A stretch of 64,000 bases of DNA, taken from an uncultured Candidatus Saccharibacteria bacterium (lineage in GTDB: Bacteria; Patescibacteriota; Minisyncoccia; Phycocordibacterales; CAYSCM01). The notes under the pieces were generated by a model. The model made no database searches and was not told the origin of the DNA. It worked only from the letters and a program-made list of their open reading frames with translations. The translations under genes and the position numbers were made by a program. Shown here in pieces: positions 1-64,000 of this stretch. Location: NCBI GenBank assembly GCA_964429815.1, contig CAYSCM010000001.1:160001-224000 (forward strand). The letters run 5' to 3'. Numbering within the stretch: the first letter of the stretch is position 1; each line of letters begins with the position of its first letter.

Positions 1-229
1 TATGCCCAATACTTATGGGGTATACGGGAACTTCACATTGCCAAGCAATTTTAAGAATTAGAGAAATTTCTTTTTCATTTTCTGGAAGCAAAGCTCCCCC
101 GATCTGCTTACTATCTAACTCTATTGTTGACGCACCATAACGTTCCTGAGCCACATCTGGAGGCAAGACTCTTGAGTTTCCGAGTAATCCCCTCCATTGT
201 TCTAATGCCTCGGTAAGCCCCTCTGACAT
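1..229 (-). CDS. FAD-linked oxidoreductase (FAD_binding_4/PCMH-type), N-terminal fragment; the gene runs off the left window edge
   Basis: Minus-strand ATG at 229 opens MSEGLTEALEQWRGLLGNSRVLPPDVAQERYGASTIELDSKQIGGALLPENEKEISLILKIAWQCEVPVYPISIGH and continues past position 1. The ...P..E.E...I.K.A....VPV.P.G.GH pattern is typical of the N-terminus of FAD-linked oxidases. It is the last gene of the AT-rich island operon. Confidence 0.4.
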   Translation of the reverse strand, partial: MSEGLTEALEQWRGLLGNSRVLPPDVAQERYGASTIELDSKQIGGALLPENEKEISLILKIAWQCEVPVYPISIGH

Positions 230-290
230 GCAGTAAGGCTATCATGAACTCTCCTTTGCTGGGTGCGAACTAATTCGCTTGGAGATTCAA

Positions 291-1427
291 CTAAAAATTG
301 AAGCCGACGCTAAGCAAAAACGTTTTGAATTCGGAAGAAACAGCAGCTAATTTCTCTGCGCGAGCTTTCAAAAAATCTGAATCTGAACGAGTAGCGAGAT
401 CTGAGAAAAAATTACGAATTATGACATTCTGGAACGAATCTGCAGTAGCTTCACTGAATTTTTGGAGAGTCAGCTTGATGTCGGATATCCGCTCATTTCC
501 ATAAAACTCTAGAAGAAAGTTTGCATAGAAAAATCTAGCCTGCATAAAGACACCCCGCGTTTGATAACTTTCCTCATCTTCTCCCACTTTCGGTAAAGCG
601 TCCTGGAACGCCATCTCTCGCTCCTGAACTGCAATGTTTTTTAATACTCGGCTACTCGCGTTCATGCTGATAGCACGATAAAGACGCTGTCTTGCTACAT
701 GACTTGGTTCATATACCAAAGAGCTTTTGGACATATCGCCTCGTTTGATAAGTTCCTGAATTCTTGTGGCAAGAGTTTCCTTAGTCATTCCATTTGGAAT
801 AAAATTATTCGTTAGGAAACCGCTATATAGATATGCCGCTGAATAATTTGCGAGTGAATTTGGATATTTCTGGTCAGAAAGTAGGAAAAAATTAATTGCG
901 ACTAGACGCATATCTTCAGATGTAGAGGTTGCGGGCAAAAAAGAATTGTAGGGGGCTTCCTTGAAATTTGTTTCATAAAAAGTTCGGTCGCGAGAAGCTA
1001 TAAGAAAACCGATATCATCCAGAGCAGCGGCTATATTTGCAGGTGAGGAGGATGTATCGGCCAGAAAAGTTTTGTATATCTGCAGAGCCTCGGTTCGGTC
1101 ATTTCCCTCATTTCGGTTCCAAAGATCGAACGCTAGCATTGCATTTAGATGAAATTTTGTATTACTGTCCTGCGCCTCGATGATGAGGCTCCTCTCAGCA
1201 TCAATCGAACCATTCAAATCTCCACTATGATGGAGAGTGTGTGCTTCTTCATAATTTTTCCCGAACAATGTCATGGTGGCGTTACCTTTGTAGTACAAAG
1301 CATACCAATAGTAAACACCACCTGAAATCGCAACAACTAAAAGAATCAGAGTTAGGCGGAATGCTACTCTAGAGCTTTGCGGTCGTGATCCGATTGATTG
1401 CTGATCTGGAGAACTCTCCATATTCAA
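291..1427 (-). CDS. Hypothetical membrane-anchored protein (one N-terminal TM helix, large soluble domain); island operon member
   Basis: 378-aa ORF. N-terminal hydrophobic segment LTLILLVVAISGGVYYWYALYY. K/N/Y/F-rich composition matches the AT-rich island. Start lies 13 nt after the upstream peptide stop. No recognisable motif. Confidence 0.5.
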   Translation of the reverse strand: MNMESSPDQQSIGSRPQSSRVAFRLTLILLVVAISGGVYYWYALYYKGNATMTLFGKNYEEAHTLHHSGDLNGSIDAERSLIIEAQDSNTKFHLNAMLAFDLWNRNEGNDRTEALQIYKTFLADTSSSPANIAAALDDIGFLIASRDRTFYETNFKEAPYNSFLPATSTSEDMRLVAINFFLLSDQKYPNSLANYSAAYLYSGFLTNNFIPNGMTKETLATRIQELIKRGDMSKSSLVYEPSHVARQRLYRAISMNASSRVLKNIAVQEREMAFQDALPKVGEDEESYQTRGVFMQARFFYANFLLEFYGNERISDIKLTLQKFSEATADSFQNVIIRNFFSDLATRSDSDFLKARAEKLAAVSSEFKTFLLSVGFNF

Positions 1428-1439
1428 ACGCTAGATTTT

Positions 1440-1751
1440 TTAGCAACACTCAAGACCACCACCTTGCACCGACGCTTCACAACTTCCTCCTCCCCCACCC
1501 CCTTCAGCAAATCCATATCCCGATTCAGAATAATATGATGACTGGCCATAGTATCCTGACTGGCCGTAGTACGTAGATTGACTATAAGGAGTATCGGCTG
1601 AAGTAACGTTTGGAACGGCAAGTCCGCCAAGATTCCCTACTGATGGCACAGCGGCTGACGAATCTTTATTCAATAGATTAGTGAAGAAAATAAAAACTAC
1701 CAGAGAGGCAAGTGACAAAGCATTGATAACTAGTTGTCCAAGCGAACGCAT
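1440..1751 (-). CDS. Small membrane-anchored Gly/Tyr/Ser-rich peptide with a C-terminal Cys-containing tail; candidate substrate or precursor of the adjacent YcaO
   Basis: 103 aa. N-terminal TM/signal-anchor LVINALSLASLVVFIFFTNLL. Low-complexity repeats YYGQSGYYGQSSYY. C-terminus GGGGGGSCEASVQGGGLECC. It sits directly downstream of the YcaO gene in the same operon. Confidence 0.45.
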   Translation of the reverse strand: MRSLGQLVINALSLASLVVFIFFTNLLNKDSSAAVPSVGNLGGLAVPNVTSADTPYSQSTYYGQSGYYGQSSYYSESGYGFAEGGGGGGSCEASVQGGGLECC

Positions 1752-1801
1752 ATGTTAATAATACCAAGTTGGACAAAGTAGCCCAAGAACTTATGAACAC
1801 C

Positions 1802-3334
1802 CTATGGAAACGGGTGGGGTGTCACATTCACCTCAAAGTCACTGCTATCTTTATATCCGAAAGGATATAAACGAGAAGAGCCGAGAGGTGCAAACGTTTC
1901 ATTCATATAAAGAGAAATAAGCCCGGGAACACAGATTTTTACTGAATGATAGTTGAGTTTTCGTAGAATGGGATGACTAGCTTCAAATAAAAATACTTCG
2001 TAAGCAGGACCTCTCGCCTTAAATAGTTCCAGTAACTCATCGAGTCTTTCTCGTGGGGATCGGATAGTTTTATCTTTCCTCAAAAAAGGTACGGGGGTGG
2101 CTGCGATAAAAAAAGAAAACCTGTCGAGAAGTTCTGGTTTCGCCCATAAGAGCTGGCGATTGAAAGCACCCCACTCAAGCGTAAAAGGTTCTATTGAATT
2201 CAGGGAAGGAAGTTCGTCACTTGGTTCATTAACGTTTTGCCAAATGCGCACACTGAGCGCCTCAACAAGAGCTCGTAACAACGAATCTTCGTCATCACCC
2301 CCACACCCACCACCAAGACTTACTGCAGCTCCTCTCCCAGTCCTATCTAACACTGCGGCAATATACACCGGAATACCTACAGCAGAGTCTAGCTGCATAA
2401 AATGAACTTCTAGACCTGCCTCCCTACATTCTTTAAGATGGTGGGTAATACGCGGATCGGTGAATGACTCGACACTTATTTTTTTTGGGATGCGTTTGGT
2501 AAGCCAGTACAGTAAAAATGCATCACGTTGAATAAGTTCATAAAGTCCCGATAGAATCGCCTCATCTCTAGTGAACATTCCCCCCGCCCCATTAGTGTTA
2601 GATTCACGTAACACGGGCTCACCCTCTGTTGCGCGGTAGTTAAAAAAAACCAGTTGTGCGGGAATGAGAGCGTCACGACGTTTTGTCAACGAATAACCTT
2701 CAACAAAGTTAAAAATGCTGTCCCTGGTAAAAAACCGTCTGGGAAAACGTTTTTTCTGCCATGTCGAAGCATGTGAAGCAAGGAAAGGGTCGAGGAAGTG
2801 TCTTTTCCCGCGCTCCAAATCGCTAATTGAGGCTCGGCACAGATCTTTTTCGCGATAAATTGATAGCGGGTAACGCTCGAGTAGTTCCCCGAATACCTTC
2901 GAGAGTGCTTCTTGTATATCACCAGATATCCCCCTACTGTATCCTCCGCTTGCCACTTCTGGGGAACCATCGGTTGGAGAATTTGCTGCCCAGAGCCTTA
3001 CCGCGAAAAGACTTGGCTCCCCATGTAAAACCTTATCGAAGGTAATGTTCGGTTGCTTTAAAACTCCATTTGCATATAAGTACTGGCTCAATATTTGCCA
3101 TTCTGGAGGAATAGGATATTGCTGGGTCGGAAGAATTTCTGGATAAGAAGGCAACGGGTGGCCATGTTTCAGTCGAAGTATATCGGCGAAAGAAACGGGT
3201 AAATGATATCGAAAATGTGGGCCGACTGGGTAGCGCAAAGGATAATTTACCTGGTTATAAAAAGGTAGATAGGTGCCTAGACCTCGTTGGTTTTCGGAAT
3301 TTTTTTCTAAAACCGTAATCGGTTGGTTAAGCAT
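1802..3334 (-). CDS. YcaO-domain protein (ATP-dependent amide-backbone activating enzyme family)
   Basis: ORF listed 1802..3460. The internal Met at 3334 gives an ATG overlapping the upstream TAA, typical translational coupling, so I take 3334 as the probable start. YcaO N-terminal motif GYSRGISGDIQEALSKVFGELLERY. Core motif SNTNGAGGMFTRDEAILSGLYELIQRDAF (compare E. coli YcaO SNGMSAGNTRNEARVQGLSEVFERY). Pro-rich C-terminus ...VTPHPFP as in azoline-forming YcaOs. Confidence 0.75.
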   Translation of the reverse strand: MLNQPITVLEKNSENQRGLGTYLPFYNQVNYPLRYPVGPHFRYHLPVSFADILRLKHGHPLPSYPEILPTQQYPIPPEWQILSQYLYANGVLKQPNITFDKVLHGEPSLFAVRLWAANSPTDGSPEVASGGYSRGISGDIQEALSKVFGELLERYPLSIYREKDLCRASISDLERGKRHFLDPFLASHASTWQKKRFPRRFFTRDSIFNFVEGYSLTKRRDALIPAQLVFFNYRATEGEPVLRESNTNGAGGMFTRDEAILSGLYELIQRDAFLLYWLTKRIPKKISVESFTDPRITHHLKECREAGLEVHFMQLDSAVGIPVYIAAVLDRTGRGAAVSLGGGCGGDDEDSLLRALVEALSVRIWQNVNEPSDELPSLNSIEPFTLEWGAFNRQLLWAKPELLDRFSFFIAATPVPFLRKDKTIRSPRERLDELLELFKARGPAYEVFLFEASHPILRKLNYHSVKICVPGLISLYMNETFAPLGSSRLYPFGYKDSSDFEVNVTPHPFP

Positions 3335-5216
3335 GTTTTTTATATAAAAGCCTTGATATACCGAGTAAAATATGTGCGCTGGAATCAACCCACGCATCGG
3401 GGTTATTGTTATCGTGACGAAATCCTCCAACAAGCTTGTCTTGTCGTTCTTTAGGAACAAAAAAAAGATTGGTTTCGTCGTACTGCATTTTAGAAAGCCA
3501 ATCTAGCGCTCTAGCAAGGACTACTTTGTTGTTTTTCGAGTCAACAGCCAAAACCTCAAAAATTTTTCCTGTACCTCGGGTAAAAGAAAAAACAGAATTT
3601 TTTGTTCGAGGAAATGACCCGTCACTATTTTGTGAATTTTTCATCCAGAAAGTCACACGGTCCACAACCTCCATATTGTGGGGGAAGAAAAGATTTACAA
3701 GTTCAGCGTATAAAGCAAACTCAATACCTTCTCGTTTCTCTATATCTTGGTCAAATTTTTCAACCAAACGTCTCTCAAGAACCGGGGCTCCGCTTTGCTC
3801 CCACTGTGCAACAGGCATAATGAGTCGAGCCAGACCAAGCGCATGTGACAGCGTTATCACATCGTCACGCCAATAAAGTGGCAATAGGGACGCTAAAAAT
3901 TTTTCTGCAAGCTTTCTTTCACCGAGAGCCCAGGCTGCTTTGCCCAGATAAGCTCTAGTTAGATCAGCGCCGGCAATTTCTCTGGGGCGCCGATCCAATT
4001 GCTTTTCTATAGCCGCCATGCCACGATGTGCCGCCTTAACATAGTCCCGTCCAATCGATATTTTGGAAAATTCCGCAAGCGCCCACACAGCATATGCCTG
4101 CCTGGGCCAATCAGCAGTAGGAGAAGTGTCCTTTCGAGCCGAGACAATGACACGGAAATTTCCATCTGCGTCTTGATTAAAAGAAAGCCAGGTGGCAATT
4201 TTTTGTGCGACAGCAATTTCATTCTCCGCATTTTCTTGTACAATAGGCCCCTTTAGCGAATATATAGTTCCTATTCTTTGCGGAAATTCTATAAGATCTT
4301 CCACTTCGAAACTTACTGTCTCGGCTTTATCGATTGAACCCTGTATCGAAGCTTTTTCCCTGGCAAGGTTTAATAACAATTCGGGCATTCCGGAAAAATG
4401 TCGAATATTGAATATTTCCGGCAAAAACCAACCGCGATGGCTGCCGAGAGCCAAAAGATACCCCTTATCAGTGTATATGTCGCTGTTCTGTTTTTCTTTT
4501 TGTGTGAGCGGAATACGTAAATGACCCATAAGCGTAATTTCGATTACGACAGTTTCAAGCTCACTAGGGCCTATAGGTTTAAAACGTGGATCTCGAGCAG
4601 CCATCATAGCCGCCGTGGCAACTGCTTGTCCGATTTCCTTATTTTCTATGATGATGGAGCCGCGAAATTGTCCCTCAATCCAGAATGCTACATCAACATC
4701 ATTACGTAAGTGTAGACGCGTAGATCTTTGTGGAAGAATAAATTTTTCATCTCCATTATTGACATAATGTGTAAGTGCATGCCGGGCAATCCTGAATAAC
4801 TCCTTCTTTTCTTCATTTAATAAACCCCACCGTAATGGCTGCGGTGAAACGTTTCGCTTTTTCGACTCACGTATCTGGATAGTTGGCGAGGAATATAGGA
4901 TGGCCCACATTTCATCTACTTCCACGGATATCGGTGAATATTCGATAATAAATGTTATAGAGTCTTTGGAAGGAGGTGGGGGGATTTCGATAGGATGGTC
5001 ACCATACGTGAGCGGAAATGAAAAAGAAAAATATCTAACCTTCCCCTTCCCTCTTAAACAAAGGATGTCCTCTTTATTCGCCAATGTGCTAATAAAAAGA
5101 AAAGTTTCTTCAATTTGACGAGAAAAATGTTTGTTAAAAAATCTCTTATGGGGGGTGAAAAAAAAACCCTTTCGCATGATGAAGGCATCATAACACTCAG
5201 AAAATATCTGTAACAA
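3327..5216 (-). CDS. AMMECR1-domain protein fused to a C-terminal alpha/alpha-toroid (prenyltransferase/terpene-cyclase-like or LanC-like) repeat domain
   Basis: AMMECR1 signature LNEEKKELFRIARHAL ... RGSIII ... AVATAAMMAARDPRF ... YLLALGSHRGWFLPEI. C-terminal Q-x-DG-x-F type repeats (NQDADGNFRV, NSQNSDGSFPR, VGGFRHDNNNPDAWVDSSAHILLGI). The true start may be an internal Met near 4910. Confidence 0.55.
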   Translation of the reverse strand: MLQIFSECYDAFIMRKGFFFTPHKRFFNKHFSRQIEETFLFISTLANKEDILCLRGKGKVRYFSFSFPLTYGDHPIEIPPPPSKDSITFIIEYSPISVEVDEMWAILYSSPTIQIRESKKRNVSPQPLRWGLLNEEKKELFRIARHALTHYVNNGDEKFILPQRSTRLHLRNDVDVAFWIEGQFRGSIIIENKEIGQAVATAAMMAARDPRFKPIGPSELETVVIEITLMGHLRIPLTQKEKQNSDIYTDKGYLLALGSHRGWFLPEIFNIRHFSGMPELLLNLAREKASIQGSIDKAETVSFEVEDLIEFPQRIGTIYSLKGPIVQENAENEIAVAQKIATWLSFNQDADGNFRVIVSARKDTSPTADWPRQAYAVWALAEFSKISIGRDYVKAAHRGMAAIEKQLDRRPREIAGADLTRAYLGKAAWALGERKLAEKFLASLLPLYWRDDVITLSHALGLARLIMPVAQWEQSGAPVLERRLVEKFDQDIEKREGIEFALYAELVNLFFPHNMEVVDRVTFWMKNSQNSDGSFPRTKNSVFSFTRGTGKIFEVLAVDSKNNKVVLARALDWLSKMQYDETNLFFVPKERQDKLVGGFRHDNNNPDAWVDSSAHILLGISRLLYKKHA

Positions 5217-5261
5217 AACTAGAAAAAAACGCTTTGCTCTGGTAGGATTCGACCACTATCT

Positions 5262-5333
5262 GCCCTCGTCGTTCAATGGATAGGACGCAAGCTTGCGGAG
5301 CTTGTAATGTCAGTTCGATTCTGGCCGAGGGCG
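5262..5333 (+). tRNA. tRNA-Arg, anticodon GCG by manual folding
   Basis: Cloverleaf: acceptor GCCCTCG/CGAGGGC; D-arm GTTC-AATGGATA-GGAC; anticodon arm CAAGC-TTGCGGA-GCTTG; T-arm GTCAG-TTCGATT-CTGGC; discriminator G. The anticodon assignment should be confirmed with tRNAscan-SE. Confidence 0.7.
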
Positions 5334-5549
5334 CACATAGGGATTTTTGCGCCCGGCCAAAATCGAACGGGAAGGGGTCGGGGAACGGGAGTTCCCCGGG
5401 AGGAAAGCAGAGCGAAGCTCGTCGGAAACCATGGGTTTCTGAAGAGCCACCCTGCGGCGAGTGAGATAGCGAAGCGTCTGGCCGAGGGCGCCCATTTCCC
5501 AAGCGCCGCTTTTGTGGCATCATCCCGAGAGCTTAGTGAGGAGAGTTCG

Positions 5550-6152
5550 ATGCTCCGCAAAGCCGTCCCTATGGCGACGGCCGCTGGGCTCGTCGCACTT
5601 CTATCAGCCGCTGAACCCCTAGAGACCACCTACAAAACGCTGACCTACCGGACGTACCGCGTGGATCTTTCCGGTCGTGCAATGGCTCTTACCGAAGAGC
5701 GCTACGAGTTTGTGAGCCGCGACCTAAACGGAAGAACTCGACTGCGTCTCACGGTCCGAAAGCTCCCCGACGGAGAGATCCTCGAGAAAGACATCCCTGT
5801 AGTCACGACCCGCTTCGGCAACCTAGAGCGTCGCGGGGAGCTTCGGTGGAGCCCCTACCGCCCTCGCATCATCGAGCGTGAGTACGACACCCGCATCGAC
5901 TACACGACTCGAATGGGAGCGCAAAAGATGGCTACCGGTCGATCATTCATGCTTTCGTATGGACTGCGCGAAGCCACCTACGCCGGGAAAATCTACAAGG
6001 CCTTCAAGGTGCGCTCCGACATTTTCGAAAATAACGGATCAATGACGCGATACAAGTGCGTGTACGTGTTTGAACTTCGAACTATCGCTTTTTGTCGAGA
6101 ACAGGGCACCGAAGCTGACATTGAAACCCGACTCGAAAAGGTTGAGAACTAA
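5550..6152 (+). CDS. Secreted hypothetical protein
   Basis: The 5' part of listed ORF 5307..6152 overlaps the tRNA and is spurious. The internal start MLRKAVPMATAAGLVALLSAAEP is a signal peptide. A hairpin-rich terminator region follows at about 6154-6226. Confidence 0.5.
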   Translation: MLRKAVPMATAAGLVALLSAAEPLETTYKTLTYRTYRVDLSGRAMALTEERYEFVSRDLNGRTRLRLTVRKLPDGEILEKDIPVVTTRFGNLERRGELRWSPYRPRIIEREYDTRIDYTTRMGAQKMATGRSFMLSYGLREATYAGKIYKAFKVRSDIFENNGSMTRYKCVYVFELRTIAFCREQGTEADIETRLEKVEN

Positions 6153-6244
6153 AAACCGCCCCTGGCTAAAACAAAATCTTCGATTTTGTTTGCCCGATCA
6201 GCGCAGCTGATCTAGGGAGGCGGTTTTTTCTTTATGTGGAGTTT

Positions 6245-6511
6245 TTATGTGGAGTTTTTGCGTACCAAGGCGACGAGGCGGCTCTTTTTGCGGGCAGCGG
6301 CACCCGCCTTAATGACGCCACGCTTGGCTGCTTTATCGAGGGCCTGGAAAGCCTCCGGGAGGAGTTTCAGAGCATCGGCAGCTTTTCCGACAGCGACAAG
6401 ACGCCGGACCTCAGTCACGGCATCGTGCATCACGCGCTTGCGGCGCAGGTTGAAAACATACTTGCGCGAAGCATTGCGGATGGCCTTCTTGGCGTTCTTC
6501 GTAATCGGCAT
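6245..6511 (-). CDS. rpsT: 30S ribosomal protein S20
   Basis: MPITKNAKKAIRNASRKYVFNLRRKR... is typical of S20. Basic, about 88 aa. The start is the internal Met of the listed ORF. Confidence 0.85.
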   Translation of the reverse strand: MPITKNAKKAIRNASRKYVFNLRRKRVMHDAVTEVRRLVAVGKAADALKLLPEAFQALDKAAKRGVIKAGAAARKKSRLVALVRKNST

Positions 6512-6585
6512 GGGGAGCACTGTAGCCGAAAACCCGCCATGGCGCAACTACGCCGCAAGCGGGTTCTTTGCGGTATTATTGAGCC

Positions 6586-7164
6586 ATGATCGGCAGATTG
6601 CGCGGCACCGTTTCCGGAGGGACGGAGCGGGGCCTCATACTCGACGTAGGAGGTGTTGGTTATCGCGTCCACACCAACCCCCAAAGCAGCGCAAAGTGGC
6701 GCAAGGAACGCGGTGAGATTGTGCTCTACACCCACCTCGCGGTCCGCGAGGATTCCCTCGACCTCTATGGGTTTGAGACCGAAGAAGAGCTTTCTTTCTT
6801 TGAACTTCTCCTCTCCGTCTCGGGGATTGGGCCCAGGTCGGCGCTCAGCATTCTCGCGGTTGGAGACATTGGCGCGCTGCGAAGGGCAATCGGCGCGGGC
6901 GACACCTCCTACCTCACCAAGATCTCCGGGATCGGCAAAAAAACCGCGGAGCGTATTATTCTTGATCTTCGCGATAAAGCCGGTGGCGGCTCGGCAGAAG
7001 AGGCGGCACAACTGCGCGGCGACGTTGATGTGCTCGAAGCGCTCCGGGCACTGGGGTATGCCGGCAAAGAGGCCCGAGACGCCGTGGTGAAGGTGAGTCG
7101 GGAAGGTATGGATACGAACCAAAAACTCAAGGCGGCCCTGCGCGAGCTCGGCTCCGGCGTATGA
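6586..7164 (+). CDS. ruvA: Holliday junction DNA helicase subunit RuvA
   Basis: MIGRLRGTV... LDVGGVGYRV and HhH motifs LLSVSGIGPRSALSIL / LTKISGIGKKTAERIILDL. Confidence 0.9.
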   Translation: MIGRLRGTVSGGTERGLILDVGGVGYRVHTNPQSSAKWRKERGEIVLYTHLAVREDSLDLYGFETEEELSFFELLLSVSGIGPRSALSILAVGDIGALRRAIGAGDTSYLTKISGIGKKTAERIILDLRDKAGGGSAEEAAQLRGDVDVLEALRALGYAGKEARDAVVKVSREGMDTNQKLKAALRELGSGV

Positions 7165-8438
7165 GTATCGATTCTTTTCTCAACCTCATTCGACCTCTTA
7201 TCCCGAAGCCGCTCTTTCGCTTGCTCATTTCTCCCTACCACTTTCTTCTCGCGTACGCCGGCGCGCTGAAATATGGCTTTCCCTCAGGCTCTCTTGTCGT
7301 CATCGCGGTCACCGGAACGAAGGGAAAGACGAGCACCACCGAGCTTCTCAATGCCATCCTGGAAGAGGGCGGCGAAAAAACCGCGCTCGCCAACACTATC
7401 CGTTTTAAAGTAGGTACCGATAGCCGTCGCAATCTTTTCAAAATGACGATGCCGGGGCGCTTTTTCCAACAGCGCTTCCTTGCGCAGGCACGCGACGCCG
7501 GGTGCCGCTACGCGATTATGGAAATGAGCTCCGAGGGTGCGCGCCAACATCGCCATCGTTTCATTGATCTCGATGCGCTTATTGTCACCAATCTTGCGCC
7601 GGAGCATATAGAATCCCACGGTTCCTTCGAAGCCTACCGCGCTGCGAAGCTTTCGATCGGGGTACAGCTTGCGGCCTCCCGCAAAAAGCGCCACCTGCTT
7701 GCTCTCAATGCCGATGACGAAAATCTACAACCGTTTTCCAAACTCCCCGGCGTCGAACTACTTCCCTACTCTCTCGGGAAAGTGGTGCCCTACCGCGGCG
7801 ACGATTCCGGAAGTGCATTCACCCTCGAGGGTACGACTATCCTTTCTAAACTCCCCGGTGTCTTTAACATCTACAACATGCTCGGCGCGGCGACACTCGG
7901 GCGCGCACTCGGCGTTCCGCTCGAAACCGTGAAGCACGCCCTTGAGCGTGTCGACACCATCGCCGGCCGTGCCGAGCGCATCGAAGAAGGTCAAACCTTT
8001 CCCGTCATTGTCGACTACGCTCACACACCCGAATCGCTGGAAGCTCTCTACAAAGCATTCGATGGCTATCGGCGCATCTGCGTGTTAGGAAATACCGGCG
8101 GCGGCCGCGACCGCTGGAAGAGACCAAAAATGGCCGCTATTGCGGATTCCTACTGTGACGACATACTCCTCACCAACGAGGATCCCTACGATGAAAATCC
8201 GCGCGCTATTCTTGCGGATATGGAGAGCGGCATCACGAAGCGCACTCCGAAGATCGTACTCGATAGACGCGAAGCGATTGCGGAAGCACTTGCGCTCGCG
8301 AAAAGCGGCGGCGCGAAAAACGCGGTGCTCATTACCGGTAAAGGAACAGATCCCTACATCATGGAAGCTCATGGAAAAAAAACGCCCTGGAGCGACGCCA
8401 GCGTTACCCGCGAAGAACTTAAGAGGTTGCGCGCGTAG
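7161..8438 (+). CDS. Mur ligase family protein (MurE-like central and C-terminal domains; short N-terminus)
   Basis: P-loop VTGTKGKTSTT. Mur ligase motif MEMSSEGARQHRHRFIDLDALIVTNLAPEHIESHGSFEAYRAAK. Substrate specificity cannot be assigned from sequence. Confidence 0.6.
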   Translation: MSIDSFLNLIRPLIPKPLFRLLISPYHFLLAYAGALKYGFPSGSLVVIAVTGTKGKTSTTELLNAILEEGGEKTALANTIRFKVGTDSRRNLFKMTMPGRFFQQRFLAQARDAGCRYAIMEMSSEGARQHRHRFIDLDALIVTNLAPEHIESHGSFEAYRAAKLSIGVQLAASRKKRHLLALNADDENLQPFSKLPGVELLPYSLGKVVPYRGDDSGSAFTLEGTTILSKLPGVFNIYNMLGAATLGRALGVPLETVKHALERVDTIAGRAERIEEGQTFPVIVDYAHTPESLEALYKAFDGYRRICVLGNTGGGRDRWKRPKMAAIADSYCDDILLTNEDPYDENPRAILADMESGITKRTPKIVLDRREAIAEALALAKSGGAKNAVLITGKGTDPYIMEAHGKKTPWSDASVTREELKRLRA

Positions 8439-8462
8439 AGCCTCTGCGCGTAGCATAGATTC

Positions 8463-9413
8463 ATGGCAGAAGGAGGTGGTGGCAAAGGCGCGGGCAGCGA
8501 TGCACTCTTTGTCATCATGGTGCTGGTCGTCCTCTTTATCGTTTGGGCGGCAAGCGGTGGCATCGAGCGGGCCCGCCAAGACCCCGGCTACTTCTTGAAA
8601 CCTCCAGCGCCGCTCGGCTCCGGCGAGGTCTACGGCAGCTCTCTGACGCAAGGAGTGCACCAAACCGGAGACGCCATTTCTCAGAGCCTCTCGCAAGCGC
8701 AAAGCGAGCTCGGCACAAACATTCCCGTTGGAACACTCTCTCCGTATCACGGTCTCGTCCATCTCACGACCATAAGCGGTGCAGGTAGCTTCGAGCCAGC
8801 GCAGGAATACGTCGAGATCGACTACAACGGGGAGGGTTCACAATCTATACCCGTTACGGGATGGCGCATTGTAAGCGCGGTCAGTAATTTCTCCGCCGTA
8901 CTCCCGCTTGGCACCCGTATCCCCAACTCCGGCGCGCTCTCCTACACGGAGCCCATATACCTGCGCCCGGGAGAACAGGCCTATATCGTGACCGGCCGCT
9001 CGCCCATCGGCTACTCGTTCCTCACCAACAAGTGCGTGCCATACTTCCAGCAGTTCCAGAACTTTTATCCGAGCCTCTTTAATTCCTGCCCCTACCCGAC
9101 AGACGAGCTCCTGCGCTCACAAAACCAAGCCGTCCACACCGACAACGCCTGCTACGACTTTGTCTCGACGCTTTCCTCTTGCCGGATCTATCTCACACCG
9201 CTTGACCCATCGCTCTCCGGAAGCTGCCAGAATTTCGTCGCTAACACGCTCACTTATACCGGCTGCGTGGAGAATCATCGCGCCGATGCCGACTTCTACG
9301 GGCACGACTGGCGAATCTACCTCAATCGTGACCAGTCGCTCTGGCGGGATCGTCGCGAAGTCATTAAACTCCTCGACCAGAACGGCCGCACGGTCGACGT
9401 GTTGACCTACTAA
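8463..9413 (+). CDS. Membrane-anchored protein with a lamin-tail-domain-like (LTD) fold
   Basis: N-terminal TM FVIMVLVVLFIVWAA. EYVEIDYNGEGSQSIPVTGWRIVSA...GEQAYIVTG resembles LTD. Several Cys in the C-terminal part. Confidence 0.45.
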   Translation: MAEGGGGKGAGSDALFVIMVLVVLFIVWAASGGIERARQDPGYFLKPPAPLGSGEVYGSSLTQGVHQTGDAISQSLSQAQSELGTNIPVGTLSPYHGLVHLTTISGAGSFEPAQEYVEIDYNGEGSQSIPVTGWRIVSAVSNFSAVLPLGTRIPNSGALSYTEPIYLRPGEQAYIVTGRSPIGYSFLTNKCVPYFQQFQNFYPSLFNSCPYPTDELLRSQNQAVHTDNACYDFVSTLSSCRIYLTPLDPSLSGSCQNFVANTLTYTGCVENHRADADFYGHDWRIYLNRDQSLWRDRREVIKLLDQNGRTVDVLTY

Positions 9414-9448
9414 CTTTGATTTACTACTTAAAGAGACCTAACGGACGC

Positions 9449-9486
9449 ATACTCAAATTCTAAGCTATAGCTTAGAATTTGAGTAT
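9449..9486. repeat. 38-bp perfect palindrome ATACTCAAATTCTAAGCTATAGCTTAGAATTTGAGTAT (copy A)
   Basis: Exact reverse-complement symmetry read from the sequence. It lies between convergent genes (8463..9413 + and 9508..9987 -). A near-identical copy is at 40736..40773. Confidence 0.65.
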
Positions 9487-9507
9487 CGAGAAAGCTATAT
9501 TCTCTGG

Positions 9508-9987
9508 CTACACTCCCTGCACGTAAGCAAGAGCGATGCCCGCAGCGACGGAGACGTTGAGCGATTCTTTAGAACCTCGCATAGGGATTTCAGCGAGGAC
9601 GTCGGCACCCTCGAGAAGGTTCTGACTGATTCCCTCGGTCTCGCTGCCGAGTATGAGGAGAATATGTTTGCCCTTTGGCAGAGCCGACACGGAGATCGAG
9701 CCGCTCCCCTGCTCGAGCGCGGCTATGAAAAAACCTTTCGCACGGTACGTGTCGATGACGGGGAGCCCCGCCTCGGTGTGCTCCCACTTCACCGTTTGTT
9801 CGGCGCCGAGGGAAACTTTGGCGAAATCCGCTCGAGCTCTTCCGAAGCGGTCGAGCGGAGTTGGTGTAGTGCCAACGCAGTAGATTCTTAAAACAGCAAA
9901 AGCATCTGCGGTGCGGAAAATTGAGCCGACGTTGTGGACACTTCGGATATTGTCGAGTATCAGCACGGTCTTTCGCCGTTGACTCAT
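9508..9987 (-). CDS. SpoU/TrmH-family RNA 2'-O-methyltransferase
   Basis: Internal start MSQRRKTVLILDNIRSVHNVGSIFRTADAF (SpoU motif 1) ... LILGSETEGIS ... SLNVSVAAGIALA (motifs 2 and 3). The listed 230-aa ORF has a spurious N-terminal extension. Confidence 0.75.
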   Translation of the reverse strand: MSQRRKTVLILDNIRSVHNVGSIFRTADAFAVLRIYCVGTTPTPLDRFGRARADFAKVSLGAEQTVKWEHTEAGLPVIDTYRAKGFFIAALEQGSGSISVSALPKGKHILLILGSETEGISQNLLEGADVLAEIPMRGSKESLNVSVAAGIALAYVQGV

Positions 9988-10035
9988 GGGGGTTGGGCTA
10001 ATAGTATCGAAAAAAGAGATCCTGAGGAGTTGGTA

Positions 10036-10218
10036 ATGGCGAAGGGTGGGCGACGTAGCGACTGGCGCAATGGAAAACGAAAAGACCACGAGGAGTGTGA
10101 GAGGTTCAATCTCAAGCGTAAATCCTTTGAGCGTGGCTGCATCCGGTGCGGGCAAGGTCCCGTGGACCATACCCGCCGATGTGTACGATGTAAAACCCAA
10201 GAATCGAGGCCCGAATAG
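10036..10218 (+). CDS. Small basic zinc-ribbon protein (CxxC-x10-CxxC), hypothetical
   Basis: GAGGAG Shine-Dalgarno 5 nt before the ATG at 10036. MAKGGRRSDWRNGKRKDHEECERFNLKRKSFERGCIRCGQGPVDHTRRCVRCKTQESRPE. Followed by hairpin GAGGCCCGAATAGGGCCTC plus T-tract at 10206-10235. Confidence 0.4.
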   Translation: MAKGGRRSDWRNGKRKDHEECERFNLKRKSFERGCIRCGQGPVDHTRRCVRCKTQESRPE

Positions 10219-10249
10219 GGCCTCTTACTTTTTAGGGTATACTTTTCCC

Positions 10250-10651
10250 ATGCTCAACCCATTCCCCTACGTTCTCTCCTTCGGTGCATTCGCACCGCTG
10301 CTTATTCGACTTTCTGTTTCTCTCTTTCTCATGCTTGCCGCACGCCACCTCTGGCAAAATCGGCAGCGCGCAGTCGCGGAACTTCTCCCCAAACTAGGCT
10401 CGCTCGCGTGGCCAAAATTCTATGGCCTCCTCGGTATAGAAGTGGCTGCAGCGCTCTCACTTTTTCTCGGATTCTATACGCAAATCGGTGCCATAGCCGG
10501 TATGGTTGTCTTTCTGGGACTCCCCTACGCATTGAAGCGTTTCCCCTCGCTCTCTCCCTGGACCTACGCGCTTCCGCTTCTTCTTGCGCTCCTCTCTCTG
10601 ACTCTTCTCATAACTGGGGCGGGTATCTACGCCTTCGACTATCCGTTTTAA
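10250..10651 (+). CDS. DoxX-family small membrane protein
   Basis: Internal start MLNPFPYVLSFGAFAPLLIRLSVSLFLM... Four hydrophobic helices, DoxX-like size and pattern. Confidence 0.55.
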   Translation: MLNPFPYVLSFGAFAPLLIRLSVSLFLMLAARHLWQNRQRAVAELLPKLGSLAWPKFYGLLGIEVAAALSLFLGFYTQIGAIAGMVVFLGLPYALKRFPSLSPWTYALPLLLALLSLTLLITGAGIYAFDYPF

Positions 10652-10655
10652 CAAG

Positions 10656-10729
10656 TCCGCCCGGCAGGACTCGAACCTGCGACCTTCTCCTTAAAAGGGA
10701 GCGGCTCTACCAAACTGAGCTACGGGCGG
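10656..10729 (-). tRNA. tRNA-Lys (anticodon TTT)
   Basis: Minus-strand read: CCGCCCG-TA-GCTC-AGTTTGGTA-GAGC-C-GCTCC-CTTTTAA-GGAGA-AGGTC-GCAGG-TTCGAGT-CCTGC-CGGGCGG-A. Anticodon loop CU-UUU-AA. Confidence 0.8.
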
Positions 10730-10767
10730 ATGTGCGCTCACATTATAGCGAAAGGATGAATTGCTCA

Positions 10768-10800
10768 AGCGGAAAGGAAGAAACCCCACTTGCGTGGGGC
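10768..10800 (-). terminator. Rho-independent terminator of membrane-protein paralog 1
   Basis: Hairpin CCCCACTTGCGTGGGG followed, on the minus strand, by a T-rich tract. Confidence 0.5.
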
Positions 10801-10807
10801 TTCAAGG

Positions 10808-11449
10808 TTAACCTTCGTTCTCGAATCTCTCTTTAACGAAAGTAAGGAACTGTGAACTTACGACCGTCATGGCGGTCATGAGGCCGTATAAGATTACGAA
10901 GGTTATCACGGTCCAGAATGTTGACAGGGTCCTGCTGAAGATGGTCATCCAAGCGAAATAGAATACCATAACTGCGATGAGCCAGCTGCCAACATCCAAG
11001 TTGCGAAGTGTTATGGGACGAAGCCATTCGCATCGTTCGAAATACTTCGGCTTGCACTGCGCCCGAACATAAAAACGGGTAATGATCGCAGCGATGCCGA
11101 GGGCACTCATGAGAACAAACCACCAGTGTGATAATTCTCCCATTTTCAGTATCGCAGCGTACTCCAAGAAACCTAGCATGTAGGGAAATGCAACATCGGG
11201 GAAACGTGGTGTCGTTCTCATAATGAGTATCCACCAAGAGTATTCCGTTACTACCAGAAGTATTGCACACAATACTGCAAAAGCTTGAAGATAGAGCAAC
11301 ACGGACTCTTTTGTTTCTGCCATCCTCAAGATCAATCCACCAAGAGCGATGCTTTGGATTACTCCAAGCGAGGTGAGGTATGAAGAGGCAAAAAGTTCTT
11401 CAGAACGTCTCCGGAACTCGGCAGCATTTAGGGGCATGACAGCCTCCAT
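10808..11449 (-). CDS. Polytopic membrane protein, unknown family (paralog copy 1)
   Basis: 213 aa with about 6 hydrophobic helices (MPLNAAEFRRRSEELF...). A near-identical paralog lies 1 kb downstream. Confidence 0.6.
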   Translation of the reverse strand: MEAVMPLNAAEFRRRSEELFASSYLTSLGVIQSIALGGLILRMAETKESVLLYLQAFAVLCAILLVVTEYSWWILIMRTTPRFPDVAFPYMLGFLEYAAILKMGELSHWWFVLMSALGIAAIITRFYVRAQCKPKYFERCEWLRPITLRNLDVGSWLIAVMVFYFAWMTIFSRTLSTFWTVITFVILYGLMTAMTVVSSQFLTFVKERFENEG

Positions 11450-11553
11450 AGTCGGTTAGAACTTTTCGAAGCGACCTTACCGCAGAATCTTGCAAAAATC
11501 AATAAATATGTTATCATACTTTCTGGCAAGCTAGATTTTTGAAGGAGACGCAG

Positions 11554-11670
11554 ATGCAAGAAAGCCCTCAAAAGGAACAGGGGTTTTGGGATCGGTGGGG
11601 TACTCTGGTCTTCATCGGTCTACTCTTTGGGACCATGGCTGTAGTCGCGGCAAGCAAGCACTTCGCTTAG
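11554..11670 (+). CDS. Small single-TM peptide (38 aa) with GFW-x2-W motif, divergent from the membrane-protein gene
   Basis: RBS GAAGGAGA upstream. MQESPQKEQGFWDRWGTLVFIGLLFGTMAVVAASKHFA. Below the 60-aa cutoff of the ORF track. Conserved promoter-like TTGCAAAAATCAATAAATATGTTATCAT upstream. Own terminator. Confidence 0.45.
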   Translation: MQESPQKEQGFWDRWGTLVFIGLLFGTMAVVAASKHFA

Positions 11671-11683
11671 CGTCCCACGAACG

Positions 11684-11720
11684 GGCCCCGATGGTTTTTC
11701 ATTGGGGCCTTTTCTTTTTC
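11684..11720 (+). terminator. Rho-independent terminator after small peptide 1
   Basis: GGCCCCGATGGTTTTTCATTGGGGCC hairpin plus TTTTCTTTTT. Confidence 0.6.
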
Positions 11721-11751
11721 CTTAAATAGAAAGAATGAAACGCTCAAGCGC

Positions 11752-11780
11752 GAAAAAATAAGCCCCGCATACGCGGGGCT
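11752..11780 (-). terminator. Rho-independent terminator of paralog copy 2
   Basis: AGCCCCGCATACGCGGGGCT hairpin with a flanking T-tract on the minus strand. Confidence 0.5.
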
Positions 11781-11785
11781 CGGGT

Positions 11786-12416
11786 TCAGCTTTGGCGTTC
11801 AAATTCTTCCTTAAGCGACCTGAGGAAGTTTGAACTTATGATGGCCATCGAAACCATGAGGCCGTACAGGATGATGAAAGTTGTCACGGTCCAAAACGCT
11901 GACAGTGTTTTGCCAAAGATGGCCATCCATAGAAAATAGAAGGCCATCACAGCTACGAGACCACTGCCAATGTCAAGGTTGCGTAGCGTCAGTGGCCGGA
12001 CCCGGTCGCATTCTTCGAAATATTTTGGTTCGCATTGCCCTCGTACGTAGAAGCGCGTGATGATCGCTATGACGGCTGAGGCGGTCATACTGATATACCA
12101 CAGGGGTTCCTTGCCTATCAGCCAGCGCAATCGACACATACTCAAGGATTCCTAGCAGGTACGGAAAGACCGCGTCGAGAAAACTTGGTGTTTTCCTCAT
12201 AATTATTAGCCACCAAGTATATTCAGTTACCACCAGAAGTATTGCAAGTATTGCGGTCATGCCTTCTAACATGAGAACTGTTGAGGTTGGCGATTCAGCT
12301 ATTTTTAGTACGAGTCCACCAAGGGCGACACTTTGAATTACGCCGATCGAACTGAGATAAGACCCTGCAAACATTTCCTCGGAACGTCTTCTGAATTCCG
12401 CTGCGTTTAAAGGCAT
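11786..12416 (-). pseudogene. Frameshifted second copy of the polytopic membrane protein
   Basis: Two overlapping ORFs (11973..12416 and 11786..12145) together align end-to-end with copy 1. The frame switches near 12125-12135 (...EYVSIAL | GKEPLWYISMTASAVIAIITRFYVRGQC...). No homopolymer at the junction. Confidence 0.55.
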
Positions 12417-12523
12417 CGATACCTCCTTAGATCAGATTCGGGGCAAGTTTACAGGAAATATTGTAAAAATCAATAAATGTGATATAACTGGCTTGAAAGT
12501 TCTACTTCTTATTGGAGGTATCC

Positions 12524-12631
12524 ATGGCCCGTGAATCCAAAGGTTTCTGGCAAACCTGGGAAGCTCCTATTGGGGCTGCACTTATGCTCCTGGTACCCGC
12601 CATAGTGTTGGTTCTACTCATCAAATGGTGA
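12524..12631 (+). CDS. Small single-TM peptide (35 aa), paralog of 11554..11670
   Basis: RBS TTGGAGGT. MARESKGFWQTWEAPIGAALMLLVPAIVLVLLIKW. Same GFW-x2-W motif and the same upstream AAAAATCAATAAAT element. Confidence 0.45.
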   Translation: MARESKGFWQTWEAPIGAALMLLVPAIVLVLLIKW

Positions 12632-12651
12632 GGAAAACGAAACCAACTCGA

Positions 12652-12689
12652 AGAGGCCCGTCGCTTCAGCTGGGCCTTTTCTTTTTTAT
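12652..12689 (+). terminator. Rho-independent terminator after small peptide 2
   Basis: AGGCCCGTCGCTTCAGCTGGGCCT hairpin plus TTTTCTTTTTTATT. Confidence 0.6.
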
Positions 12690-13396
12690 TAAATCGATAA
12701 AATAAATTGCTCAAGCGCGACGGGGAGTTCGTGTTCTCCGCGACGAGCGTCGTGGTAGAGGCGGACAAGCTCGTGGGAGAGTGTCAAAAGCTCTTCTCGC
12801 GTGTAATTTTTCGCAAAACTATGTGCTTTTGAAAATACAAACGGCGAAAGCCCGCTCTCTTTGGCATTTTTCGAGGCGCTCGCGAGGAGCATCCCTTTCA
12901 CGATCCAAAAGAGCATTCCGTGAAGCTGCTCCTCCTCGGCGCCGGTTGCCCGCGCCTTTTGATACAAGACCCAGGCATTTTTCCGATCACGGCGACCGAG
13001 GGCGTCAGTGAACGCAAACACGTCAAACGATTCCTTCTTTCCCTTCGGCAACTCAACGATTTCTACTTTTTCTGCATGCCTTTCGATCTTTTTTTTAAGT
13101 TCGGCCTTGGGTTTGCTCTGAAGCACGATAAAAATATTTTCCGACTGCGCAAAATCAGCGATCTTCTCAGCAACAGACCCATCGGCCTCCTCTAAAAGTT
13201 CATCGAGGACAATCACAATTTTGTCGTGAAAGAGGTCCTGCGCACCCGCGTATTCTTCAAGCCTTCCGCTCTCAAGATCCTCGGGGGTTATGCGCACGAT
13301 GGATGGCTCATCGTAGCGACGACTCAGCCCTTCGGTGAGGGTATCGAGTTTTTCGAGCGCTTTCGCACGGTCATTGCCAATAATTGCGTAGAACAT
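12689..13396 (-). CDS. holA: DNA polymerase III delta subunit-like (short HolA)
   Basis: 235 aa. Delta-like N-terminus MFYAIIGNDRAKALEKLD and C-terminus LHGMLFWIVKGMLLA / ELVRLYHDARRGEHELPVALEQFIL. Much shorter than E. coli HolA. Confidence 0.4.
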   Translation of the reverse strand: MFYAIIGNDRAKALEKLDTLTEGLSRRYDEPSIVRITPEDLESGRLEEYAGAQDLFHDKIVIVLDELLEEADGSVAEKIADFAQSENIFIVLQSKPKAELKKKIERHAEKVEIVELPKGKKESFDVFAFTDALGRRDRKNAWVLYQKARATGAEEEQLHGMLFWIVKGMLLASASKNAKESGLSPFVFSKAHSFAKNYTREELLTLSHELVRLYHDARRGEHELPVALEQFILSI

Positions 13397-13397
13397 A

Positions 13398-13820
13398 CTA
13401 GTAGCAAAGATTTATACACTCTTCCAAATCACCAATAAGTGGCAGACCCTTTGCCGCCGTTGGCTTAACCCAGCGAAATGCTTTGTGAGATTTCGGATCG
13501 ATAACAATCTCTTCGGAGGGAGCACGGAGCTTATACATGTGATAGCAAAAATCGTACTCCGGATACGAAACAAAGACTTCCTGTATAAACTGCAGAGCAT
13601 CGCCCGGCACGATCATGCCCGTCTCTTCCTTAAGCTCACGCCTCAGTGCGTCGACGATTGATTCTCCCTTTTCTCGCTTGCCGGCAGGAACGCCCCAGGT
13701 GTTTCCTTGGGGCTTAGTATCCTGCCGCAGGAGGAGTAAAATTTTTCCCCTGTTTTCCACAAAACAAGAGACAACATCAAAGAGAGGGTCGAATGTTTTT
13801 GGTTTTTCTATATAGAGCAT
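13398..13820 (-). CDS. NUDIX hydrolase
   Basis: Nudix box GVPAGKREKGESIVDALRRELKEETGM. Confidence 0.75.
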   Translation of the reverse strand: MLYIEKPKTFDPLFDVVSCFVENRGKILLLLRQDTKPQGNTWGVPAGKREKGESIVDALRRELKEETGMIVPGDALQFIQEVFVSYPEYDFCYHMYKLRAPSEEIVIDPKSHKAFRWVKPTAAKGLPLIGDLEECINLCY

Positions 13821-16228
13821 CAGAGTTTAATTTTTTGAAGCTCTCCCCACGAGCGACCACTGTGCGGCACTGCTTCAAAAAGAATGCCGCTTGTTTCTTT
13901 GCGAGGAAGAATGTTTTCCATTACTTCTTTAATTGCCTTTGCGATTGCCTTTACTTTTTTTTCTTCAACTTCGTAGACCAATTCATCGTGCACCTGAAGA
14001 AGAAGGTGCGCTGCACTGGCTTCCCCCATATCCTTAAGCTTCTCCTCCCCTTTGATCATGGCGAGCTTTACGATATCGGCCTCCGTTCCCTGGATGGGGG
14101 CATTTATGGCCATGCGTTCGGCTTGTGCGCGGATATAGGGAAGCGGTGATTTGAGCCCGGCAAAATAGCGTCGGCGACCGTAGTAGGTCTCAGTATAGCC
14201 CTTACGCTCTGCATCGGCCTTGGTGTGGTCGAGGTAGCGCGCAAGAGTCGCAAAGTTTTTGAAATATTCGTTGAGAAACTTCTGCGCTTCAGCGCGGTCG
14301 GTGCCGAGGTTAGCGCGAAGCGCATTGACGCCCATACCGTAGAGAATGCCGAAGTTGATGACCTTTGCACGACGGCGCATTTCATAGTCCACCTGCTCCT
14401 CGGGAACATTAAACACCTGCGCCGCGACTACTGCGTGGACATCCCTCCCCGAGCGGAAAATATCGGTGAGCTTTTCATCCCCCGAGAGCCATGCCGCAAT
14501 GCGAAGCTCGATTTGTGAATAGTCGAAGGTGAGCAGTTTATAGCCGGATGGAGCGATGAACGCATGGCGTATCGCGCGCCCTAAATCGCTACGTATCGGT
14601 ATGTTTTGAAGACCAGGATCCTTGGTGGCCATACGACCCGTGGCGGACCCGGCTTGAAGAAAGGTCGTATGAATGCGACTTTCCCTGTCGGCAAGCTCGG
14701 GCATGGCATCGATGTAGGTGCCGAGGAGTTTGGCGAGTTCACGGTACGAGAGAATTTCGCCAATGATCGCGTGCTCCTCGCGAAGCTTCTCGAGTTCCGA
14801 TTCCTTGGTCGTGCGCTGTCCTCCTGCGGTTTTCTTGTGATTCTTGAGCGCGAGGCCGAGCTTGTCGAAGAGAATGACGCCGAGCTGCCGCGGCGAGTTA
14901 ATGTTAAATTCCTCGCCCGCGAGTTTGTAGATCTTCTTGCCGAGCGTGTCGAGCTCGTGGTGGTACTCCTTTGAAAGTTTTTTGAGGTACGGGATATCAA
15001 TAAGAACACCGCGCGCCTCCATCTTCTCAAGAATCGGTATGAGCGGCTCTTCGATTTCTTTGTATACCTTCTCGAGCTTTTGTTTTTTGAGCTCCGTAAA
15101 GATTTTTTCCTTGGCCTCCGAAAATTTTTTCGTCTTACCGTAGAGAAGGATGTCATCAAGTGTAGGATTGGTGATGTCGGAGTTGAGGAGCCACAGCGCA
15201 ACCGCCGCGCGCTTTCGCTCGCCTGCCGCAACTTCTTCGGGAGCCTCTAGAGAGCCCTCCTCTGCCCCAGCCCCGTTGGTGAGGTCGAGCGTTTTGGTGC
15301 CGAAGAGCCCTTTTGCACGGGCAACGAGCGAGCGGAATTCGAAATCAGAGAGGGTGCGCGCAACCGTATCGAGGTCGAGATTTTCTCGGAAGGATTTTTC
15401 AGGAAGCTTCCAGGCGATCGGCGCATCGCGATGAATGGTCGCGAGCATTTTGCTAAACTGCGCCTCCTCCTCGTTCTCTTTCAAGATCTCTTGAATGCGC
15501 GGTGTTATGCCCACCTTGGAAAATTTGTCCGCAGATTTTTTGTCTTTGAGCGCCTTATAAACGCCGTCGACGGTGCCAAAATTTTTGATAAGTGCTGTTG
15601 CGGTCTTCTCCCCGATGCCGCGCACGCCCACAATGTTGTCAGAGGGATCACCACGGAGCCCTTTATAGTCGGGAAGTTGCTCCGGCGAGAAGCCGAAACG
15701 CTCCACGACCGCGTCCTCATCGTAAAAGACTGTATCCTGGAGCCCTTTGCGCAGCGTAAAGACGCGCACGCGAGAGGTATCGACAAGCTGAAGCGTATCC
15801 ATATCACCGGAGGCAATGACTACGTCGAGATTTTTCTCCTTCTTTAATTTTTCAGACAGTGTACCGAGAATGTCATCGGCCTCGAATCCTTCTTTTTCAT
15901 AGATCGGAATCCCGAACGCCTCGAAAATCTCCCGCGAGCGCTTAATCTGAGAAATGAGGGCGGGATCGAGCTTCGGGCGCTTCGCTTTGTATTCCTTGTA
16001 CGCCTCATGACGATAGGTGGGGCCCGGAAGATCGTAGGCGGCGACGATGTAGTCGGGTTTGAGCTCGGAGACGATACGCATCAAAAATGCCGCAAGCCCG
16101 TAGAGCGCACCCGTCGGCTCGCCTCTGCTCGTCGTGAACTCCGGAAGGGCGTGGAAGGCGCGGTGGATGATGGCGTGCGTATCGAGGAGAACAATGCGTT
16201 TTTTTTCTTTTTTAGCGGTTTTCGGCAT
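13820..16228 (-). CDS. polA: DNA polymerase I (5'-3' exonuclease plus family A polymerase domains)
   Basis: KKRIVLLDTHAIIHRAFHAL (5' nuclease). Polymerase motifs RRRAKVINFGILYGMG and LLLQVHDELVYEV. Probable start at Met28 of the listed ORF. Confidence 0.9.
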   Translation of the reverse strand: MPKTAKKEKKRIVLLDTHAIIHRAFHALPEFTTSRGEPTGALYGLAAFLMRIVSELKPDYIVAAYDLPGPTYRHEAYKEYKAKRPKLDPALISQIKRSREIFEAFGIPIYEKEGFEADDILGTLSEKLKKEKNLDVVIASGDMDTLQLVDTSRVRVFTLRKGLQDTVFYDEDAVVERFGFSPEQLPDYKGLRGDPSDNIVGVRGIGEKTATALIKNFGTVDGVYKALKDKKSADKFSKVGITPRIQEILKENEEEAQFSKMLATIHRDAPIAWKLPEKSFRENLDLDTVARTLSDFEFRSLVARAKGLFGTKTLDLTNGAGAEEGSLEAPEEVAAGERKRAAVALWLLNSDITNPTLDDILLYGKTKKFSEAKEKIFTELKKQKLEKVYKEIEEPLIPILEKMEARGVLIDIPYLKKLSKEYHHELDTLGKKIYKLAGEEFNINSPRQLGVILFDKLGLALKNHKKTAGGQRTTKESELEKLREEHAIIGEILSYRELAKLLGTYIDAMPELADRESRIHTTFLQAGSATGRMATKDPGLQNIPIRSDLGRAIRHAFIAPSGYKLLTFDYSQIELRIAAWLSGDEKLTDIFRSGRDVHAVVAAQVFNVPEEQVDYEMRRRAKVINFGILYGMGVNALRANLGTDRAEAQKFLNEYFKNFATLARYLDHTKADAERKGYTETYYGRRRYFAGLKSPLPYIRAQAERMAINAPIQGTEADIVKLAMIKGEEKLKDMGEASAAHLLLQVHDELVYEVEEKKVKAIAKAIKEVMENILPRKETSGILFEAVPHSGRSWGELQKIKL

Positions 16229-16658
16229 AGGAAATAGCGATGTCGCGCGTGTGCTCATCGACAAAGGTAAAGGTGATGCGGTGCATTTCCTTCGGGAGCA
16301 CTTCCGCAACCCGCTCAGGCCACTCTATCAAAATGAGATTCTTCGGATCCGACAGAATTTCCTTCCACCCAAGTACCGCAAGCTCCTCTCCCCTCTCAAG
16401 ACGATAGGCATCGATGTGGATGAGTCGATCGAAGGGGCGCTTTTCAAGCTTGTATATTTTTTCAATGACGAAGGTGGGGCTCGTGACGGACTCCTCTACG
16501 CCGTAGGCTTTCGCGATGAGTTGCACAAACGCCGTCTTTCCCGAGCCGAGCTGTCCCGAGAGACCGACGACCGTGGCACCGCCCTCTCGCGGCATAAGGA
16601 GCTGTAAAAAATTGCGCGCTATGTGGTCGGTTTCCTGGAGGCTGTCCGAGCGCTTCAT
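16212..16658 (-). CDS. tsaE: tRNA threonylcarbamoyladenosine biosynthesis protein TsaE
   Basis: P-loop GQLGSGKTAFVQ and SPTFVIE motif. Internal start MKRSDSLQ. Confidence 0.8.
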   Translation of the reverse strand: MKRSDSLQETDHIARNFLQLLMPREGGATVVGLSGQLGSGKTAFVQLIAKAYGVEESVTSPTFVIEKIYKLEKRPFDRLIHIDAYRLERGEELAVLGWKEILSDPKNLILIEWPERVAEVLPKEMHRITFTFVDEHTRDIAISYAENR

Positions 16659-16699
16659 AGGGGTAATCTTCCACCAAAAGGCAAAAGAAGACAAAAGCG

Positions 16700-16730
16700 A
16701 AAACAAAAGGGCGCGCCGGAGGCGCGCCCT
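16700..16730 (-). terminator. Rho-independent terminator downstream of the lipoprotein gene
   Basis: GGGCGCGCCGGAGGCGCGCCC hairpin with a T-tract on the minus strand. Confidence 0.5.
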
Positions 16731-16748
16731 TGATAAAAGAAGAGGGAG

Positions 16749-17240
16749 TTAAAGTTGGATATCCTTCTCCCTCTGGGGAGCCGGATCCGCAACGGGCGGC
16801 GTCGGTGCGTCTTCGGAGGTGGGAGGGGGCGGTTCGAACTTGGGGACCACCCTCTTATCCGCTGGTGGCGCCTCGAAACGCGGTCGCGCTTCGGGCTCCC
16901 CCACGAACGGGATCCGCGGCTCTTCGAGCCGCGGATAGAACCGCTGTGTGAAGCAGCTCTGGTTCCACCCACGGTTCGTGGCGGTGTCGTAACGCCGATT
17001 CCCTCGTTCGTCGAACCAACGGTTCGACGAACGGTTGTAGTTTTGGTAATCAGTACATTCCCCGCGGCGGTAGCTATCGCCGCGCCACGCTTCGTAGTCC
17101 CTCGTGATGGAGTTGGAGAAGCTCGTATTGGAAGAAACGAGCCATCCCTGATCCATCAGAAAGCCGTCGACCTGCTGGTCGAAGCCGCTGCACGCGCCGA
17201 GCAAAAGCGCGACGAGTGCGAGACAGAGAGTGCGAATCAT
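16749..17240 (-). CDS. Lipoprotein, hypothetical
   Basis: Internal start MIRTLCLALVALLLGACSG (lipobox LLGAC). The listed 258-aa ORF fuses this with an upstream frame. Arg/Trp-rich and Pro-rich C-terminus. Confidence 0.5.
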   Translation of the reverse strand: MIRTLCLALVALLLGACSGFDQQVDGFLMDQGWLVSSNTSFSNSITRDYEAWRGDSYRRGECTDYQNYNRSSNRWFDERGNRRYDTATNRGWNQSCFTQRFYPRLEEPRIPFVGEPEARPRFEAPPADKRVVPKFEPPPPTSEDAPTPPVADPAPQREKDIQL

Positions 17241-17479
17241 CGATCGTCTCCTTCGAGGTCGAGGCCTGGCGCGAACTCCGCTTGGAACTGCTGCTCGGCG
17301 CGGTTGTAGAAGCCGTTGTCCTTCGGCAGCGGCGGGCGACGTTCCATTGTAAGTTTCCTGCGTAAGCGCTTGAGGCGCCGTGCGGAGAACTTCTCGAACT
17401 CCTTCCGCCGCCTCGCCCGAATAAGGGGTGAGTAGGAGATGGAGTCGAGAACGCGTTCCATATTTTCCTGCTTGCTCAT
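17237..17479 (-). CDS. Small basic hypothetical protein (80 aa)
   Basis: GGAGG 5 nt upstream of the ATG at 17479. MSKQENMERVLDSISYSPLIRARRRKEFEKFSARRLKRLRRK... The stop overlaps the lipoprotein ATG (ATGA). Confidence 0.35.
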   Translation of the reverse strand: MSKQENMERVLDSISYSPLIRARRRKEFEKFSARRLKRLRRKLTMERRPPLPKDNGFYNRAEQQFQAEFAPGLDLEGDDR

Positions 17480-17588
17480 GTGAGCCTCCACTCTGCAAAG
17501 AAAAATCTGAGTCAACTAATAGCACATCTTGGCAATTTTGTCAATAATCCCCTTGGTGCGACCCTCGAAGCGCGCTACGATTAGGAGA

Positions 17589-19259
17589 ATGGCTGTTTTC
17601 AATGAGGATAAGGAGCTCCGGAAGCTCTCCGAGCTCCGGAGCAAAGAGGAAGAGGACCTCGCGCAGCTTCTCTCCCAGAAGTACGGCACGCTCTACGCGG
17701 ACCTCACGCGCATGTCCATCAATACCGATGCCCTGCGTCTCATCAAGGAGACGGATGCGCGGGGCGGAAACATCGCCGCTTTTGCGATGGTGGGCAAGAA
17801 GCTCTCGGTCGCGGTAAAAAGCCCCCAGACGCTAAAGGTCGCGGAAATCCTCGAGGAGCTTAAAAAGCGGGGTTTCCTGGTAGACCTCTACATGGTCTCG
17901 ATGCGAAGCCTCGAGCGCGCGTTTGAGCATTACAAAGACCTCTCCTTCGCCACCGAGACCAAGGCGGGGGTGCTCGACATCTCTGGGGAGGAAATCCATC
18001 GGCTCCTCGCGGCCATCAAGAGCCTTGCCGACGCCAAGGGCCAGATCGAAGAACTCCTAAAACAGAAGAAGCTCTACCGCATCAGCCGCATCCTCGAAAC
18101 GGTGCTTGCCGGCGGCCTCTCGACCGACGCCTCCGACGTCCACATCGAGCCGCAGGAGGCTGACGTACGTCTGCGGTTCCGCCTCGATGGCGTCCTCACC
18201 GACGTTCTCACCTTCGATCGCGAGACATATCAGCTCCTCCTCTCGCGCATAAAGCTCCTCTCCGGACTCAAATTGAACATCAAAGACGCCGCTCAGGACG
18301 GGCGCTTTTCAGTAAAGATAGAAGGGAGCGATATCGAAGTGCGCACTTCGATACTTCCGGGCGCGTACGGCGAGTCGATAGTGCTGCGCATCTTAAACCC
18401 CAACACGATAGGCGTCCCCATGGAGGAGCTCGGCATTCCAAAAAATCTCCACGTAATTTTGGAGCGAGAAATACGAAAGCCGAACGGCATGATACTCAAC
18501 ACCGGCCCCACGGGCTCGGGCAAAACGACGACGCTCTACGCGTTCATGAAAAAGATCCACACGCCCGACATCAAGATAGTCACCATCGAGGACCCCATCG
18601 AATACCACCTTAAAGGTGTCGTGCAGACGCAGGTCGAGCCCAAGTCTTACACGTTCGCGCAGGGGTTGCGCAGCGCGCTGCGCCAAGACCCGGACGTCAT
18701 TATGATCGGCGAAATTCGCGACGAGGAGGTCGCGGGGGTCGCCATCAACTCCTCCCTCACCGGACATCTGGTGTTCTCAACGCTCCACACCAACGACGCC
18801 GCCGGCGCATTCCCCCGCCTCATCGACCTCGACGTAAACCCGAAAATTATCGGCTCGGCGGTCAACATCGTGATGGCGCAGCGCCTCGTGCGGCGGCTCT
18901 GTGAGCAGTGTCGAAGAGAAGTGAAGCTCACGGGAGAAGACAAAAAACTCATCGAGGAAACCCTCAAAGGCATTGTCGACTCTTCGCTCGTGCCGAAAGA
19001 AAAACCGACCGCCTGGGAGGCGGTTGGCTGCGAGGCCTGTAACGGGAGCGGCTACCGAGGGCGCATCGGCATTTTCGAGGCGATCATCATGGATAAAGGC
19101 ATCGAAGATAGAGTGGCTGCCTCGGCAAGCGAGCGTGAACTAGCCGCGGAAGCGCGTCGACAGAAGATTCTTTCGATGAAAGAGGACGGCGTGCTTAAAG
19201 TTCTCTCGGGCGTAACGACGCTTCCCGAGCTTGAGCGAGTCATCGAAATCCGCGATTAG
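17589..19259 (+). CDS. pilB: GspE/PilB-family secretion ATPase (type IV pilus/T2SS assembly ATPase)
   Basis: Walker A GPTGSGKTTTLYA. Asp and His boxes. Tetracysteine CEQCRRE...CEACNGSGYRGRIGIFE. N-terminal GSPII_E_N-like region. Confidence 0.85.
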   Translation: MAVFNEDKELRKLSELRSKEEEDLAQLLSQKYGTLYADLTRMSINTDALRLIKETDARGGNIAAFAMVGKKLSVAVKSPQTLKVAEILEELKKRGFLVDLYMVSMRSLERAFEHYKDLSFATETKAGVLDISGEEIHRLLAAIKSLADAKGQIEELLKQKKLYRISRILETVLAGGLSTDASDVHIEPQEADVRLRFRLDGVLTDVLTFDRETYQLLLSRIKLLSGLKLNIKDAAQDGRFSVKIEGSDIEVRTSILPGAYGESIVLRILNPNTIGVPMEELGIPKNLHVILEREIRKPNGMILNTGPTGSGKTTTLYAFMKKIHTPDIKIVTIEDPIEYHLKGVVQTQVEPKSYTFAQGLRSALRQDPDVIMIGEIRDEEVAGVAINSSLTGHLVFSTLHTNDAAGAFPRLIDLDVNPKIIGSAVNIVMAQRLVRRLCEQCRREVKLTGEDKKLIEETLKGIVDSSLVPKEKPTAWEAVGCEACNGSGYRGRIGIFEAIIMDKGIEDRVAASASERELAAEARRQKILSMKEDGVLKVLSGVTTLPELERVIEIRD

Positions 19260-19540
19260 TCAATTGAAATAGCCGCGTGGAAAGAGTAGCGTAAGGGAAG
19301 AGTTGAGAGCGCAACCCCCTAAGCAATACTTCTTCAACATAAGCGAAGAAGTTGGAAACCTATCTAAGGATAGTCTCCGTACGCGCCATAAAGGGCGACC
19401 GAGGCGTCCTCGATTGGCACCAGAAAGCCTAAGAGACCTATTGTTTAGGGGGCTGTGAGCTCAACTCGCGCACGTTTTAAAAATACTTTCGCAAACGTAT
19501 CGAAATCTGCGTGAAAAGACTCTAGCACGATATTAATATT

Positions 19541-20581
19541 ATGTCAAGTAAGCGGGGCGCAGCAGAAAGCGGAAACCCCTCCCCCAAGGAGGAACGCCAT
19601 CTCGACCAAACGCTACGGCCGACGAAGTTTTCCGAGTACATCGGCCAGAAGGCCGTTATGGAAAACCTCCGCATTCTCCTCACCGCGGCCAAGGAGCGCG
19701 AGCACCCACCGGAGCACCTTCTCTTTTATGGCCCACCGGGTCTTGGGAAGACGACGCTCGCACACCTCGTTGCCAAGGAGCTTGGCGTCGGATTTAAGAC
19801 GACCTCAGGACCGGCGATTGAAAAGGTGGGCGATCTGGCCGCTATTCTCTCCAACCTCACGCCAAACGATATTCTCTTTATTGATGAGGTTCACCGCCTC
19901 AACAAAGCCATCGAAGAGGTCCTCTACCCCGCAATGGAAAGCGGCGTGCTTGACATCATTATAGGTAAAGGCCCCTCCGCGCGCACCATTCAACTGGAAC
20001 TTCCTCCGTTCACACTCGTCGCGGCAACAACCCGCATCGCCGATCTCTCTGCCCCGCTGCGCTCTCGCTTTTCAGGCGGCATGTTCCGACTTGAGTTTTA
20101 TACAGAAAAAGAAATCGAGGAGATTCTCGCGCGCTCGGCAGGCATTTTAGGGATCGCGCCTTCGCGGGAGTCACTCGCTGCGATCGCTTCACGCGCTCGC
20201 GCGACACCACGTACGGGCAACTACCTACTCAAGCGCGCCCGCGACTTCGCGCAGGTGCATAAGCGCGACCTCACGCCGCAGCTTGTCGCCGAAGCGCTCA
20301 ACCTCCTCGGTATCGACGAGCTTGGTCTCACTCCGGCCGATCGGCACGTGCTCACTACCCTCATCGATAAGTTTGGTGGGGGTCCTGTGGGACTTTCGAC
20401 GATCGCTGCAGCAACCAGCGAAGAGGAGGCGACTATCGAGGAAGTCTACGAACCCTACCTTATTCAATTGGGACTTCTTGAGCGCACGCCGCGAGGGCGC
20501 AGGACCACAGCTCAGGGAGCCGCTCACATCGAAAAAGCGGCTCCGCGAGGGCGGCGCATGGGTCAGGGGAAGTTGGTGTAA
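19541..20581 (+). CDS. ruvB: Holliday junction helicase RuvB
   Basis: LRPTKFSEYIGQ... LLFYGPPGLGKTTLAHLVAKE ... ILFIDEVHRL. Confidence 0.9.
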   Translation: MSSKRGAAESGNPSPKEERHLDQTLRPTKFSEYIGQKAVMENLRILLTAAKEREHPPEHLLFYGPPGLGKTTLAHLVAKELGVGFKTTSGPAIEKVGDLAAILSNLTPNDILFIDEVHRLNKAIEEVLYPAMESGVLDIIIGKGPSARTIQLELPPFTLVAATTRIADLSAPLRSRFSGGMFRLEFYTEKEIEEILARSAGILGIAPSRESLAAIASRARATPRTGNYLLKRARDFAQVHKRDLTPQLVAEALNLLGIDELGLTPADRHVLTTLIDKFGGGPVGLSTIAAATSEEEATIEEVYEPYLIQLGLLERTPRGRRTTAQGAAHIEKAAPRGRRMGQGKLV

Positions 20582-20623
20582 GCCTAGTTGAACGAGAGAG
20601 GAATTTCCGTATACTCTATTGCC

Positions 20624-21154
20624 ATGAGCGGACACAGTAAGTGGGCCAAAATTAAGCACAAAAAAGCCATAACTGACGCTAAGAAAAGTAAGGCGTTTGG
20701 GAAGATTGTGCGTTTTCTTACCGTTGAATCAAAAAAGGCGAAGGGCGATGTAAACGCCCCAGGCCTTCGCGTTGCCATTGAAAAAGCAAAGGCCAACAAT
20801 GTGCCCGGCGATACCATTGAGCGAGCTATTTCTAAGGGTAAAACCGATACCGGAGCGATTATGAATGAGGTCACCTTCGAAGCATACGGCCCGGGAGGGG
20901 TAGCTCTCATCATCGAAGGACTTACCGACAACAATAACCGCACCAGCCAGGAGGTAAAGCAGGTGCTTAGCAAGAACGGCTCCTCACTTGCTGCACAAGG
21001 AAGCGCCAGTTGGGCATTTTCCCGTGAAGGGCGCGAGTGGAAACCTTCGACCATGGTTTCCATTTCGGAAGAAGACGGCGGAAAACTGGAAAACCTCGTC
21101 GACGCACTCGAAGATCTCGACGACATCCAGGAGGTATACACGAACGCGGAGTAA
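20624..21154 (+). CDS. yebC: YebC/PmpR-family transcriptional regulator (short form)
   Basis: MSGHSKWAKIKHKKA... conserved YebC N-terminus. About 176 aa against about 240 aa typical. Immediately upstream of ruvC, as in many bacteria. Confidence 0.75.
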   Translation: MSGHSKWAKIKHKKAITDAKKSKAFGKIVRFLTVESKKAKGDVNAPGLRVAIEKAKANNVPGDTIERAISKGKTDTGAIMNEVTFEAYGPGGVALIIEGLTDNNNRTSQEVKQVLSKNGSSLAAQGSASWAFSREGREWKPSTMVSISEEDGGKLENLVDALEDLDDIQEVYTNAE

Positions 21155-21156
21155 TC

Positions 21157-21630
21157 ATGCGCGTCATTGCCATAGACCCCGGATATGATCGCTGTGGAGT
21201 CGCGATACTCGAAAGGGCAGCGAAGGGAGAGGCGCTTCTCTTTTCGACGTGCGTAACGACCTCAAAAGAAAAACCCTTCATCGAACGCCTCGGTGAGGCC
21301 GTCGGCGCCGTGAAGCGGCTCATCAGTGCGCACCGCCCTTCCGAGATGGCTCTGGAGAAGCTTTTTTTCAATAAAAATCAAAAGACCGCGATGATGGTCG
21401 CCGAGGTGCGCGGCGCGCTCATTGAGCTCGCTCGCGGAAACGACCTCCCCGTTTCCGAGTACACGCCTGGCGAGATCAAGGTAGCGGTGACCGGAGACGG
21501 GCGCGCGGACAAGCGGCGCGTCGCACGTATGACGCAGGTGCTTTTGAAACTCGACGGACACAAACGGCTCGACGATGAGTATGACGCTATGGCAGTCGGC
21601 ATCACGCACCTCTCGCGACGCCGTCGCTAG
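21157..21630 (+). CDS. ruvC: Crossover junction endodeoxyribonuclease RuvC
   Basis: MRVIAIDPGYDRCGVAIL... and C-terminal ...DAMAVGITH. Confidence 0.85.
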   Translation: MRVIAIDPGYDRCGVAILERAAKGEALLFSTCVTTSKEKPFIERLGEAVGAVKRLISAHRPSEMALEKLFFNKNQKTAMMVAEVRGALIELARGNDLPVSEYTPGEIKVAVTGDGRADKRRVARMTQVLLKLDGHKRLDDEYDAMAVGITHLSRRRR

Positions 21631-21860
21631 CGTTATCCACACCAAAATGCCCCTCGTCTTGCCTGTAGGAATCGGGCTGTGCTAACAATGAGGTGCATAG
21701 GCTTAGCAGTTAATTTCACGGGCGCATCGTATGCGTGACGATAGGGAAAAAGAAGAGGGCGAAGAGACGGAGGAAGGGCTGGGCGAGGAAGGTGCCGACG
21801 ACGGCGAGGATGAAGATGAGGAAACTCTCCTCGATGAAGGCGATGAGATATAAAAACGAA

Positions 21861-21889
21861 ATCACCCGCGTACGCGGGTGATTTTATTT
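21861..21889. terminator. Bidirectional Rho-independent terminator (tyrS / upstream plus-strand unit)
   Basis: ATCACCCGCGTACGCGGGTGAT hairpin with T-tracts on both sides. Confidence 0.6.
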
Positions 21890-23104
21890 CGCCTTAAGCT
21901 CTATCGCGAGAAAGCGACGTTTGCCTATTTTAAGAATGAGTTCTTTCTCAAGGAGGGCTTCAGGAACGGTAATCGCTCCCCCGCCAACAACCTCAACGCC
22001 CCCTTGAGCGACGAGACGCTTCCATTCCGAGTTCGACGAGACAAGTCCGGAGCGTATGACCGCTTCGGAAAGCTTTGTGCCGAGCAAGGAGGAAACGCGA
22101 GGGAGATCGGCAGGAACGCCGCCTCCCTGAAAAGTCGTCGTGAAATCGTTCTCCGCGGCACGGGCCGCATCAGCGCCGTGGTAGAGCGTGACTATATCGC
22201 GGGCGAGGCGCATTTTGGCGTCCTTGGGGTGTAGGTTCCCCTCCTTCGTTTCCCGCGCGAGGCGCTTGGCTTCCTCGTAAGGAATCCGAGTCGCGTGTAT
22301 GAAGTAGTCCGGAACCATGTCGTCGTGCATGCTCATAATCTTCCCGTACATCTGCGAGGGAGCATCGGTGAGATTTATCGTATTGCCCCATGATGAGCTC
22401 ATTTTGCGCCCATCGAACCCCTCGATAAGGGGGTTCATGACGATGTTCTGCGGCTTTTGCTTAAAGTGTCCCTGAAGCGTCCTGCCGGCGAGAAGATTGA
22501 ACTTCTGGTCGGTGCCGCCGAGCTCGACATCGGCCGCGACGGCGACCGAGTCATAGCCTTGCATAAGCGGGTAGAGCACTTCGCGCAACGATACGCGCTT
22601 CCCCTCCGAGAGACGTTTGCCTATGTTTTCCCGTGCAACGAAGTCGGAGAGGGAAAAAAGGTCGGCGTGCTCGCCGATTTCCCTATACGAAAGCTTTTCG
22701 AGCCATTCGGAATTTCGCCGAAGCTCGGCCTCGCGCACGTCGATGAGCTTCCCGACCTGGGCAAAGTACGTTTTTTTGTTCGTCTCTATCGCTTCGCGCG
22801 AGAGCATGGGGCGCTCCGCCTCCTTGTCGGAGGTGTCGCCGATGACCGCGGTAAAATCACCAAGGATAAAGACGACCTGGTGCCCGAGCTCCTCAAAATC
22901 GCGAAGCTTGAGGAGTGAGACGGCCCGGCCGAGGTGGAGATGCGGGCTCGTGGGATCGATGCCGAGTTTTACCCGAAGTCGCCGGCCCGAGAGGAGCGCG
23001 CGACGGAGATCTTCCTTGACGATGACTTCGGAAACCCCGCGCTCCAGAAGCTCATCGATTTTGCGCACGTCGGTCGACACCGATCGGCTCTTCCTCCATA
23101 ACAT
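21884..23104 (-). CDS. tyrS: Tyrosyl-tRNA synthetase
   Basis: HIGH-like DPTSPHLHLGRAV, KMSSS (KMSKS) motif, C-terminal S4 domain. Confidence 0.9.
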   Translation of the reverse strand: MLWRKSRSVSTDVRKIDELLERGVSEVIVKEDLRRALLSGRRLRVKLGIDPTSPHLHLGRAVSLLKLRDFEELGHQVVFILGDFTAVIGDTSDKEAERPMLSREAIETNKKTYFAQVGKLIDVREAELRRNSEWLEKLSYREIGEHADLFSLSDFVARENIGKRLSEGKRVSLREVLYPLMQGYDSVAVAADVELGGTDQKFNLLAGRTLQGHFKQKPQNIVMNPLIEGFDGRKMSSSWGNTINLTDAPSQMYGKIMSMHDDMVPDYFIHATRIPYEEAKRLARETKEGNLHPKDAKMRLARDIVTLYHGADAARAAENDFTTTFQGGGVPADLPRVSSLLGTKLSEAVIRSGLVSSNSEWKRLVAQGGVEVVGGGAITVPEALLEKELILKIGKRRFLAIELKAK

Positions 23105-23169
23105 GGCCCCACTCTACCACGGACCCGCATATTTTTAAGCCCGCTCCTGCGTGTTAAAATAGCCAAACT

Positions 23170-25308
23170 GTGAGAGCTCACAAAACGAGTTTACTCCTCC
23201 TGCTCCTCTCCCTTTTCTTTTTTGCCGGGGGCATCTTCATCATCTGGGCCGCGACGCTGCCGCTCCCGGACCTGGGAAGTATCTCCGCGCGGCGCGTCGA
23301 ACAGTCGACCAAACTCTACGACCGAACAGGCAAGGTCCTCCTTTTTGATCTCCACGATGATAAACAGCGCACCCTCGTCACTTTCGACGAGATATCGCGC
23401 AACGTGAAAAACGCTACGGTCGCCATCGAGGACGCGCAATTTTATCAGCACGGCGGCATCCGTCTCCTCTCCATCGCTCGCGCCATACTCGCCGACGCGC
23501 TCGTGACGCTCCACTTGAGCGCCGGCTACGTGCAGGGCGGCTCGACTATCACGCAACAGGTCGTAAAAAACGCCCTGCTCACCCAGCAACGCTCGCTCGC
23601 ACGCAAACTCAAGGAGTGGGTGCTCGCGGTGAAGCTCGACCGCGCTCTCCCGAAGGAGAAAATCCTCGAGCTCTACCTCAATGAGACTCCCTATGGCGGC
23701 AACATCTACGGTGTCGAGGAAGCGAGCCTCGCCTATTTCGGTAAGCGTGCCGTGGATGTTGACCTCGCGGAGGCCGCCTACCTTGCGGCGCTTCCGCAGG
23801 CACCGACCTATTACAGCCCGTACGGCAACCACAAGGGCGCGCTTGAGGAGCGAAAAAACTTAGTCCTCTCAAAAATGCTCGAGAACGGATTCATAACGCA
23901 AGGGGAGTATGACTCCGCGAAAGCAGAGCAAGTAATATTTGCGGCACAGGAAGATAAGAGCATTAAAGCGCCGCACTTTGTCTTTTACATACGCGAGTAC
24001 CTCGAGAATAAGTACGGGAAGGATGCCTTGGAAAATGAAGGGCTTCGCGTCACGACGACCCTTGATTACGATCTCCAGGCCAAAGCGCAGGATATTGTGT
24101 CGCGCTACGCACAGAGCAACCAAAAAACCTTCAACGCGAGCAACGCCGGTCTCGTCGCGATAGATCCAAAAACCGGCCAAATACTTGTCATGGTAGGCTC
24201 CCGCGACTACTTCGATACGACGATCGACGGTGCGGTTAATGTGACGCTCGCCAAGCGTCAGCCGGGCTCATCGTTCAAACCCTTCGTGTACGCGACCGCG
24301 ATAGAAAAGGGCTATACGCCGGATACCGTCGTGTGGGACGTACCGACACAGTTTTCCACCTCCTGTCCCGTCGATAAACTCGAGAGTGACAAGGACCAGT
24401 GCTATGCGCCTCAAAACTACGACGGCAAGTTCCGCGGTCCGGTGACGCTCCGGAGCGCCCTGGCACAGTCGCTCAACGTCCCCTCCGTGAAGGTTTTCTA
24501 CCTTGCCGGGCTTTCCGATTCCCTCACGACCGCCAAGGCGATGGGTATCTCAACCCTCACCGATATCGGACGCTATGGGCTCACCCTGGTGCTCGGCGGC
24601 GGCGAGGTTACTCTCCTCGACGAGACGTCCGCCTACGGCGTGTTTGCCAACCAGGGCGTGCGCAACCCGCCGACCGGGATACTGCGCGTCGAGGACAGTA
24701 AGGGAAACGTGCTCGAGGAGTACGAGCAACACCCCTCCTCGGTGCTCGATCCCACAATCGCCAACACTATCTCTGATATGCTCTCGGACAACGTCGCACG
24801 TGCTCCTTCGTATGGGACGAATTCAGCACTGTATTTCCCCGGTCGTTCCGTCGCCGCAAAAACCGGTACCACCAACGACTACCGCGACGCTTGGATAATC
24901 GGCTACACGCCCTCCATCGCTGCCGGCGCATGGGCTGGCAACAACGACAATACGCCTATGCAAAAAAAGGTAGCGGGGTTCATCATCGCTCCTTTGTGGA
25001 ACGAATTCATGCGTGAAGCTCTGAAAACCCTCCCCGAAGAAGCTTTCCCCGAACCACAGTACGATGACCCCTCGACCCTTAAGCCGATTCTTCGCGGTGT
25101 GTGGCAGCCGGATGTTTCAAACGGCACCGTCCAATACCACGAGATTCTTCAGTACGTCGACCGGGGTAATCCGCGGGGCGCAGCGCCGGCAAACCCCGCG
25201 GCAGACCCACAGTACGCGTACTGGGAGTATGGACTCCAGCACTACCTTTCAAATTCGGGTGTCCCCCAGTCATTACCGACGGCGACACCGACGGTACCCA
25301 CTAACTAA
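23170..25308 (+). CDS. Class A penicillin-binding protein (glycosyltransferase plus transpeptidase)
   Basis: N-terminal TM. GT51 motif EDAQFYQHGGI. Transpeptidase SxxK GSSFKPF and KTGTT. Confidence 0.9.
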   Translation: MRAHKTSLLLLLLSLFFFAGGIFIIWAATLPLPDLGSISARRVEQSTKLYDRTGKVLLFDLHDDKQRTLVTFDEISRNVKNATVAIEDAQFYQHGGIRLLSIARAILADALVTLHLSAGYVQGGSTITQQVVKNALLTQQRSLARKLKEWVLAVKLDRALPKEKILELYLNETPYGGNIYGVEEASLAYFGKRAVDVDLAEAAYLAALPQAPTYYSPYGNHKGALEERKNLVLSKMLENGFITQGEYDSAKAEQVIFAAQEDKSIKAPHFVFYIREYLENKYGKDALENEGLRVTTTLDYDLQAKAQDIVSRYAQSNQKTFNASNAGLVAIDPKTGQILVMVGSRDYFDTTIDGAVNVTLAKRQPGSSFKPFVYATAIEKGYTPDTVVWDVPTQFSTSCPVDKLESDKDQCYAPQNYDGKFRGPVTLRSALAQSLNVPSVKVFYLAGLSDSLTTAKAMGISTLTDIGRYGLTLVLGGGEVTLLDETSAYGVFANQGVRNPPTGILRVEDSKGNVLEEYEQHPSSVLDPTIANTISDMLSDNVARAPSYGTNSALYFPGRSVAAKTGTTNDYRDAWIIGYTPSIAAGAWAGNNDNTPMQKKVAGFIIAPLWNEFMREALKTLPEEAFPEPQYDDPSTLKPILRGVWQPDVSNGTVQYHEILQYVDRGNPRGAAPANPAADPQYAYWEYGLQHYLSNSGVPQSLPTATPTVPTN

Positions 25309-25561
25309 GGTCACGCACAATGCGTTTCCCGGGGAGCGTCTCTGCGACCTCGCGTAGTATCGCTGCCTTATGGAGCATAATTTCGCTTCGTCGAACTGAA
25401 TCTATCTTGAGGTGTACCTTTGAGCCAGATAGTTTTATTTCTTCGGTGGAGACAATAAATCCACAGACCTTCTTAACCGCGGCAGCGACAACGTCCTTGA
25501 TCACTCGTTCGGGGGGTGTAAGGTTCGTAAACCTCGCGAGGTATTCTCGAAGTGGCCGCAT
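25301..25561 (-). CDS. Small protein downstream of dnaN, DUF721/DciA-like (tentative)
   Basis: 86 aa. Position after dnaN and the pattern V..VV....K.G.IVS....L.GSK..L...S... resemble DUF721. Confidence 0.35.
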   Translation of the reverse strand: MRPLREYLARFTNLTPPERVIKDVVAAAVKKVCGFIVSTEEIKLSGSKVHLKIDSVRRSEIMLHKAAILREVAETLPGKRIVRDLS

Positions 25562-25564
25562 GCC

Positions 25565-26665
25565 TTAACGATTCATCGGCATGACGAGATAAAGAAACGA
25601 TGCATCGCCCACACCTCGTATGACGAGCGGCTTGCCTGGTCCACCAAAGGTAAGGGTGAGGCTATCAGTGGAGATTGATTGGAGACAGTCGGAAAGGTAG
25701 CGATGGTTGAAGTGTATATCGAGTGATTCTCCGGATAAGGTTGCGGGTATCTGCTCCTCTATTTCACCGATATCCGCATTCCGGGAGCTTAGGGTAAATG
25801 CTTTTTTGTTTGGTTTGAGCGAGAAGGATACCTGATTGAACTTATCGGAAAATACGACAGCGCGCTTAAGAATGGCCATGAAATCGGCTTTAAGGAGCAC
25901 AGCCTCAGTGACTCCCTCTTTGGGAATTATTTGTCGATAGTCCGGGAAGGTGCCGTCGATGAGCCGTGAGGTTATGAACACCCGCTTAAAAGAGAGCGAG
26001 AGTTGGTTTTTTGAGAAGGAGATATTCAATTCAGCATCGGCTTCCTCGAGAATTTTCGCTATCTCAATGGCATTTCGTATGGGAAGTATGAGGGGATCGA
26101 AATCGACGCTCTTCTTTTCGGGAACTATTTTCTCCGCAAGCCTAAATGAATCCGTTGCTGCAAAGATGAGGCTTCCATTATGGTGATAGATATAAATACT
26201 GCAAAGCTCGGGTTTGATTGATGATGTTGAAGCGCTGTAGGCAACGGCTCGTACACCACGAGCGAGTATGTCGGGTTTTATGGAGAGCGACTTTCCGCCG
26301 GAAACGTAGGGGAGGTGAGGAAAATCGGCCGCTGCTTGTCCCTTGATTGTTGTTGTACTGCCTTTGGTTTCCACCTTAAGGTTCCCTTCAACTCCTACTA
26401 ATCGCACCGGGGTTCCTGATGGTGTGGTATTTACCACTTGTGAAAGGATGTGTCCTGGTACCGCAACTACTCCTTCGGTCGAAACTTTAGCCGGTACTTC
26501 AACCTCTATCCCAAGCTCGAGGTTGGTAGAGCGAATGAGAAGGTTGTTCTTTCCTGCAACGATACAAAGGCAGGAGAGTACCGGAAGGGTAACGTTGCGC
26601 CCCGTTGCTCGTTCTGCGAGACCAATGGCCCTCTGGAGTTCTTCGCTTCGTACCTCAACCTTCAT
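25565..26665 (-). CDS. dnaN: DNA polymerase III beta sliding clamp
   Basis: MKVEVRSEELQRAIGLAERA..., three-domain length (366 aa), immediately downstream of dnaA. Confidence 0.9.
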   Translation of the reverse strand: MKVEVRSEELQRAIGLAERATGRNVTLPVLSCLCIVAGKNNLLIRSTNLELGIEVEVPAKVSTEGVVAVPGHILSQVVNTTPSGTPVRLVGVEGNLKVETKGSTTTIKGQAAADFPHLPYVSGGKSLSIKPDILARGVRAVAYSASTSSIKPELCSIYIYHHNGSLIFAATDSFRLAEKIVPEKKSVDFDPLILPIRNAIEIAKILEEADAELNISFSKNQLSLSFKRVFITSRLIDGTFPDYRQIIPKEGVTEAVLLKADFMAILKRAVVFSDKFNQVSFSLKPNKKAFTLSSRNADIGEIEEQIPATLSGESLDIHFNHRYLSDCLQSISTDSLTLTFGGPGKPLVIRGVGDASFLYLVMPMNR

Positions 26666-26902
26666 ATATATGATTTTTAAATGAATTTAAAGAGATATTT
26701 CTATTTACTCTGTGGAAACCGTGAATAGTCATTGTAAGCTTTTATTTCAAGGGAATTTTTACGTTACTATATTCCTACTATGTGGATAGAATGCGTATTT
26801 CTCACTCAATAATCCCCACTCCCCGCTCATTTTATATTTTCAATCATCTTATGTACGCATAATTGTCGTTGTATCCATCGGCTACCAACGCACTCTCCAC
26901 AC
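26666..26902. promoter_or_regulatory. Candidate oriC (AT-rich dnaN-dnaA spacer with DnaA-box-like 9-mers)
   Basis: AT-rich unwinding-like stretch 26665-26710. DnaA-box-like 9-mers: CTATCCACA (rev. of 26783-26791, 8/9), GTTTCCACA (26711-26719 rev., 7/9), CTCTCCACA (26892-26900, 7/9). Canonical dnaA-dnaN context. Confidence 0.5.
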
Positions 26903-28288
26903 TTATTTCAACATTCCCCGTATCTGCTCTATTTCCTGGGTGAGAGTAGCATCGACCTTGAGATCGTTTTTTATCTTTTCACACGAGTGAATCACGGTCG
27001 TATGGTCGCGACCACCAAGCCGTGAGCCTATTGTGGGGAATGATACATGAAAATCCTCACGAAGAATGTACATAATGACTTGCCGCGGGCGCACCACCTC
27101 CTTTCGGCGCGTTTTTTCATAGATGGACTCTTCAGGGATGTCATAAAAATCGGCGATTTTCTTGATAATCTCCTTTGTGGAGACTAATTTTTTTGGTCGC
27201 GATGACAATTTAATAAGATTTTTTACCTCAGGGAGCGTCAAGGTGCGTCCCTTAAGTTGTGACTGCATAACGACGGCGTTGAGCATCCCCTCGAGCTCTC
27301 GGATGTTGGCGACGATGGTTCCCGCGAGGTGCTCGAGGAGCTCATGGTCGAGGAGATAGCCTTGCTGGAGCGATTTTGTCTTGAGAATTGCCATTCTCGA
27401 CTCGAAATCCGGCTCCGGTATGTCGACAATCATGCCGCCGGAGAAACGCGACTTAAGGCGGTCGTCGATATGCTGGAGCTCGGAGGGGTGCTTATCCGAG
27501 GAAAAGACTATCTGTTTGTTGTTGTCGTGGAGGACATTGAAGGTGTGGAAGAGCTCATCCATGGAGCGCTCTTTCTGCGAGATGAATTGCACGTCGTCCA
27601 TGATGAGCACATCGTACTGGCGATACTTTTCCTTAAAGCCTGTGAAATTCGTGCTCTGCACCGCAGCGAGGTAGTCCATGACGAACCGCTCCGAGGTCAC
27701 ATAGTAAATTTTTTTACCCGAATGAGCTTTTTTTATCTGGTTCCCTATTGCTTGGATGAGATGAGTTTTACCTCGGCCCGTCGCGCCGTAGATAAAGAGG
27801 GGGTTGTAAGCGATCCCGGGCTTTTTGACGACCGCTTGCGCCGCGGCGAACGCGAGCTCATTAAACGGCCCGACAACGAAGGTGTCGAAGGTATAGCGGG
27901 GGTTGAGGTTGTCGCTTTTGTTTATGTAGTACTCGGAGAGGGGCAGCTCTCCGGTAAGAAGGACATTGGGCCGTGGAGCCTCTTCTTCAGAGCGCGTGCG
28001 GCCCCGGCTTATCGTGTATTCAAGCCCGCGGATGTGAGTACTGGCGCTCCGGAGCGCCTTGAGTATGAATTTGTGGTACTTTTTTGAAAGCCAATCACGG
28101 ACGAACTGGTTCGGAACGGCCAAAAACACCACGCCGTCCTCGATGCGCGCGATCGACGTGTCTTTAAACCACGTCGTGAAGTTCGGTTTTGAGATGGAGA
28201 GCTCTATTTCGACGAGGACGTTCTGCCATAGCTCCTTCGTATCGATTTCCTCTACGACGACGCCAGCATGCGTATCAACCCCATCCAT
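26903..28288 (-). CDS. dnaA: Chromosomal replication initiator DnaA
   Basis: Walker A GATGRGKTHLIQAIGN, sensor motifs, C-terminal DNA-binding domain ...TLTQEIEQIRGMLK. Confidence 0.92.
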   Translation of the reverse strand: MDGVDTHAGVVVEEIDTKELWQNVLVEIELSISKPNFTTWFKDTSIARIEDGVVFLAVPNQFVRDWLSKKYHKFILKALRSASTHIRGLEYTISRGRTRSEEEAPRPNVLLTGELPLSEYYINKSDNLNPRYTFDTFVVGPFNELAFAAAQAVVKKPGIAYNPLFIYGATGRGKTHLIQAIGNQIKKAHSGKKIYYVTSERFVMDYLAAVQSTNFTGFKEKYRQYDVLIMDDVQFISQKERSMDELFHTFNVLHDNNKQIVFSSDKHPSELQHIDDRLKSRFSGGMIVDIPEPDFESRMAILKTKSLQQGYLLDHELLEHLAGTIVANIRELEGMLNAVVMQSQLKGRTLTLPEVKNLIKLSSRPKKLVSTKEIIKKIADFYDIPEESIYEKTRRKEVVRPRQVIMYILREDFHVSFPTIGSRLGGRDHTTVIHSCEKIKNDLKVDATLTQEIEQIRGMLK

Positions 28289-28382
28289 AGTGGTCCTAGT
28301 ATCGCACCGCCCCGCGGACCGTCAAACTTGCGTTAAAACGGCCGATATGGTACTAACGTGTGTATAACCTGTTGAAAATTTC

Positions 28383-28520
28383 GTGCCGAAACGAACCTAT
28401 CAACCCAAGAAGCGAAAACGCGCCCGTACCCACGGGTTCCTTGCTCGTACGCGTTCCCGAAAAGGAGGGAACGTTCTTGCACGCCGCCGCCGGCGCGGCC
28501 GGCGGCGTCTCTCTGTTTAG
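28383..28520 (+). CDS. rpmH: 50S ribosomal protein L34
   Basis: GTG start. [45 protein letters not shown] matches L34. Not in the ORF track (<60 aa). Precedes rnpA as usual. Confidence 0.8.
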
Positions 28521-28528
28521 GTTTTTCG

Positions 28529-28864
28529 ATGCTTCGGAAAAAAAATAGGCTAACCCGCGCCCACTTTGCGGGACTTGCCTCCGGGAGCATTTTCCAGAGA
28601 CCCTCTATGACCCTTCGTTTACGTACAGGGCAGGGAGAGAGCCGCTTCGCCGTTGTTGTTTCCTCGGCCGTTTCTAGAAATGCGACGAGTCGCAACTATT
28701 TGCGGAGAGTCCTCTACGGTGCGCTACGTTTCCACTGGCCGAAGCTAAAAAAAGGCCTCAATGGAGCCATATTTTTGAAAAAACACGCTGTGAACCTCCG
28801 GCCCAATGAGCTCAAGGAAGAGCTTAAAGATCTCTTGAACGTAAGCCGCAGCCTCACTCCGTAG
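28529..28864 (+). CDS. rnpA: RNase P protein component
   Basis: Basic 111-aa protein with RLRTGQGESRFAVVVSSAVSRNATSRNYLRR (RnpA RNR-motif region). Position after rpmH. Confidence 0.75.
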   Translation: MLRKKNRLTRAHFAGLASGSIFQRPSMTLRLRTGQGESRFAVVVSSAVSRNATSRNYLRRVLYGALRFHWPKLKKGLNGAIFLKKHAVNLRPNELKEELKDLLNVSRSLTP

Positions 28865-28917
28865 GCTACTTCCTTGGGAAAATTGTGGAATACCCTGAGA
28901 GCGGCTAGAATAGCCAA

Positions 28918-29646
28918 ATGTCGGCTCTCTTCCATGCCGCTCTCTACAACCCGCTTTACAACGGGCTTATTTTTTTGATAGGCGTCATGCCCGCGGGAGA
29001 TGCGGGGCTCGCCATCATAGCGCTCACCATCATCGTCAAGCTCATCCTCTTCCCTCTCTCGCTCCGGGCGGCACGCACCCAGATACTCATGCGCTCCCTC
29101 GAAGACGAGTTGGCGACTATAAAACAGCGCTATAAAGACCGGCGGGAACAGGCGATGAAGACCATGGAGCTCTACCGGCGCGAAAAGGTGAACCCGTTCT
29201 CAAGTTTCCTCCTCATCTTGATACAACTCCCTGTCATATTCGCGCTCTATTTCGTGTTCGTGCGCGGTGGATTGCCTACCATCCACACCGCCATTCTTTA
29301 CCCTTTCGTGCATGTACCCGGAAGCGTTGATCTCATCTTTCTAGGGCTCTTTGATCTTTCGACCCACAGCATTATTCTCGCAGTTCTTGCCGGCCTTTCT
29401 CAGTTCATCCAAGCCTCTATCAGCTTCTCGAAAGGTCCGCATGTGAAAGGCTCTGAAAGAACTGTTGCGCACGCCATGCAGCTCCAGATGAAATACCTCT
29501 TCCCCCTTCTCATCGCCTACATCGCCTACCGCTTCTTTGCCGCAGTTGCACTTTACTGGGTGACGAGTAATATCTTTGCAATCGGCCAGGAACTGTATGT
29601 GCGCGCAAAGCTCAAGCAGGTTGTCCGTCCAAACGCCGCGTCATGA
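28918..29646 (+). CDS. yidC: Membrane protein insertase YidC (short form)
   Basis: Five-TM Oxa1/YidC core, e.g. LPVIFALYF..., PLLIAYIAYRFFAAVALYWVTSNIF. Confidence 0.85.
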   Translation: MSALFHAALYNPLYNGLIFLIGVMPAGDAGLAIIALTIIVKLILFPLSLRAARTQILMRSLEDELATIKQRYKDRREQAMKTMELYRREKVNPFSSFLLILIQLPVIFALYFVFVRGGLPTIHTAILYPFVHVPGSVDLIFLGLFDLSTHSIILAVLAGLSQFIQASISFSKGPHVKGSERTVAHAMQLQMKYLFPLLIAYIAYRFFAAVALYWVTSNIFAIGQELYVRAKLKQVVRPNAAS

Positions 29647-30173
29647 ATGAAGAAAACCAGCAAAAACAACAGCATGCCAAAGAAACGCGCCGCCCTATCG
29701 ACCGGGCGCTCATTCGTAAACTTTTAACCGACGTACTGGAACGCCTCCAGATAACCGTTGAGGCGCTCGAGGAGATCGACCACCCGGCCCACCCCATTTT
29801 TTTGGTGAAGACACCCGATTCGGCGGTTCTCATAGGCAACCGGGGAGAGAGCCTCCAAGCACTCAACTATCTCTTGCGAAAAATGGTCGAGCAAGAGGGT
29901 GACGGAGAGGGCATGGAGCAGTTTCTCGTCGACGTCAATCACTACCAAAGCAAAAAAATAGACGAGCTGCGGCAAAAAGCGCTCATGCTCGCGGAGCGCG
30001 CTCGTCTCTTCAAGCACGACGTTGAAATGAGCCCCATGAGCGCCTACGAACGCATGATCGTGCACGCAACATTCGCCGATCATCCCGACGTCGGCACAGA
30101 ATCGCAAGGCGAAGGAAAGTTCCGCCGCGTGGTCATCAAATATAAGGGTTCAGGAAGCGGCGGAGGTACCTAA
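29643..30173 (+). CDS. jag: Jag/KhpB RNA-binding protein (KH plus R3H)
   Basis: R3H motif MSPMSAYERMIVHATFADHPDV. Canonical position after yidC. Confidence 0.75.
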   Translation: MNEENQQKQQHAKETRRPIDRALIRKLLTDVLERLQITVEALEEIDHPAHPIFLVKTPDSAVLIGNRGESLQALNYLLRKMVEQEGDGEGMEQFLVDVNHYQSKKIDELRQKALMLAERARLFKHDVEMSPMSAYERMIVHATFADHPDVGTESQGEGKFRRVVIKYKGSGSGGGT

Positions 30174-31438
30174 CGGGCGCCCGTCGATGTGGCACTGTCG
30201 CTGAGCCTCACGCTCCAGAGTGAGAGATCTTTTTTGTTTTGAAAGAGAAGCTCGTCTTCGTTAGGTGAGAGCGAGAGATACTGCACGTCGAAGAGACGCG
30301 TGCCTTCACTGCTGAAGCGATAGAAGAGGGTTGAAGCACCTGTTTGTGCGTCGATATGCCAAATGTTATCGGAGAAACTAGCTTGCCCCTGGTACCACAG
30401 GTCGGGATAGGTACCATTCGTATTTCCCGTAACTGCAAACGGCACCGCACAGAGTATCTCCGTTGGTTTTTTGACGCTCCAGAGGCACTTGTCGGGGATG
30501 GTGGCGACGGCTGCATCGATGACTTTCCCTGTTCTAACGTTGAGGATATGCATAAGGATGGTAGAACCGATGGTCTCGCTCCACAGAATACGCTTGCCGT
30601 CCGCGCTCGGGAGAGCTGTGAGCCCCGAAATGTCGCCAAGGAGGCGCCCCACGGTGCCCGAGGAGGGATTCACGCTGTAAAGATAGCCCGGAGTGTTTCC
30701 GGAGGGTTTGGAGAGAAGAAGCGGGGTTCCTCCGAGCCAGTAGGGAAGCCACTCGGATATAGGCGAGGAAAAGAGCTTGGTGATTTTCCCGGTAGAAATG
30801 TTGTCGACGATGACCGAAGAACCCTGATTCTCCTTGCGGATGTAGAGAAGCTGCTTTCCTTTGCTATCAGGTGCTACGGCGAGAATATTGTCTTCGAGAT
30901 AGGTGCCGCCGAGCGACCCTCCGCCCCCGTTTGCGTTTATACGGCCGAGGAACGTCTGTATGCGCTCGTCGCTCTCCGAGAGGAGACGCAAAAGCAAGAT
31001 TATCGGGCTGTCGAGCCAGAGCGCCTGGTAGATCTTAGGTATAGTTGTATTGGTAACGCGCTTCGTCTCGCTATTTTCGAAGTTAGCTTCGTAGACGTTG
31101 CCATCTTCGCGTTCAATGTAGCGAATGAACTCGTTGCCATTGGCGAGGAACGAGGCATACCCCGACACCGGCTTTCCGGATACCAGGTGCAGACGCGGTG
31201 ATGTGCTGGCCTGCCCGGAGAGTTCTGCTCCGGTGTCACCTCCTTGTGGAAAGGGCTCTCCCGAACCAGTGCCACCTTGCCCCGTTGGACTTTCAGAAAT
31301 TTGTCCGAATATAGGCTGTTGAGCTTGCGATGAGCTCCTAGAACTCGCGGTTTTCCCTAAGAAATAATAGCTGCCAACCCCAAGTAGCACGAGGCCGAAG
31401 AAAAGTCCGAGAGTGATGTAGAGGGTCTTTCGTCTCAT
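30170..31438 (-). CDS. Membrane-anchored hypothetical protein with beta-propeller-like repeats; first gene of the T4SS-like cluster region
   Basis: N-terminal TM LYITLGLFFGLVLLGVGSYYF. Ser/Gly-rich linker. Repeated TolB/WD-like strands. Confidence 0.45.
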   Translation of the reverse strand: MRRKTLYITLGLFFGLVLLGVGSYYFLGKTASSRSSSQAQQPIFGQISESPTGQGGTGSGEPFPQGGDTGAELSGQASTSPRLHLVSGKPVSGYASFLANGNEFIRYIEREDGNVYEANFENSETKRVTNTTIPKIYQALWLDSPIILLLRLLSESDERIQTFLGRINANGGGGSLGGTYLEDNILAVAPDSKGKQLLYIRKENQGSSVIVDNISTGKITKLFSSPISEWLPYWLGGTPLLLSKPSGNTPGYLYSVNPSSGTVGRLLGDISGLTALPSADGKRILWSETIGSTILMHILNVRTGKVIDAAVATIPDKCLWSVKKPTEILCAVPFAVTGNTNGTYPDLWYQGQASFSDNIWHIDAQTGASTLFYRFSSEGTRLFDVQYLSLSPNEDELLFQNKKDLSLWSVRLSDSATSTGAR

Positions 31439-31439
31439 A

Positions 31440-32393
31440 TCAAAATCCTATAGCGCTGCACCTCGGTGCTTCTCCGAATCCCGGACAATATTGCTGGCAA
31501 TCAGCGAGAGAGGAAAAGGCTACTTTCCCAGTCTCGATTCCCTTCCCCCAGGTGCAGAGTGTTTCCTGCGGGGCATTAAAAAGACTCTGTGGCTCTTGTG
31601 GCGGAGGTGGCAGGTTCGTCGTTTGTGATTGTAAAACGTCAGCCGACACCGCCGTGCATCTGCCCGAACAGGTTCGCTGGCACTCATCCATTGATGCAAC
31701 ATAGTAGCGTCGTCCTTGATATGAACCGTTATCTTCACGAAGTTCGCACGCCGCCTGAGAACTTATGCTAGTTGGAATCCCGTTTATAATCGGAGTCTTG
31801 TTTGGCTGGGTCGTTATTGTCGTCGGGCTCCCCGTCCCGGGCGTTGTGGATGGCCCGCCGAGGAGCGAATTATTTTTTACAATCTGCGGATTGATGGTGA
31901 CGAGGAGTACGTAGGAGAGAAGGATGATAAGAAGGCCGTATATCGCGGATTCAATGTAATCACGCCCACCCTCTTTCCCAAACGGCGTACTGCTCAGCAT
32001 GTACTTGAAACCGCCAAAGGTAATCATAAGAACGGCGAGAAGCGCTGCGATGCCAAGGCCAAAATCAAAAATAGTATTGAGGACACTACTGAGACTCCCG
32101 TTGTTTTTTGTGTAAAGCCCTCCAATATTTTCAAGGGGGACGAAACCTTGAGAGCCGGTTACTTGTGTTCCTAAGGGAGTAGTTTGTAAGGGGGAAGCGT
32201 CACCACATCCACCGGTTCCTTGTACATCAACGCAGGGTGTGCCCGATTGCGCTGGTTGAAGTGCAGAAGAACAATTTTCCGTATAGCCTCGAGAACAGGA
32301 GTCTCCAGATTCTGCCTTAGAAAAGGCAAACGGCAGCATCAAAAGACAGAGAATGGAGATTATTATTTGTGACTTTCTCATATCATTTACCAA
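31440..32393 (-). CDS. Cys-rich secreted protein with a central two-helix hydrophobic hairpin; possible VirB2/TrbC-like pilin
   Basis: Signal peptide. Cys-rich N-domain. Hydrophobic helices FDFGLGIAALLAVLMITFGG and AIYGLLIILLSYVLLVTINP. Cys-rich C-domain. Confidence 0.35.
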   Translation of the reverse strand: MVNDMRKSQIIISILCLLMLPFAFSKAESGDSCSRGYTENCSSALQPAQSGTPCVDVQGTGGCGDASPLQTTPLGTQVTGSQGFVPLENIGGLYTKNNGSLSSVLNTIFDFGLGIAALLAVLMITFGGFKYMLSSTPFGKEGGRDYIESAIYGLLIILLSYVLLVTINPQIVKNNSLLGGPSTTPGTGSPTTITTQPNKTPIINGIPTSISSQAACELREDNGSYQGRRYYVASMDECQRTCSGRCTAVSADVLQSQTTNLPPPPQEPQSLFNAPQETLCTWGKGIETGKVAFSSLADCQQYCPGFGEAPRCSAIGF

Positions 32394-33402
32394 AGTTTAT
32401 TTGAAGGGCTATCGATGTGGCCTGAAAAATTTGCGAAACATTTTGTAGCGAGAGAGCAAGATTTGCTGTGCCCGATGATGGGGCCGTCTGGCGCAGCACT
32501 ACATCGGCCGGATTTTTACTCGAGGGAGTCACGCTCTTGTCATTGAGCGTCCAGGCGTAGGTGAGCGCTCCTCCGCCGCGGGAATCCGTCGAGAAAAAGT
32601 ACGGGAAGGCGGAGACCGTCGCCTCGCTTTTAGTGAGATTGACACTTTCAGGAAGTGCCCGGTCGAAACGAAATCCTAGAAGTGGGTCGTTTTCATAGAG
32701 GATGACGAATGGCTCGTCTCCGTTGAACGAGAGGGAACGAGTTGCTTTGATGGAACCATCCGAACTCGCTACGTCTACCGACACATTGATCCCGCGATAG
32801 ACGCGGGCGCCGGGGATGGTAACGGACTGAGCGCCGCGCCCCGAAGAATCCCCCAGCACCTGGCCATTAAGGTGCCACGTGTAGAAAAGGGCCTCAGGCC
32901 TGATGCGCGCGCCGTTCTCGTCTACGAAAAACGGCATCGCAAAGAGGACCATCGTGGCGTCATAGGGAGCGAGAGCTTTACCGCGGTAAAAGGGCGGGGT
33001 GTAGACATTCGCTTGCCACAGCAGATCAAGGCCTGCCGGGCGAACGATGGCTGTTTTGGTAAGGGTCGAGCCATTGGGGAGTGTTGCGTTAACGCGAAGC
33101 ACATTGATGCTTCCAATACCGCCAACCGTGAAGTGGGCCGTGACGACACCAACCCCTGAGTCAATGATCTTCCCGTTAAGGCTCCACACCAAGGTGGCGC
33201 GGGCAAGGTTTTCTGCGTAACTGGCGACCTGGGCCGATACGGCTTGACCCGCTCCGGGTACCTCAGGCGAGAGGGAGAGCGAAAAATCTCCTGGCACGGT
33301 GGGCAAATTTAGCTGTGCAAAGAGCGTTGTAGGGAGCGAAAGGGCCGCGACGAGGAGTGTCGTCGCGCAGAGGCCGCGCATGATTCGGGGGGAAATAGTC
33401 AT
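32383..33402 (-). CDS. Secreted protein with repeated Ig-like beta-sandwich modules
   Basis: Signal peptide LCATTLLVAALSLPTTLFA. Repeated WxLNG...G motifs. Confidence 0.45.
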   Translation of the reverse strand: MTISPRIMRGLCATTLLVAALSLPTTLFAQLNLPTVPGDFSLSLSPEVPGAGQAVSAQVASYAENLARATLVWSLNGKIIDSGVGVVTAHFTVGGIGSINVLRVNATLPNGSTLTKTAIVRPAGLDLLWQANVYTPPFYRGKALAPYDATMVLFAMPFFVDENGARIRPEALFYTWHLNGQVLGDSSGRGAQSVTIPGARVYRGINVSVDVASSDGSIKATRSLSFNGDEPFVILYENDPLLGFRFDRALPESVNLTKSEATVSAFPYFFSTDSRGGGALTYAWTLNDKSVTPSSKNPADVVLRQTAPSSGTANLALSLQNVSQIFQATSIALQINFGK

Positions 33403-34016
33403 CAGGCTGCCTTCACTTTGGCTTGAGATTTATTATATTCCCTATCCTCCTGGTGAACGAGGCGGATTTCCGACCACACGCACATCGTCCATATAGGTAT
33501 TGCATTTAACCCAGGCGCTAATTTAACCGCGATGAGAATCAAATCTCGGATCGGGCGTTTTAGTGTCAAAAAGTTATGACCAGAAGTAGCAAACCATCCA
33601 ATGAAAATAAAGAAAATCACGATCGACAAAACCGTGTTGATGATGAGTCCAATGATGAGAAAGGTGAGAACAAGTTGGATAAGATCGAAAAACATCGCCA
33701 CTCCCATCATGGCCGCATACTGAAGTCCTCCGATGCGGTGACGTTTTTTTGCGGGTACGGAAACGCGTTGGGCCGTCGCCACTTGAGCGGGCTCCCGTGG
33801 TGAAACCCGCGTATATCCCGATGGCTGCCGTTGCCAAAACGCACGCTCTTGCGGGTCGAGTTCCTTACTCCCCATGCTCACCTTCGGGTTCCCGCCTATG
33901 CGAATGCCTCGCTTTACTCCTTCGGCTCGTAAGGCTTCGTATTCCTGTCGAGTCATGGAGGGATCCGCTCCAGCCGGAGGGGTCCACTTTTTTGATTGCG
34001 GGTCACGCGGAGGCAT
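33402..34016 (-). CDS. Membrane protein, hypothetical (T4SS-like cluster)
   Basis: Basic N-terminus followed by three hydrophobic helices. Confidence 0.45.
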   Translation of the reverse strand: MPPRDPQSKKWTPPAGADPSMTRQEYEALRAEGVKRGIRIGGNPKVSMGSKELDPQERAFWQRQPSGYTRVSPREPAQVATAQRVSVPAKKRHRIGGLQYAAMMGVAMFFDLIQLVLTFLIIGLIINTVLSIVIFFIFIGWFATSGHNFLTLKRPIRDLILIAVKLAPGLNAIPIWTMCVWSEIRLVHQEDREYNKSQAKVKAA

Positions 34017-34018
34017 GA

Positions 34019-35851
34019 CTATTTATTCGCCTCGGCCTCGAGCTCCTGGCGGGCCTTTTTAATAGCGAGAATTTGGCTCGGATCGGAGGTGATGATTTGA
34101 TCTTCGGTATAAGAGGCGATGATTTTGATGGCGACGTGTTTGAGGCCGGCAAAGAATATCCCCTCTCCCACGTCCGATTCCAGGAGCAGGTACTTTTCCT
34201 CGTCGGTGAGGTTAAACGTTTTCTGCACGTTGTCGATGGAGGTTGGCGATTGCTTCAGCAGCAGCTGAATGGAGGAGTTGGTTATCATAGGGAGCCCGTA
34301 GGGAGAGTTCAAGAAATCAGAAACGTCTTGCGTGATGGTGGCAAGACCCAGGAAGTATTTGCGCCCGCGTTTGGCGACCGAAAAGAGGAAACTCGCCGTA
34401 TCCTCGCTCTGCATCATCCAGTGCGCTTCATCGACGATAAAGAGGCGTTTCTTGAGCTCCTTGCGCACTGCGGTCCAGATGAAGTGCGTGACGATGTACA
34501 TGGCGACGGGCTTGAGCTCATCCTCCATGTCGCGCACGGAGAATACGACAAAATTTTTGTTGATATCGACATTGGTCGGGCGATTGATGAAACCTGCCCA
34601 CGTACCCTTGGTGTACTTGGAGAGGCGCTGCACGAGCGACTCGGAGCCTTCCATTCCGGCGAGCACGAGCTCGAAGTCGGAGAGGAGCGGCGGCTCGATG
34701 CTGGTGAAGTCGCTCTCCCCCGTTATGTCCTTGAGCGCATAGGTTTCCGTGATAGCCCGGTCGATGATGGAGTCTTCCTCCGGCGTTAGGCCGCCGAGCA
34801 TGATGCGGAACAGGCCCACGAGATTCACGATGTTGCTTCGAAGCACGTCGCCGGGAGCTTCGTCTTCCCGCGGGGTCGGCAGGTCGAAGGGGTTGATGTG
34901 GTGCTCGGAGGTGAGGGATATGTTGAAGTAGCGCCCACCGACGGCGTCCGCCATGTACTCGTACTCACGCTCAGGGTCGATGACAATGACCTCGGTGCCG
35001 AACATAAGGGAGCGCAAAATTTCGAGCTTTACCGCGTAGGATTTGCCGGCGCCGGATTTTGCGAACGTCACCGAGTTGTAGTTTTCGAGGCTAAAGCGAT
35101 CAAAGAGGATGAGGGAGCTGTTGTGGCGGTTGATGCCGTAGAGAATTCCCTTGTCGGAAGTGAGATCGAAGGAGACAAAGGGAAAGAGCGAGGAGAGCGG
35201 CGAGGAGTTGAGCTTCGTGTGCACGGAGAGCTCATCGGAGGCTATGGGAAGTACGGAGCGGAACCCCTGCTCCTGCTGAAAGAGCGCGGGCTTCACGTAG
35301 ATGAGGCGGCTCTCGAGCATGGTCTTTATCTCGCTCTCCACCTTGTCGAGCTCTTCCTGCGAGTTGCCATAGATAGAAATGTAAAGCCCGACATCGAAGA
35401 GTTTCTCTTGCGCCTGCTGGAGCTGGTCGCGGAGCGATTCAAGGTCACGATAGGCGGTGTCGAGCATTGGATCGCGCACGAGCCCGCGCTCCTCTCGGGT
35501 CGTGATCTGACTTTGCACCTCCGCGACCTTTTTTTGGAATTTCCGAAGCACTGTAGCGGTGTCCGCCGGATGCACGAATATGGATACGTCGAAGACCCGA
35601 TCGAGATTTATGATGGGAGCAAACCAGGAATCCGCGAGGTAGCGTGGGTAGGAAATAACAAATAGCGTGCGCACCAGCTTGTCGCCGAGATTCATCTCCC
35701 GCGGGGTGATCTTGAGCGCTGAAGGGGCGATGATGTCGTGGAACTCAAGCGCTCCCGCTTCATAGATTTCCTGCGGCAAAATGGGAGTGACCGGGACTTC
35801 CCTCCTCTTTTTCCCGCCCAAGCCTCCTGTGAGAAAATCAAGTAGAGCCAT
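34019..35851 (-). CDS. VirB4/TrbE/CagE-family type IV secretion ATPase (C-terminal ATPase portion)
   Basis: Walker A FAKSGAGKSYAVKLEIL. Walker B LFIVDEAHWMM. About 600 aa of VirB4-like sequence. Confidence 0.8.
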   Translation of the reverse strand: MALLDFLTGGLGGKKRREVPVTPILPQEIYEAGALEFHDIIAPSALKITPREMNLGDKLVRTLFVISYPRYLADSWFAPIINLDRVFDVSIFVHPADTATVLRKFQKKVAEVQSQITTREERGLVRDPMLDTAYRDLESLRDQLQQAQEKLFDVGLYISIYGNSQEELDKVESEIKTMLESRLIYVKPALFQQEQGFRSVLPIASDELSVHTKLNSSPLSSLFPFVSFDLTSDKGILYGINRHNSSLILFDRFSLENYNSVTFAKSGAGKSYAVKLEILRSLMFGTEVIVIDPEREYEYMADAVGGRYFNISLTSEHHINPFDLPTPREDEAPGDVLRSNIVNLVGLFRIMLGGLTPEEDSIIDRAITETYALKDITGESDFTSIEPPLLSDFELVLAGMEGSESLVQRLSKYTKGTWAGFINRPTNVDINKNFVVFSVRDMEDELKPVAMYIVTHFIWTAVRKELKKRLFIVDEAHWMMQSEDTASFLFSVAKRGRKYFLGLATITQDVSDFLNSPYGLPMITNSSIQLLLKQSPTSIDNVQKTFNLTDEEKYLLLESDVGEGIFFAGLKHVAIKIIASYTEDQIITSDPSQILAIKKARQELEAEANK

Positions 35852-35853
35852 AG

Positions 35854-36489
35854 CTATAGGTTCGCTGCGATCGGCTTTTCGAGCTCACCGGGGTTGAAGA
35901 GTTTGTAGTAAAGCTCGATGGCTTCCTCGGTGCCTAAGGTCGCGACCCTAACTCCGGTGCGCACGAGCCCTTGCTCGACGACCGCGACGCGTTGCTCAAG
36001 TTGGGTGCGGCTCTCTTCGAACGTCGCGGCGGCCTCCTCCTTCGTTTTTTTGCCGAAGCTCGGGAGCGTTGGGAGCCCGCTTTTTCCCACGGAGAGCACC
36101 GCCGGCGAGTACGGCACAACGATAAAGAAATTTTTCGTCATAATGTTGGCCTGCTCGACGAAGCTTTTTATGAAATCAATGTACTCGCGTGTCTGGATTT
36201 TCATAAGCTCGGTGGTCTGCTCTTTGTACTTTCCCTCAAGGAGCGCCACGTAGGGGCGGATATCGAGCTGGCGTGATTCGATGAATATCTGGATGGAAAA
36301 GTCGAGCGAGTTGAGGAAGTTTTGGAACTGCGCGAGGATGGCGGTCTGTTCGTCGGCGGATTTAAGCGCAAAATTGAGCGAGGAGGCGATGAGAATGGAG
36401 CGCAACCCTCCGTCCTTGAGGACCACGATGCCATCACGCACCTCCTTGATGGGCACGAACTCCTGGCTTGCTTTTCCGGCGACGGCCAT
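35854..36489 (-). CDS. VirB4 N-terminal domain encoded as a separate ORF
   Basis: GIVVLKDGGLRSILIASSLNFALKSADEQTAILAQFQNFLNSLDFSIQIFIESRQL matches the conserved VirB4 N-terminus. Its stop lies 2 nt before the ATG of the ATPase ORF, in a different frame. Confidence 0.6.
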   Translation of the reverse strand: MAVAGKASQEFVPIKEVRDGIVVLKDGGLRSILIASSLNFALKSADEQTAILAQFQNFLNSLDFSIQIFIESRQLDIRPYVALLEGKYKEQTTELMKIQTREYIDFIKSFVEQANIMTKNFFIVVPYSPAVLSVGKSGLPTLPSFGKKTKEEAAATFEESRTQLEQRVAVVEQGLVRTGVRVATLGTEEAIELYYKLFNPGELEKPIAANL

Positions 36490-36495
36490 GGTGAT

Positions 36496-36909
36496 TTAGC
36501 GATAGGCGCCCGTTTTCTCCTTTATATCGAGGCTCCAGGCGAGATCCTTAAGTTTGCTCTCCGAGAGCTTAGGCACGACGATAGTCGCCTCCAGTTTCGT
36601 CTCCGGAGTGGCTTTTGCGGCGGCTTTGGGAACAACCTTTTTCCAGAGGTAGAGCCGGCCGCGCATCATGTAGTAGAAGGCCGCCTCGAGAGTCTCGATG
36701 AACGGACGATTATTTATCTTATAGAACGCAAGTGCAGCGGAAAGCGCGGCGACCGGAATACCAAGGAGTATCACGAGAAAAAGTGGCAGAAAAACGTAGA
36801 GAATGGCGATCACTCCTCCACCGCCGGCGAGGTAGACAAACTGGCGGAACGTGAGGGGCCCCACTATCTTGTCTTCCACCTCAATGAACTGCGGCACCTG
36901 GAACTGCAT
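36496..36909 (-). CDS. PrgI/VirB3-like small T4SS membrane protein
   Basis: MQFQVPQFIEVEDKIVGPLTFRQFVYLAGGGGVIAILYVF... matches the PrgI-family start (..P.fi..edki.GpLT.rQ..yl) plus two TM helices. Directly upstream of VirB4. Confidence 0.55.
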   Translation of the reverse strand: MQFQVPQFIEVEDKIVGPLTFRQFVYLAGGGGVIAILYVFLPLFLVILLGIPVAALSAALAFYKINNRPFIETLEAAFYYMMRGRLYLWKKVVPKAAAKATPETKLEATIVVPKLSESKLKDLAWSLDIKEKTGAYR

Positions 36910-36982
36910 AGAAGTAGTATACCCCGCGCAAAGCCGCATCGCGGCTTTGCGCTGTAGATTCGGCGCGTACTACTATGAGTGC

Positions 36983-37273
36983 ATGAAATTCTATACGCCA
37001 AACTATGGAAACGCTTCACACGACGCCCGTCCGCAGTTTGAAATGCGCGGCAACGCCATCTACATCACCGCGCACCACCCCGGCTTTACCCCCAAAGGGG
37101 CGGTGCTCCCCTGGTATGAAAATAGGGGCGGGAAAGTCTATGCGACCGAGCATCACCCCGAGGGCAAATCACTCCATCCGGTCTATGAAATCCGGGGCGA
37201 TAGGGTGCACACTACGGTCGAACATTCTCAGCACGACCCACTACGCCACAGCTTTGAACTCCGCCTGCATTAA
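36983..37273 (+). CDS. Small His-rich protein with three ~24-aa tandem repeats
   Basis: Repeats FEMRGNAIYITAHHPGFTPKGAVLPWYE / ENRGGKVYATEHHPEGKSLHPVYE / EIRGDRVHTTVEHSQHDPLRHSFE. Opposite strand to the surrounding cluster. Confidence 0.35.
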   Translation: MKFYTPNYGNASHDARPQFEMRGNAIYITAHHPGFTPKGAVLPWYENRGGKVYATEHHPEGKSLHPVYEIRGDRVHTTVEHSQHDPLRHSFELRLH

Positions 37274-37281
37274 AGCGAGTT

Positions 37282-37680
37282 CTATTTTTTTCGATATACA
37301 AATACTGACTTTATGCCGATGATGATCAGACTGATCAAGAAGAAAAGTATCGAGAGGAAGAACGAAATCCGCCCCTTGTCATTCGGAAACATCCAGTCAG
37401 TGCTGGTATTTGGCGCGATAAGTATCAACGCCACGGAGATTGCAAGAAACCACTGGGCAAAGCGGATCCACATTCGGAAAATTTCATCTCGGAGTTTATA
37501 GGTGACTAAACTCAAGATGAACAAAATTGGAAAAAACCTAAGTAAATCAATCAACCACAAAGTCTGATCTCTACAGAAAAAAAATTTATCTTGACATCCA
37601 TTACGAAGCACGAGGCTGAGAAGGATAAGAAACATTCCCGCGCCTATTCCGGAAAAAATTAAAAGAGTTTTTTTGGTCAT
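37282..37680 (-). CDS. Small polytopic membrane protein encoded in a locally AT-rich segment
   Basis: 132 aa, four hydrophobic helices, K/F/I-rich. Composition unlike the flanking GC-rich genes. Confidence 0.45.
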   Translation of the reverse strand: MTKKTLLIFSGIGAGMFLILLSLVLRNGCQDKFFFCRDQTLWLIDLLRFFPILFILSLVTYKLRDEIFRMWIRFAQWFLAISVALILIAPNTSTDWMFPNDKGRISFFLSILFFLISLIIIGIKSVFVYRKK

Positions 37681-37682
37681 AA

Positions 37683-40679
37683 CTATCTCAATCCTACCGT
37701 CACCGAATAGGTCTTTCCATCATCTAGCTGTGCAGACACTTTATACCAGTACCCAGGAGTAACCCCCTTCGTGTTCCAGTTGTAAATATATTGCCCTGGT
37801 GCCGAGTCCCAACGAAACTCACCTCCAGAGGTGCTGGGGTCGGAATATGTTGACTCATCGATGGCGGCAGTTAAAGTCGAGCCTTTAATCGGGGTAAGCC
37901 AAACTGGATTTTTACCTGCTTGTGCTAGCATTCCATTCACTTTCTTAAGTTGGAATTTTACCGGTACGGTACTTCCTCCTTTAAAAACGCTTAGAGACTG
38001 AGTGGGATTAATCGACGGGTCGTTTATTGGCTGGAGAAAACCGCTCCACCGATAGGTGATAGTCAGTGTGCCGACAATAAAAGAGGTGAATTGGTAGGTG
38101 CTCGAAGTTAAGGTGCCTATGGTGCAAATAATTGGATAAATTCCAATACCAGTTGTTGCTGTTGCCGTGGTTGAACATTGTGGAACCCCGGCAATGTCGT
38201 TGTGTGCCGCATCATCGCCATTTACAAATCCGCTGAAACTTACCGTAAAGGAAGGAATAGGAGAACCGAGCACGATGGTTTTATTATCCACGGTGACCGT
38301 AAGGGGATTGAAAACTACTAGTCCGTCCAACTTCGGAGTGAGAGAATAAACTGTAGTTCCGTCTCCGTTTACATCGAGTGAGAGAGGACTCGCGCCAGCG
38401 ATCGTCCCGTCAGAGAAATTCATAGTCGCGATGGTAGTTGTTGCCGAAGGAATGTCTGCGAACGTTGTTGTTGCAAGAATAGAATTCCCTTCAACCTCTT
38501 CTATTTTGAGAGTAAATCCTCCAGCCGATTCTCCTTCCAACCGCAGAGTCGGGAGGTCTTCTGCAGGGACACTCACGTATTTAATGTCACCAAACTCAGT
38601 GTACGTTGCTCCTGGGATGGTATTTTCAAGAATCCTTGTACTCGTTGCTAGTTTCAGGTGGTTCCCATTTTTATCATTGATCTCAATGGAAAGTGGTGAG
38701 TGCAGGAAGTATCTTAGACGCTTTTGAATTAAATGAGAGGGAACTTCTTTGGAGATGTATTGCGGTAGCTGTGCTGCGCTATTTATAATGATACCGTCAA
38801 TCAAATCGTTGAGTTGCCCAACTTCAAGGATGTCTGCGTGGTCTCTGCCCAAAGGAATAGTGAGTCGGTTGTCCTTATTGAACTGGTTCAAATCAACCCA
38901 ATATCTGCTCACGTTAGGCGAGCTCGTACTCATCGTGAGCGCACTTGGAGTGACTACAGTTCCGTCCCCATCGACAACGATGCCAAGGTCTTCGTCGAGA
39001 CATGGGTTGTACCTGAGACAATGGTAAAAGCCACCATTTCGATAAGAAATATTACCCACTGTTTCGTTGCCCCACCCCGCAATTTGATACAACTGAATTC
39101 CCGACGGTGGAACCCACGTATCGAGATGGCTATGCAGGACGTCAGCATCATTCAAGAGCAATGCATTACCGACGAGAGGATAGGTCACATTGGAAAATGA
39201 AGGCCCAGTTCGCCCCTCGATCCCCGAGACAAATGAAGCGAGCTCATTGAAAGTATTTATATTCGAGCCATAGGCGTCAGTAAATATTTTTGTCGTGCTG
39301 CCGCTCCGAAATGATATGGGTGGAGTAATCACATCACTCCCAGGCCCGTCAAAGTACGCTCGGGACGGGAGGAGGTTGTACACCATTGGAGAATTTTGTG
39401 CGAATGCGCGCGCCGTCGCCTCGCTTAGAACGAACCCCAAGGCATGTGATTGATTGGTTCCATCCAGGAGAGCCCCTACGGCGATAGGGGTCCCCGTTTG
39501 AGGAACGGCGACAAAAATAATCTTGTCGATAAGGGAGCTAGCTTCCGGACCGAGTATTTCCATCAATCTTTTGGCCAAAAGGCCCCCGTTGGAATGGGCG
39601 ATGATAGTGACTTTTCCGGTATTCGAGGTTCCGGCCAAGCGTCGAAGTTCCTGGAGTATGTACGGGGTCGTAGTGGAGCGGAGGTTTCCCGAATAGTAGA
39701 TATGATCGCCGACCTGATGCCCATACTTTAGAATATCATCGAGCGACAATCGCCAGTCATAAGCAGCCGGCAGCCAATCCTTGATCGTGCCGGCGGTTTT
39801 GAGTTGATCCATTTCACCGATAAAACTTTTGTAAATATTCGCTCCGGTCGGCAATTCGTCGATAACGTCGCCGATTTTTGTATATATATCGCCACGCACG
39901 CTTGAACCATCCGGATTCATGAAAAGATCCCGCGCATCGGCATTGCTGAAGGGCTCCCACAGTCTATCTTCCCCTCCGCCGTCGGCCGGGCGATATAAGC
40001 GACTTGCCTCTATGCCAGGCAAAAAGAGCACGTTTGAGTTGCTTTGCGTATTGATATTACTCGTTCCGAGTTCGTCATACATCAGAAGATCGCCCAGGTC
40101 TGGGCGTGCACCGAATTCTGCCGACAAAGCGACGGTGTCGATGAAATCTCCCGCCGCATGAGCCACGGCGCCTACCCACGAGCAGTGTCCAACATCAACA
40201 TCATCTTGCTGAAAACATGTTTCCTTGGCACCTACATGATCTCGCCATGCAAAAAGATATTGATGCCACTGTCCATCGAGAGGAGTAAATCTATTTCTGA
40301 ATTCACAATTGGTTGAAGCCGAAACATTCGGCGCACCGGTACAAAGTAAAACGATGCTGCCGTACCCAAATTGAGCCCATCCGCTCTGGGCTTTTGCGTA
40401 GAATGTGATGTTTCCTTCGGTTAACGGAGTCCCTGTTTTGTAAATTCTAGGAATTTGGAAAAGCACGGTACTTTGAAGACATTGACCGGAGATACACCCG
40501 CTGCTCACTTGGGTAAACGGGCCTACACTTCCACCGTACACGTTCCAGCCAAAGTATCCGAAGGGTAAATCGAAGGAGTCGGAGACGGGAGCGGCCGCAA
40601 ACGCGTGACTGCCGGAGAGAAGAAGAAAAAATAGTCCGAAAACGAAAACGAAGAGTCGCCAGTAGCGGACTTTTTTCAT
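37683..40679 (-). CDS. Large secreted protein (998 aa) with a lipase-like alpha/beta-hydrolase domain
   Basis: Signal peptide. AHSNGG nucleophile elbow (GKVTIIAHSNGGLLAKRLMEILG; compare Bacillus LipA AHSMGG). Long beta-rich C-terminal region. Confidence 0.55.
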   Translation of the reverse strand: MKKVRYWRLFVFVFGLFFLLLSGSHAFAAAPVSDSFDLPFGYFGWNVYGGSVGPFTQVSSGCISGQCLQSTVLFQIPRIYKTGTPLTEGNITFYAKAQSGWAQFGYGSIVLLCTGAPNVSASTNCEFRNRFTPLDGQWHQYLFAWRDHVGAKETCFQQDDVDVGHCSWVGAVAHAAGDFIDTVALSAEFGARPDLGDLLMYDELGTSNINTQSNSNVLFLPGIEASRLYRPADGGGEDRLWEPFSNADARDLFMNPDGSSVRGDIYTKIGDVIDELPTGANIYKSFIGEMDQLKTAGTIKDWLPAAYDWRLSLDDILKYGHQVGDHIYYSGNLRSTTTPYILQELRRLAGTSNTGKVTIIAHSNGGLLAKRLMEILGPEASSLIDKIIFVAVPQTGTPIAVGALLDGTNQSHALGFVLSEATARAFAQNSPMVYNLLPSRAYFDGPGSDVITPPISFRSGSTTKIFTDAYGSNINTFNELASFVSGIEGRTGPSFSNVTYPLVGNALLLNDADVLHSHLDTWVPPSGIQLYQIAGWGNETVGNISYRNGGFYHCLRYNPCLDEDLGIVVDGDGTVVTPSALTMSTSSPNVSRYWVDLNQFNKDNRLTIPLGRDHADILEVGQLNDLIDGIIINSAAQLPQYISKEVPSHLIQKRLRYFLHSPLSIEINDKNGNHLKLATSTRILENTIPGATYTEFGDIKYVSVPAEDLPTLRLEGESAGGFTLKIEEVEGNSILATTTFADIPSATTTIATMNFSDGTIAGASPLSLDVNGDGTTVYSLTPKLDGLVVFNPLTVTVDNKTIVLGSPIPSFTVSFSGFVNGDDAAHNDIAGVPQCSTTATATTGIGIYPIICTIGTLTSSTYQFTSFIVGTLTITYRWSGFLQPINDPSINPTQSLSVFKGGSTVPVKFQLKKVNGMLAQAGKNPVWLTPIKGSTLTAAIDESTYSDPSTSGGEFRWDSAPGQYIYNWNTKGVTPGYWYKVSAQLDDGKTYSVTVGLR

Positions 40680-40735
40680 CCGGGAAGCCTACCATTGTCC
40701 CGCTTAGAGTCAATGCATACCGTGGCGTGCATTGA

Positions 40736-40773
40736 ATACTCAAATTATAAGCTATAGCTTATAATTTGAGTAT
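40736..40773. repeat. 38-bp perfect palindrome ATACTCAAATTATAAGCTATAGCTTATAATTTGAGTAT (copy B)
   Basis: Differs from copy A (9449..9486) by one substitution in each arm, and the two changes are complementary, so the palindrome stays perfect. Confidence 0.65.
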
Positions 40774-40829
40774 GGTGTTTTTCTGCTGCACACCGCTCTG
40801 AGCCTACAACGACATCTGGTCGGGTCTGA

Positions 40830-41732
40830 TTAGGAGAGGGGTTCGCGGTAGGGGTCGACTTTTGGCTTTTCAGGACCTGCGGAGGCGGAGGGGCCTATCG
40901 GTGGCACGATTTTTTTCTCCTGCATCGGGGAGCGCACCTGGCTTTGGAGCTTCGCCGCGGTGAAGTCTTGTCCAAAAGTGCGAAGTGGGGGAAGTGAGCT
41001 TTCCTGCACCGGCGCTCCCACCACCGGCCCTCTATTAATAGAGGGGGTCGGGGCAGGTTGCGGTGCGACCAGAGATGTGGCTTTTGTCGGAGCTGAGGAG
41101 ACCGAGGCCGGACGGACGGGAATTTCTGGCGTCTTTTGAAGAGCAGCTATCGCGTCGGCGAGAGCTTCTCTGCCGCCGGGCGCCGTCGAGGGGCGCGCAG
41201 GAATTGAACTCGAAAGTGGAGGTTTTGTCTGGGGAGGGGGCGGGGCTTGCCTTGGTACTTGCTCCCCAGGTGGCCTTTGTGGTTGCGGGGTTTGCGTCGC
41301 GGGTTGCGGTCGTGGTGTTTGTTGGGGTGCGGCTCCTCCTTCCCCACCGCGGGCATGTGCGAAGGGGGCGGATTGAAGGGAGGGCGTTATATCTCCTTTG
41401 AGAGGAGTTTGTTTTGAGGGTTCCTCGGTAATTTTTTTAAGAGAGTCGCGAATGGGTTTAAAAATCTGTTCATTAACATCCAGAACAACCGAGCCGACTT
41501 TTTCTACAGGAAAACCACGTTTTCGAAGTTCATCTGGTAGTACCTCAGCCTTAATTTCTCCAAGAATGACTAGCGTGATTACATCACTAAGAAGACCAAC
41601 CTTATCAATGAGTAGCGCCTGTTTCCTACCAATGGCTTGAATAGCTTCTGTTACTTTCTCAGAAAAAAGAACGTCTTGGAGTTCTGAAGGAAGTTGGAAT
41701 ATCCGTCTTATTTTTTGCTTAGTATCGATCAT
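40830..41732 (-). CDS. Pro/Ala-rich low-complexity protein, hypothetical
   Basis: 300 aa with long PQ/PA-rich stretches. Structured N-terminal 100 aa. Confidence 0.4.
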   Translation of the reverse strand: MIDTKQKIRRIFQLPSELQDVLFSEKVTEAIQAIGRKQALLIDKVGLLSDVITLVILGEIKAEVLPDELRKRGFPVEKVGSVVLDVNEQIFKPIRDSLKKITEEPSKQTPLKGDITPSLQSAPFAHARGGEGGAAPQQTPRPQPATQTPQPQRPPGEQVPRQAPPPPQTKPPLSSSIPARPSTAPGGREALADAIAALQKTPEIPVRPASVSSAPTKATSLVAPQPAPTPSINRGPVVGAPVQESSLPPLRTFGQDFTAAKLQSQVRSPMQEKKIVPPIGPSASAGPEKPKVDPYREPLS

Positions 41733-41737
41733 ACTTC

Positions 41738-44182
41738 TTATGGAATCCTACCGAGAGTGTGGAAGAGACGTCCCCCTTGGCTATTTCCAAAGTTTGCTAG
41801 CGCAAGTATGGCAGGATCGGTCGCACCCGCGTTTCGGCGATTAATTACTTCTTGCATAATGGCATTACCAGCACCCACATCAGCGCCTGCTTTCATCATT
41901 TCTCGAAGCGCTTCTTGTTTTAGGTGAGGAACAAGCTCGGGAAGGAGGGTGGCTCTCGTACTTGAATCGTCATAGAGACCCAGCGCCATTTTGGCCATTG
42001 CCTTGGGATCAACCCGCAACTTCTTAATATCCGTACCAAAGGTTCCAATCGCTCCATGGCCCAGAGACTCTTTAAGGAAATCCCCTCGCTGTTTACCAAG
42101 TGCCGCTTTAATACTGGCGGCGATCTTGTCGCTTTTCATAACCTCGTCGTATTTATCCTGGGACAGTGTCCTCGCCAAGGTGTCGATTTGTCCAGCGAGG
42201 GCCTTTTCAGTAATTATGAGCTCGAGCTCTTTATTGTTTACCTTGTCGAATTTCTTTATTAACTCCTCGTCTTCCGCTGAAAGATGGCCAGGAATTGCGG
42301 CCGCTGCCGCACGTGCAGCATTTTCCAGAAGTTCTTTGTGACGAGCGGTGGTTACTTTATCGCGCATTTCGTCGGTGTACTTATCATTTTTCACATCAGA
42401 TATGGATAGATACTGTGAAGAGGTAAGATTCTTCGCTACCCAGTCTTTTGTCAAAGTCTTCACCCCCAAAGAGGCCAGCTGCGTATCACTCATCGCACCA
42501 AGAGCTCGAAGACCTTTTGCTTCAGCTTCTTGTTTTTGTGCGTCTGTGTATTTTGTTGGATTCTCACTGATCTCAATCGCGCGCTCAATGTCGTCGCGGA
42601 AGTCTGCCTCCCTGCGTACCGCAGCACGCCCGAGCTTTTCCTTCTTAACCTCTTCCTTGATCGCGACTCCTGATTTAGTCGTTCCAAACTTAGCACCTGC
42701 AATTAGGCCGGTGGTGTACTTGCGGGCAAGGGAACCCAACTGGGTCCCACCAATAAGGCGTGACTGAGCGAGCCTTTGATCAAGGTTCGCAATGGGCCTG
42801 CCAATTGCATTGCGGGCCAGGAAGCCACCGCCGTATTTGCCGATAGATTTTACAGTAAAGTTGATTGCATTCAGGCCTTCATTGCCAATTTTTTTTGCAA
42901 CCGATAGGGTTAGAAGTGATAATCCAATAACAACTGCAAAGTTTATTAGCAATTGGATTGATCCGGGGGCAGTAGCCGCCGAGCTTCCGTCCGCTAGGTC
43001 CGCAAACGTTCCATTACCAATAGCGGTTTGAAATGCTGGATTTTTCATTACACCCAACACGAACCACAATAATCCAAAGTAGGCCGGTAGCATTATCGCA
43101 TTTGACCAAAGCGCCCCCCACCACTGGTTCCATAGTCCACCGAAGAAGGGTAAAAAACGAGCAAGCACAGCTAACGGAGAGGTGACCATTAGCACAAGGA
43201 ATACAATAATTCGCCCAATTATATGTAAAGCAGCGATGAGGAATGAATAGGCAAGGATTATAAAGAGAATGCAGCCAAGCATACTCAAAAGAAAACTATT
43301 GCCATTACTGAGCAGGGCGGCCGCCCTACTGCCGGTGAAGTTTTTCAAATCATATAAAGACCCCATCCGTAAAACTTGCATAAACTGTCCCGATAGCCCG
43401 ACATCCGAGTTTAGAAATTGATCAGTCTGCCCCTTCGCAAGTAACTGAGTGTAGAACTGTGTTGAAATATAATTACTTGCATCGATTACGACCCTTGTTA
43501 GAGCGAAGCTAAAATTTATCAGTAACGCCGCTATTACCACGTTCGCCAAAAGTTTTTTTGCCCCGTATTGTTGTACCCGCAATATGGTGGAAATGCCGAT
43601 AATCAAAAGGCTGAAAATAAGAACAATATTCGCCACATCACGAATGGTCATCCAAAATCCGTCGAGAGTACCGAAGGTCTTTATTGTTGTTCCAAAGTCA
43701 AGAACACCCCACACCACCACCTTGTTCAAGAAGAACCCGGCAACTCCCAGAATCCAAGCAAACAAGGTTAGGAATGCGTACCCAATACATCCGATGGAAA
43801 TATCAGGAATAAAGCCGACGTACGGGTCACAGTTGGGTGGCTTACTTCGTATATCGTCACCCTTTTTCTTTGAGGCATCGGCTGCTTGTGTATCGGTACT
43901 TTCCCTTACGTCTGCATCACTCACAGCGTCACCCTTTACGGTAATTAAGGAACCATCGGCCGCACGATAAAAATACGGATCAGTTATGTTTTTCCCTGGG
44001 CCAAGCAATGTATAGGTCTTTCCATTCCAAGTGCAAGCTGGGGGGTAGTTGTTTGCGCCAGTGGCTGTGCAAAGAGGGTCCGCGGCGAGAGCAACTTCTG
44101 TATGTAGTGAAAAGCCATACCCAACCACAAAAGACTTTAAGATGAAAATTGTGAGTAGTAATGTTGAAACAGCTTTTCTCAT
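41738..44182 (-). CDS. VirB6/TrbL-like polytopic T4SS membrane protein with extracellular N-domain and long coiled-coil C-terminal extension
   Basis: Signal peptide. Cys-containing ecto-domain. Six to eight TM helices between residues about 140 and 440. Then about 370 charged and coiled-coil residues. Confidence 0.5.
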   Translation of the reverse strand: MRKAVSTLLLTIFILKSFVVGYGFSLHTEVALAADPLCTATGANNYPPACTWNGKTYTLLGPGKNITDPYFYRAADGSLITVKGDAVSDADVRESTDTQAADASKKKGDDIRSKPPNCDPYVGFIPDISIGCIGYAFLTLFAWILGVAGFFLNKVVVWGVLDFGTTIKTFGTLDGFWMTIRDVANIVLIFSLLIIGISTILRVQQYGAKKLLANVVIAALLINFSFALTRVVIDASNYISTQFYTQLLAKGQTDQFLNSDVGLSGQFMQVLRMGSLYDLKNFTGSRAAALLSNGNSFLLSMLGCILFIILAYSFLIAALHIIGRIIVFLVLMVTSPLAVLARFLPFFGGLWNQWWGALWSNAIMLPAYFGLLWFVLGVMKNPAFQTAIGNGTFADLADGSSAATAPGSIQLLINFAVVIGLSLLTLSVAKKIGNEGLNAINFTVKSIGKYGGGFLARNAIGRPIANLDQRLAQSRLIGGTQLGSLARKYTTGLIAGAKFGTTKSGVAIKEEVKKEKLGRAAVRREADFRDDIERAIEISENPTKYTDAQKQEAEAKGLRALGAMSDTQLASLGVKTLTKDWVAKNLTSSQYLSISDVKNDKYTDEMRDKVTTARHKELLENAARAAAAAIPGHLSAEDEELIKKFDKVNNKELELIITEKALAGQIDTLARTLSQDKYDEVMKSDKIAASIKAALGKQRGDFLKESLGHGAIGTFGTDIKKLRVDPKAMAKMALGLYDDSSTRATLLPELVPHLKQEALREMMKAGADVGAGNAIMQEVINRRNAGATDPAILALANFGNSQGGRLFHTLGRIP

Positions 44183-45840
44183 ATCGTTTGTTGTTGCGGG
44201 AAGGCGTAGCAGGCATCGAGCCTCTGCAAGGCGTCCTGAATGAGCGGATTTATTTCGGCGAGCATGTCGGACTGCTCTTGCTGCGCTGTTGCGATATCGG
44301 CATCGGAGGGGAGCGCGCCGGAGGATGTGAGTGCAGTGAACTGGGCCGAAGCGGCATCGAGCTCGTCGGGAGAAGTTGCATTCTGTATCTGGGATTCAAG
44401 TTGATACGCCTGGTTGATAGCACCCTGTGTTTTGGCGATTTGAGCCGAGAGAGCCACCTTCTTGGTCGTGACGAGGCTCGCCTGCGTCGTCGAGGCGGCG
44501 AGAATGCTTCGCTGCGCCGTCGCTAGGTCGGTGGAGCTGAGGGAAGAGCTGGCAATTTTGTTCCGGTAACAGTCAATGAGGCTCCCGAAATCGCTGTCGG
44601 CGATGAGCACTTGGTTTAGCGTCGCCTGCTTGACGCTTATGTACTGCTGGGCTTTAGCGATCGAGACATCGACGAGCGAGAGACCCGCACTTTGACGCCC
44701 CGAAATTTCTGCTGATTGCGCGTTGGCGACGTAGACGTCAAGTGCGGTACCGCCGCCAAACTGGCCGTTTTGCGTCGAGAGACCCTTGACGCCGCCGAGC
44801 GCGAGAAGGCCTTGCTTGATGAGCTGTCCGACGAGCGCGGAGATGATGGAGTTTATGTCATTGGCGAGCTCGAGCTGGTCTATATCGGTGCCTAGGACTT
44901 TTGAGAGCTGATCTTGTATCGCCGCTCCCGGGGTGACGATGGTGCAATTTGCTTTCGGGTCCGTTTTATAAGGATCTTGTCCAGGATAGTAGGTCGTGAA
45001 GGTGCCGCCGGTGCCGCTTGTTCCGTCGCTGTAGGTGGTTATAGGTGATTGGCTGCTGCACTGTTTGAACGAGAAGAAGCCGCGGCCGAACTCAAGAAGC
45101 TTCGTGTTGGTGTACTGCGCGCTCGCGATACGCACGGAGAGCTCGCTCTGTGCCATGAGGTAGGAGCCATAGGGATTGTTTTGCGGATTGGTTGTCATCG
45201 CAAACCACGCGGGCCAACCGCCGGCAGCAAAATTCGTGAACGCACTGTTGACGTTTCCGACGACGCTTGAGAGTGTGCAGCGCGCTTTGTTTTGGTACGG
45301 TTGGAAATTAAGCGCGAGCGCGACGCGCACCTGGAGCTGAAAGGGGGAACACAGGAATGAGAGTTCGGAGCCGTAAATAAATTCTCCTATCACCTGGTCG
45401 GCGACGTTGGTGAGGAATCCTTGAAGGTCGGTGACGAAGGCGGGATTCCCCTGAAAGCCGTTGTTTATCCAATTGACGATGCTTCTGGTGAGCTGCGCAA
45501 GGAGCGTCTTGGCGATGAGGATGATGATGGGCTTAATAACACAGTCATGAATGGTCGCGCTTTCGGTCGCGCCCTGGATGCCACCGCTCGCGATATGGAG
45601 ATACTTGTCTACGGCTGGGACATCAGCAGCTTGAAGTCCTATAGAACTGACCCCCGTTGCCTTGCCCTGAATAAGGGAGCTTAGGCAGAAAGCCGTATCG
45701 GGGCCGGCGGGAGTCTGAGCACTCGCCCTCTGGGGGAAGAAAGAAATAGCGGCAGCCCATGGCGCCAGAAGCACGACGAGGAGGAGCCCGGCGATTTGCC
45801 TTTGCATTGAGCCACGGATTGTAGAAATAAGCCCCCTCAT
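44179..45840 (-). CDS. Secreted hypothetical protein (553 aa) with coiled-coil C-terminus
   Basis: Signal peptide LLLVVLLAPWAAAISFF. Gln/Ala-rich C-terminal coiled coil. Confidence 0.45.
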   Translation of the reverse strand: MRGLISTIRGSMQRQIAGLLLVVLLAPWAAAISFFPQRASAQTPAGPDTAFCLSSLIQGKATGVSSIGLQAADVPAVDKYLHIASGGIQGATESATIHDCVIKPIIILIAKTLLAQLTRSIVNWINNGFQGNPAFVTDLQGFLTNVADQVIGEFIYGSELSFLCSPFQLQVRVALALNFQPYQNKARCTLSSVVGNVNSAFTNFAAGGWPAWFAMTTNPQNNPYGSYLMAQSELSVRIASAQYTNTKLLEFGRGFFSFKQCSSQSPITTYSDGTSGTGGTFTTYYPGQDPYKTDPKANCTIVTPGAAIQDQLSKVLGTDIDQLELANDINSIISALVGQLIKQGLLALGGVKGLSTQNGQFGGGTALDVYVANAQSAEISGRQSAGLSLVDVSIAKAQQYISVKQATLNQVLIADSDFGSLIDCYRNKIASSSLSSTDLATAQRSILAASTTQASLVTTKKVALSAQIAKTQGAINQAYQLESQIQNATSPDELDAASAQFTALTSSGALPSDADIATAQQEQSDMLAEINPLIQDALQRLDACYAFPQQQTI

Positions 45841-46805
45841 GAAGAAAGCGTAAGCTTGAGGTTATTCACGAGCATAAAGCTTCCTAGGGTGCGGAAGGAC
45901 TGGTTGAGCGCGGCTTCTCGCGCCTCATAGCCGCTCATGGCGACGAAGGCGACGAGAGGGTCGGTCGCGATGGTCTCGAGGTCGGCGAGCGTTGCCTTCA
46001 TGCCCGAGAGAGCGTTGAGGAGTCCCACATGTGCCGAAAGTGCGTCGCGCGGAACGTTCATCGACACGAGCGCGCGGATACTTTCCCCATAGAGCGCGAC
46101 GTCGTGCTTGTAGGTCATCATCCCGTTTGGATCTTGACCGCTGATGGCATTCTGGAGCGTGAGAAGCTCGTACTCTTTGATGGAAAGGACCGGTGCGAGC
46201 GCGGCGCTGAGGGCACGGTTGTATGCGGCAAGCGTCGACGATGAGGTGCCGGTGACGGAAACGTCGCCGGCTGCGTACACCGTTGGTTTGGTCGCGACGT
46301 TGCCGCTTGCGGCTACGGCATTGACGACCGCCTGCTCATCCTCGGGGGTGAGCGTCTGGCCGCCCTGCTTTTTGCTCAAATAATTTTTGAACAGATTGAT
46401 GGCAAGCGCGTCGGTGTTGCTGAGGCCATTGCCGGGGGCGGTACGAGCGGTAAGGTCGAGCGTCGATCCTGGAGACGTGACAGACGGACTTTTTCCCTCC
46501 CCCGGTGTGAGAGGGTCGCGGCCCTGCGCGACTTCCTGTCCGTCGGAGACCCCGTCGCCGTCGGTGTCGGGATTGTGCGGATCGGTGCCGCGGAGTTGTT
46601 CTTCCCAGTCGGGAAGGCCGTCCCCGTCACTGTCCTTACTTGCCGACGCTATAAGAGCGCTACTTATAGCATCTTCCGAGCTCGCAAGTGAGGGGGAGGA
46701 TGGGGTTTTTGGTTGTAGGAGCGTGAAAAAGGCGACTAAGGCGACGAAAAGAGCCACCACAATGAAAACAAGTACCAGCCCTCTGCTTGGTAGCCACTTG
46801 TACAC
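45837..46805 (-). CDS. Membrane-anchored protein with thrombospondin-type-3-like Ca-binding repeats
   Basis: N-terminal TM. DSDGDGLPDWEE and DTDGDGVSDGQE aspartate-rich repeats. Confidence 0.45.
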   Translation of the reverse strand: MYKWLPSRGLVLVFIVVALFVALVAFFTLLQPKTPSSPSLASSEDAISSALIASASKDSDGDGLPDWEEQLRGTDPHNPDTDGDGVSDGQEVAQGRDPLTPGEGKSPSVTSPGSTLDLTARTAPGNGLSNTDALAINLFKNYLSKKQGGQTLTPEDEQAVVNAVAASGNVATKPTVYAAGDVSVTGTSSSTLAAYNRALSAALAPVLSIKEYELLTLQNAISGQDPNGMMTYKHDVALYGESIRALVSMNVPRDALSAHVGLLNALSGMKATLADLETIATDPLVAFVAMSGYEAREAALNQSFRTLGSFMLVNNLKLTLSS

Positions 46806-46877
46806 ACCTTAAGTATAAGCGCCGACCCTGTAATCCCTCGCTATTTTGCTGTGAATACCGGCGCACGTTCCACAGGA

Positions 46878-47381
46878 ATGAGCTATAGTTGGCTTATCAT
46901 GCGGAAAATCTCCCGTCTTGGAATCGTGACGCTCCTCCTCGGGGCATTTTTGCTTACGTTTTCGCCACTTTCCGGCGTTTTTGCTAAAACAGGCATGAGT
47001 ACAAACAAGGCATCGACGTTCGGCTTTATAGGGCTTGGAGCGTTAGGGCTTGGCATAGGAGCGTCTTTGTTTGGGAGCGGAGCGGGAACGGTAGCGAACG
47101 CACCAGCCGCCATCACCGCCTTCGGTGGGCTTATAACTAAAATAGTCCCTTGCACGAACGGCGGCTTCTGGATGCTTGTTGCCCAACCTCCCCCGAAACA
47201 ACCGACCATCCAAGCTCTGATCTGGACCCCCGCTACGCGGACTTATTTGTGGGGCCCTCCCCGCAAGGTGGGGCAATGGGTACTCGGCCGCTACGATATC
47301 CCCTACGCGTGCACCCAAGGACCACACATCCCAGCGCTCTATGGCTTTCGCATGACTATGGTCGGAACAAGCGCTATCTAA
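46878..47381 (+). CDS. Small secreted/membrane protein with Gly-rich hydrophobic segment (possible pilin-like)
   Basis: Signal peptide LGIVTLLLGAFLLTFSPLSGVFA, then FGFIGLGALGLGIGASLFGSGAG. Two Cys in the C-domain. Confidence 0.35.
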   Translation: MSYSWLIMRKISRLGIVTLLLGAFLLTFSPLSGVFAKTGMSTNKASTFGFIGLGALGLGIGASLFGSGAGTVANAPAAITAFGGLITKIVPCTNGGFWMLVAQPPPKQPTIQALIWTPATRTYLWGPPRKVGQWVLGRYDIPYACTQGPHIPALYGFRMTMVGTSAI

Positions 47382-47392
47382 CTGGCAATTAT

Positions 47393-48172
47393 TTAAAGCG
47401 CTTTCGCCAACGCAAGCCACGTTTCAAGTCCCACATCCTCGGCACGGGCTTTTTCGGAAAGTCTGAGGCGCGCGAAAAGCTCGAGGAGCTTTTCGCGCGG
47501 AGCAAACTTTTTCAGATTTCCAACGAGCTGTTTTCGTTTGCTCGAGAATCCCGCGCGAAGCAGTTTAAAAAATAATGCTTCGTCAGCGTCGGCGAAGTTC
47601 TTTCGTGAGATATCCTCGATATTCAAAACCGCGGAGTCGACCTTCGGAGTTGGCGCAAATGCGCCACGGGGAATTTTCGCTACGTAGCGGGGCCTTCCAA
47701 AAACTTTTACCGAAATGGAGAGAATACTTTCTTTTGTATCTTTGGCGATTCGCTTTGCCACATCGTCTTGCACGAGTAGCGTCATGCGCTCGGGAAATAT
47801 TGCGCTCGAAAGAAATGAGCGCAGAATTTCTCCCGTAATGTAGTAGGGAATGTTAGCGACCACTTTATATGCACCTGGCTTAAGGCCAAGCTTTGAAAGA
47901 GGAACATCGCGGATATCGGCGTTAATGAGCGTGAGTTTGTTACGCTCGATTTCCGTTTTAAATTTTTCTGAAAGAAGCGGAATGAGGTCGCGATCTTTTT
48001 CGATCGCGATGATATGGTGGGCCCGCAACAGTAGCTCTTGCGTAAGCACTCCCTGCCCGGGCCCGATCTCCAGAACGTTTTCTTCGGGGGTAATGTCGGC
48101 GGCGTCGACAATGCGCTTAAGCGCCGCTTGAGAGCGCAAAAAGTTTTGTCCTAAGGCCTTTTTTGCCTGCAT
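47393..48172 (-). CDS. rsmA: 16S rRNA (adenine1518/1519-N6)-dimethyltransferase
   Basis: LGQNFL motif. SAM-binding VLEIGPGQGVLT. KsgA fold length. Confidence 0.85.
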   Translation of the reverse strand: MQAKKALGQNFLRSQAALKRIVDAADITPEENVLEIGPGQGVLTQELLLRAHHIIAIEKDRDLIPLLSEKFKTEIERNKLTLINADIRDVPLSKLGLKPGAYKVVANIPYYITGEILRSFLSSAIFPERMTLLVQDDVAKRIAKDTKESILSISVKVFGRPRYVAKIPRGAFAPTPKVDSAVLNIEDISRKNFADADEALFFKLLRAGFSSKRKQLVGNLKKFAPREKLLELFARLRLSEKARAEDVGLETWLALAKAL

Positions 48173-48173
48173 G

Positions 48174-50108
48174 TCAGTCTAAATAGATCACCTTTCTCGG
48201 CATCTGCGGGTCGACCGTCTCGAGAAGATCCTCCGGTACGTCGGTGATGAACTCGGAGGGAACATTGACCTGACGTGCGCCGAACAGGGTGCGTACAGAT
48301 GCATACGAGAGGTAGAGTTTTTTGCGCGCGCGGGTGAGAGCCACGTAAAAGAGACGCCGCTCTTCCTCGTCGTCGCGTCTTTCATCGCCGAGCCCTTCGT
48401 GCGGGAAAAGCCCGTCTTCAAGGCCGGCAATGAACACGTAGTCGAACTCGAGGCCTTTGGCGGCGTGCACGGTCATAAGCCTGATGGCCGATTTCTTTTC
48501 ATCGAGCTCATCCTGCTCGCTTTGGAGCGCCGCATCGGAGAGCATCGTCTCGATGCCGGAGGGTATCGGCAGATGGTCATAGCGGCTCGCGAGCGTCGCA
48601 AGCTCGCGAATGTTCTCGAGTCGCTCGAGGTCTTCTTCCGTTCCTTTTTTCAAAAAATCCTCGATACCGGATGACTGCAGCGCTATTTTTACTACCTCGC
48701 TCGGAGATTTTGTTGCCACGGCCGCTTTTATTTTATCCAACGTGCTCGTGACAGCGGCGATTTTGGCGCGCATGTTTGCCGGTAACGTCTCTCTCTTACC
48801 TTCCAATAGTTTCAGGAGCGTCACCTTGCCGATACCGCGTGGCGGAAAACTGTACGCGCGCTTTACGTCCGAGATACTCTCACTGCCGAGCGCGAGCCGC
48901 AGATACGAGAGCACGTCCTTCACCTCCTTGCGCTCGAAGAAACGCACCCCGAGCACCTGGTAGGGAAGGTTTTCAGCCAGCATTGCCTCCTCTATAGCGC
49001 GCGACTGGAAGTTCGCGCGGTAGAGAACCGCGATTTCTTCCGGAGGGACGTACTGCAGAAGCTCTTTGGCGGTCGTCGCGATAAAGCGCGCTTCATCTAT
49101 CTCGTCATAGGCGCCATAGAGCGCCACCTTGTCCCCTTCAGGGTTGTCGGTGAAGAGGTTTTTTTCCTTTCGGCGAACGTTCTTTTTGATGATGTCGTTG
49201 GCGGCAGCAAGAATAGTCTTCGTCGAGCGATAGTTTTGTTCAAGCACTACGGTGCACACTCCAGAGTAATCCTTTTCAAAATTGAAAATGTGCTCGAGGT
49301 CCGCGCCGCGCCAGCTGTAGATGTTCTGGTCGATGTCGCCGACGACGCAAATATTCTTGTGTTTTCCGGCAAGGAGCTTTATGAGCTCGTACTGTACGCC
49401 GTTGGTGTCTTGGTATTCGTCGACATGGATGTACTTCCAGAGTCCCTGGTAGTAGTCGCGGATGGCGGAGTTTTCGCGCAGCAGGGTGAGGGTGCGCAGG
49501 AGAAGATCGTCGAAGTCGAGAGCCTTCTCTTCTCGCAGGGAGCGCTCGTACCGCTCCCACACCGCAAGAACGAGCCGTTTGAAAAAGTCGTTCCCCGGAT
49601 TCTCTCTAAACTGTGCGAGCGCAACCCCCTTCCCTTTCTCCCGCGAGATGGCCGAGAGAATACGGCGTGGCTCGAACTCCTTCGGATCGAACCCGGCTTC
49701 CGAGAGGGCTTCTTTCACCGCGCGAGTTGAGTCGGTGCGGTCGTAGATAGTGAAATTGCGGGGTATATTGAGGGCGCGGGAATTTTCTTTAAGGATGTGG
49801 ACGCCAAGGCTATGAAAGGTTGAAACAAAGGGGGCGCCCTCCGCGCGCATCAACGTGGAGCTTCGAAGGAGCGCGCGGACGCGCTCGCGCATCTCCTTGG
49901 CGGCTTTGTTGGTAAAGGTGACGGCGAGAATTTCATGGGGGGCGACGCCCGACTGAATGAGAACTCCGATACGATGTGTTATGACGCGGGTTTTGCCGGC
50001 CCCCGCTCCTGCGAGAATGAGGAGTGGGCCCTCGGTCTGAAGAACGGCCTTTTTTTGGACGGGATTGAGACCCTCGGTGAGCGAAGAAAAATCGCTTTTC
50101 ATCGGCAA
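48174..50108 (-). CDS. pcrA: ATP-dependent DNA helicase PcrA/UvrD
   Basis: LNPVQKKAV...LILAGAGAGKTRVITHRI. SF1 motifs throughout. 644 aa. Confidence 0.9.
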   Translation of the reverse strand: MPMKSDFSSLTEGLNPVQKKAVLQTEGPLLILAGAGAGKTRVITHRIGVLIQSGVAPHEILAVTFTNKAAKEMRERVRALLRSSTLMRAEGAPFVSTFHSLGVHILKENSRALNIPRNFTIYDRTDSTRAVKEALSEAGFDPKEFEPRRILSAISREKGKGVALAQFRENPGNDFFKRLVLAVWERYERSLREEKALDFDDLLLRTLTLLRENSAIRDYYQGLWKYIHVDEYQDTNGVQYELIKLLAGKHKNICVVGDIDQNIYSWRGADLEHIFNFEKDYSGVCTVVLEQNYRSTKTILAAANDIIKKNVRRKEKNLFTDNPEGDKVALYGAYDEIDEARFIATTAKELLQYVPPEEIAVLYRANFQSRAIEEAMLAENLPYQVLGVRFFERKEVKDVLSYLRLALGSESISDVKRAYSFPPRGIGKVTLLKLLEGKRETLPANMRAKIAAVTSTLDKIKAAVATKSPSEVVKIALQSSGIEDFLKKGTEEDLERLENIRELATLASRYDHLPIPSGIETMLSDAALQSEQDELDEKKSAIRLMTVHAAKGLEFDYVFIAGLEDGLFPHEGLGDERRDDEEERRLFYVALTRARKKLYLSYASVRTLFGARQVNVPSEFITDVPEDLLETVDPQMPRKVIYLD

Positions 50109-50147
50109 ACTATACCTCGCGCGACGCTCTTAAGAAAATGAGCAGCG

Positions 50148-50441
50148 CTATCCTTGAAGTTTTCTTGCGGCCACGAGAATTTTCGCGGCTTCTTCACTGA
50201 CGATGTGTTCGAAGTTTTTAAGGTGGGAGCACAAAAATTCATACACTTCCTCGGTCGAGGCGTTAGCGTCGATGAGGGAAGAAAGCTTAGAAACGTCCTT
50301 TTCTGAAAGTTCGCCAACGGAGCGCACCGAAACGGCCGCGAACACGGCCGTTGCTACGTCAGCGGATACTTCGGCCGCTCCCTCTGTAGTCAGTGTGTCG
50401 AGGGCGAGGAGTTCTGCGAGTGATTTTTGTTCGGAGTCCAT
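50148..50441 (-). CDS. Small acidic hypothetical protein
   Basis: 97-aa ORF between the large hypothetical gene and pcrA, same strand. Confidence 0.3.
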   Translation of the reverse strand: MDSEQKSLAELLALDTLTTEGAAEVSADVATAVFAAVSVRSVGELSEKDVSKLSSLIDANASTEEVYEFLCSHLKNFEHIVSEEAAKILVAARKLQG

Positions 50442-50443
50442 GA

Positions 50444-53134
50444 TTATTTCAAATAGGGCAGTCGCGAAGCGATGATGTCGAGTCGAGAAATCTGTTCAGG
50501 GGAGAGATGTTGCGCCTGGGAAAGAAATTTCCCAAATAGCGAAGGGTCTTTCAAAATCCCGGCATAGTTTATGGTGCCGCCGATATTGGCACCTTGGTTG
50601 ATGCCCTTCAAAACTTCCTCTGGCTTCAATCCCCACCTTGCGAGCTGTTCGAAGTTGCCGCTATCGAGAGCTCCTTTCACCGTCTTGCTTAGACCGTCCG
50701 CGATGTACATACGCTGGCCGGGAGAGAGGTCGAGACTATCGAGATCGGGATGCCCATGCATCGTTTTTGCGAGCGTACTCCAAAGACTGTCTCCTCGCTC
50801 GATGGTAACTCCTCCATAGATCGGATTTTCTGGAGCCGCAGGAACCTCGCCAGGGTGGGCCGGTACGCTGGGCGCTTCTGGGTGGTACGGTGGCGTTGGG
50901 GGTGATGTATCTGGATTGGCTAATGAGGATTGATCGAGCTGATGCTGCGCTTCGTTGAAACCTTCGGGAGCCGATGGGGAACCTGGTGCGATCGAACCAA
51001 CTCCTAGATCGGTCAGTGCCGCCATCGCGCCGGCTCCCCCTGCAGTGGAAACGGCACGAATTATTTTTTCATTTCGCTCGACACGTGCGGTTCTTCTTTC
51101 TATTTCCTTAAGGAGATAGTCCTTCTCGGCGATCGGAGCGCCCTGGAGAGCGAACTTAAGCTTGGCGATTTCCTGTTTTTCCTTTTCGGCACGATTTTGC
51201 CAGGCGCTATAGGAGTGCGCGGCGAATTCTCCCAAAAATCTACCACCAGCAGCTCCGAGAAGAGCACGCCCGACCAATATCGCGCCTCCAGTTAGTGATG
51301 CTCCGCCGCCAGCCGCAAGTATCGTCGCACCCGCAGCAGCCTTTGCGTAGCGATTTTGCCTCCCATACCAACTCGCCATCTTTCTAAACGCACCTGCACG
51401 TCGCGAAGGTAGAGCGGCAGCGCGTTCCTCGGCAAGTTTACGTGACTCTAGAAGTACAAGTTGTTGCACGAGGCGGCCCTCGTAGCGGCGTTTAAATATT
51501 TCCTCTGCTTCGGCCGCAGTTCTCCTTCCCGGGCCCCGATTTTTCTCAATTTTTTTCCAAAATTGCCACCAGCTTTTGTTTTCCTCCTGTCCTTGTTCGA
51601 AGGCCGCCTGGTTTGCGACAGCAGCTTTACGCAGCTTGCTCTTACGAAAATGTTCGTCAGCTTCCGCTCGGAGCCGCATAAGCATTTCTTGTCGCACGGC
51701 TTCGTGTTGATGGCGCGCCGCCGCTAACGTTTCGGGCTCCCCTCGGCTTCGCAAACCCACAAATTCAAGGGTTTTGCTAAGTCTCCCACGAGAGTTATAC
51801 CGCACCTCTTCCTGGGCAAGTTTTTTGCGTGCCTGTACGAGATGCGCCGCTCTCTCCTGGCCAAGGTATCTCTCAAGCAAATCCTCTTCCTTCACGGGGG
51901 CTCTTTCTCGAAGTTTTGCACGGGGTTCATCAGGGAGACGATCGGTAAGTTCCAAAACGTCTTCCTGTTCGCGTCGCGCCTTCTCCTCCTTTTCAAAATC
52001 AGGACGAAATTGTTCTGCGAGAACGAGCGCCTCAGCTTTCGTTGCTCGAGTATCAGCGTCTTGTGCGCGAAGTTTCTCTCGGGCCGCCTCCGCCGCAGCT
52101 CCTGCCTCGGAACTTAGCGGCGAGACTTTTTCAGCTTTGAGTTTTCGCAGATAGCGCTGGGGCACGGGTACTTCATGCGGAGGTTTTTGCTCCGTGGCGG
52201 CGTTAATCCGTACCGTACGGTAAAAATCACTTCGGTTTTGAAAACGCTGCAGTTCATTTGTGTAAGCCGCGGATGGCGCTACGAATTTGTTTTCAGGGCG
52301 CAGCTCTTTTGTGGTTGAGGTCCTTGCCGTGTCTTTCTTCATAGGTACGGTATCTTCACCTCTCCACTCACCACCAACGTTTACTCGCCGGACCATCTTC
52401 GCCCCTCCATCACGTTGACGCCGGTATTCCTGACCTTCCGGCTCTTTCGCTACCATAGGCGCGTCAATCTGCGCCTCCTCGTGCGTGGTAATGGTTTCAG
52501 TACTTTCGGTTGAGACATGGCCGGGTTGGGAATCATCCACCTCTACAGCGGGAATTTCGATTTGCGGTTCCTCGTACGTGGTGATGGTGTTGCCACGCCC
52601 TATCGTTTCATTTGCTCGGACACGATCCCCAGGAGCAACCACGGTAGAGACCTTGGACGGTTTCTTCCCATCGCGTGAGCCGCGTCCGTATCTTTTTTCG
52701 AGAACTTCCTTTTGACGACGCACACTTGTTACCCATTGGTCATGGCCAATGGACTTTTGGATGTCTTTAACCTCGTCCATGTGTCGTCGGTACTTGGTGG
52801 CCACTCCTCGCGCGACTCTCCCGAGCTTCCCAAAGCGATCCCTCCCTTGAGCGGGCTTCTCTTTGGAAGTCGCTCCAACTTCAAGGTGCTCGGTTTTATC
52901 TGACCGTTTCATTTCAACAGTCGGACGAAACCGCAGTGGCGAGCGCCTAACCGTAGTTCCCTGTTCACTTTTGGGACGCCGGATACCAACGGGGATGGGA
53001 GCACCTTTTTGGTTAACCTGGGCCTCTCGATCACCCAGGGCGTTTTTGGATGGAGAGCTGGTTAGTTTGCGGGCGTTGTTGAGGGGTGACTGACCTTTTT
53101 TCCTTGAAGAAGGAAGGTTCTCAATCCTTTTCAT
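50444..53134 (-). CDS. Large hypothetical protein (896 aa): charged low-complexity N-half, Gly-rich TM segments, C-terminal LysM-like motif
   Basis: GVTIERGDSLWSTLAKTM is LysM-like. ILAAGGGASLTGGAILVGRALLGAAGG is hydrophobic. Confidence 0.45.
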   Translation of the reverse strand: MKRIENLPSSRKKGQSPLNNARKLTSSPSKNALGDREAQVNQKGAPIPVGIRRPKSEQGTTVRRSPLRFRPTVEMKRSDKTEHLEVGATSKEKPAQGRDRFGKLGRVARGVATKYRRHMDEVKDIQKSIGHDQWVTSVRRQKEVLEKRYGRGSRDGKKPSKVSTVVAPGDRVRANETIGRGNTITTYEEPQIEIPAVEVDDSQPGHVSTESTETITTHEEAQIDAPMVAKEPEGQEYRRQRDGGAKMVRRVNVGGEWRGEDTVPMKKDTARTSTTKELRPENKFVAPSAAYTNELQRFQNRSDFYRTVRINAATEQKPPHEVPVPQRYLRKLKAEKVSPLSSEAGAAAEAAREKLRAQDADTRATKAEALVLAEQFRPDFEKEEKARREQEDVLELTDRLPDEPRAKLRERAPVKEEDLLERYLGQERAAHLVQARKKLAQEEVRYNSRGRLSKTLEFVGLRSRGEPETLAAARHQHEAVRQEMLMRLRAEADEHFRKSKLRKAAVANQAAFEQGQEENKSWWQFWKKIEKNRGPGRRTAAEAEEIFKRRYEGRLVQQLVLLESRKLAEERAAALPSRRAGAFRKMASWYGRQNRYAKAAAGATILAAGGGASLTGGAILVGRALLGAAGGRFLGEFAAHSYSAWQNRAEKEKQEIAKLKFALQGAPIAEKDYLLKEIERRTARVERNEKIIRAVSTAGGAGAMAALTDLGVGSIAPGSPSAPEGFNEAQHQLDQSSLANPDTSPPTPPYHPEAPSVPAHPGEVPAAPENPIYGGVTIERGDSLWSTLAKTMHGHPDLDSLDLSPGQRMYIADGLSKTVKGALDSGNFEQLARWGLKPEEVLKGINQGANIGGTINYAGILKDPSLFGKFLSQAQHLSPEQISRLDIIASRLPYLK

Positions 53135-53507
53135 GTCGTCAGTGTATCAGAAGGGTAAATTTTGTCGGAAAATGAGCCTACGAAAGCCCTTTTTTGACAA
53201 AATATTGCTATCCACATGTAGTTTGCATGGCAGTTGACGCGCCTACCCCGGGGGCTATAGTGGGTATATACCGAACGGAAGCTAAATCCATGGCTCAACA
53301 GAGCCATTTTTTCTGAAAAGGATCGAAATTCCGCATAAAAACAGGCCTATAGCTCACGAACGCTCAAAGCTCAGGTCAAAGCTGAAAATATGGCTTAACC
53401 GGGCCAAATACCGAGTACTACGCGCACTTTTCCTTTCCGGGGTTGTCGCTTCCCTTTCCTTTACCCCGATCATTGCAAGCGCCGGCCTTCTCTCAAATCT
53501 TAGCGGT

Positions 53508-54425
53508 ATGTTGGGCACATCCGTATCTGCTGCCTCGGCCACCGCACCGAAGACTTTCTGGAATCTCCAAACCATGCCGCTTCTCCAGGCGGCTCACAAT
53601 CAGGATCTGACGCTTGCGCGCGGCGGCGGGGACATCACCATCGTCGATAATACCTCGCTTCTCCCTGAATCAGGCCCCTCGGGAACACTTGCCGACATAG
53701 AGGATGCACAATCGACCGTGATCAGCGTCTACGTCGTACGACCAGGCGACACGCTCTCCTCGATAGCCAAACTCTTTGGCGTGACCGCCAACACCATCTT
53801 CTGGGCCAACGATCTCAAGAGCATCCGCGACATCCATCCTGGGGACACCCTCGTCATTCTCCCCATTTCGGGCGTTCGCTACACGGTGAAGAAAGGTGAT
53901 ACGGTCGCCTCCGTCGCTAAAAAATTCAAAGCCGACGCCGCCGACATTATTTCCTACAACAATCTCGGCGACGGCGGGCTCACGGTGGGTGCGGACATCA
54001 TCATCCCCGACGGCGAGCTCGCAACTCCGCCAACGCCGGTAAAAGGGAATCCTTACCGTGGTGGCAGTGGCCCTCTCTACGCGGGTTACTATATTGCACC
54101 ACTTGCGCACTACATAAAGACGCAGGGCCTCCATGGCTACAACGGCGTCGACCTGGCTGCGCCCTACGGCTCCCCTGTTCTTGCCGCAGCGGGTGGCACT
54201 GTAATCATCGTCAAAGACTTTGGCTGGAACGGCGGCTACGGCAACTACATCGTCATAAGCCATCCAAACGGCACCCAGACGCTCTACGCTCATACGTCCA
54301 AAAATATCGTTTCTGTGGGCGAGAGCGTCGTTCAGGGCCAAGTAATCGGCTACGAGGGAGCGACCGGCAAGGCGACCGGGCCTCATGTCCACTTCGAGAT
54401 ACGCGGTGCGAAAAATCCGTTCTAA
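53508..54425 (+). CDS. LysM-LysM-M23 (LytM-family) peptidoglycan endopeptidase
   Basis: Two LysM motifs (YVVRPGDTLSSIAKLFGV; YTVKKGDTVASVAKKF). M23 motifs HGYNGVDLAAPYGSPV and HVHFE. Confidence 0.8.
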   Translation: MLGTSVSAASATAPKTFWNLQTMPLLQAAHNQDLTLARGGGDITIVDNTSLLPESGPSGTLADIEDAQSTVISVYVVRPGDTLSSIAKLFGVTANTIFWANDLKSIRDIHPGDTLVILPISGVRYTVKKGDTVASVAKKFKADAADIISYNNLGDGGLTVGADIIIPDGELATPPTPVKGNPYRGGSGPLYAGYYIAPLAHYIKTQGLHGYNGVDLAAPYGSPVLAAAGGTVIIVKDFGWNGGYGNYIVISHPNGTQTLYAHTSKNIVSVGESVVQGQVIGYEGATGKATGPHVHFEIRGAKNPF

Positions 54426-54459
54426 CGAAGCGGTTTCGCCCGAGCGCGAAGAATCCGCT

Positions 54460-54987
54460 CTAGAGCCGCTCTACGTCGCGAAACTCTTCCTTTCGAGTTT
54501 CAAGCTCTTCCGGGGTTTGTTCACCATAACCTTTGATCTCAAGAAGTCCTTCTGCCACGAGATTGATTGAGGCGGGCAATTTTGACTGAACAAATTCATA
54601 TACCTGCGGACGTAGTGTATCGATAATTTCTCGTCGCACCGAAAGGGGAATGGTCGCCAGGAGGCCTTTTTTGCTGAATGCCCGCATTGGCGGATCGCAG
54701 GCAAACACTATGTCGACGTCGCTTTCCTCACTCATTTCCTTCCCAAAAGCATTTCCGCCAACGACATAGAGAGCTGTCTCCTTGGTGGTGACGCCAGCTG
54801 CGGCCTCAGCGATGGTTTTAAAAAGTTCTACTACCTCTGTGCGCTGCTCAGTCAGTACGGTAAGTACAGCTTCGAGAGTCTTTTTTCGTTCCGAAATTTT
54901 TGTTGGATCGGAATCGGCCACAGCTTCTCGAGCTTGCATTCTTTCGATAAGCGACGGAGAGGGTTTTTGTGGAAAAGATTCTTTCAT
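54460..54987 (-). CDS. Nucleotidyltransferase-fold protein, hypothetical
   Basis: LYVVGGNAFGKEMSEESDVDIVF resembles the minimal nucleotidyltransferase GS...D.D motif. Confidence 0.35.
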   Translation of the reverse strand: MKESFPQKPSPSLIERMQAREAVADSDPTKISERKKTLEAVLTVLTEQRTEVVELFKTIAEAAAGVTTKETALYVVGGNAFGKEMSEESDVDIVFACDPPMRAFSKKGLLATIPLSVRREIIDTLRPQVYEFVQSKLPASINLVAEGLLEIKGYGEQTPEELETRKEEFRDVERL

Positions 54988-56528
54988 TGGATGTTTTGTT
55001 TAGGGCGGTACCGCAGTGCTTCAAGCACGTGCACATCGGCAACCTCATCAGCGCCCTCGACATCCGCGATCGTGCGGGCGATTTTTATGACACGGTGGTA
55101 GGCGCGAGGTGAAAGATCCAGCTTTTGTGCCGATTCATTGAGAAGTCCTCGGACATTCGGCGCAAGTTCGGCGAATTCCTCTAGATCTTTCACGCCCATG
55201 TCGCTGTTTTTCGAAATAGCCCTGCCCGCAAAACGCTCACGCTGACGCTCTCGAGCTTCCGCGACGATCCTCTGCGCTCGCGTCGTTTCGCCCTCGGAGC
55301 CGCGCTTTCCCGAAAGTTTTTCGTGGTCGATATGAGGCACCTCTATCCAGAGGTCAACGCGATCGATGATGGGGCCGGAAATTTTTCTGCGATAGCGCGA
55401 GAGCGCGACTGGCGTGCACAGGCAGGGCTTCCCTGAGCCGAAATTGCCGCACGGGCAGGGATTCATCGCGGCGATAAGAGTGAAGTTCGCCGGAAAACGG
55501 GCGGAGCCTTTCGCGCGGGAGATGGAAACGACACGGTCTTCGAGCGGCTGGCGCAGGGCGTCGATGACGCGCCGGTCGAATTCGGGAAACTCGTCCATGA
55601 AAAGCACGCCGCGATGGGCGAGCGTTATCTCGCCGGGTTTAGGGAACGCGCCGCCGCCCACAAGCGACACGTAGGAGGCGGTGTGATGGGGCGAGCGAAG
55701 CGGTGGCATCGTGAGAGGTTCTCCGGATAGCGTACCGGCAACCGAGTGAATGCCGGTCACCTCGAGCACTTCCGCCGAGGAGAGCGGCGGCAGGAGGCTG
55801 ACGAACGCTTTGGCGAGCATGGATTTGCCGGTCCCCGGCGGACCGTAGAGGACGACATTGTGCCCGCCCGCAGCTGCAATGATGAGCGCGCGCTTGCCGC
55901 TTTCCTGTCCGCGAATGTCTTCAAGGGCGACGAGCGGTTCTTCATTCTTCACGTCGATCGGAGTCAGTGGAGCTGGTTGTATGCGAAATGTGCTCACGTT
56001 CCCGGATCTTTCCCCCGTAAGATGTTCGATGAGTTTACCGAGGGTTTCAAGAGGGTATACTGAAATGCCTTCGATGAGAGCGGCTTCCTCGACGTTCTCT
56101 CGAGGAACATAGAGCTCCTTGATTCCCCCCTCGCGCGCAGCACGCGCCGCGGAGAGGATTCCAGTAATTTTACGTATCGAGCCGTCAAGACCAAGCTCAC
56201 CCAAAAACAGCTTTCCCGTCGGATCGAACGTTATCTCGTCAGCCGCGAGGAGATAAGAAAGTGCGATCGGTACGTCAAACGCGGGCCCCTCTTTTTTGAG
56301 ATCGGCCGGTGCGAGGGATATCGTTATCTTATGGTTTTTTGATTTTGGGGAGACGAACCCCGAATTTTTTATCGCCGCCGAAACGCGGTCCCGCGACTCC
56401 TCAACGGCTTTATCCGGGAGGCCGACGATAGTGAACGAGTGGAGACCGCGCGCGATGTCAGCTTCGACCGAGAGCAGACACGCGCCCAGAAGTTGTGGCT
56501 GGGCACTCCCGACTTTTGCGAACGACAT
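54984..56528 (-). CDS. comM: YifB/ComM-family Mg-chelatase-like AAA+ ATPase
   Basis: Lon-like N-domain, Walker A VVLYGPPGTGKSM, VLFMDEFPEF, Cys cluster MNPCPCGNFGSGKPCLC. Confidence 0.85.
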   Translation of the reverse strand: MSFAKVGSAQPQLLGACLLSVEADIARGLHSFTIVGLPDKAVEESRDRVSAAIKNSGFVSPKSKNHKITISLAPADLKKEGPAFDVPIALSYLLAADEITFDPTGKLFLGELGLDGSIRKITGILSAARAAREGGIKELYVPRENVEEAALIEGISVYPLETLGKLIEHLTGERSGNVSTFRIQPAPLTPIDVKNEEPLVALEDIRGQESGKRALIIAAAGGHNVVLYGPPGTGKSMLAKAFVSLLPPLSSAEVLEVTGIHSVAGTLSGEPLTMPPLRSPHHTASYVSLVGGGAFPKPGEITLAHRGVLFMDEFPEFDRRVIDALRQPLEDRVVSISRAKGSARFPANFTLIAAMNPCPCGNFGSGKPCLCTPVALSRYRRKISGPIIDRVDLWIEVPHIDHEKLSGKRGSEGETTRAQRIVAEARERQRERFAGRAISKNSDMGVKDLEEFAELAPNVRGLLNESAQKLDLSPRAYHRVIKIARTIADVEGADEVADVHVLEALRYRPKQNIQ

Positions 56529-56533
56529 GGAAA

Positions 56534-56905
56534 TCAGGCGTTCATGTGCTTTATGCACGTTTGCGCCGCCGGGTCGGCATCGAGGCGCTTCTCTTCGATG
56601 GGCTCTCCGGATATTTTGCAGATGCCGTAGGTACTCTGCTCAATGCGAGCGAGTGCGTCTTTTACCTCGTTGTAGCGCGTCTCGAGCTCCTTGAGAATGG
56701 CGGAATTTTCTTCGTAGCCCTCGATGCGGTCCGCCGCTTCGTTGGTATCGGCTTCGACGTCCTCCGCGAGCGGGGCGGTCGCCTCCCAGTCGGCCGGATT
56801 CTGAGGATTCTTTCGCCCGACGCCCCGGAGCTCCTCTTCGAGCTCAGTGAGCTCTTCCTCGAGACGGCTTTTGTATTTTTTCACGTCGATCATGTGCGCC
56901 ATCAT
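56534..56905 (-). CDS. DksA/TraR-family regulator (degenerate zinc finger)
   Basis: Coiled-coil N-half and C-terminal GICKISGEPIEEKRLDADPAAQTCIKH (DksA-like, only two Cys). Confidence 0.55.
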   Translation of the reverse strand: MMAHMIDVKKYKSRLEEELTELEEELRGVGRKNPQNPADWEATAPLAEDVEADTNEAADRIEGYEENSAILKELETRYNEVKDALARIEQSTYGICKISGEPIEEKRLDADPAAQTCIKHMNA

Positions 56906-56931
56906 ACCAAGAGGGCGCGGGCACGCAAACG

Positions 56932-57987
56932 CTAAAGGCGTTTGCTTTGGAGTCGAGTGAGCACCTCGGCGAAGGTGTTTTCGTTGGTCGTGATGACAAG
57001 CGTGTTTCTGTCGACGAACGAATACACGAGACGCATCTTTCCGGTCTCGTCATAAAGCGCCCGCGCGTCGTGGTTTTTTATGATTTTATCGACGAAGGCG
57101 GGATTGAACGCCGGCGTCGTCGTGCCGCTTGCGGGGTGTGAAAGGAGTTGCGGCCCGAAAAAGCCGAAAAAGTCGTTGAGAATATTTCTCTCGAATGCGA
57201 GCATTCCTGAAAATGCCCCCTCATAGTTGTCGGTTTCAAGAATGAGGAACCCCTGATTGCCGTCGAAGACATGAACCCCGAGCATAAACGGTGCGGAAAG
57301 CGTTCGTGTAAGCTCTTGCGGCGCAGAGGTGCCGAGGAGTTTTAGAAAGCTTTGCGCGTCGATAAGTTTTTTAGTCGCATCTTCCCCCTGCGTGAAGTGG
57401 ATGTCCTCAACGCTCCCGAGCCGCAAAGTGACACTATCCCTCTCAGCAACGAGACGCTGTCCGAGATTTCTTCCGAAGAGCCCCATGACGGGGATTTCGG
57501 CTTGCTTGTCGACGAATATGAGCGGCGTATAGACGAAACCCTCTGGCGCTGAGGAAGGAAGCGACGAGAAGTAGAGCCCGATACCTATCGAAAGTCCGAC
57601 GACGACGAGCACCGTCGCCACGGTAACGGTAATGCGCCTGACACGAGTATCGTGAATTTCCCGTTTCATCTCGTCGCTCAAGACCTCGGCTTCTTTGGCG
57701 CTGTGCGTGCGTTTTTCCTGCTCTGCGGCGGCGACCTGCACGGTCGATATATGCTCGGTTTTGATGATCTCAGCGAGATCATCTTTGAAGGTGCGCAATC
57801 GCGGGATGGAACCCTCCTCGGAGGGCGTCTGCATGCGGGCCGACGTTGGTATAGATGGTCCGTTCATCGGTCCACCTGTCGGGTTTTTGAGATCGGCACT
57901 ACTAAATCGCCGCTCGAATTCGCTGCTGAGCGCTGACTTTATCTTTTCATTTTCTCCCTGGGGAGATTCTTTAATGTCGTCGGCCAT
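56932..57987 (-). CDS. Membrane-anchored hypothetical protein
   Basis: One TM (ITVTVATVLVVVGLSIGIGLYF) after a charged N-terminus. Confidence 0.45.
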   Translation of the reverse strand: MADDIKESPQGENEKIKSALSSEFERRFSSADLKNPTGGPMNGPSIPTSARMQTPSEEGSIPRLRTFKDDLAEIIKTEHISTVQVAAAEQEKRTHSAKEAEVLSDEMKREIHDTRVRRITVTVATVLVVVGLSIGIGLYFSSLPSSAPEGFVYTPLIFVDKQAEIPVMGLFGRNLGQRLVAERDSVTLRLGSVEDIHFTQGEDATKKLIDAQSFLKLLGTSAPQELTRTLSAPFMLGVHVFDGNQGFLILETDNYEGAFSGMLAFERNILNDFFGFFGPQLLSHPASGTTTPAFNPAFVDKIIKNHDARALYDETGKMRLVYSFVDRNTLVITTNENTFAEVLTRLQSKRL

Positions 57988-60157
57988 TGCCGTGTGTGGG
58001 TGGGCGCGGTGAAGTGTCGGGCTCGACTCCTTTGCGCGAGGCGAACTCCGGGTCTACGTCTTTGATCGAAAGGTTGATGCGCCCCTCCCTGTCGATCTCT
58101 CGTATGACGACTGGCACTTTCTCGCCAAGCGAGAGCGCCTGCTCGACGCGGCCGATGCGGAAGGGCGCGATCTCCGAAATGTGGACGAGTCCCTCGGCCG
58201 AATCATTGAGCCTCACGAAGGCCCCAAATGTCGCGATGCGCGACACGGTGCCTTCGAAGCGCTCCCCGGCTACGTACTGCCGGGTCATATCGACAATGAT
58301 AGCAGCAGCCTTGTTTGCCGTCCCGTTTTTTCCGGTGATAAATACCGAGCCGTCGTCCTCGATGTCGATTTCTTCGACACCGGTCTTTTCCTTGATGGCC
58401 TTGATGACTTTTCCAGCCGGCCCGATGATGGAGCCGATTTGATCGGGGCGGATCTTGAGCGCGACTATCTTCGGCGCATTCGGCGAAATATCCGGCCGCG
58501 GCGCGGCGATGGCGCGCTCGATGACGTCAAGAATTTCCATGCGCGCGGTCCTAGCCTGCGCGAGCGCTTCAGAGAGAATCCGCACCGGTATCGCACCTAC
58601 CTTGATGTCGAGTTGGATGGCCGTGACGCCGCGGCGCGTGCCGGCCACCTTGAAGTCCATGTCTCCATACTCGTCCTCCGGACCCTGAATATCGGTGAGA
58701 ATTTTGTACGCTCCGTCCGTGTGGTGCTTCGGCGAGAGCATGAGTCCCATGGCGATGCCAGCAACGGGCGCTTTAATGGGCACTCCGCCATCCATGAGCG
58801 CGAGCGTGGAGGCGCAAACTGAACCCATGGACGTAGAGCCGTTGCTGGCAAGGCATTCGGAGACGAGGCGTATGGTGTAGGGAAACGTCTCCTTGGGCGG
58901 AATGACGGCTTCGAGCGCTTTTTCCGCGAGAGCGCCGTGTCCGACCGCGCGGCGATTCGCGCCTCCAACACGGCCTGTCTCGCCCGGCGCGAACGGAGGA
59001 AAGTTGTAATGGTGCATGAAGCGCTTCTGTGCCTCGCGCGCTTCCATGGAGTCGATTATCTGAGAGTCCTGCGGACCGCCGAGGGTGAGGGTCGAGAATA
59101 CGTGCGTGCCGCCGCGATAGAAGATTCCCGAACCATGGAGCATGGGCGAAAAGTCTCCAGCCTGCGCGAAGAGTTGGCGCAGCTGCCCCATACCCCTCCC
59201 GTCGGCACGCGCGGTGCGCTTCACCGCTCCCTCGTGGATGGCAAGGTCGACGCCATCATCGAAGAGGCTTGAAGCTTGTCTAATGTTCGCATCGGGAAGT
59301 TTCTCCGTGAGCGCCGCCTTCCACTCATCCTTAAGTGCGTAAATTTTTTCCTTACTTGCGGAGTTGGAGAAGACGGCCTTTTCCATCCTCGGCGCAATGA
59401 GCTCGTCGTAGAGCGCCCGCACGTCGACTGGAATCTCGGACTTTGCGAACGCACGCTTTTCCTGCCCAAGCTCGGTACGAAGTTTCTGTTGGAATTCCTG
59501 CAGCTTCTCGATTTCTTCCGATGCGCGAGTGAGGGCGGCGATGAGCACCTCCTCCGACACCTCTTGCGCACTGACCTCGATCATATTAATAGCGGCATCC
59601 TTGCCGCAGGCGAGGAGGTCGAGCTCATAGTCCCCGTGAGCGCGGCTCGCATACGAAGGATTCACTTCGAAGCTGTCACTGCCGTGCTTTTTCCCGATGC
59701 GTACCGCGCTCGCCGGTCCACTCCAGGGTATATCACTGGTGTGGAGCGCGACCGAGGCGGCGTTGATGGCCATGACGTCCGGATCGTCCTCGTCGATGGA
59801 GAGAACGGTAATGATGGCCTGCACCTCATTTCTGATGTGATGATCGAAGAGAGGCCTAATGGTGCGATCGACGACACGCCCGGAAAGGATCGCCTCCTCA
59901 GAAGGCTTCCCTTCGCGGCGTACGAAACGCGAGCCAAGAATTTGCCCGGCAGCATAAAAGCGCTCTTCGAAATCGACCGTGAGCGGAAAATGGTCGATAT
60001 CGTCGCGTGTCTTCTCCGACAGTACTGCCGTCGCGAGCACCACAGTGTTGCCGTAGCGTACAAGGACCGAGCCGTTGGCATTCTCGGCGAGGTCCGAGAA
60101 GGTGAAAGTCATGGGTTTCCCGCCTACGGCAAGCGAGTATTCTTTTTTCTGCATCAA
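57971..60157 (-). CDS. pnp: Polynucleotide phosphorylase
   Basis: Two RNase PH domains, KH and S1 domains, about 728 aa. The first codon at 60155-60157 is TTG, with ATG at 60152-60154. Confidence 0.9.
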   Translation of the reverse strand: MMQKKEYSLAVGGKPMTFTFSDLAENANGSVLVRYGNTVVLATAVLSEKTRDDIDHFPLTVDFEERFYAAGQILGSRFVRREGKPSEEAILSGRVVDRTIRPLFDHHIRNEVQAIITVLSIDEDDPDVMAINAASVALHTSDIPWSGPASAVRIGKKHGSDSFEVNPSYASRAHGDYELDLLACGKDAAINMIEVSAQEVSEEVLIAALTRASEEIEKLQEFQQKLRTELGQEKRAFAKSEIPVDVRALYDELIAPRMEKAVFSNSASKEKIYALKDEWKAALTEKLPDANIRQASSLFDDGVDLAIHEGAVKRTARADGRGMGQLRQLFAQAGDFSPMLHGSGIFYRGGTHVFSTLTLGGPQDSQIIDSMEAREAQKRFMHHYNFPPFAPGETGRVGGANRRAVGHGALAEKALEAVIPPKETFPYTIRLVSECLASNGSTSMGSVCASTLALMDGGVPIKAPVAGIAMGLMLSPKHHTDGAYKILTDIQGPEDEYGDMDFKVAGTRRGVTAIQLDIKVGAIPVRILSEALAQARTARMEILDVIERAIAAPRPDISPNAPKIVALKIRPDQIGSIIGPAGKVIKAIKEKTGVEEIDIEDDGSVFITGKNGTANKAAAIIVDMTRQYVAGERFEGTVSRIATFGAFVRLNDSAEGLVHISEIAPFRIGRVEQALSLGEKVPVVIREIDREGRINLSIKDVDPEFASRKGVEPDTSPRPPTHGNGRRH

Positions 60158-60180
60158 AGGAGTGACCTTCGGATTCCAGA

Positions 60181-60198
60181 ATTGAACCGCGGTTCAAT
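60181..60198. promoter_or_regulatory. 18-bp perfect palindrome ATTGAACCGCGGTTCAAT in the pnp leader
   Basis: Located 24-40 nt upstream of the pnp start. Possible autoregulatory or RNase III-type hairpin. Confidence 0.35.
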
Positions 60199-60345
60199 GC
60201 TGTCTATCCAAAGGCCACGGTTACGAGTAATGATCCAACAATAACAAAATGGCAAAAAAAGAAAATTCTCGAAATTGAGGGAGTTGTGGCGATACGTTGT
60301 TTTTGGTAATTTCTTTGCAGTTGGTCTCAACGAAGGAGAAATGTC

Positions 60346-60846
60346 GTGCAACATGTGCACCCCAAAAGCGGCAAGATCGTCGAAGGACTTCGTCTCGTGC
60401 CAGGCGCTGTCTTCCGGGAGGAGGATCTCTACACTTCCACATCTGGGGACTGGGAGCCATGCCCTATGGACGTCAGCGAAGGGGTAGAGCTAAAACAGAC
60501 CCCAGCTATCTGGATTCGGCCGGGGAATCTGTCCGAACCCGCGCGAACCCTCCTCGCCGTTCTCAGTGACCCAAAAGCCTTTTATTCGTGCGCGATCGAA
60601 TCGACACGAGGAACTGTGGCAGCTCCTGCTCCTCACTGGAACCACGATGGACGCTGGGACTTGCCAATAATTCTTCACCCCGAGTGCCTCCAAGAGCTCG
60701 TCGACGTCGGCTACCTGAAATTCGGCGAACATCCGATCAAGAATTGGGAATCGGATTATGCCGTGTGCCGACCGGAGGGCACCAACAAGGCCTATACGGT
60801 CACAGAAATAGGTAAGCGAAAGGGCGAAGAGCTTCGCACTACGTGA
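60346..60846 (+). CDS. Hypothetical protein
   Basis: 166-aa ORF followed by a strong terminator. No recognisable motif. Confidence 0.35.
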   Translation: MQHVHPKSGKIVEGLRLVPGAVFREEDLYTSTSGDWEPCPMDVSEGVELKQTPAIWIRPGNLSEPARTLLAVLSDPKAFYSCAIESTRGTVAAPAPHWNHDGRWDLPIILHPECLQELVDVGYLKFGEHPIKNWESDYAVCRPEGTNKAYTVTEIGKRKGEELRTT

Positions 60847-60854
60847 ACCAAAAA

Positions 60855-60885
60855 CCCGAGCAGGACTACCTGCTCGGGTTTTCTT
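60855..60885. terminator. Bidirectional Rho-independent terminator
   Basis: CCCGAGCAGGACTACCTGCTCGGG hairpin flanked by an A-tract and TTTTC. Between convergent genes. Confidence 0.6.
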
Positions 60886-61417
60886 AAAAGTGTATGAGGG
60901 GTTTGCCTTCGGCTCGGTAGCCGATGAGGAACTTGCGCGGGTCGTCGCACATGTCGATGAAATCGTCAACTTCCTCACGCAAGCGCGAGGAAGTTGATTT
61001 GCCGAACGCCATCGCTTCCACCTGGCAGGAACCCTTCAGATACTCGACGAGCGGCACGAAGTCCCCATCCCCGGAGGCGATGATGATGGCGTCGAGCTTC
61101 GGAGCCATCTTGATGGCGTCGACCGCCATGCCCACGTCCCAGTCGGCCTTCTTGGCGCCACCGTAGAAAACCTGGAGGTCCTTTGTTTTCGTCTCGATGC
61201 CGATCTTGGTGAGCGCATCGAAAAACGCCTTCTCCTCCCCGCTCTCCGTGGTGACGACGTAGGCGACGGCGCGCACCAGAATGCGTCCGGCGAGCGCTTC
61301 TTTTAATACGTTTGCGAAATTGACCTTCGCTCGGTAGAGATTCTTGGCGGAGTGATAGAGATTCTGCGTGTCGATGAAAAGGCCGACCCGCTGCGCCTTA
61401 TGTTTAATGATAGCCAT
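60884..61417 (-). CDS. NYN-domain (LabA-like/PIN-like) protein
   Basis: Internal start MAIIKHKAQRVGLFIDTQNLY... and IIASGDGDFVPLVEYLK, typical of NYN/DUF88. Confidence 0.65.
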   Translation of the reverse strand: MAIIKHKAQRVGLFIDTQNLYHSAKNLYRAKVNFANVLKEALAGRILVRAVAYVVTTESGEEKAFFDALTKIGIETKTKDLQVFYGGAKKADWDVGMAVDAIKMAPKLDAIIIASGDGDFVPLVEYLKGSCQVEAMAFGKSTSSRLREEVDDFIDMCDDPRKFLIGYRAEGKPLIHF

Positions 61418-61529
61418 ATAAATTACTGACAAAACTGCTGTTAAAAAGTGCCTGCTGGCACGACTGCTGACGTTAAAAAACAAGAAAACCTACAAAAAGT
61501 ATACGCCCGAAGCGGCGAAAGGAGAAAAA

Positions 61530-61796
61530 CTACTTCTTAAGGTCGTGTTTCTTCAAGACCGCGTTGTAGAGACGCTTGTTGGTCTTCTCGAGGTAGCGAA
61601 GGTGTGCGCGGCGATCGGCCACCATCTGCAAAAGTCCGCGGCGGGAATGCTTATCCTTCCCATGCTTCCGGAGGTGGCTTGTAAGCTCGTCGATGCGTTT
61701 GGAGAGGAGCGCGACCTGAACCTCCGGGGAGCCGGTATCCGTGTCGTGACGCTTGGTTTCCTTGATTACGTTAGCTTTTTGTCGTTTCGTGAGCAT
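61530..61796 (-). CDS. rpsO: 30S ribosomal protein S15
   Basis: MLTKRQKANVIKETKRHDTDTGSPEVQVALLSKRIDELTSHL... Confidence 0.9.
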   Translation of the reverse strand: MLTKRQKANVIKETKRHDTDTGSPEVQVALLSKRIDELTSHLRKHGKDKHSRRGLLQMVADRRAHLRYLEKTNKRLYNAVLKKHDLKK

Positions 61797-61867
61797 AAAT
61801 GCAGAATATCACGCTTTTTTCACCTTTGCAAGACCCTCGAAAGAAAAGAGGGCTCACCGAGAGCCCT

Positions 61868-62050
61868 CTAAGCGGCACGTGGAAGCGGGATAACCTTGAT
61901 GTACTCGGCGCACCCCGGGGATTCGACCACAGTGGCGAGGCGGTGATTTGCCTCGCTGCAACCACAGTGCACACAGAGGCCTTCGCGCAGTCTCCGAGCA
62001 AGTTCGTCGAGGTATTCGGGCGACAGATCATAACCGCGGAGTTTCAGCAT
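61868..62050 (-). CDS. Small Cys-containing hypothetical protein (60 aa)
   Basis: GGAGG 6 nt upstream of the ATG at 62050. MLKLRGYDLSPEYLDELARRLREGLCVHCGCSEANHRLATVVESPGCAEY... Confidence 0.3.
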   Translation of the reverse strand: MLKLRGYDLSPEYLDELARRLREGLCVHCGCSEANHRLATVVESPGCAEYIKVIPLPRAA

Positions 62051-62220
62051 GGCCACCTCCCTCAATCCTATGTATAAGTGTAGCGCTTGGATCGTGAGCG
62101 CTCTAGATATTTGTGTGTAAAAGCAAGCGGCCCCCACCGGGTTGCTTGCAATATTTTGCATCAGATAAAAGAATTGTCAAGTATATTGTGCGACGTTTGC
62201 GTTAGCTGCACAATATCCCT

Positions 62221-63132
62221 ATGGCCGACCTTGAGACGCTCAAACGCCAGTTCCTCGAACACCTTGAGATAGAAAAGGGCCGCTCGCTCAAGACGATCGA
62301 AAATTACGATCGCTACCTCTCGCGCTTCCTCGATTTCACCAAAACGAAATCCCCCAAAAGCATCTCGGACGATTCGGTGCGAGAATTCCGGCTTTGGCTC
62401 AACCGCCAGCCAGGCGGCGGCAACGAGACGCTCAAGCGCAAGACGCAAAACTACTACCTCATCGCGCTTCGCGCGTTCCTCAAGTACTTGCGCAAGCGCG
62501 GCATTGAGTCCATCTCCCCGGAGCGCATCGAGCTTGCCAAAGTATCGCAGCGGGAACTCGATCTCATTTCAGGAAGCGAACTCGAGCGTTTGATGAAAGC
62601 ACCGGAAGAGAACACTCTCTCTTCCCTTCGCGATCGCGCCATCCTTGAGCTTCTTTTTTCGACCGGATTGCGGGTGTCAGAGCTCACCTCGCTCAATGCC
62701 GACATCGACTTGGGGAGCGACGAGCTTTCCGTGCGCGGCAAGGGCGAAAAAATACGCGTGGTGTTTCTCTCCCCCTCAGCCAAAGATGCCCTGAAAAAGT
62801 ACCTCGCGAAACGAAAGGACATGGACGAAGCGCTCTTCGTGCAGATGGGAAAAAACGCTAAAGGAGTGAGTGAACTTCGCCTCACCCCGCGCTCCGTCGA
62901 GCGGCTCGTGAAACGCTACGCGATAAAGGCCGGCATCACGCGCAAGGTGACCCCGCATGTCATCCGTCACTCCTTCGCCACCGACCTTCTTCATAATGGC
63001 GCGGACCTTCGAAGTGTGCAGGCGATGCTCGGGCACGCCAACATCGCGACGACGCAGGTCTACACACATGTTACCGACAAGCACCTACGAGACATTCACA
63101 AACATTTTCACGGGCGTAAGCGTCGCTCCTAA
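62221..63132 (+). CDS. xerC: Tyrosine site-specific recombinase XerC/XerD
   Basis: C-terminal HSFATDLLHNGADLRSVQAMLGHANIATTQVYTHV (R..H..R...Y catalytic region), 303 aa. Confidence 0.85.
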   Translation: MADLETLKRQFLEHLEIEKGRSLKTIENYDRYLSRFLDFTKTKSPKSISDDSVREFRLWLNRQPGGGNETLKRKTQNYYLIALRAFLKYLRKRGIESISPERIELAKVSQRELDLISGSELERLMKAPEENTLSSLRDRAILELLFSTGLRVSELTSLNADIDLGSDELSVRGKGEKIRVVFLSPSAKDALKKYLAKRKDMDEALFVQMGKNAKGVSELRLTPRSVERLVKRYAIKAGITRKVTPHVIRHSFATDLLHNGADLRSVQAMLGHANIATTQVYTHVTDKHLRDIHKHFHGRKRRS

Positions 63133-63209
63133 CAAAAAAACCGCGTGCCGGGGAGGGTTCCCAAAACACGCGGTGCGTCCAGTTACGGCAAGGGCGGACG
63201 CAAGTACCC

Positions 63210-63596
63210 CTACTCTATCACGCGATACGTCGGCCTCCCTTGTACGCGGGAGGGGTTGCGGACGGCTATCGTGCAGCGCGCCTTCACTGCGCCGCCTTTC
63301 TCCCAAAACGGCACGCGCTGCGATACCGCCTCGCCACGAGTGAGCGTTTGTCTAAGGAGCGGAAGTGGTCCTGTCCACATGCTGCGCGTGCCTTCCATAA
63401 CGATGCAGGTCTTGATCGATACCCTCACGGTATCGCTCGAGCCGTTTTCGAACACGAGGCGTGTCGTGCCAGAGAGCGTGCATACAAGGACGGTAATGCG
63501 GAGGTCAGTGCTCACCCCTGGTTGACAGCGCCACGAGGGCGATGCGACGGTCTGCTGCGAGAGGACGATAAGAGCGAGAATAGAGAGCGGGAACAT
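63210..63596 (-). CDS. Secreted hypothetical protein
   Basis: Signal peptide MFPLSILALIVLSQQTVASP. Several Cys. Confidence 0.35.
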   Translation of the reverse strand: MFPLSILALIVLSQQTVASPSWRCQPGVSTDLRITVLVCTLSGTTRLVFENGSSDTVRVSIKTCIVMEGTRSMWTGPLPLLRQTLTRGEAVSQRVPFWEKGGAVKARCTIAVRNPSRVQGRPTYRVIE

Positions 63597-63678
63597 ACAG
63601 CGCACGGGTACCTCCTTATGCGAACCGCTCCCACCTTACCATAGCGGCACCGTAAAAGAAGAAGCCCGCTTTCGCGGG

Positions 63679-64000
63679 CTACGTACAGGTCGGAAAGCGG
63701 CGCATTTTTTCAAGGATATGCTCCTCCCGCTCCCTGCTCTTGCCGAAAAGTTTGAGGTGCTTCTCGCTTGCGTGCAGCATCTGCTCACGGACGAGCGAGA
63801 GACGCACCATCTGGGCGAGGAGCTCTTCGAGCCCGAGGCCCTCGGGAAGGGGAACGGTCTTGTTGAGCTTCTCCAAATCGAGTCCGCGGTCGCGCGCAAG
63901 CATCCAAAAGAGGTGTGCCGCGGCGAGCATGCGGTCGGTCTCTCGCCGCTGCTCCTCGTAGTCTCTCGAGAGAAGAAACCACTCCTGGCGCTGGAAGCGA
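63679..64000 (-). CDS. Hypothetical protein, C-terminal part (gene starts beyond the right window edge); weak MazG-like resemblance
   Basis: Open frame continuous from position 64000: ...RFQRQEWFLLSRDYEEQRRETDRMLAAAHLFWMLARDRGLDLEKL... Confidence 0.3.
   Translation of the reverse strand, partial: RFQRQEWFLLSRDYEEQRRETDRMLAAAHLFWMLARDRGLDLEKLNKTVPLPEGLGLEELLAQMVRLSLVREQMLHASEKHLKLFGKSREREEHILEKMRRFPTCT

Follow-up and report, generated by a model that had tools for sequence, protein, structure and literature searches.

What does the AT-rich block of genes beside a tRNA-Arg gene make? The block opens the 64,000-nt stretch of DNA from an uncultured Candidatus Saccharibacteria bacterium that we analysed (the window). 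The original prediction saw an RiPP-like operon centred on a YcaO protein, and our analysis supports it: the host is an ultra-small bacterium of the CPR/Patescibacteria type, and the genes probably encode a pathway of CPR type, akin to the TOMM/LAP systems, in which a YcaO matures a ribosomal peptide. The features of the locus are as follows.

5262–5334, plus strand: tRNA-Arg(GCG), found by ARAGORN and Rfam; upstream border of the cassette
5187–5216, minus strand: promoter-like site TTGTTA-18-TATGAT with extended TG, from a consensus scan; in the 84 nt that separate the tRNA from the first gene
3327–5177, minus strand: AMMECR1-toroid fusion, 616 aa from an ATG start; AMMECR1 E 1.3e-12, weak toroid hits
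4848–5177, minus strand: N-terminal α+β domain of the fusion, aa 1–110
4248–4847, minus strand: AMMECR1 domain, aa ~111–310; LRGCIG motif altered to xRGS
3330–4220, minus strand: (α/α)6 toroid, aa 320–616
1802–3334, minus strand: SagD-type YcaO, 510 aa; YcaO domain aa ~139–510 (nt 1805–2920), C-terminal PHPFP
1440–1751, minus strand: 103-aa precursor-like ORF, 50 nt past the YcaO stop
1596–1751, minus strand: precursor leader, aa 1–52; short basic N-terminus, ~19 hydrophobic residues (signal-anchor-like), 29-aa spacer, T-S-A end
1440–1595, minus strand: precursor core, aa 53–103, and stop; DTPYSQSTYYGQSGYYGQSSYYSESGYGFAEGGGGGGSCEASVQGGGLECC
291–1421/1427, minus strand: membrane-anchored TPR-like protein, 376 aa from the ATG at 1421 (378 aa from 1427), starting 12–18 nt past the 103-aa ORF
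2–229, minus strand: first 76 of 579 codons of an FAD oxidase, probably of the VAO/p-cresol-methylhydroxylase type; the remainder lies beyond the window start

The shift in composition is real. GC content is 42.9% at 1–5250 and 54.0% at 5251–64000; in 500-nt windows the fraction stays at 0.38–0.49 throughout 1–5250 and at 0.52–0.60 across 5251–10000, with the change at about 5250. The block lies ~4.7 sd under the mean of the remainder in 5.25-kb windows (n = 214; mean 53.7%, sd 2.3, minimum 48.7), and GC3 is 32–37% in its five genes vs. 49–71% in eight other genes. Composition, GC3 included, thus indicates the foreign origin that had been suspected; the accompanying estimate of about 60% GC for the rest fits only the adjacent 5 kb, the average being 54%. 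The five minus-strand genes are tightly packed in the window as described, but they are not a complete unit: the low-GC cassette measures ~9.2 kb, has sharp borders (GC 42.5% for the cassette vs. 56.5%), and continues for ~4 kb beyond the window start with sulfotransferase-like and PaaK-like genes. Positions 1–5260 are its promoter-proximal 5.2 kb. A 629-aa form of the first protein, from a TTG at 5216, is less likely because the promoter-like site covers 5187–5216; promoter-like sites in the region do not outnumber those in shuffled sequences, and the putative promoter is assigned by its position only.

Adjacency to tRNA-Arg holds, but classical integration into the tRNA gene does not. The cassette adjoins the 5′ end of the tRNA gene, whose 3′ end has its only copy (19 nt) 157 nt away, on the other side; no att repeats flank the cassette, and no integrase is encoded among the genes of L001, the locus on the window's own contig. 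In two related loci, L003 and L007, the cluster lies at the same tRNA-Arg junction. Of the marks of a tRNA-integrated island, atypical composition is present, whereas an integrase, a 3′-end insertion with direct repeat and an empty site in relatives are not; we therefore reject such an island and regard the site as a conserved junction rather than the scar of an integration. Between the window genome and L003, flanking genes are 65–77% identical and cluster genes only 30–47%; the YcaO is equidistant (45–47%) from L003, L006, L007 and L016. Composition and divergence indicate a cassette at an ancestral site by tRNA-Arg that was probably replaced by a foreign allele.

The YcaO identity is firm: PF02624 matches at E 1.9e-47, and the motifs originally quoted, with the C-terminal VTPHPFP, are found in the translation. 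The best NCBIfam model, TIGR03604 (TOMM_cyclo_SagD), is matched over its full length (E 4e-53) at 180.7 bits, under the curated cut-off of 219.25; with this reservation, the locus has the azoline-type YcaO cyclodehydratase (D protein) that characterizes LAP/TOMM clusters (PMC7136475). E150/E153/R154, E266/R270/D271 and P506–P510 are invariant, the ATP/Mg motif residues and PHPFP being so over 26–94 homologues. The AF2 model (pLDDT 90.9) has LynD, MusD and TruD as nearest solved structures, MusD, an ATP-dependent YcaO peptidase, being the second-best structural match. Closest are the cyanobactin heterocyclases LynD/TruD/PatD (profile E 2e-30 to 8e-28; Foldseek E 1.8e-20, TM 0.65); these have fused E1-like and RRE domains, whereas the present protein has a partly disordered N-terminal extension of ~130 aa and no extra domain.

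Neither in the window nor up to 10 kb away on its contig is there an E1-like, Ocin-ThiF-like, TfuA or McbC-type gene. Pfam and NCBIfam gave no match among the cassette proteins to an E1/ThiF-type partner, the leader-binding component of LAP/TOMM systems; neither the YcaO model nor that of the AMMECR1 fusion matched a Rossmann/E1 or RRE domain; a phmmer search with the N-terminal C-domains of three fused TOMM enzymes, which covered the six-frame ORFs from 35 loci and the window, gave no hit at E ≤ 10; and ThiF, TfuA and PqqD are missing from the recurrent families in 119 neighbour ORFs. The standalone YcaOs of bottromycin likewise act without E1-like, ThiF-like or TfuA partners (PMC7136475), but they belong to another clade and have other substrates, whereas the YcaO here has a dedicated neighbour that is sometimes fused to it.

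Across 32 distinct YcaO-seeded loci, a SagB-type dehydrogenase is found in 24, the AMMECR1-toroid protein in 17, a TM-TPR protein in ~24 and a precursor-like ORF in 26. The dehydrogenase, of the SagB/McbC type (TIGR03605, 125.9 bits vs. cut-off 78.4), lies next to the YcaO, and the usual gene order, B – AMMECR1-toroid – D, resembles that of sagBCD. This LAP/TOMM B protein is encoded in the syntenic clusters of L003 and L007 but not in the 64-kb window or the 17.7 kb of L001; by this comparison the window genome has lost it, L012, L018, L020 and L025 being further loci that lack it. The predicted non-canonical partner set is thus accurate for this genome, without E1-like, ThiF, TfuA or McbC-type genes, but only in part a trait of the family.

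The fusion of AMMECR1 to an α/α-toroid was called correctly. Pfam gives only weak TED and SQHop_cyclase_C matches for the toroid part, the fold being confirmed by a model of high confidence (pLDDT 94.1), and the invariant polar residues K538, E541, R587, D598 and H602 are suggestive of a catalytic or metal site. A LanC-like lanthionine cyclase was considered and rejected: there is no LANC_like Pfam match, and the conserved residues are K/E/R/D/H, not the Zn-binding Cys/Cys/His. The fold and the RD-RFKP and LPEV motifs are common to AmmeMemoRadiSam AMMECR1 proteins (TIGR04335; PDB 1zq7, 1vaj), but the fusion scores 55.5 bits vs. a cut-off of 99, has Ser for the Cys of LRGCIG, and joins the domain to an N-terminal domain and a toroid; with neither Memo nor radical-SAM genes in L001 or L003, membership of that system was likewise rejected. 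The AMMECR1-toroid protein forms at least 195 representative clusters; a YcaO gene lies immediately downstream in 27 of 40 AMME-seeded metagenome loci, and four natural AMMECR1-toroid-YcaO fusions exist. It is nevertheless not an obligate YcaO partner, since nine well-covered YcaO loci lack it, with no compensating change at the N-terminus of their YcaOs, and at least five AMMECR1-toroid loci lack a YcaO.

The small peptide proposed as precursor proved to be a conserved gene type, its position kept in 26 of the 32 loci; a Cys/Ser/Thr-containing putative precursor stands beside the enzymes as in LAP/TOMM clusters. Its core, free of Lys and Arg, contains 8 Tyr, 9 Ser, 14 Gly, 3 Cys and 2 Thr and is 43% identical to the L003 orthologue (tblastn E 4e-19). 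Twenty-nine peptides from 27 loci share the leader architecture: a basic N-terminus, a TM segment, a 16–37-aa spacer and an A-x-A|D-x-P site, with position −1 always Ala and −3 Ala, Val or Thr; the site is farther from the hydrophobic segment than in ordinary Sec signal peptides. Their cores (21–98 aa) are hypervariable, K/R-free and composed of Gly/Ser/Cys/Asp/Glu; the C-E-x8-E-C loop at the C-terminus is found again in L003, L007, L016, L034 and YcaO-less loci. Some family precursors resemble microcin B17, such as L036 with 22 Cys in its core, but heterocyclisation is not the whole story for the family, because Cys is absent from three related cores and one contains only a single Ser.

The membrane TPR-like protein matches no Pfam or NCBIfam model as a single sequence, whereas its family profile matches TPR proteins (9qhb E 4e-25, BamD) and members match TPR Pfams. 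It has one N-terminal TM segment, and its gene directly follows the precursor gene in most related loci. The truncated ORF at the window start is, as predicted, the beginning of an FAD-linked oxidase (PF01565, FAD_binding_4; 100% match to L001:9250–10989). The flavoprotein aligns with 1dii/1wve (PCMH; E 3e-46), 9fge (E 5e-47) and vanillyl-alcohol and eugenol oxidases (1e-28 to 1e-34), and keeps the FAD-binding domain and the phenolate Tyr (GYG) of the VAO/PCMH 4-phenol oxidoreductases; unlike them, it is part of a peptide-maturation cassette and neighbours a Tyr-rich core. Its C-terminal phenolate-binding pair reads Gln-Arg in the window genome, against Tyr-Arg in L003. The flavoprotein accompanies each of the three strongly Tyr-rich cores with this synteny (L001, L003 and L007); the link is imperfect, as L035 has a Tyr-rich core and no oxidase within 21 kb. 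We found no precedent for peptidyl-Tyr as a VAO/PCMH substrate.

In the pathway that we propose, the substrate would be the 103-aa protein, with its signal-anchor and spacer serving as leader and export signal and the 51-aa acidic Tyr/Ser/Gly core, ending in the Cys loop, as the modified part. The cytoplasmic SagD-type YcaO, with catalytic and PxPxP motifs intact, would use ATP to convert Cys, perhaps also Ser/Thr, to azolines, and the rings would stay azolines because the window genome has no SagB-type dehydrogenase. The AMMECR1-toroid protein, translationally coupled to the YcaO, whose ATG overlaps the end of the upstream gene by 8 nt, may replace the missing E1-like/ThiF-like partner; since natural fusions exist, we propose that it works physically with the YcaO, and since it accompanies the same peptide/TPR pair in YcaO-less loci, it probably has a peptide-directed activity of its own. 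The flavoprotein could act as an oxidase on the 4-alkylphenol side chains that the Tyr-rich core presents, further tailoring might come from the sulfotransferase-like and PaaK-like enzymes, the TPR protein would handle the anchored peptide, and export would end with cleavage at T-S-A|D, a signal-peptidase-I-type site. Azolines are labile without a dehydrogenase, and the TIGR03604 score under cut-off and the Gln-Arg pair of the flavoprotein also count against this scheme. Co-translational export of the core would put it out of reach of a cytoplasmic YcaO.

The YcaO-less loci also raise the unlikely alternative that peptide modification is primarily the work of the AMMECR1-toroid protein, with the C-terminal Cys loop or acidic core as its target, and that the YcaO does not form azolines but catalyses another reaction, for example MusD-like ATP-dependent cleavage of leader or backbone, or amidine or thioamide formation. 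Six loci (L058, L068, L070, L074, L076 and L084) combine AMMECR1-toroid, precursor and TM-TPR genes without any YcaO, the invariant toroid residues would suit an enzyme, and some cores have no Cys/Ser/Thr; the missing dehydrogenase and the MusD match fit another YcaO chemistry. Membrane rhodanese genes, which recur in the family, fit it as well, but these proteins are anchored by an N-terminal membrane segment and occur in YcaO-less loci too. Against such a chemistry, the best model is of the azole-forming SagD type, the azoline-typical PxPxP terminus is invariant, many cores are of the classic Cys/Ser/Gly LAP type, no TfuA is present, and an azoline dehydrogenase in 24 of 32 loci is sensible only if azolines form. 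That the window cassette is a decaying remnant, without functional product since the loss of the SagB-type gene still present in L003 and L007, is highly improbable: every gene is intact, of full length and conserved in its motifs, tight coupling and the promoter-like site are kept, four other loci also lack the dehydrogenase, and the same cassette sequence was assembled from independent samples.

Rather improbable, too, is a 103-aa product that serves as a membrane-anchored or secreted envelope component, for instance a metal-binding or adhesive surface peptide, matured by protein-level YcaO modification or in the manner of bufferin-type periplasmic metallopeptides. It would suit the signal-anchor-like N-terminus of 29/29 peptides, the acidic, K/R-free, Cys-containing cores, the membrane thiol-redox and sulfur genes that recur nearby (TlpA/AhpC-like, DsbD_TM, rhodanese), the wide, vertical-looking retention in tiny CPR genomes and a cassette in which no transporter, immunity or leader-peptidase gene was found. 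Bufferins, which are Sec-exported, Cys-modified, copper-binding RiPPs modified by MNIO enzymes, similarly use an export signal as leader and yield a Cys-containing, possibly metal-binding product. They have a chelating role according to the available text of PMC12452194; here, by comparison, there are no MNIO or DUF2063 genes, the enzymes are YcaO and AMMECR1-toroid, and a long stretch separates the cleavage site from the hydrophobic segment. Peptides used in conflict or as antibiotics show hypervariable cores and cassette exchange more typically than housekeeping parts of the envelope do, and an envelope role is compatible with YcaO modification, so that it would mainly change the biological role.

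YcaO-dependent, TOMM/LAP-related maturation remains our preferred reading, and its likeness to microcin B17 (McbABCD) and streptolysin S (SagABCD) extends to the SagD-type YcaO that ends in PxPxP, the B-x-D gene order with another protein in the C position, the cores rich in Gly/Ser/Cys that many family members have and the SagB-type dehydrogenase that most related loci encode. It departs from them in having the AMMECR1-toroid protein instead of E1-like C, ThiF-like F or RRE, a signal-anchor leader with A-x-A|D-x-P, a membrane TPR protein as constant companion and, in the window genome, a Tyr-rich core and no dehydrogenase. The claim of an undescribed system stands in part. We found no description in the literature of the AMMECR1-toroid protein, the TPR partner, the pairing of a putative phenol oxidase with a Tyr-rich core, or a precursor built from a signal-anchor leader, an A-x-A|D-x-P site and an acidic core without lysine; the available text of Sharrar et al. 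2020 (mBio, PMC7298704) likewise mentions neither the two helper proteins, nor the leader design, nor a missing partner. The broad family, in contrast, has been described: that text counts 93 CPR genomes with a total of 110 predicted LAP clusters, in 89 of which the YcaO has a nitroreductase for a neighbour, and names only YcaO, nitroreductase and peptidase, with a precursor of ~84 aa adjoining the YcaO. Likened by description, the window system very probably belongs to this same broad family, with which it shares a CPR host, a precursor adjacent to the YcaO and, in its relatives, a nitroreductase by the YcaO.

The first 5250 nt of the window differ sharply in composition from the remainder: GC is 42.9% over 1–5250 and 54.0% over the rest of the window, each 500-nt window of the block lies at 38–49% against 52–60% over the following 5 kb, and 214 windows of equal size elsewhere have a mean of 53.7% (sd 2.3, minimum 48.7%). 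Sliding windows and GC3 thus bear out the AT-rich block of the original prediction; its figure of about 60% GC for the remainder is true of the adjoining flank only. GC3 is 32–37% in cassette genes (n = 5) and 49–71% in other genes (n = 8), so codon usage is shifted too and amino-acid content is not the sole cause. The predicted tRNA-Arg and the five packed or overlapping minus-strand genes are present, the latter in agreement with independent gene calls, and a promoter-like site falls within the 84 nt that separate the first ATG from the tRNA.

5262–5334, tRNA-Arg(GCG)
3327–5177, minus strand, AMMECR1 fusion
1802–3334, minus strand, YcaO, 8-nt overlap with the AMMECR1 fusion
1440–1751, minus strand, 103-aa ORF, 50 nt beyond YcaO
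291–1421, minus strand, 376-aa ORF
from 229, running out of the window, minus strand, truncated ORF

A public contig with an identical YcaO (L001) reaches past the window start and carries a low-GC stretch of ~9.2 kb with sharp borders; the cassette is therefore larger than the five-gene unit first proposed. The truncated ORF encodes the N-terminal part of a flavoprotein of 579 aa, and beyond the window start L001 holds the remainder of this gene together with two others.

L001:11220–11984, sulfotransferase-like protein, 254 aa (Sulfotransfer_3, 26.4 bits vs a cut-off of 27)
L001, opposite strand, PaaK/F390-synthetase-like adenylating enzyme, 476 aa

The YcaO assignment was confirmed by Pfam (PF02624, E 1.9e-47). 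Among NCBIfam models, that of the thiazole/oxazole-forming SagD family fits best and is matched end to end (E 4e-53), with a score of 180.7 bits, under the curated 219.25; the closest solved structures are LynD, MusD and TruD, followed by archaeal thioamidation YcaOs and McbD. Homologues (n = 26) all retain the C-terminal P-H-P-F-P and the Glu/Arg residues of both ATP/Mg motifs; following published YcaO work, we read the former as the PxPxP signature that marks azoline-forming YcaOs and the latter as the catalytic motifs. An RRE or E1 domain concealed in the N-terminus was considered and rejected: in the structural model (pLDDT 90.9) the N-terminal residues 1–45 are disordered, the remainder packs on the YcaO domain, and an extra domain is absent. 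Homologues (n = 117 detected) share 33–48% identity with this YcaO, and nearly all of those that are named belong to Parcubacteria, Woesebacteria, Moranbacteria and similar CPR groups.

A species-representative genome scan with YcaO yielded 30 further loci, and for 32 distinct YcaO loci neighbours were counted from called and clustered ORFs. A small precursor-like ORF lies near YcaO in 26 of them, a membrane TPR protein in ~24, an AMMECR1-toroid fusion in 17, a PaaK-like or ANL adenylating enzyme in ~10 and a VAO/PCMH-type oxidase in 5; a SagB-type dehydrogenase stands beside YcaO in 24/32 (the member in L003, a relative with a syntenic cluster, scores 125.9 vs 78.4 bits with TIGR03605). The commonest gene order is dehydrogenase, AMMECR1-toroid, YcaO, small ORF, TPR. 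E1-like, ThiF-like, TfuA and PqqD/RRE proteins gave no Pfam or NCBIfam match among the cassette proteins and are not among the recurrent families in 119 neighbour ORFs, and phmmer queries with C-domains from three fused TOMM enzymes matched none of the six-frame ORFs; no concealed canonical partner was found near YcaO. The claim that canonical partners are absent thus stands for the E1-like, ThiF-like and TfuA types, but the dehydrogenase is a regular member of the related loci that is missing here: in L003 and a second syntenic relative, L007, its gene separates the tRNA from the AMMECR1 gene, and it is cleanly absent in the window genome.

Near their clusters, L012, L020, L021, L027 and other related loci carry recurrent membrane-anchored accessory genes, i.e. 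up to three tandem rhodanese-like genes, TlpA/AhpC-like thioredoxins, DsbD_TM, 2OG oxygenases, Asp/Asn beta-hydroxylase-like proteins and PQQ beta-propellers. Their families suggest redox or sulfur chemistry on exported Cys/Asp-rich peptides. None of these accessory genes occurs in the window, and neither a dehydrogenase nor a rhodanese or TlpA was found anywhere in it. Another CPR genome has its cluster between rpsL-rpsG and fusA (L036:5749–12890), with a nitroreductase, a 471-aa YcaO, a 1056-aa AMMECR1-toroid-YcaO fusion, a precursor and a TPR protein.

The AMMECR1 fusion is modelled with high confidence (pLDDT 94.1, pTM 0.93) as three domains, the first (aa 1–110) being an alpha+beta domain; a LanC-like cyclase was rejected as an identity for the toroid. 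Word-indexed searching returned one match, with the single sequence or a 15-sequence profile, and an exhaustive representative search was used instead: it retrieved 509 AMMECR1-toroid clusters (E<=1e-3), 195 of them with E<=1e-30; most measure 600–660 aa, and four clusters are natural AMMECR1-toroid-YcaO fusions (1043–1131 aa) with a PxPxP-like tail. In a reverse test, a metagenome scan seeded with AMMECR1-toroid (15-sequence alignment; 62 loci, not de-replicated), YcaO directly follows AMMECR1-toroid in 27/40 loci with at least 1.5 kb downstream, and is absent, profile search included, from at least five loci with 4–6 kb downstream. These YcaO-less loci combine AMMECR1-toroid with a precursor of the same design and the TPR protein, often with a membrane rhodanese. 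Conversely, AMMECR1-toroid is missing from nine well-covered YcaO loci, and its presence does not covary with how long the N-terminal extension of YcaO is (median 153 vs 149 residues). From the fusions, the adjacency and the loci that have either protein without the other, we infer that AMMECR1-toroid is closely tied to YcaO where both occur, yet is more than a YcaO accessory; the constant pair across loci is the precursor and the TPR protein. YcaO-less metagenome loci are L058, L068, L070, L074, L076 and L084, and their precursors end in a two-Cys acidic loop, e.g. ...DCDDGDSCE.

The small ORF, originally proposed as a Cys/Ser peptide in the precursor position, shares one design with the others among 29 small proteins from 27 loci: 1–6 basic residues, a hydrophobic segment of 17–20 residues, a spacer of 16–37 residues and the motif A-x-A-D-x-P, in which Ala always directly precedes Asp and Ala/Val/Thr stands two residues earlier, in line with the signal-peptidase-I rule. 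The cores that follow (21–98 residues) are essentially without Lys/Arg and rich in Asp/Glu, Gly, Ser and Cys; some are microcin B17-like, e.g. GGGSCGESCDGCGSGGAC or the L036 core (22 Cys), and Cys is absent from three. The window peptide has a predicted cut at T-S-A|D53 and a core with eight Tyr in SYYGQS-type repeats, ending in SCEASVQGGGLECC; its L003 and L007 orthologues are as Tyr-rich. Gene callers overlooked or mis-framed the precursor gene on L001 and L036. At window 1424–1630 (L001:7930–8055, a Logan contig) a 41-aa ORF in another frame was called in place of the conserved 103-aa precursor, and the true L036 precursor (motif TAHADVP) is in another frame than the called 99-aa gene. Given the mis-called 103-aa precursor, such precursors are likely under-annotated in public CPR genomes.

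The 376-aa protein has a single N-terminal membrane segment and is TPR-like by family profile. Among solved structures, p-cresol methylhydroxylase (E 3e-46) and the vanillyl-alcohol/eugenol oxidases are the flavoprotein's best relatives. A 4-alkylphenol oxidase together with a Tyr-rich core suggests a peptide tyrosine modification for which we found no precedent in the literature searched; the correlation between Tyr-rich cores and the flavoprotein is partial, as one related locus (L035) breaks a strict pairing. The sulfotransferase-like protein has an N-terminal GCGRSGTS loop, and its gene, limited among related loci to the cassette of the window genome, lies near the Tyr-rich core; tyrosine sulfation by this predicted enzyme is conceivable.

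A LAP cluster is defined by a precursor, a YcaO, usually an E1-like/ThiF-like partner, and a dehydrogenase (PMC7136475). The window cassette has the first two and lacks the others, so we do not file it as a canonical LAP cluster, although its first step is most likely LAP-like. Sharrar et al. 2020 (PMC7298704) describe, in 93 CPR genomes, antiSMASH-detected LAP clusters made up of YcaO, a nitroreductase, a peptidase and an 84-aa precursor; on that account the CPR family is not new and the system cannot be called wholly undescribed.

Taking as observed ground the intact motifs, the enzyme families, the gene coupling, the fusions, the conserved precursor design and the absent canonical partners and dehydrogenase, we consider YcaO-dependent maturation and export of the precursor reasonably probable. 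The core would undergo ATP-dependent azoline formation, AMMECR1-toroid would act as a partner and/or in an independent role, the phenol oxidase would oxidize Tyr, and the peptide would be exported, then cleaved at A-x-A|D, with the TPR protein handling it. The main rival, in which AMMECR1-toroid is the primary enzyme and YcaO performs non-azoline chemistry, is to be read beside both the YcaO-less loci and the SagD-type assignment of YcaO, and seems to us unlikely; an envelope or metal-binding role instead of a released antibiotic, which chiefly concerns biological role, seems rather improbable. The system is one of few elaborate secondary-metabolite-like pathways retained in minimal CPR genomes, and an exported modified peptide could serve host interaction, competition or metal handling in these bacteria.

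There is a real chance that AMMECR1-toroid represents a RiPP maturation protein of a new type. More tentatively, and with rather more doubt than conviction, we propose that it represents an unrecognised RiPP maturation class, either a fourth YcaO partner type beside the E1-like, ThiF-like and TfuA types or a peptide-modifying enzyme of its own, and that with the membrane TPR protein it defines a family, spread across CPR, of exported acidic Cys-peptides led by a signal anchor, of which the window variant would be Tyr-tailored by the VAO/PCMH-type flavoprotein. On the current view a YcaO works with a partner of one of three types or without any; a fourth type, unrelated in structure and in some genomes naturally fused to YcaO, would alter cluster mining. 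The AMMECR1 domain is conserved from archaea to humans; a role in peptide maturation would be, to our knowledge, the first functional handle on AMMECR1 and, if true, the first molecular function for the fold. Within incomplete literature coverage, we found no paper linking AMMECR1 to YcaO or RiPPs. Partner-based filters, e.g. in PMC7136475, would overlook clusters with a fourth partner type.

The cluster adjoins tRNA-Arg(GCG) in L001, L003 and L007, and a Mur-ligase/RuvA/S20 flank is common to the clusters at this junction; the site is therefore ancestral for their clade. Between L001 and L003, flanks are 65–77% identical and cassette proteins 30–47%, and the window YcaO is equally far (45–47%) from L003, L006, L007 and L016. 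Together with the GC3 shift, this pattern suggests that a foreign allele of lower GC replaced the cassette formerly resident there. A classical tRNA island was rejected, since an integrase is lacking among the L001 genes, the cassette adjoins the 5' side of the tRNA, and the tRNA-end repeat is on the far side. The foreign composition behind the horizontal acquisition originally proposed thus stands, and tRNA-targeted integration is not indicated. That sole tRNA-end repeat, which matches the tRNA-Arg 3' end at 18/19 nt (5320–5338 and 5477–5495, 157 nt downstream of the tRNA), lies in the high-GC flank that faces away from the cassette; it may have been left by an unrelated integration/excision, or be due to chance.

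A second lower-GC stretch (47–51%) with large minus-strand ORFs spans 36000–46000; its 814-, 300- and 553-aa ORFs have no Pfam match, and a 998-aa protein carries LCAT and MBG domains. Both dnaN (25565–26665) and dnaA (26903–28288) are on the minus strand and the minimum of the cumulative GC skew falls at 28–30 kb, so the replication origin is probably in the intergenic gap after dnaA (28289–28917), ~23 kb from the YcaO cassette.

Follow-up and report, generated by a model that had tools for sequence, protein, structure and literature searches.

YcaO proteins are the largest family of backbone-modifying RiPP enzymes, and RiPP precursors are almost always soluble and served by dedicated exporters and proteases. 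CPR bacteria are ultra-small, with tiny genomes, and live attached to their hosts. Precursors carrying a Sec signal were called rare in 2024 (bufferins, PMC11626156), and precursors with a transmembrane (TM) helix were first characterised in 2026 (TMcins, PMC13252029). In CPR bacteria, genome mining has uncovered linear azol(in)e peptide (LAP) clusters (Sharrar et al, 2020, mBio; PMC7298704); the parts of that report considered here describe a precursor of ~84 amino acids (aa) next to YcaO and count 110 clusters across 93 additional CPR genomes, the majority having a nitroreductase gene beside YcaO. The locus analysed here is almost certainly one of this population and falls into the minority without a nitroreductase. 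Those parts of the report describe YcaO, nitroreductase and peptidase only, and do not mention a signal-anchor leader, an AxA↓D-x-P junction (the arrow marks the boundary between leader and core), an AMMECR1/toroid partner, a TPR membrane protein or Hint fusions. Our literature search turned up no earlier account of such a leader, of the AMMECR1 partner or of Hint-fused relatives.

With microcin B17 and the other thiazole/oxazole-modified microcin (TOMM)/LAP systems (McbBCD; SagBCD) the locus shares the SagD type of YcaO, G-S-C and G-C sites in a core rich in Gly and, in its relatives, a SagB/McbC dehydrogenase. It differs from them in that there is no E1-like McbB/SagC, an AMMECR1/toroid protein being coupled and sometimes fused to YcaO, in that the leader starts with a transmembrane segment and the cores are strongly acidic, and in that the cluster has no dehydrogenase, ABC exporter or TldD/E-type protease. 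Bufferins, which are MNIO-modified RiPP metallophores, combine a Sec signal, Cys heterocycles made in the cytoplasm and cleavage by signal peptidase, without a dedicated transporter (PMC11626156); this resembles the working logic that we propose for the peptide and is a precedent for the export route. The likeness is one of logic only and the locus is no member of that class: it encodes a YcaO enzyme where bufferins have MNIO/DUF692 and DUF2063 proteins, and no MNIO (DUF692) or DUF2063 domain was found in the cluster. Moreover, the bufferin signal peptide is conventional and without a long spacer, and the bufferin product is a small folded protein, whereas the present product would be a low-complexity acidic peptide. 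TMcins (PMC13252029) likewise have a single TM helix in the precursor and a cluster-encoded membrane "escort" protein, but their helix is part of the mature product, they have no YcaO, and they use an S2P-like intramembrane protease, DsbA and an ABC transporter for processing, unlike the present cluster.

The window, that is, the whole stretch of 64,000 nucleotides that was analysed, comes from a CPR/Patescibacteria bacterium and carries a tightly packed row of genes on one strand, encoding an AMMECR1/toroid protein, YcaO, a small peptide and a membrane TPR protein. A sequence-only reading had singled out the peptide as a putative YcaO substrate. Its ORF (1440..1751, minus strand, end coordinate including the stop) has an ATG start and encodes 103 aa, MRSLGQLVINALSLASLVVFIFFTNLLNKDSSAAVPSVGNLGGLAVPNVTSADTPYSQSTYYGQSGYYGQSSYYSESGYGFAEGGGGGGSCEASVQGGGLECC, exactly as that reading had described the peptide; hexa-Gly makes up residues 84-89 and SCEASVQGGGLECC residues 90-103. 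The claimed position right after the YcaO gene is likewise correct, with 50 nt between the YcaO stop and the start of the peptide ORF. We regard the ORF, with a probability of about 70%, as encoding the precursor of a ribosomally made, YcaO-modified peptide in a TOMM/LAP-type system, a reading supported by comparative genomics. The same DNA occurs, identical, in two assemblies made independently from other samples (L001 and L046). In these assemblies one gene caller skipped the peptide ORF and called a 41-aa ORF in another frame instead.

Homologous short ORFs beside other YcaO genes, which the sequence-only reading had made a test of its proposal, are indeed present. An ORF of the same architecture lies near YcaO in 32 of 43 CPR YcaO loci according to a leave-out HMM (E <= 0.01) and in 35 of the 43 by inspection. 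A word-indexed homologue search with the window peptide had returned one relative only; the family came to light only when the neighbourhoods of YcaO homologues were read and a full HMMER scan was run. Its members share an N-terminal TM helix, a spacer of 13-37 aa, an (A/V/T)-x-A↓D-(V/A/T)-P junction and a hypervariable acidic core rich in Gly, Ser and Cys. The window peptide follows this plan, with a positively charged N-terminal flank and a single helix, a TSA↓DTP junction and an acidic Cys-containing core near YcaO. Most HMM matches (24/33) share the strand of the YcaO match and lie at most 1 kb downstream of it, and 28 of the 33 lie within 3 kb of YcaO. The Tyr-repeat subfamily to which the window peptide belongs has a YcaO gene within ~4 kb in all nine recovered contexts (the window, L002, L004, L043, L047, L048, L050, L051 and L052), directly adjacent in eight of them. 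Gene order and peptide architecture together recur across dozens of CPR loci, and the family is conserved in CPR bacteria yet barely described. In three relatives (L027, L040 and P0134) a Hint domain starting with Cys directly follows the core (PT-HINT, 48.6 bits). These Hint-fused relatives, which resemble Hedgehog/Hint autoprocessing proteins, imply a C-terminal autoprocessing of the peptide as judged from domain matches; the window peptide itself has no Hint domain and ends in -ECC.

The N-terminus had been described as a membrane anchor. A hydrophobic segment is present there (1671..1742, minus strand; about residues 4-27, after Arg2), its hydrophobic stretch proper spanning residues 7-27, with a best 19-residue Kyte-Doolittle mean of 2.15 at residues 4-22 (family range 1.1-2.8), but a permanent anchor is the less likely reading of it. 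Because a Sec-type n-region and h-region are followed by a spacer and a conserved junction, the segment looks more like a signal-anchor leader with a signal-peptidase-like site. The N-terminal flank is net positive in 33/35 family members and the flank past the helix is approximately neutral. The junction, T50-S-A↓D-T-P55 in the window peptide (1587..1604, minus strand), has at position -3 Ala in 27, Val in 5 and Thr in 3 of 35 peptides, and no other residue; position +3 is Pro in 20 of the 35. Hydropathy, charge bias and the -3/-1 rule were the signal-peptide criteria checked on the window peptide, whose spacer length is atypical: 23-30 residues separate helix and junction, depending on the helix end chosen, within the 13-37 residues spanned by the family. 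The c-region of a normal signal peptide is far shorter, and the protease may therefore not be signal peptidase I, or the peptide could stay anchored. No type I signal peptidase motif (S26 boxes B and E) turned up in a search of the window and every locus, so that any signal peptidase acting here, if one acts, is encoded elsewhere in the genome. Since the 9.4-kb cluster contains no transporter or protease genes, the N-terminal segment would route the peptide via the general Sec/YidC pathway.

Cores in the family are 20-72 aa long and hypervariable and the leader is conserved, which is the usual pattern of RiPP precursors. The first part of the window core consists of Tyr/Gln/Ser/Gly repeats, YSQSTYYGQSGYYGQSSYYSESGYGF (1509..1586, minus strand; residues 56-81), in which Y56, Q58, Y61, Y62 and Y67 are invariant in an alignment of the 11-member subfamily. 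Tyr repeats are found in other CPR proteins too: YYxQS repeats come directly behind the ordinary AxA sites of signal peptides in secreted proteins and are also carried by a pilin-like protein; the repeats of the window peptide are probably an extracellular module and not the YcaO target. They are degenerate at the DNA level, Tandem Repeats Finder detecting no DNA repeat beneath them (1400..1800). The second part, an acidic Gly-rich tail, AEGGGGGGSCEASVQGGGLECC (1443..1508, minus strand), holds Cys91, Cys102 and Cys103 as predicted cyclodehydration sites, and the pattern G-C-E-(A/S/T)-(G/S)-x-(Q/A)-G...(E/D/G)-C is common to the four closest relatives. The whole window core contains three Cys and 11 Ser and has a net charge of -5. 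Across the family, cores hold 135 Cys (8.7% of residues) and leaders only two (0.1%), and 106 of the 135 core Cys follow a Gly, Ser or Ala, which makes the Cys residues likely modification sites. Alternatively, the two conserved Cys positions, which are ~11 residues apart, could become linked by a disulfide once the peptide is exported.

The YcaO gene (1802..3334, minus strand) encodes 510 aa from the called start, in an open frame that reaches 3460, and its product ends in ...PHPFP. It matches Pfam YcaO with 162.6 bits (cut-off 25.7); the best NCBIfam match is the SagD-type TIGR03604, which covers model positions 5-377 of 377 with 180.7 bits, below the curated cut-off of 219. The ATP-site motifs SKxxGExxER and ExxQRD and the C-terminal P-H-x-F-P residues are invariant (K146, G149, E150, E153, R154, E266, R270, D271, P506, H507, F509 and P510). 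An AF2 model (pLDDT 86) shows a bare YcaO domain, for which MusD (7u58) is the best PDB match; the cyanobactin heterocyclases LynD and TruD score almost equally, and the fold also matches McbD. The SagD-type match, the Pro-rich C-terminus and the presence of SagB in 35 of the 43 relatives point to azol(in)e chemistry.

The SagB/McbC FMN-dependent dehydrogenase is needed for azoles, not for azolines. Neither the 64-kb window nor the 17.7-kb locus L046 contained a SagB homologue, whereas the SagB nitroreductase gene is adjacent in those 35 relatives; L048 and L004 have it at the matching chromosomal position, with tRNA-Arg on one side and the AMMECR1 gene on the other. Comparison of these loci indicates that SagB was lost here and that its absence is private to this genome, so that azolines are expected and not azoles. 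Without SagB, the pathway could be partly decayed.

The gene for the AMMECR1 protein (3327..5177, minus strand; 616 aa) overlaps the YcaO start with its stop by 8 nt. The product combines an AMMECR1 domain, conserved from archaea to humans but of unknown biochemistry, with a probable alpha/alpha-toroid of QW-like repeats, and we propose it as the partner of YcaO. P0123 is a natural AMMECR1-toroid-YcaO fusion in one chain of 1056 aa, with a family peptide (TAHA↓DVP and a Cys-rich core) and then a TPR homologue downstream. No cluster protein matched an E1-like/ThiF, Ocin-ThiF or PqqD-type partner, and no recognisable RRE (RiPP recognition element, a leader-binding domain) was found in the cluster proteins, which counts against the precursor reading; no fold could be assigned to the first 125 aa of the AMMECR1 protein, and an RRE is possible there. 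A homologue search with this protein returned a single protein, and the AF2 model built from two sequences (pLDDT 39) was discarded. As there was no alignment for structure prediction, the toroid assignment draws on sequence matches in Pfam and the PDB, all of them weak, to SQHop_cyclase_C, TED and TEP1. A LanC-like Zn site in the toroid is unlikely because there is no invariant Cys. Among peptide-bearing loci, a C-terminal Cys is found in 7 of 15 with the AMMECR1 gene and in 2 of ~20 without it, a tally that is phylogenetically confounded; that the toroid acts like a prenyltransferase on the C-terminal Cys is only an idea.

The membrane-anchored TPR-like protein (291..1427, minus strand; 376-378 aa) matches consensus TPR proteins in profile searches. 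It has a homologue in 25 of the 43 loci, in most of them directly behind the peptide, and we propose it as an extracytoplasmic binder or escort of the exported peptide. A role as the leader protease was rejected, the protein having TPR-like repeats only and no invariant catalytic residues.

Taken together, the pathway would most likely run as follows. Residues 1-52 would act as a combined export signal and leader, composed of Arg2, the helix at ~4-27, the spacer of 23-30 aa and a beta-strand-like hydrophobic pattern up to T-S-A. As YcaO is cytoplasmic but the core ends up outside the cell, modification must precede export on this model: before export, the ATP-dependent YcaO would turn Cys91, Cys102 and Cys103, and possibly Ser90, into azolines, the translationally coupled AMMECR1/toroid protein working with it in place of the usual E1-like partner. 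With the SagB FMN dehydrogenase lost, the rings would probably stay thiazolines unless another oxidase acts. Directed by its N-terminal segment, the peptide would leave through the general Sec/YidC pathway and be cut in the manner of signal peptidase at A52↓D53, which would release 51 residues with a net charge of -5, consisting of the Tyr-repeat half and the Gly/Cys heterocycle half. The membrane TPR protein would probably bind or escort the peptide at the cell surface. Candidate roles of the product are metal binding, host attachment or antagonism.

That the ORF is a chance open frame rather than a gene has a negligible probability. Such a reading could point to its omission by one gene caller and to the lack of a clear Shine-Dalgarno sequence, promoter or terminator; in 1..5600, scans for promoters and terminators gave nothing above shuffled expectation. 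It is nevertheless effectively refuted by the conservation of the peptide, which keeps its syntenic gene position and has homologues of the same architecture, 30-47% identical across the aligned peptide, from 10 or more further metagenomic sources. A leader HMM from whose training set the window peptide and its two closest relatives were left out recovered the window ORF among 9,891 six-frame segments (E = 6.4e-4, 19.1 bits) as the sole match within the 64-kb window, although a score of 19.1 bits is modest, which counts against the precursor reading. An NCBIfam search with the peptide gave no match, and a Pfam match to the YxzE-like "putative bacteriocin" (E = 0.0016; 19.9 bits, cut-off 40) was dismissed as an artefact of composition and the TM segment.

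Two further readings accept the gene and are both improbable. The peptide may be a substrate of the YcaO pathway whose main chemistry is something other than Cys azolines: a backbone thioamide or amidine, a MusD-like ATP-dependent backbone cleavage, or a tailoring of the Tyr repeats or C-terminus by the FAD oxidase, PaaK-like adenylating enzyme or sulfotransferase-like protein of the cluster. MusD, the best structural match, is a YcaO with ATP-dependent peptidase activity (PMC10885120), but LynD and TruD reach nearly the same score, and the SagD-type sequence match, the C-terminus and the SagB genes of the relatives speak for azol(in)es. The lack of a dehydrogenase in the locus would suit such chemistry, and so would the invariant Tyr residues and the recurrence in the closest clusters of the PaaK-like gene and of the gene for the 579-aa VAO-type FAD_binding_4 oxidase (N-terminus at 1..229, minus strand; the gene belongs to the same low-GC cluster and runs off the window). 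The sulfotransferase-like match, with 26.4 bits against a cut-off of 27, is a further point in its favour. Against it, the cluster shows no TfuA or sulfur-donor gene, and the sulfotransferase-like gene was not found in the related loci. Slightly less credible still is an ordinary small surface peptide, secreted or membrane-tethered, of low complexity and with an adhesive or structural role, which is co-located or co-regulated with YcaO and stays unmodified, its Cys forming a disulfide outside the cell. The Sec-signal-like N-terminus with its AxA-like junction would fit this, as would the failure to recognise a leader-binding domain and the YYxQS repeats in pilin-like and signal-peptide proteins that lack the layout of a YcaO-type precursor (judged from the proteins alone). 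However, the adjacency to YcaO persists down to ~25-30% YcaO identity and through changes of gene order, the hypervariable cores are always rich in Cys and Ser and their Cys follow Gly or Ser, like those of microcin B17-like substrates, and these clusters offer YcaO and SagB no other candidate substrate. The sequence-only reading had itself named, as a refutation, the case that another small ORF proves to be the substrate; no other one in the cluster fits.

If a YcaO pathway with a signal-anchored leader is borne out, the logic of Sec-signal and TM-helix precursors extends to the YcaO family. More tentatively, and with the odds against it, the loci may constitute a separate CPR YcaO RiPP class, defined by a signal-anchored precursor that is modified before Sec-type export and cut at AxA↓D-x-P (in relatives with C-terminal Hint autoprocessing), by an obligatory AMMECR1/alpha-toroid partner replacing the E1-like/RRE protein, and by a thiazoline-bearing acidic Tyr-repeat surface peptide held by the membrane TPR protein, for epibiont-host contact or metal handling. 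The coupling of AMMECR1 to YcaO and the one natural fusion suggest a concrete, testable function for the AMMECR1 domain; an obligatory partnership, if true, would be its first biochemical role. Since tiny, host-attached CPR genomes keep a multi-gene investment in an exported modified peptide, the product likely matters for their lifestyle.

The chromosomal setting bears on the age of the cluster, which has a GC content of 40-44% against 56-58% in its flanks and is bordered upstream by tRNA-Arg(gcg) (5262..5334, plus strand). A recently inserted genomic island at this tRNA was considered and rejected: the cluster adjoins the same tRNA-Arg(gcg) in L048 and L004, so this genome did not acquire it recently on its own. 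In L048 the RuvA, S20 and TPR neighbours are present as well. The SagB-minus window locus and the SagB-plus relatives at the same locus provide a ready comparison of azoline with azole products.

The ORF at 1440..1751 (minus strand) had been described by the sequence-only reading as a membrane-anchored peptide with Tyr/Gly/Ser repeats and a C-terminal Cys pair, putatively the substrate of the neighbouring YcaO. Its translation (103 aa) agrees exactly with the peptide described, with a hydrophobic stretch at residues 7-27, a Tyr/Gly/Ser stretch at 56-81 (YSQSTYYGQSGYYGQSSYYSESGYGF), a hexa-Gly at 84-89 and SCEASVQGGGLECC at 90-103; no tandem repeat was found at the DNA level under the peptide repeats. 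The ORF indeed lies directly downstream of the YcaO gene, 50 nt separating the YcaO stop from the ORF start. Its DNA was recovered identically in two other assemblies (loci L001 and L046), in which one gene caller skipped the ORF and called another frame instead.

A direct homologue search with the window peptide returned a single relative, P0002, encoded on a 1.1-kb groundwater contig and flanked on one side by the C-terminal end of a YcaO (...PQPFP) and on the other by a TM/TPR-like protein. We defined the family by inspecting the DNA around 43 CPR YcaO homologues; the source of YcaO homologues was always a CPR/Patescibacteria metagenome bin. The majority of these loci have a small ORF, mostly just downstream of YcaO or of an intervening gene for SagB, an FMN dehydrogenase (nitroreductase). 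In the plan that these peptides share, a positively charged N-terminal end leads into a single hydrophobic helix, 13-37 spacer residues separate this helix from an (A/V/T)-x-A|D-(V/A/T)-P junction (TSA|DTP in the window peptide), and beyond the junction lies a hypervariable core of 20-72 residues. As A (-1) and D (+1) served to place the cut, these two residues count as no independent evidence; among the 35 members, -3 is occupied by A (27), V (5) or T (3) and +3 by P in 20, with Phe common at -8 and mostly aliphatic residues at -6 and -4. By composition the cores are 27% Gly, 19% Ser, 9% Asp, 9% Ala, 8% Cys and 7% Glu; one of the 35 has no net charge, and the other 34 range from -2 to -12. 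Cys is ~85-fold enriched in cores versus leaders (135 Cys, 8.7%, versus 2 Cys, 0.1%), and Gly, Ser or Ala precedes 106 of the 135 core Cys.

With the window peptide and the two relatives nearest to it left out of training, a leader HMM found the window ORF as its sole match in the 64-kb window (E = 6.4e-4). Small ORFs beside homologous YcaO genes had been named as a check on the substrate reading, and the HMM matches one in 32 of the 43 CPR loci (E <= 0.01), 28 of its 33 matches lying within 3 kb of YcaO; three further loci (L032, L040, L041) fit the plan by eye. These results support a refined form of the earlier proposal, in which the ORF encodes a predicted YcaO substrate peptide. In place of the Gly/Ser/Cys-rich precursor, wrong-frame ORFs were called automatically at L046:7930-8055 and L053:9438-9737, and the family is probably under-annotated in public data.

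To collect closer relatives, a two-sequence profile was scanned with HMMER against 1.84 billion representative proteins, giving 18 matches at E <= 0.001. Seven further matches, peptides of ~100 aa, combine a TM helix and ADTPYSQ with YYGQS repeats and a Gly/acidic/Cys tail; P0125, one of these, has the C-terminus ...GGCETGLQGGGGNECC, closely mirroring the window peptide. A52, D53, Y56, Q58, Y61, Y62 and Y67 are invariant in an 11-member alignment, and the four closest members have G-C-E-(A/S/T)-(G/S)-x-(Q/A)-G...(E/D/G)-C in common. YcaO adjoins the peptide or lies within 4 kb in all recovered contexts (window, L002, L004, L043, L047, L048, L050, L051, L052). YYxQS repeats were also seen in the pilin-like P0128 and, directly after ordinary AxA signal-peptide sites, in the secreted proteins P0136 and P0139, which points to an extracellular module.

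The peptide belongs to a tightly packed gene row, all on the minus strand, in which a 616-aa protein with an AMMECR1 domain and a probable alpha/alpha toroid (5177..3327) precedes YcaO (510 aa, 3334..1802; Pfam YcaO 162.6 bits), its stop overlapping the YcaO start by 8 nt. Downstream of the peptide follow a single-pass membrane protein with TPR-like repeats (1427..291), in which no conserved catalytic residues were found, and the start of a VAO-type FAD_binding_4 oxidase gene that runs off the window (229..1). A tRNA-Arg(gcg) (5262..5334) adjoins the cluster, which spans ~9.4 kb (window 1-5250; L046:4000-13400) at 40-44% GC, the housekeeping genes on its flanks having 56-58%; in a relative with the cluster in the same neighbourhood the contrast is smaller (45-51% versus 50-56%). 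No transporter or protease gene is present in the cluster.

The top NCBIfam match of YcaO is a SagD-type cyclodehydratase model, aligned end to end at 180.7 bits and thus under the curated 219. Across 29 homologues, SKxxGExxER, ExxQRD and P-H-x-F-P at the C-terminus do not vary. The AF2 model (pLDDT 86, pTM 0.89) consists of a bare YcaO domain whose N-terminus is disordered; it is nearest in the PDB to 7u58 (MusD), LynD and TruD, followed by archaeal thioamidating YcaOs, E. coli YcaO and McbD. Among the cluster proteins, neither E1-like, Ocin-ThiF-like, TfuA or PqqD-type domains nor any leader-binding domain was identified.

We propose that the AMMECR1 protein, encoded upstream of YcaO in 15 of the 43 loci, is the partner of YcaO. 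The main argument is a Rosetta-stone fusion in the right genomic context: P0123 (1056 aa, C-terminus FPHPYP; L053:6001-9171) joins AMMECR1, toroid and YcaO naturally; next comes an uncalled ORF (9257-9733) that combines a TM helix and TAHA|DVP with an extremely Cys-rich core, and after it a TPR-protein homologue. This cluster lies between rpsG (S7) and fusA (EF-G), and a second, divergent YcaO and nitroreductase pair is found upstream of it.

SagB-type nitroreductases occur in 35 of the 43 loci and are absent from the window and from L046, the same organism. The window shares Mur ligase, RuvA, S20, tRNA-Arg(gcg), cluster and TPR protein with L048, and the tRNA-Arg with L004. At this chromosomal site both relatives have SagB flanked by the tRNA-Arg and the AMMECR1 gene (L048:3646-4518, L004:3210-4088), where the window has only 84 nt from the tRNA to the called start of AMMECR1 (site 5217-5261), so that the dehydrogenase was most probably lost in this lineage.

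The mechanism that we propose builds on gene order, translational coupling, the absence of SagB, transporter and protease and the AMMECR1-YcaO fusion, together with the family-wide leader plan, the Cys-enriched cores and the YcaO type. The precursor would be made in the cytoplasm and, given its length of ~100 aa, would have to be exported post-translationally. A YcaO/AMMECR1 complex would recognise the spacer and junction region and cyclodehydrate Cys91, Cys102, Cys103 and possibly Ser90 to azolines. The N-terminal signal-anchor would then carry the acidic core across the membrane via the general pathway, and a cut after A52 would release a 51-residue peptide that the membrane TPR protein may bind. 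One weak point is that normal signal peptides have the AxA site much closer to the hydrophobic segment; another is that the search of the cluster proteins recognised no domain for binding the leader.

Other YcaO chemistry, or tailoring by other cluster enzymes, is an unlikely alternative to azoline formation. Left of the window, L046 encodes the FAD_binding_4 oxidase (579 aa, L046:9250-10989), a protein with GxGRSGTS and a borderline resemblance to sulfotransferases (L046:11220-11984; 26.4 bits, cut-off 27) and an adenylating enzyme of PaaK/CapK-like type (L046:11987-13417); the closest clusters also carry the oxidase and PaaK-like genes, without the sulfotransferase-like gene. VAO-type flavoenzymes act on 4-alkylphenols, which raises Tyr tailoring as a question for the oxidase. 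The SagD-type match and the Cys-enriched cores are in line with azol(in)e chemistry.

That the product is an unmodified surface peptide merely co-located with YcaO we consider rather improbable. The occurrence of its repeats in pilin-like and secreted proteins speaks for this reading; on the other side stand the recurrent YcaO neighbourhood and the core Cys. Among the proteins from the representative-library scan, YYGQS/YYSQS/YYTQS recurs as a low-complexity module of one type IV pilin-like protein and of signal-peptide proteins (P0128, P0135, P0136, P0139). A chance ORF, skipped as it was by one gene caller, is scarcely credible beside the leader HMM match.

Substrate peptides of this kind belong to a known type of system. 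According to a 2020 genome-mining report, CPR LAP clusters with a precursor beside YcaO number 110, with a nitroreductase in 89 (PMC7298704). Our literature search found no description of a signal-anchor leader with an AxA|D-x-P junction, an AMMECR1/toroid partner, the TPR membrane protein, Hint-fused precursors, the Tyr-repeat subfamily or a SagB-less state at a conserved locus, and no paper linking AMMECR1 to YcaO or to RiPPs. The proposed export logic has a precedent in bufferins (PMC11626156), RiPPs with a Sec signal and Cys-derived heterocycles whose maturation takes place at the signal-peptidase site, and the proposed cleavage has one in a RiPP pathway in which a SipW-type signal peptidase acts (PMC13381572); TMcins also have a TM helix, but within the product and without YcaO. 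A 2023 review of RiPP leader proteases nowhere mentions signal peptidase. The interest lies chiefly in the export logic and the AMMECR1-YcaO link.

In certain relatives a Hint/intein-like domain whose first residue is Cys (...GG|CFPAGTPV; PT-HINT 48.6 bits) directly continues the chain of the precursor core, as in two tandem copies at L040:5474-6277 and 6366-7064, at L027:5484-6293 and in P0134 (L051:8001-8843), which implies Hedgehog-like C-terminal autoprocessing of these putative YcaO substrates. SagB-containing YcaO clusters often have as a neighbour a 588-aa protein that joins a phosphoribosyltransferase domain and a PQQ-like beta-propeller (L029:4194-5960, with homologues in 14 further loci). 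In three loci (L031:7540-8664, L036:7574-8704, L012:9004-10146) another membrane-anchored protein of ~375 aa, with weak C-terminal TPR matches and no Pfam assignment, replaces the TPR membrane protein and could correspond to the 'peptidase' of the 2020 report (PMC7298704). Finally, a pair of multi-pass membrane paralogues (N-terminus MPLNAAEFRRRSEE...) is encoded on the minus strand of the window near a tRNA-Lys (10655-10729), one at 10808-11449 and a second at 11786-12416; a frameshift is suggested for the second, which appears to be split into two overlapping ORFs, 11973-12416 and 11786-12145.

What the first reader, a model, noticed from the sequence alone, without database searches (positions are those of the whole stretch)
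3327..5216. Unusual fusion: AMMECR1 domain joined to an alpha/alpha-toroid (terpene-cyclase/prenyltransferase or LanC-like) repeat domain, translationally coupled to YcaO
The AMMECR1 signature (…AVATAAMMAARDPRF…, …SHRGWFLPEI…) occupies roughly residues 130-300. The C-terminal 300 aa carry Q-x-DG-x-F/W-type repeats (NQDADGNFRV, NSQNSDGSFPR, GGFRHDNNNPDAWVDSSAHILLGI) characteristic of alpha-alpha toroid folds. AMMECR1 is normally standalone or partnered with Memo and radical-SAM proteins, and a fusion to a toroid domain is not a standard architecture. Its stop overlaps the YcaO start, which implies a functional partnership, and it could be the missing YcaO partner or scaffold.
Basis: partly seen in the sequence, partly recalled or inferred. 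Interest (0 to 1): 0.6.

Follow-up and report, generated by a model that had tools for sequence, protein, structure and literature searches.

The report
AMMECR1–toroid protein coupled to YcaO
This is one real gene for a three-domain protein (a small beta domain, an AMMECR1 domain and a barrel like that of terpene cyclases) from a family that is almost confined to ultra-small CPR (Candidate Phyla Radiation) bacteria and has not been described; it sits in gene clusters for small cysteine-rich modified peptides, where it is usually coupled to, and sometimes fused with, the ring-forming enzyme YcaO.

Summary
Window 3327..5216 (-) is one uninterrupted ORF, most likely starting at the ATG at 5177 (616 aa). 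It has an N-terminal beta domain, a genuine AMMECR1 domain and an (alpha/alpha)6 barrel closest to small class II terpene cyclases, not LanC. Its stop overlaps the ATG of a SagD-type YcaO by 8 nt.

The architecture is not a one-off. A profile search finds at least 150 near-full-length clusters (263 at E<=1e-30), and named genome hits are almost all CPR/Patescibacteria. I found no paper or curated family covering it.

The linkage to YcaO is strong:
- In the window's clade, 25 of 25 evaluable loci have a YcaO.
- Four clusters are single-chain AMMECR1-toroid-YcaO proteins.
- Relatives show SagB-fusion-YcaO order, and no E1-like partner was seen.

The linkage is not obligate. About a third of loci have the protein without YcaO, often beside a PRTase-propeller protein, and 3 of 7 sampled sister YcaOs lack it within 5 kb.

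The constant companions are a small precursor peptide with a hydrophobic leader and a Cys/Gly/acid-rich tail, and a membrane-anchored TPR protein.

My best reading is a peptide-handling hub with its own conserved site, serving here as the YcaO partner. The mechanism is inferred.

The parts
3327..5216 (-). Gene for the three-domain AMMECR1-toroid protein. The longest ORF starts at the TTG at 5216 (629 aa). The probable true start is the ATG at 5177 (616 aa).
   Evidence: Full-length homologues.
4863..5120 (-). N-terminal domain, residues about 33-118: one helix plus six strands. It has no Pfam match. It is absent from the short (about 550 aa) Moranbacteria members and from three of the four YcaO-fused proteins.
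   Evidence: AF2 secondary structure. No Pfam hit even at E=10. Profile start positions.
4251..4817 (-). AMMECR1 domain, residues about 134-322. The DxRF motif is kept (D209-P-R211-F212). The canonical RGChG cysteine is replaced by serine (R185-G186-S187).
   Evidence: Pfam. PDB profile alignment. Fold matches. Motif definition from PMC2034487. Conservation.
3333..4220 (-). (alpha/alpha)6 barrel, residues about 333-628. It carries repeats like the QW motifs of terpene cyclases (WLSFNQDADGNF, WMKNSQNSDGSF, WLSKMQYDE). The most conserved motif of the family is YTRGTGKIFEVL, with K551 invariant in 128 sequences.
3327..3334 (-). 8-nt overlap (ATGCTTAA) between the stop of the fusion gene and the ATG of the YcaO gene.
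   Evidence: Sequence. The same start is used in public gene calls.
1802..3334 (-). YcaO, 510 aa, of the SagD/TOMM (thiazole/oxazole-modified microcin) type. It ends in PHPFP, a PxPxP motif. It has an N-terminal extension of about 140 aa with no family match.
   Evidence: Pfam PF02624 at 162 bits; TIGR03604 at 180 bits, below its cut-off of 219. Alignment with the L001 orthologue. Meaning of PxPxP from PMC12338566. No Pfam hit for the N-terminus.
1440..1751 (-). Candidate precursor peptide, 103 aa. It has an N-terminal hydrophobic helix, then the motif ..VTSADTPYSQ.., then a Tyr/Ser/Gly-rich tail ending GGGGGGSCEASVQGGGLECC.
   Evidence: A small ORF of the same design sits in the same position in most loci with enough downstream sequence. 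It is called as a gene in L083.
291..1427 (-). Membrane-anchored TPR-like protein ('p378' family, 376-378 aa). It follows the precursor in nearly all loci.
   Evidence: TPR similarity. A weak profile link to the alternative 'p390' family.
5262..5334 (+). tRNA-Arg(gcg), flanking the cluster. It marks the boundary of a low-GC island.
   Evidence: ARAGORN. GC by gene. The same tRNA flanks the cluster in L085 and L088.

Best explanation
The ORF encodes a soluble three-domain protein: an N-terminal beta domain, an AMMECR1 domain whose predicted catalytic Cys is Ser, and a terpene-cyclase/prenyltransferase-like (alpha/alpha)6 barrel. The three domains pack as one rigid unit.

It belongs to a family, almost confined to CPR bacteria, that is a dedicated component of gene clusters making small modified peptides. 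Each cluster encodes a precursor with a hydrophobic N-terminal leader, a conserved A-x-(A/S)-D-x-P-like junction and a Gly/Asp/Glu/Ser/Cys-rich tail. Each also encodes a membrane-anchored TPR protein.

In the window the protein is co-translated with an azoline-forming (SagD-type) YcaO. I infer that it acts as the peptide-handling hub of the pathway: it binds the precursor and presents it to the YcaO for ATP-dependent cyclodehydration of Cys/Ser. In that role it would take both the operon slot and the job of the missing E1-like SagC/McbB partner.

It also keeps a conserved ligand-binding or catalytic site of its own. Related lineages appear to use that site with other catalytic partners.

Shown: the domain structure, the family, the gene linkage and the fusions. 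Inferred: peptide binding, activation of YcaO, and any chemistry.
For: - One gene and one rigid fold: pLDDT 93.3 and pTM 0.92 over 629 residues.
- Tight coupling: an 8-nt overlap here, and junctions of a few nucleotides in many loci.
- Co-occurrence: a YcaO lies directly downstream in 25 of 49 evaluable distinct loci and somewhere in the locus in 29. It is present in 25 of 25 evaluable loci of the window's clade.
- Covalent fusions: P0039, P0041, P0063 and P0146 are single AMMECR1-toroid-YcaO chains. P0039 was seen in context in L084, beside a precursor and a p378-type protein.
- Cluster type: the YcaO is SagD-like and ends in PxPxP. Neighbouring nitroreductases pass the SagB peptide-dehydrogenase cut-off.
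- Operon slot: the order SagB-fusion-YcaO recurs in L007, L027, L028, L085 and L089.
- No canonical partner: no ThiF/E1-like, TfuA or PqqD/RRE Pfam family appears among called neighbours in five distinct loci.
- Hub behaviour: the protein is also fused to a PRTase + PQQ-propeller protein (L024) and to a polyprenyl-phosphate-sugar-type GT2 (P0150). The PRTase-propeller protein is adjacent in 12 loci, nearly all without a YcaO.
- The same kind of precursor and TPR protein accompany it in all contexts.
Against: - Twenty of 49 evaluable loci carry the protein with no YcaO.
L088 is syntenic with the window. So neither component strictly needs the other nearby, and this YcaO subfamily may be partner-independent, perhaps through its own 140-aa N-terminal extension.
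- Near-invariant charged and polar residues in both domains, identical with and without YcaO, look more like an enzyme or ligand site than a passive scaffold.
- No RRE-like element was detected.
- No interaction, binding or activity was tested.
- The window itself lacks the SagB dehydrogenase.
Confidence: 0.45

Rival explanations
1. It is an autonomous tailoring enzyme. The AMMECR1 cleft (R185-G-S187, D209-x-R211-F) and the basic centre of the barrel (R372, R547, K551, R600, H615, Y423, Y579) form an active site. That site modifies the Cys/acid-rich core itself, for example by Cys-directed alkylation or lipidation, or by chemistry on a phosphate-bearing co-substrate. On this view YcaO, SagB, PRTase-propeller and GT2 are independent add-on modules acting on the same peptide.
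For: - The family occurs without YcaO but with the same peptide and TPR genes.
- The YcaO subfamily occurs without it.
- The conserved polar residues are identical in both contexts.
- The strongest motif, YTRGTGKIFEVL, sits at a helix N-terminus, a typical anion-binding position.
- The nearest folds are isoprenoid-handling cyclases.
- Cys lies at or near the extreme C-terminus of most precursors (..LECC..GCCTM..GDCN).
- AMMECR1 was predicted to be an enzyme (PMC2034487).
Against: - There is no conserved Cys/His metal triad as in protein prenyltransferase beta subunits or LanC, and no DxDD cyclase motif.
- The predicted catalytic Cys of AMMECR1 is replaced by Ser.
- End-to-end fusion with YcaO in four clusters and translational coupling argue for a physical complex rather than mere co-residence.
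- No isoprenoid genes are conserved in the loci; they were seen only in L001.
Confidence: 0.33
2. It is a cytoplasmic chaperone or holdase for export or immunity. It sequesters the hydrophobic, signal-anchor-like leader (or the finished product) until modification is complete, then hands it to the membrane TPR protein.
For: - Precursors carry an N-terminal hydrophobic helix followed by an acidic tail, although YcaO chemistry needs cytoplasmic ATP.
- The protein always occurs with the membrane-anchored TPR protein.
- The barrel has a central cavity.
Against: - This is purely inferential.
- Invariant charged residues are not what a binder of hydrophobic helices would be expected to conserve.
- Fusions to catalytic enzymes fit a biosynthetic role better.
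Confidence: 0.12
3. It is an ordinary AMMECR1 housekeeping protein whose adjacency to YcaO is coincidental, or the ORF is an artefactual join of two genes.
For: The AMMECR1 domain is genuine. AMMECR1 proteins are widespread and have been linked by prediction to RNA modification.
Against: - At least 150 colinear full-length homologues exist.
- The model is confident as a single chain.
- The gene neighbourhood is conserved over dozens of divergent loci.
- Covalent YcaO fusions exist.
- No Memo or radical-SAM trio is present, and the protein scores below the AmmeMemoRadiSam cut-off, 55 against 99 bits.
Confidence: 0.02

Closest known systems
E1-like cyclodehydratase partner of azoline-forming YcaOs (SagC/McbB 'C protein'; Ocin-ThiF-like 'F protein') in TOMM/LAP (linear azole-containing peptide) biosynthesis
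   Same: It is encoded immediately upstream of, and translationally coupled to, a SagD-type YcaO. The operon order SagB-X-YcaO mirrors sagBCD. Like the fused C-D heterocyclases (LynD, TruD), it is sometimes covalently fused to the YcaO.
   Different: There is no sequence or fold relationship. The protein is AMMECR1 plus an (alpha/alpha)6 barrel, not an E1/ThiF Rossmann fold with an N-terminal RRE. It also occurs without YcaO, and the YcaO occurs without it. No role in leader binding or activation has been tested.
AMMECR1 family (PF01871; structures 1vaj, 1zq7, 1wsc; protein A of the bacterial AmmeMemoRadiSam system)
   Same: It scores above the Pfam gathering cut-off. It has the same duplicated-RAGNYA fold, and the DxRa and G-x-LP-x-V motifs are kept.
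   Different: The predicted catalytic Cys of RGChG is Ser in at least 90% of the family. No Memo or radical-SAM partners are present, and it scores below the TIGR04335 cut-off. It is embedded between two extra domains. Its context is peptide maturation rather than the RNA modification predicted for AMMECR1.
Single-domain class II terpene cyclases and the prenyltransferase-type (alpha/alpha)6 barrel (for example 8paj, MstE 6sbb, drimenyl-PP synthase 8zg0)
LAP gene clusters already reported in CPR genomes (Sharrar et al. 2020, PMC7298704)
   Same: They contain YcaO plus nitroreductase plus a nearby Cys/Ser-rich small ORF, in Parcubacteria, Microgenomates and related lineages. That survey found 110 clusters in 93 genomes.
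   Different: The report lists YcaO, nitroreductase and a peptidase. It does not mention an AMMECR1-toroid protein, the TPR membrane protein or the hydrophobic leader. Full-text searches found no paper linking AMMECR1 with YcaO and only unrelated papers holding both AMMECR1 and 'RiPP' (ribosomally made, modified peptide).

Membership tests
AMMECR1 (PF01871) | Match to the family HMM above the gathering score | tested here: met
   48 bits against a cut-off of 25, residues 142-305. All 7 members of A1 match.
AMMECR1 (PF01871) | Two-lobed duplicated RAGNYA fold as in 1vaj and 1zq7 | tested here: met
AMMECR1 (PF01871) | RGChG motif with the predicted catalytic cysteine (PMC2034487) | tested here: not met
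   The motif reads R185-G186-S187-I-I. Position 187 is at least 90% conserved (as Ser) across the 128 sequences, and Cys occurs there in only a few members.
AMMECR1 (PF01871) | DxRa motif | tested here: met
   D209-P-R211-F212. D and R are invariant in both context classes.
AmmeMemoRadiSam system protein A (TIGR04335) | Score above the curated cut-off, and Memo plus radical-SAM neighbours | tested here: not met
   55 bits against a cut-off of 99. No Memo neighbour was seen. A radical SAM lies upstream only in the L004 and L057 lineage.
Terpenoid cyclase / protein prenyltransferase (alpha/alpha)6 barrel | Six-hairpin alpha/alpha barrel fold | tested here: met
Terpenoid cyclase / protein prenyltransferase (alpha/alpha)6 barrel | Sequence-family membership (PF13243, PF00432) | tested here: inconclusive
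   SQHop_cyclase_C scores 21.2 bits against a cut-off of 26.1, in 4 of 7 members. QW-like repeats are visible by eye.
Terpenoid cyclase / protein prenyltransferase (alpha/alpha)6 barrel | Catalytic DxDD (class II cyclase) or Asp/Cys/His zinc site (prenyltransferase beta subunit) | tested here: not met
   No conserved Cys and no DxDD appear among the nearly invariant columns. The conserved residues are R372, Y423, R547, K551, E554, Q578, Y579, R600, D611 and H615.
LanC-like cyclase | LanC fold as the closest match, with a Cys-Cys-His zinc site | tested here: not met
TOMM/LAP cyclodehydratase partner (SagC/McbB E1-like, Ocin-ThiF-like) | Homology to the E1/ThiF-like fold with an N-terminal RRE | tested here: not met
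   No Pfam or NCBIfam match of that kind. The fold is AMMECR1 plus toroid.
TOMM/LAP cyclodehydratase partner (SagC/McbB E1-like, Ocin-ThiF-like) | Encoded next to, or fused with, the YcaO and required for its activity | tested here: inconclusive
   Adjacency and fusion are met. The requirement cannot be tested here, and YcaOs without the fusion exist.
TOMM/LAP biosynthetic cluster (the locus as a whole) | Azoline-forming YcaO with a C-terminal PxPxP | tested here: met
   PF02624 at 162 bits. TIGR03604 at 180 bits is the best NCBIfam hit but falls below its cut-off of 219. The protein ends in PHPFP.
TOMM/LAP biosynthetic cluster (the locus as a whole) | SagB-type FMN dehydrogenase | tested here: not met
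   None is found anywhere in the 64-kb window. It is present and above cut-off in most relatives.
TOMM/LAP biosynthetic cluster (the locus as a whole) | Precursor peptide with a Cys/Ser/Thr-rich core that is actually heterocyclised | not testable with these tools
   A candidate ORF is conserved in position and design. Modification needs mass spectrometry.

The most novel reading that the evidence does not exclude
The AMMECR1-toroid protein is a new class of precursor-recognition and activation hub for ribosomally made, modified peptides (RiPPs). It would replace the RRE/E1-like partner non-homologously and recruit interchangeable catalytic modules: YcaO, a PRTase-beta-propeller protein, or a polyprenyl-phosphate-type GT2. 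Alternatively, or in addition, it performs a previously unknown modification of C-terminal Cys/acid-rich peptides. Either case would give the first biochemical handle on the AMMECR1 fold, whose function, including that of the human disease gene, is still unknown.
Probability: 0.3. Interest if true: 0.8.

Novelty: new variant of a known kind. Interest (0 to 1): 0.64.

Why it matters
Azoline-forming YcaOs are thought to depend on E1-like or ThiF-like partners that bind the leader peptide. Here a large family, found almost only in uncultivated CPR bacteria, has a structurally unrelated protein in that operon position, and it is sometimes fused to the YcaO. If it is a true partner, it widens the known ways in which YcaO enzymes recognise substrates, and it should be added to genome-mining rules, which currently see only YcaO and nitroreductase in CPR clusters.

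It also places an AMMECR1 domain in a defined, experimentally tractable peptide pathway. AMMECR1 has had no known biochemical activity for some 20 years, and its human homologue is a disease gene.

The associated peptides are unusual as well: a hydrophobic leader, an A-x-A-D-x-P junction, and an acidic tail carrying Cys. They come from organisms believed to live as epibionts, where secreted or surface peptides could mediate contact with the host.

Tried and rejected
- Word-indexed homologue searches, with the protein and with alignment A1, returned only 6-10 proteins and suggested a tiny family. The exhaustive profile search showed this was a sensitivity artefact.
- The search for related loci with the 128-sequence alignment failed for lack of a conserved stretch. 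The 7-sequence alignment worked.
- The first AF2 run, with 7 sequences, was too poor to use (pLDDT 63.6). The run with 128 sequences was used instead.
- The afdb50 fold library was unavailable.
- LanC-like reading rejected: no LanC among the top structural hits and no Zn ligands.
- Class II cyclase or prenyltransferase chemistry not adopted: the catalytic motifs are absent.
- Pfam scans of the N-terminal domain and of the YcaO N-terminal extension found nothing, even at E=10.
- The window's 378-aa protein and the 390-aa protein of other loci show no BLAST similarity and only a weak profile link (61% probability). Both are TPR-like with an N-terminal membrane helix.
- The 491-aa protein upstream of the YcaO in L087 is unrelated to the fusion family.
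- No SagB-type dehydrogenase was found in the window.
- Burroughs et al. 2019 on Memo-AMMECR1 systems could not be read.


Full report
**1. What is in the sequence**

Window 3327..5216 on the minus strand is a single ORF of 629 codons starting at a TTG. Public gene calls on identical DNA start at the ATG at 5177, giving 616 aa. The first 28 residues of the long form are disordered in the model and absent from homologues, so I take 5177 as the likely start. Residue numbers below use the 629-aa frame. The stop TAA (3329..3327) overlaps the ATG (3334..3332) of the next gene as ATGCTTAA. The 510-aa product from that ATG is exactly what public collections hold.

**2. Domains**

- AMMECR1. Pfam finds it at residues 142-305 (E=1.3e-12, 48 bits against a cut-off of 25). 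A family profile hits the three solved AMMECR1 structures.
- C-terminal half by sequence. It gives only sub-threshold matches to SQHop_cyclase_C and the macroglobulin TED domain.
- Structure model. With 7 sequences the AlphaFold model was poor (pLDDT 63.6). With 128 family members it is excellent (pLDDT 93.3, pTM 0.92).
- Layout from the model: a beta-rich N-terminal domain (about 33-118), the AMMECR1 domain (about 134-322) and a helical barrel (about 333-628). The high pTM implies that the three pack rigidly.
- Missing catalytic signatures. The barrel carries QW-like W-x5-Q-x2-DG-x-F repeats. It has no DxDD motif and no conserved cysteine, so neither cyclase nor prenyltransferase/LanC-type zinc chemistry can be assigned.
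- The AMMECR1 site. The DxRa motif is retained (D209-P-R211-F). The cysteine of the RGChG motif, which Balaji and Aravind predicted to be catalytic (PMC2034487), is serine in at least 90% of the family.
- The strongest motif of the whole protein is YTRGTGKIFEVL in the barrel, with K551 invariant in 128 sequences.

**3. How common it is and where it occurs**

The word-indexed search found only six relatives. An exhaustive profile search of 1.84 billion representatives found 263 clusters at E<=1e-30. Most of the best 150 are near-full-length proteins of about 550-690 aa; the rest are shorter pieces or longer fusion proteins. In the species-representative genome set, 16 of 19 genuine hits are named CPR/Patescibacteria lineages: Parcubacteria/Paceibacterota, Moranbacteria, Saccharibacteria and Taylorbacteria. 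Fifty-five more loci came from metagenomes. No curated NCBIfam model covers the family. Full-text searches found no paper that mentions AMMECR1 together with YcaO, and the six papers holding both AMMECR1 and 'RiPP' are unrelated to peptide biosynthesis.

**4. Gene context**

I built HMMs for the neighbours and scanned all the loci.

- Of 49 distinct loci with enough downstream sequence, 25 have a YcaO directly downstream, 29 have one somewhere in the locus, and 20 have none.
- On a neighbour-joining tree the family splits into two clades. In the window's clade, 25 of 25 evaluable loci carry the YcaO. The other clade is mostly YcaO-less.
- Four representative clusters are single polypeptides of AMMECR1-toroid-YcaO. 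One of them was seen in context in L084, followed by a precursor and a p378-type protein.
- The YcaOs are SagD-like and end in PHPFP or PHLFP. PxPxP is the motif associated with azoline-forming YcaOs (PMC12338566).
- The frequent nitroreductase neighbours pass the SagB peptide-dehydrogenase cut-off.
- In L007, L027, L028, L085 and L089 the order is SagB-fusion-YcaO, that is sagB-sagC-sagD with this protein in the sagC slot.
- No ThiF/E1-like, TfuA or PqqD-type protein appears among the called neighbours.
- The window itself has no SagB homologue anywhere in its 64 kb.

**5. The constant companions**

In most loci with enough downstream sequence a small ORF of 65-126 aa lies just upstream of a membrane-anchored TPR-like protein of about 360-410 aa. 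That protein belongs to either the 'p378' or the 'p390' family.

The small ORFs share a design:

- a basic N-terminus followed by a hydrophobic helix;
- a junction such as ..AHADVP.., ..LADAPSGG.. or, in the window, ..VTSADTPYSQ.. (p390-type loci use ..AQAQxCW.. instead);
- a tail of about 20-55 residues (longer in a few loci) rich in Gly, Asp, Glu and Ser, with 2-12 Cys, often at the very C-terminus (window..GGGGGGSCEASVQGGGLECC).

These look like precursors of linear azol(in)e peptites of the microcin-B17 type, but with an unusual leader that resembles a signal anchor.

**6. Evidence against a simple 'YcaO partner' reading**

- The YcaO-less loci keep the peptide and TPR genes. They typically have a PRTase + PQQ-beta-propeller protein next to the fusion gene. 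This was seen in 12 loci, and the two are fused into one 1082-aa chain in L024.
- Another member, P0150, is fused to a polyprenyl-phosphate-sugar-type GT2.
- One of those three, L088, is syntenic with the window (Mur ligase, RuvA, S20, tRNA-Arg(gcg), then the cluster) yet lacks the gene.
- The near-invariant polar residues of both domains are the same in YcaO-linked and YcaO-less members.

**7. Interpretation**

Two points I regard as shown. The protein is a dedicated component of these peptide clusters. In the window's lineage it is functionally tied to the YcaO.

How it works is inferred. The reading that best joins all the observations is a peptide-handling hub. It would bind and present the precursor to whichever catalytic module it is paired or fused with, while carrying a conserved ligand or catalytic site of its own. 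In the window it would therefore act as a non-homologous stand-in for the E1-like SagC/McbB partner (confidence about 0.45).

The main rival is an autonomous tailoring enzyme that acts on the Cys/acid-rich core, with YcaO as an independent add-on (about 0.33). A chaperone, export or immunity role is possible (about 0.12). Coincidence or artefact is effectively excluded.

**8. Comparison with what is known**

LAP clusters in CPR genomes have been reported from antiSMASH surveys as YcaO + nitroreductase + peptidase (PMC7298704; PMC12153355). Neither report mentions this protein. It meets the membership tests for the AMMECR1 fold, but not for the catalytic Cys or the AmmeMemoRadiSam context. It meets the (alpha/alpha)6 fold test, but not the catalytic signatures of cyclases, prenyltransferases or LanC. 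It is not homologous to E1-like partners. I therefore rate it a new variant of a known kind: a TOMM/LAP-type system with a new, structurally unprecedented companion protein.

**9. Limits**

No binding, activity or complex prediction could be run. Whether genomes whose cluster lacks the fusion encode the protein elsewhere is unknown.

Noticed in passing
window 1..5216, continuing beyond the window start in L082:4158-13273: The cluster lies in a low-GC island of about 9 kb. Its genes have GC 0.41-0.46, against 0.56-0.61 for the flanking genes. The island begins right after tRNA-Arg(gcg). The same tRNA flanks the cluster in L085 and L088, and the Mur ligase-RuvA-S20 synteny recurs in L088 and L090 (S20 alone in L085). 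This looks like an old tRNA-associated insertion or a compositionally distinct module.
   Followed up: partly
L082:9106-13273 (just outside the window; window 1..229 holds the 3' end of the first gene): The same island also carries a FAD_binding_4 oxidoreductase (579 aa), a borderline sulfotransferase-like protein (26.4 bits against a cut-off of 27) and a weak AMP-binding-like protein of 476 aa. The window's precursor is unusually Tyr-rich (YYGQSGYYGQSSYYSESGY), so Tyr sulfation or another oxidation may replace the missing SagB step. The FAD and AMP-binding-like genes recur in L085, L027, L067 and L091.
   Followed up: partly
window 1440..1751 (-), and equivalent small ORFs in L001-L091: The candidate precursors have a leader that resembles a signal anchor (a basic N-terminus and a hydrophobic helix). 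About 20 residues later comes a conserved A-x-(A/S)-D-x-P junction. That spacing is too far from the helix for a standard signal-peptidase I site. How a cytoplasmic ATP-dependent YcaO would act on such a peptide before membrane insertion is unexplained.
   Followed up: partly
L011:6023-7669, L013:9651-11315, L024:6312-9560 and 10 further loci: A phosphoribosyltransferase + PQQ-type beta-propeller protein (about 550 aa) is the recurrent neighbour of the AMMECR1-toroid gene in loci without YcaO. The two are fused in L024. Its role is unknown.
   Followed up: partly
L011:11152-12792, L013:11334-14534, L016:5790-7463: Loci without YcaO are followed by small genes for a rhodanese, a DsbA-like thioredoxin and a predicted membrane protein. 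This suggests disulfide handling of the exported Cys-containing peptide outside the cytoplasm.
   Followed up: no
L084:2882-5972, and the P0041 locus: Loci with single-chain AMMECR1-toroid-YcaO proteins also encode a second, shorter YcaO. In L084 it resembles methanogenesis marker 1, has no PxPxP end and is followed by a SagB-type dehydrogenase. Both loci also encode a SPASM or radical-SAM/SPASM protein. These clusters may install two kinds of YcaO modification.
   Followed up: no
L001:14904-16076, L004:14538-15716 (the p390 family): The alternative TPR membrane protein has a strongly conserved N-terminal domain, with invariant residues including ..YWGD.. and ..VHDHDFGNNYEISY... It has no Pfam match and recalls a papain/C39-like peptidase core without an obvious catalytic Cys. 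It co-varies with the AQAQ-type leader junction.
   Followed up: no
window 10808..12416 (-), next to tRNA-Lys 10655..10729: There are two tandem paralogous membrane-protein genes, both beginning MPLNAAEFRRRSEE... The second is split into two overlapping ORFs (11973..12416 and 11786..12145), which suggests a frameshifted copy.
   Followed up: no
L087:6569-7366: A Hint/intein-like domain protein (265 aa) sits between the YcaO and the p390-type TPR protein, in a locus that lacks the AMMECR1-toroid gene.
   Followed up: no
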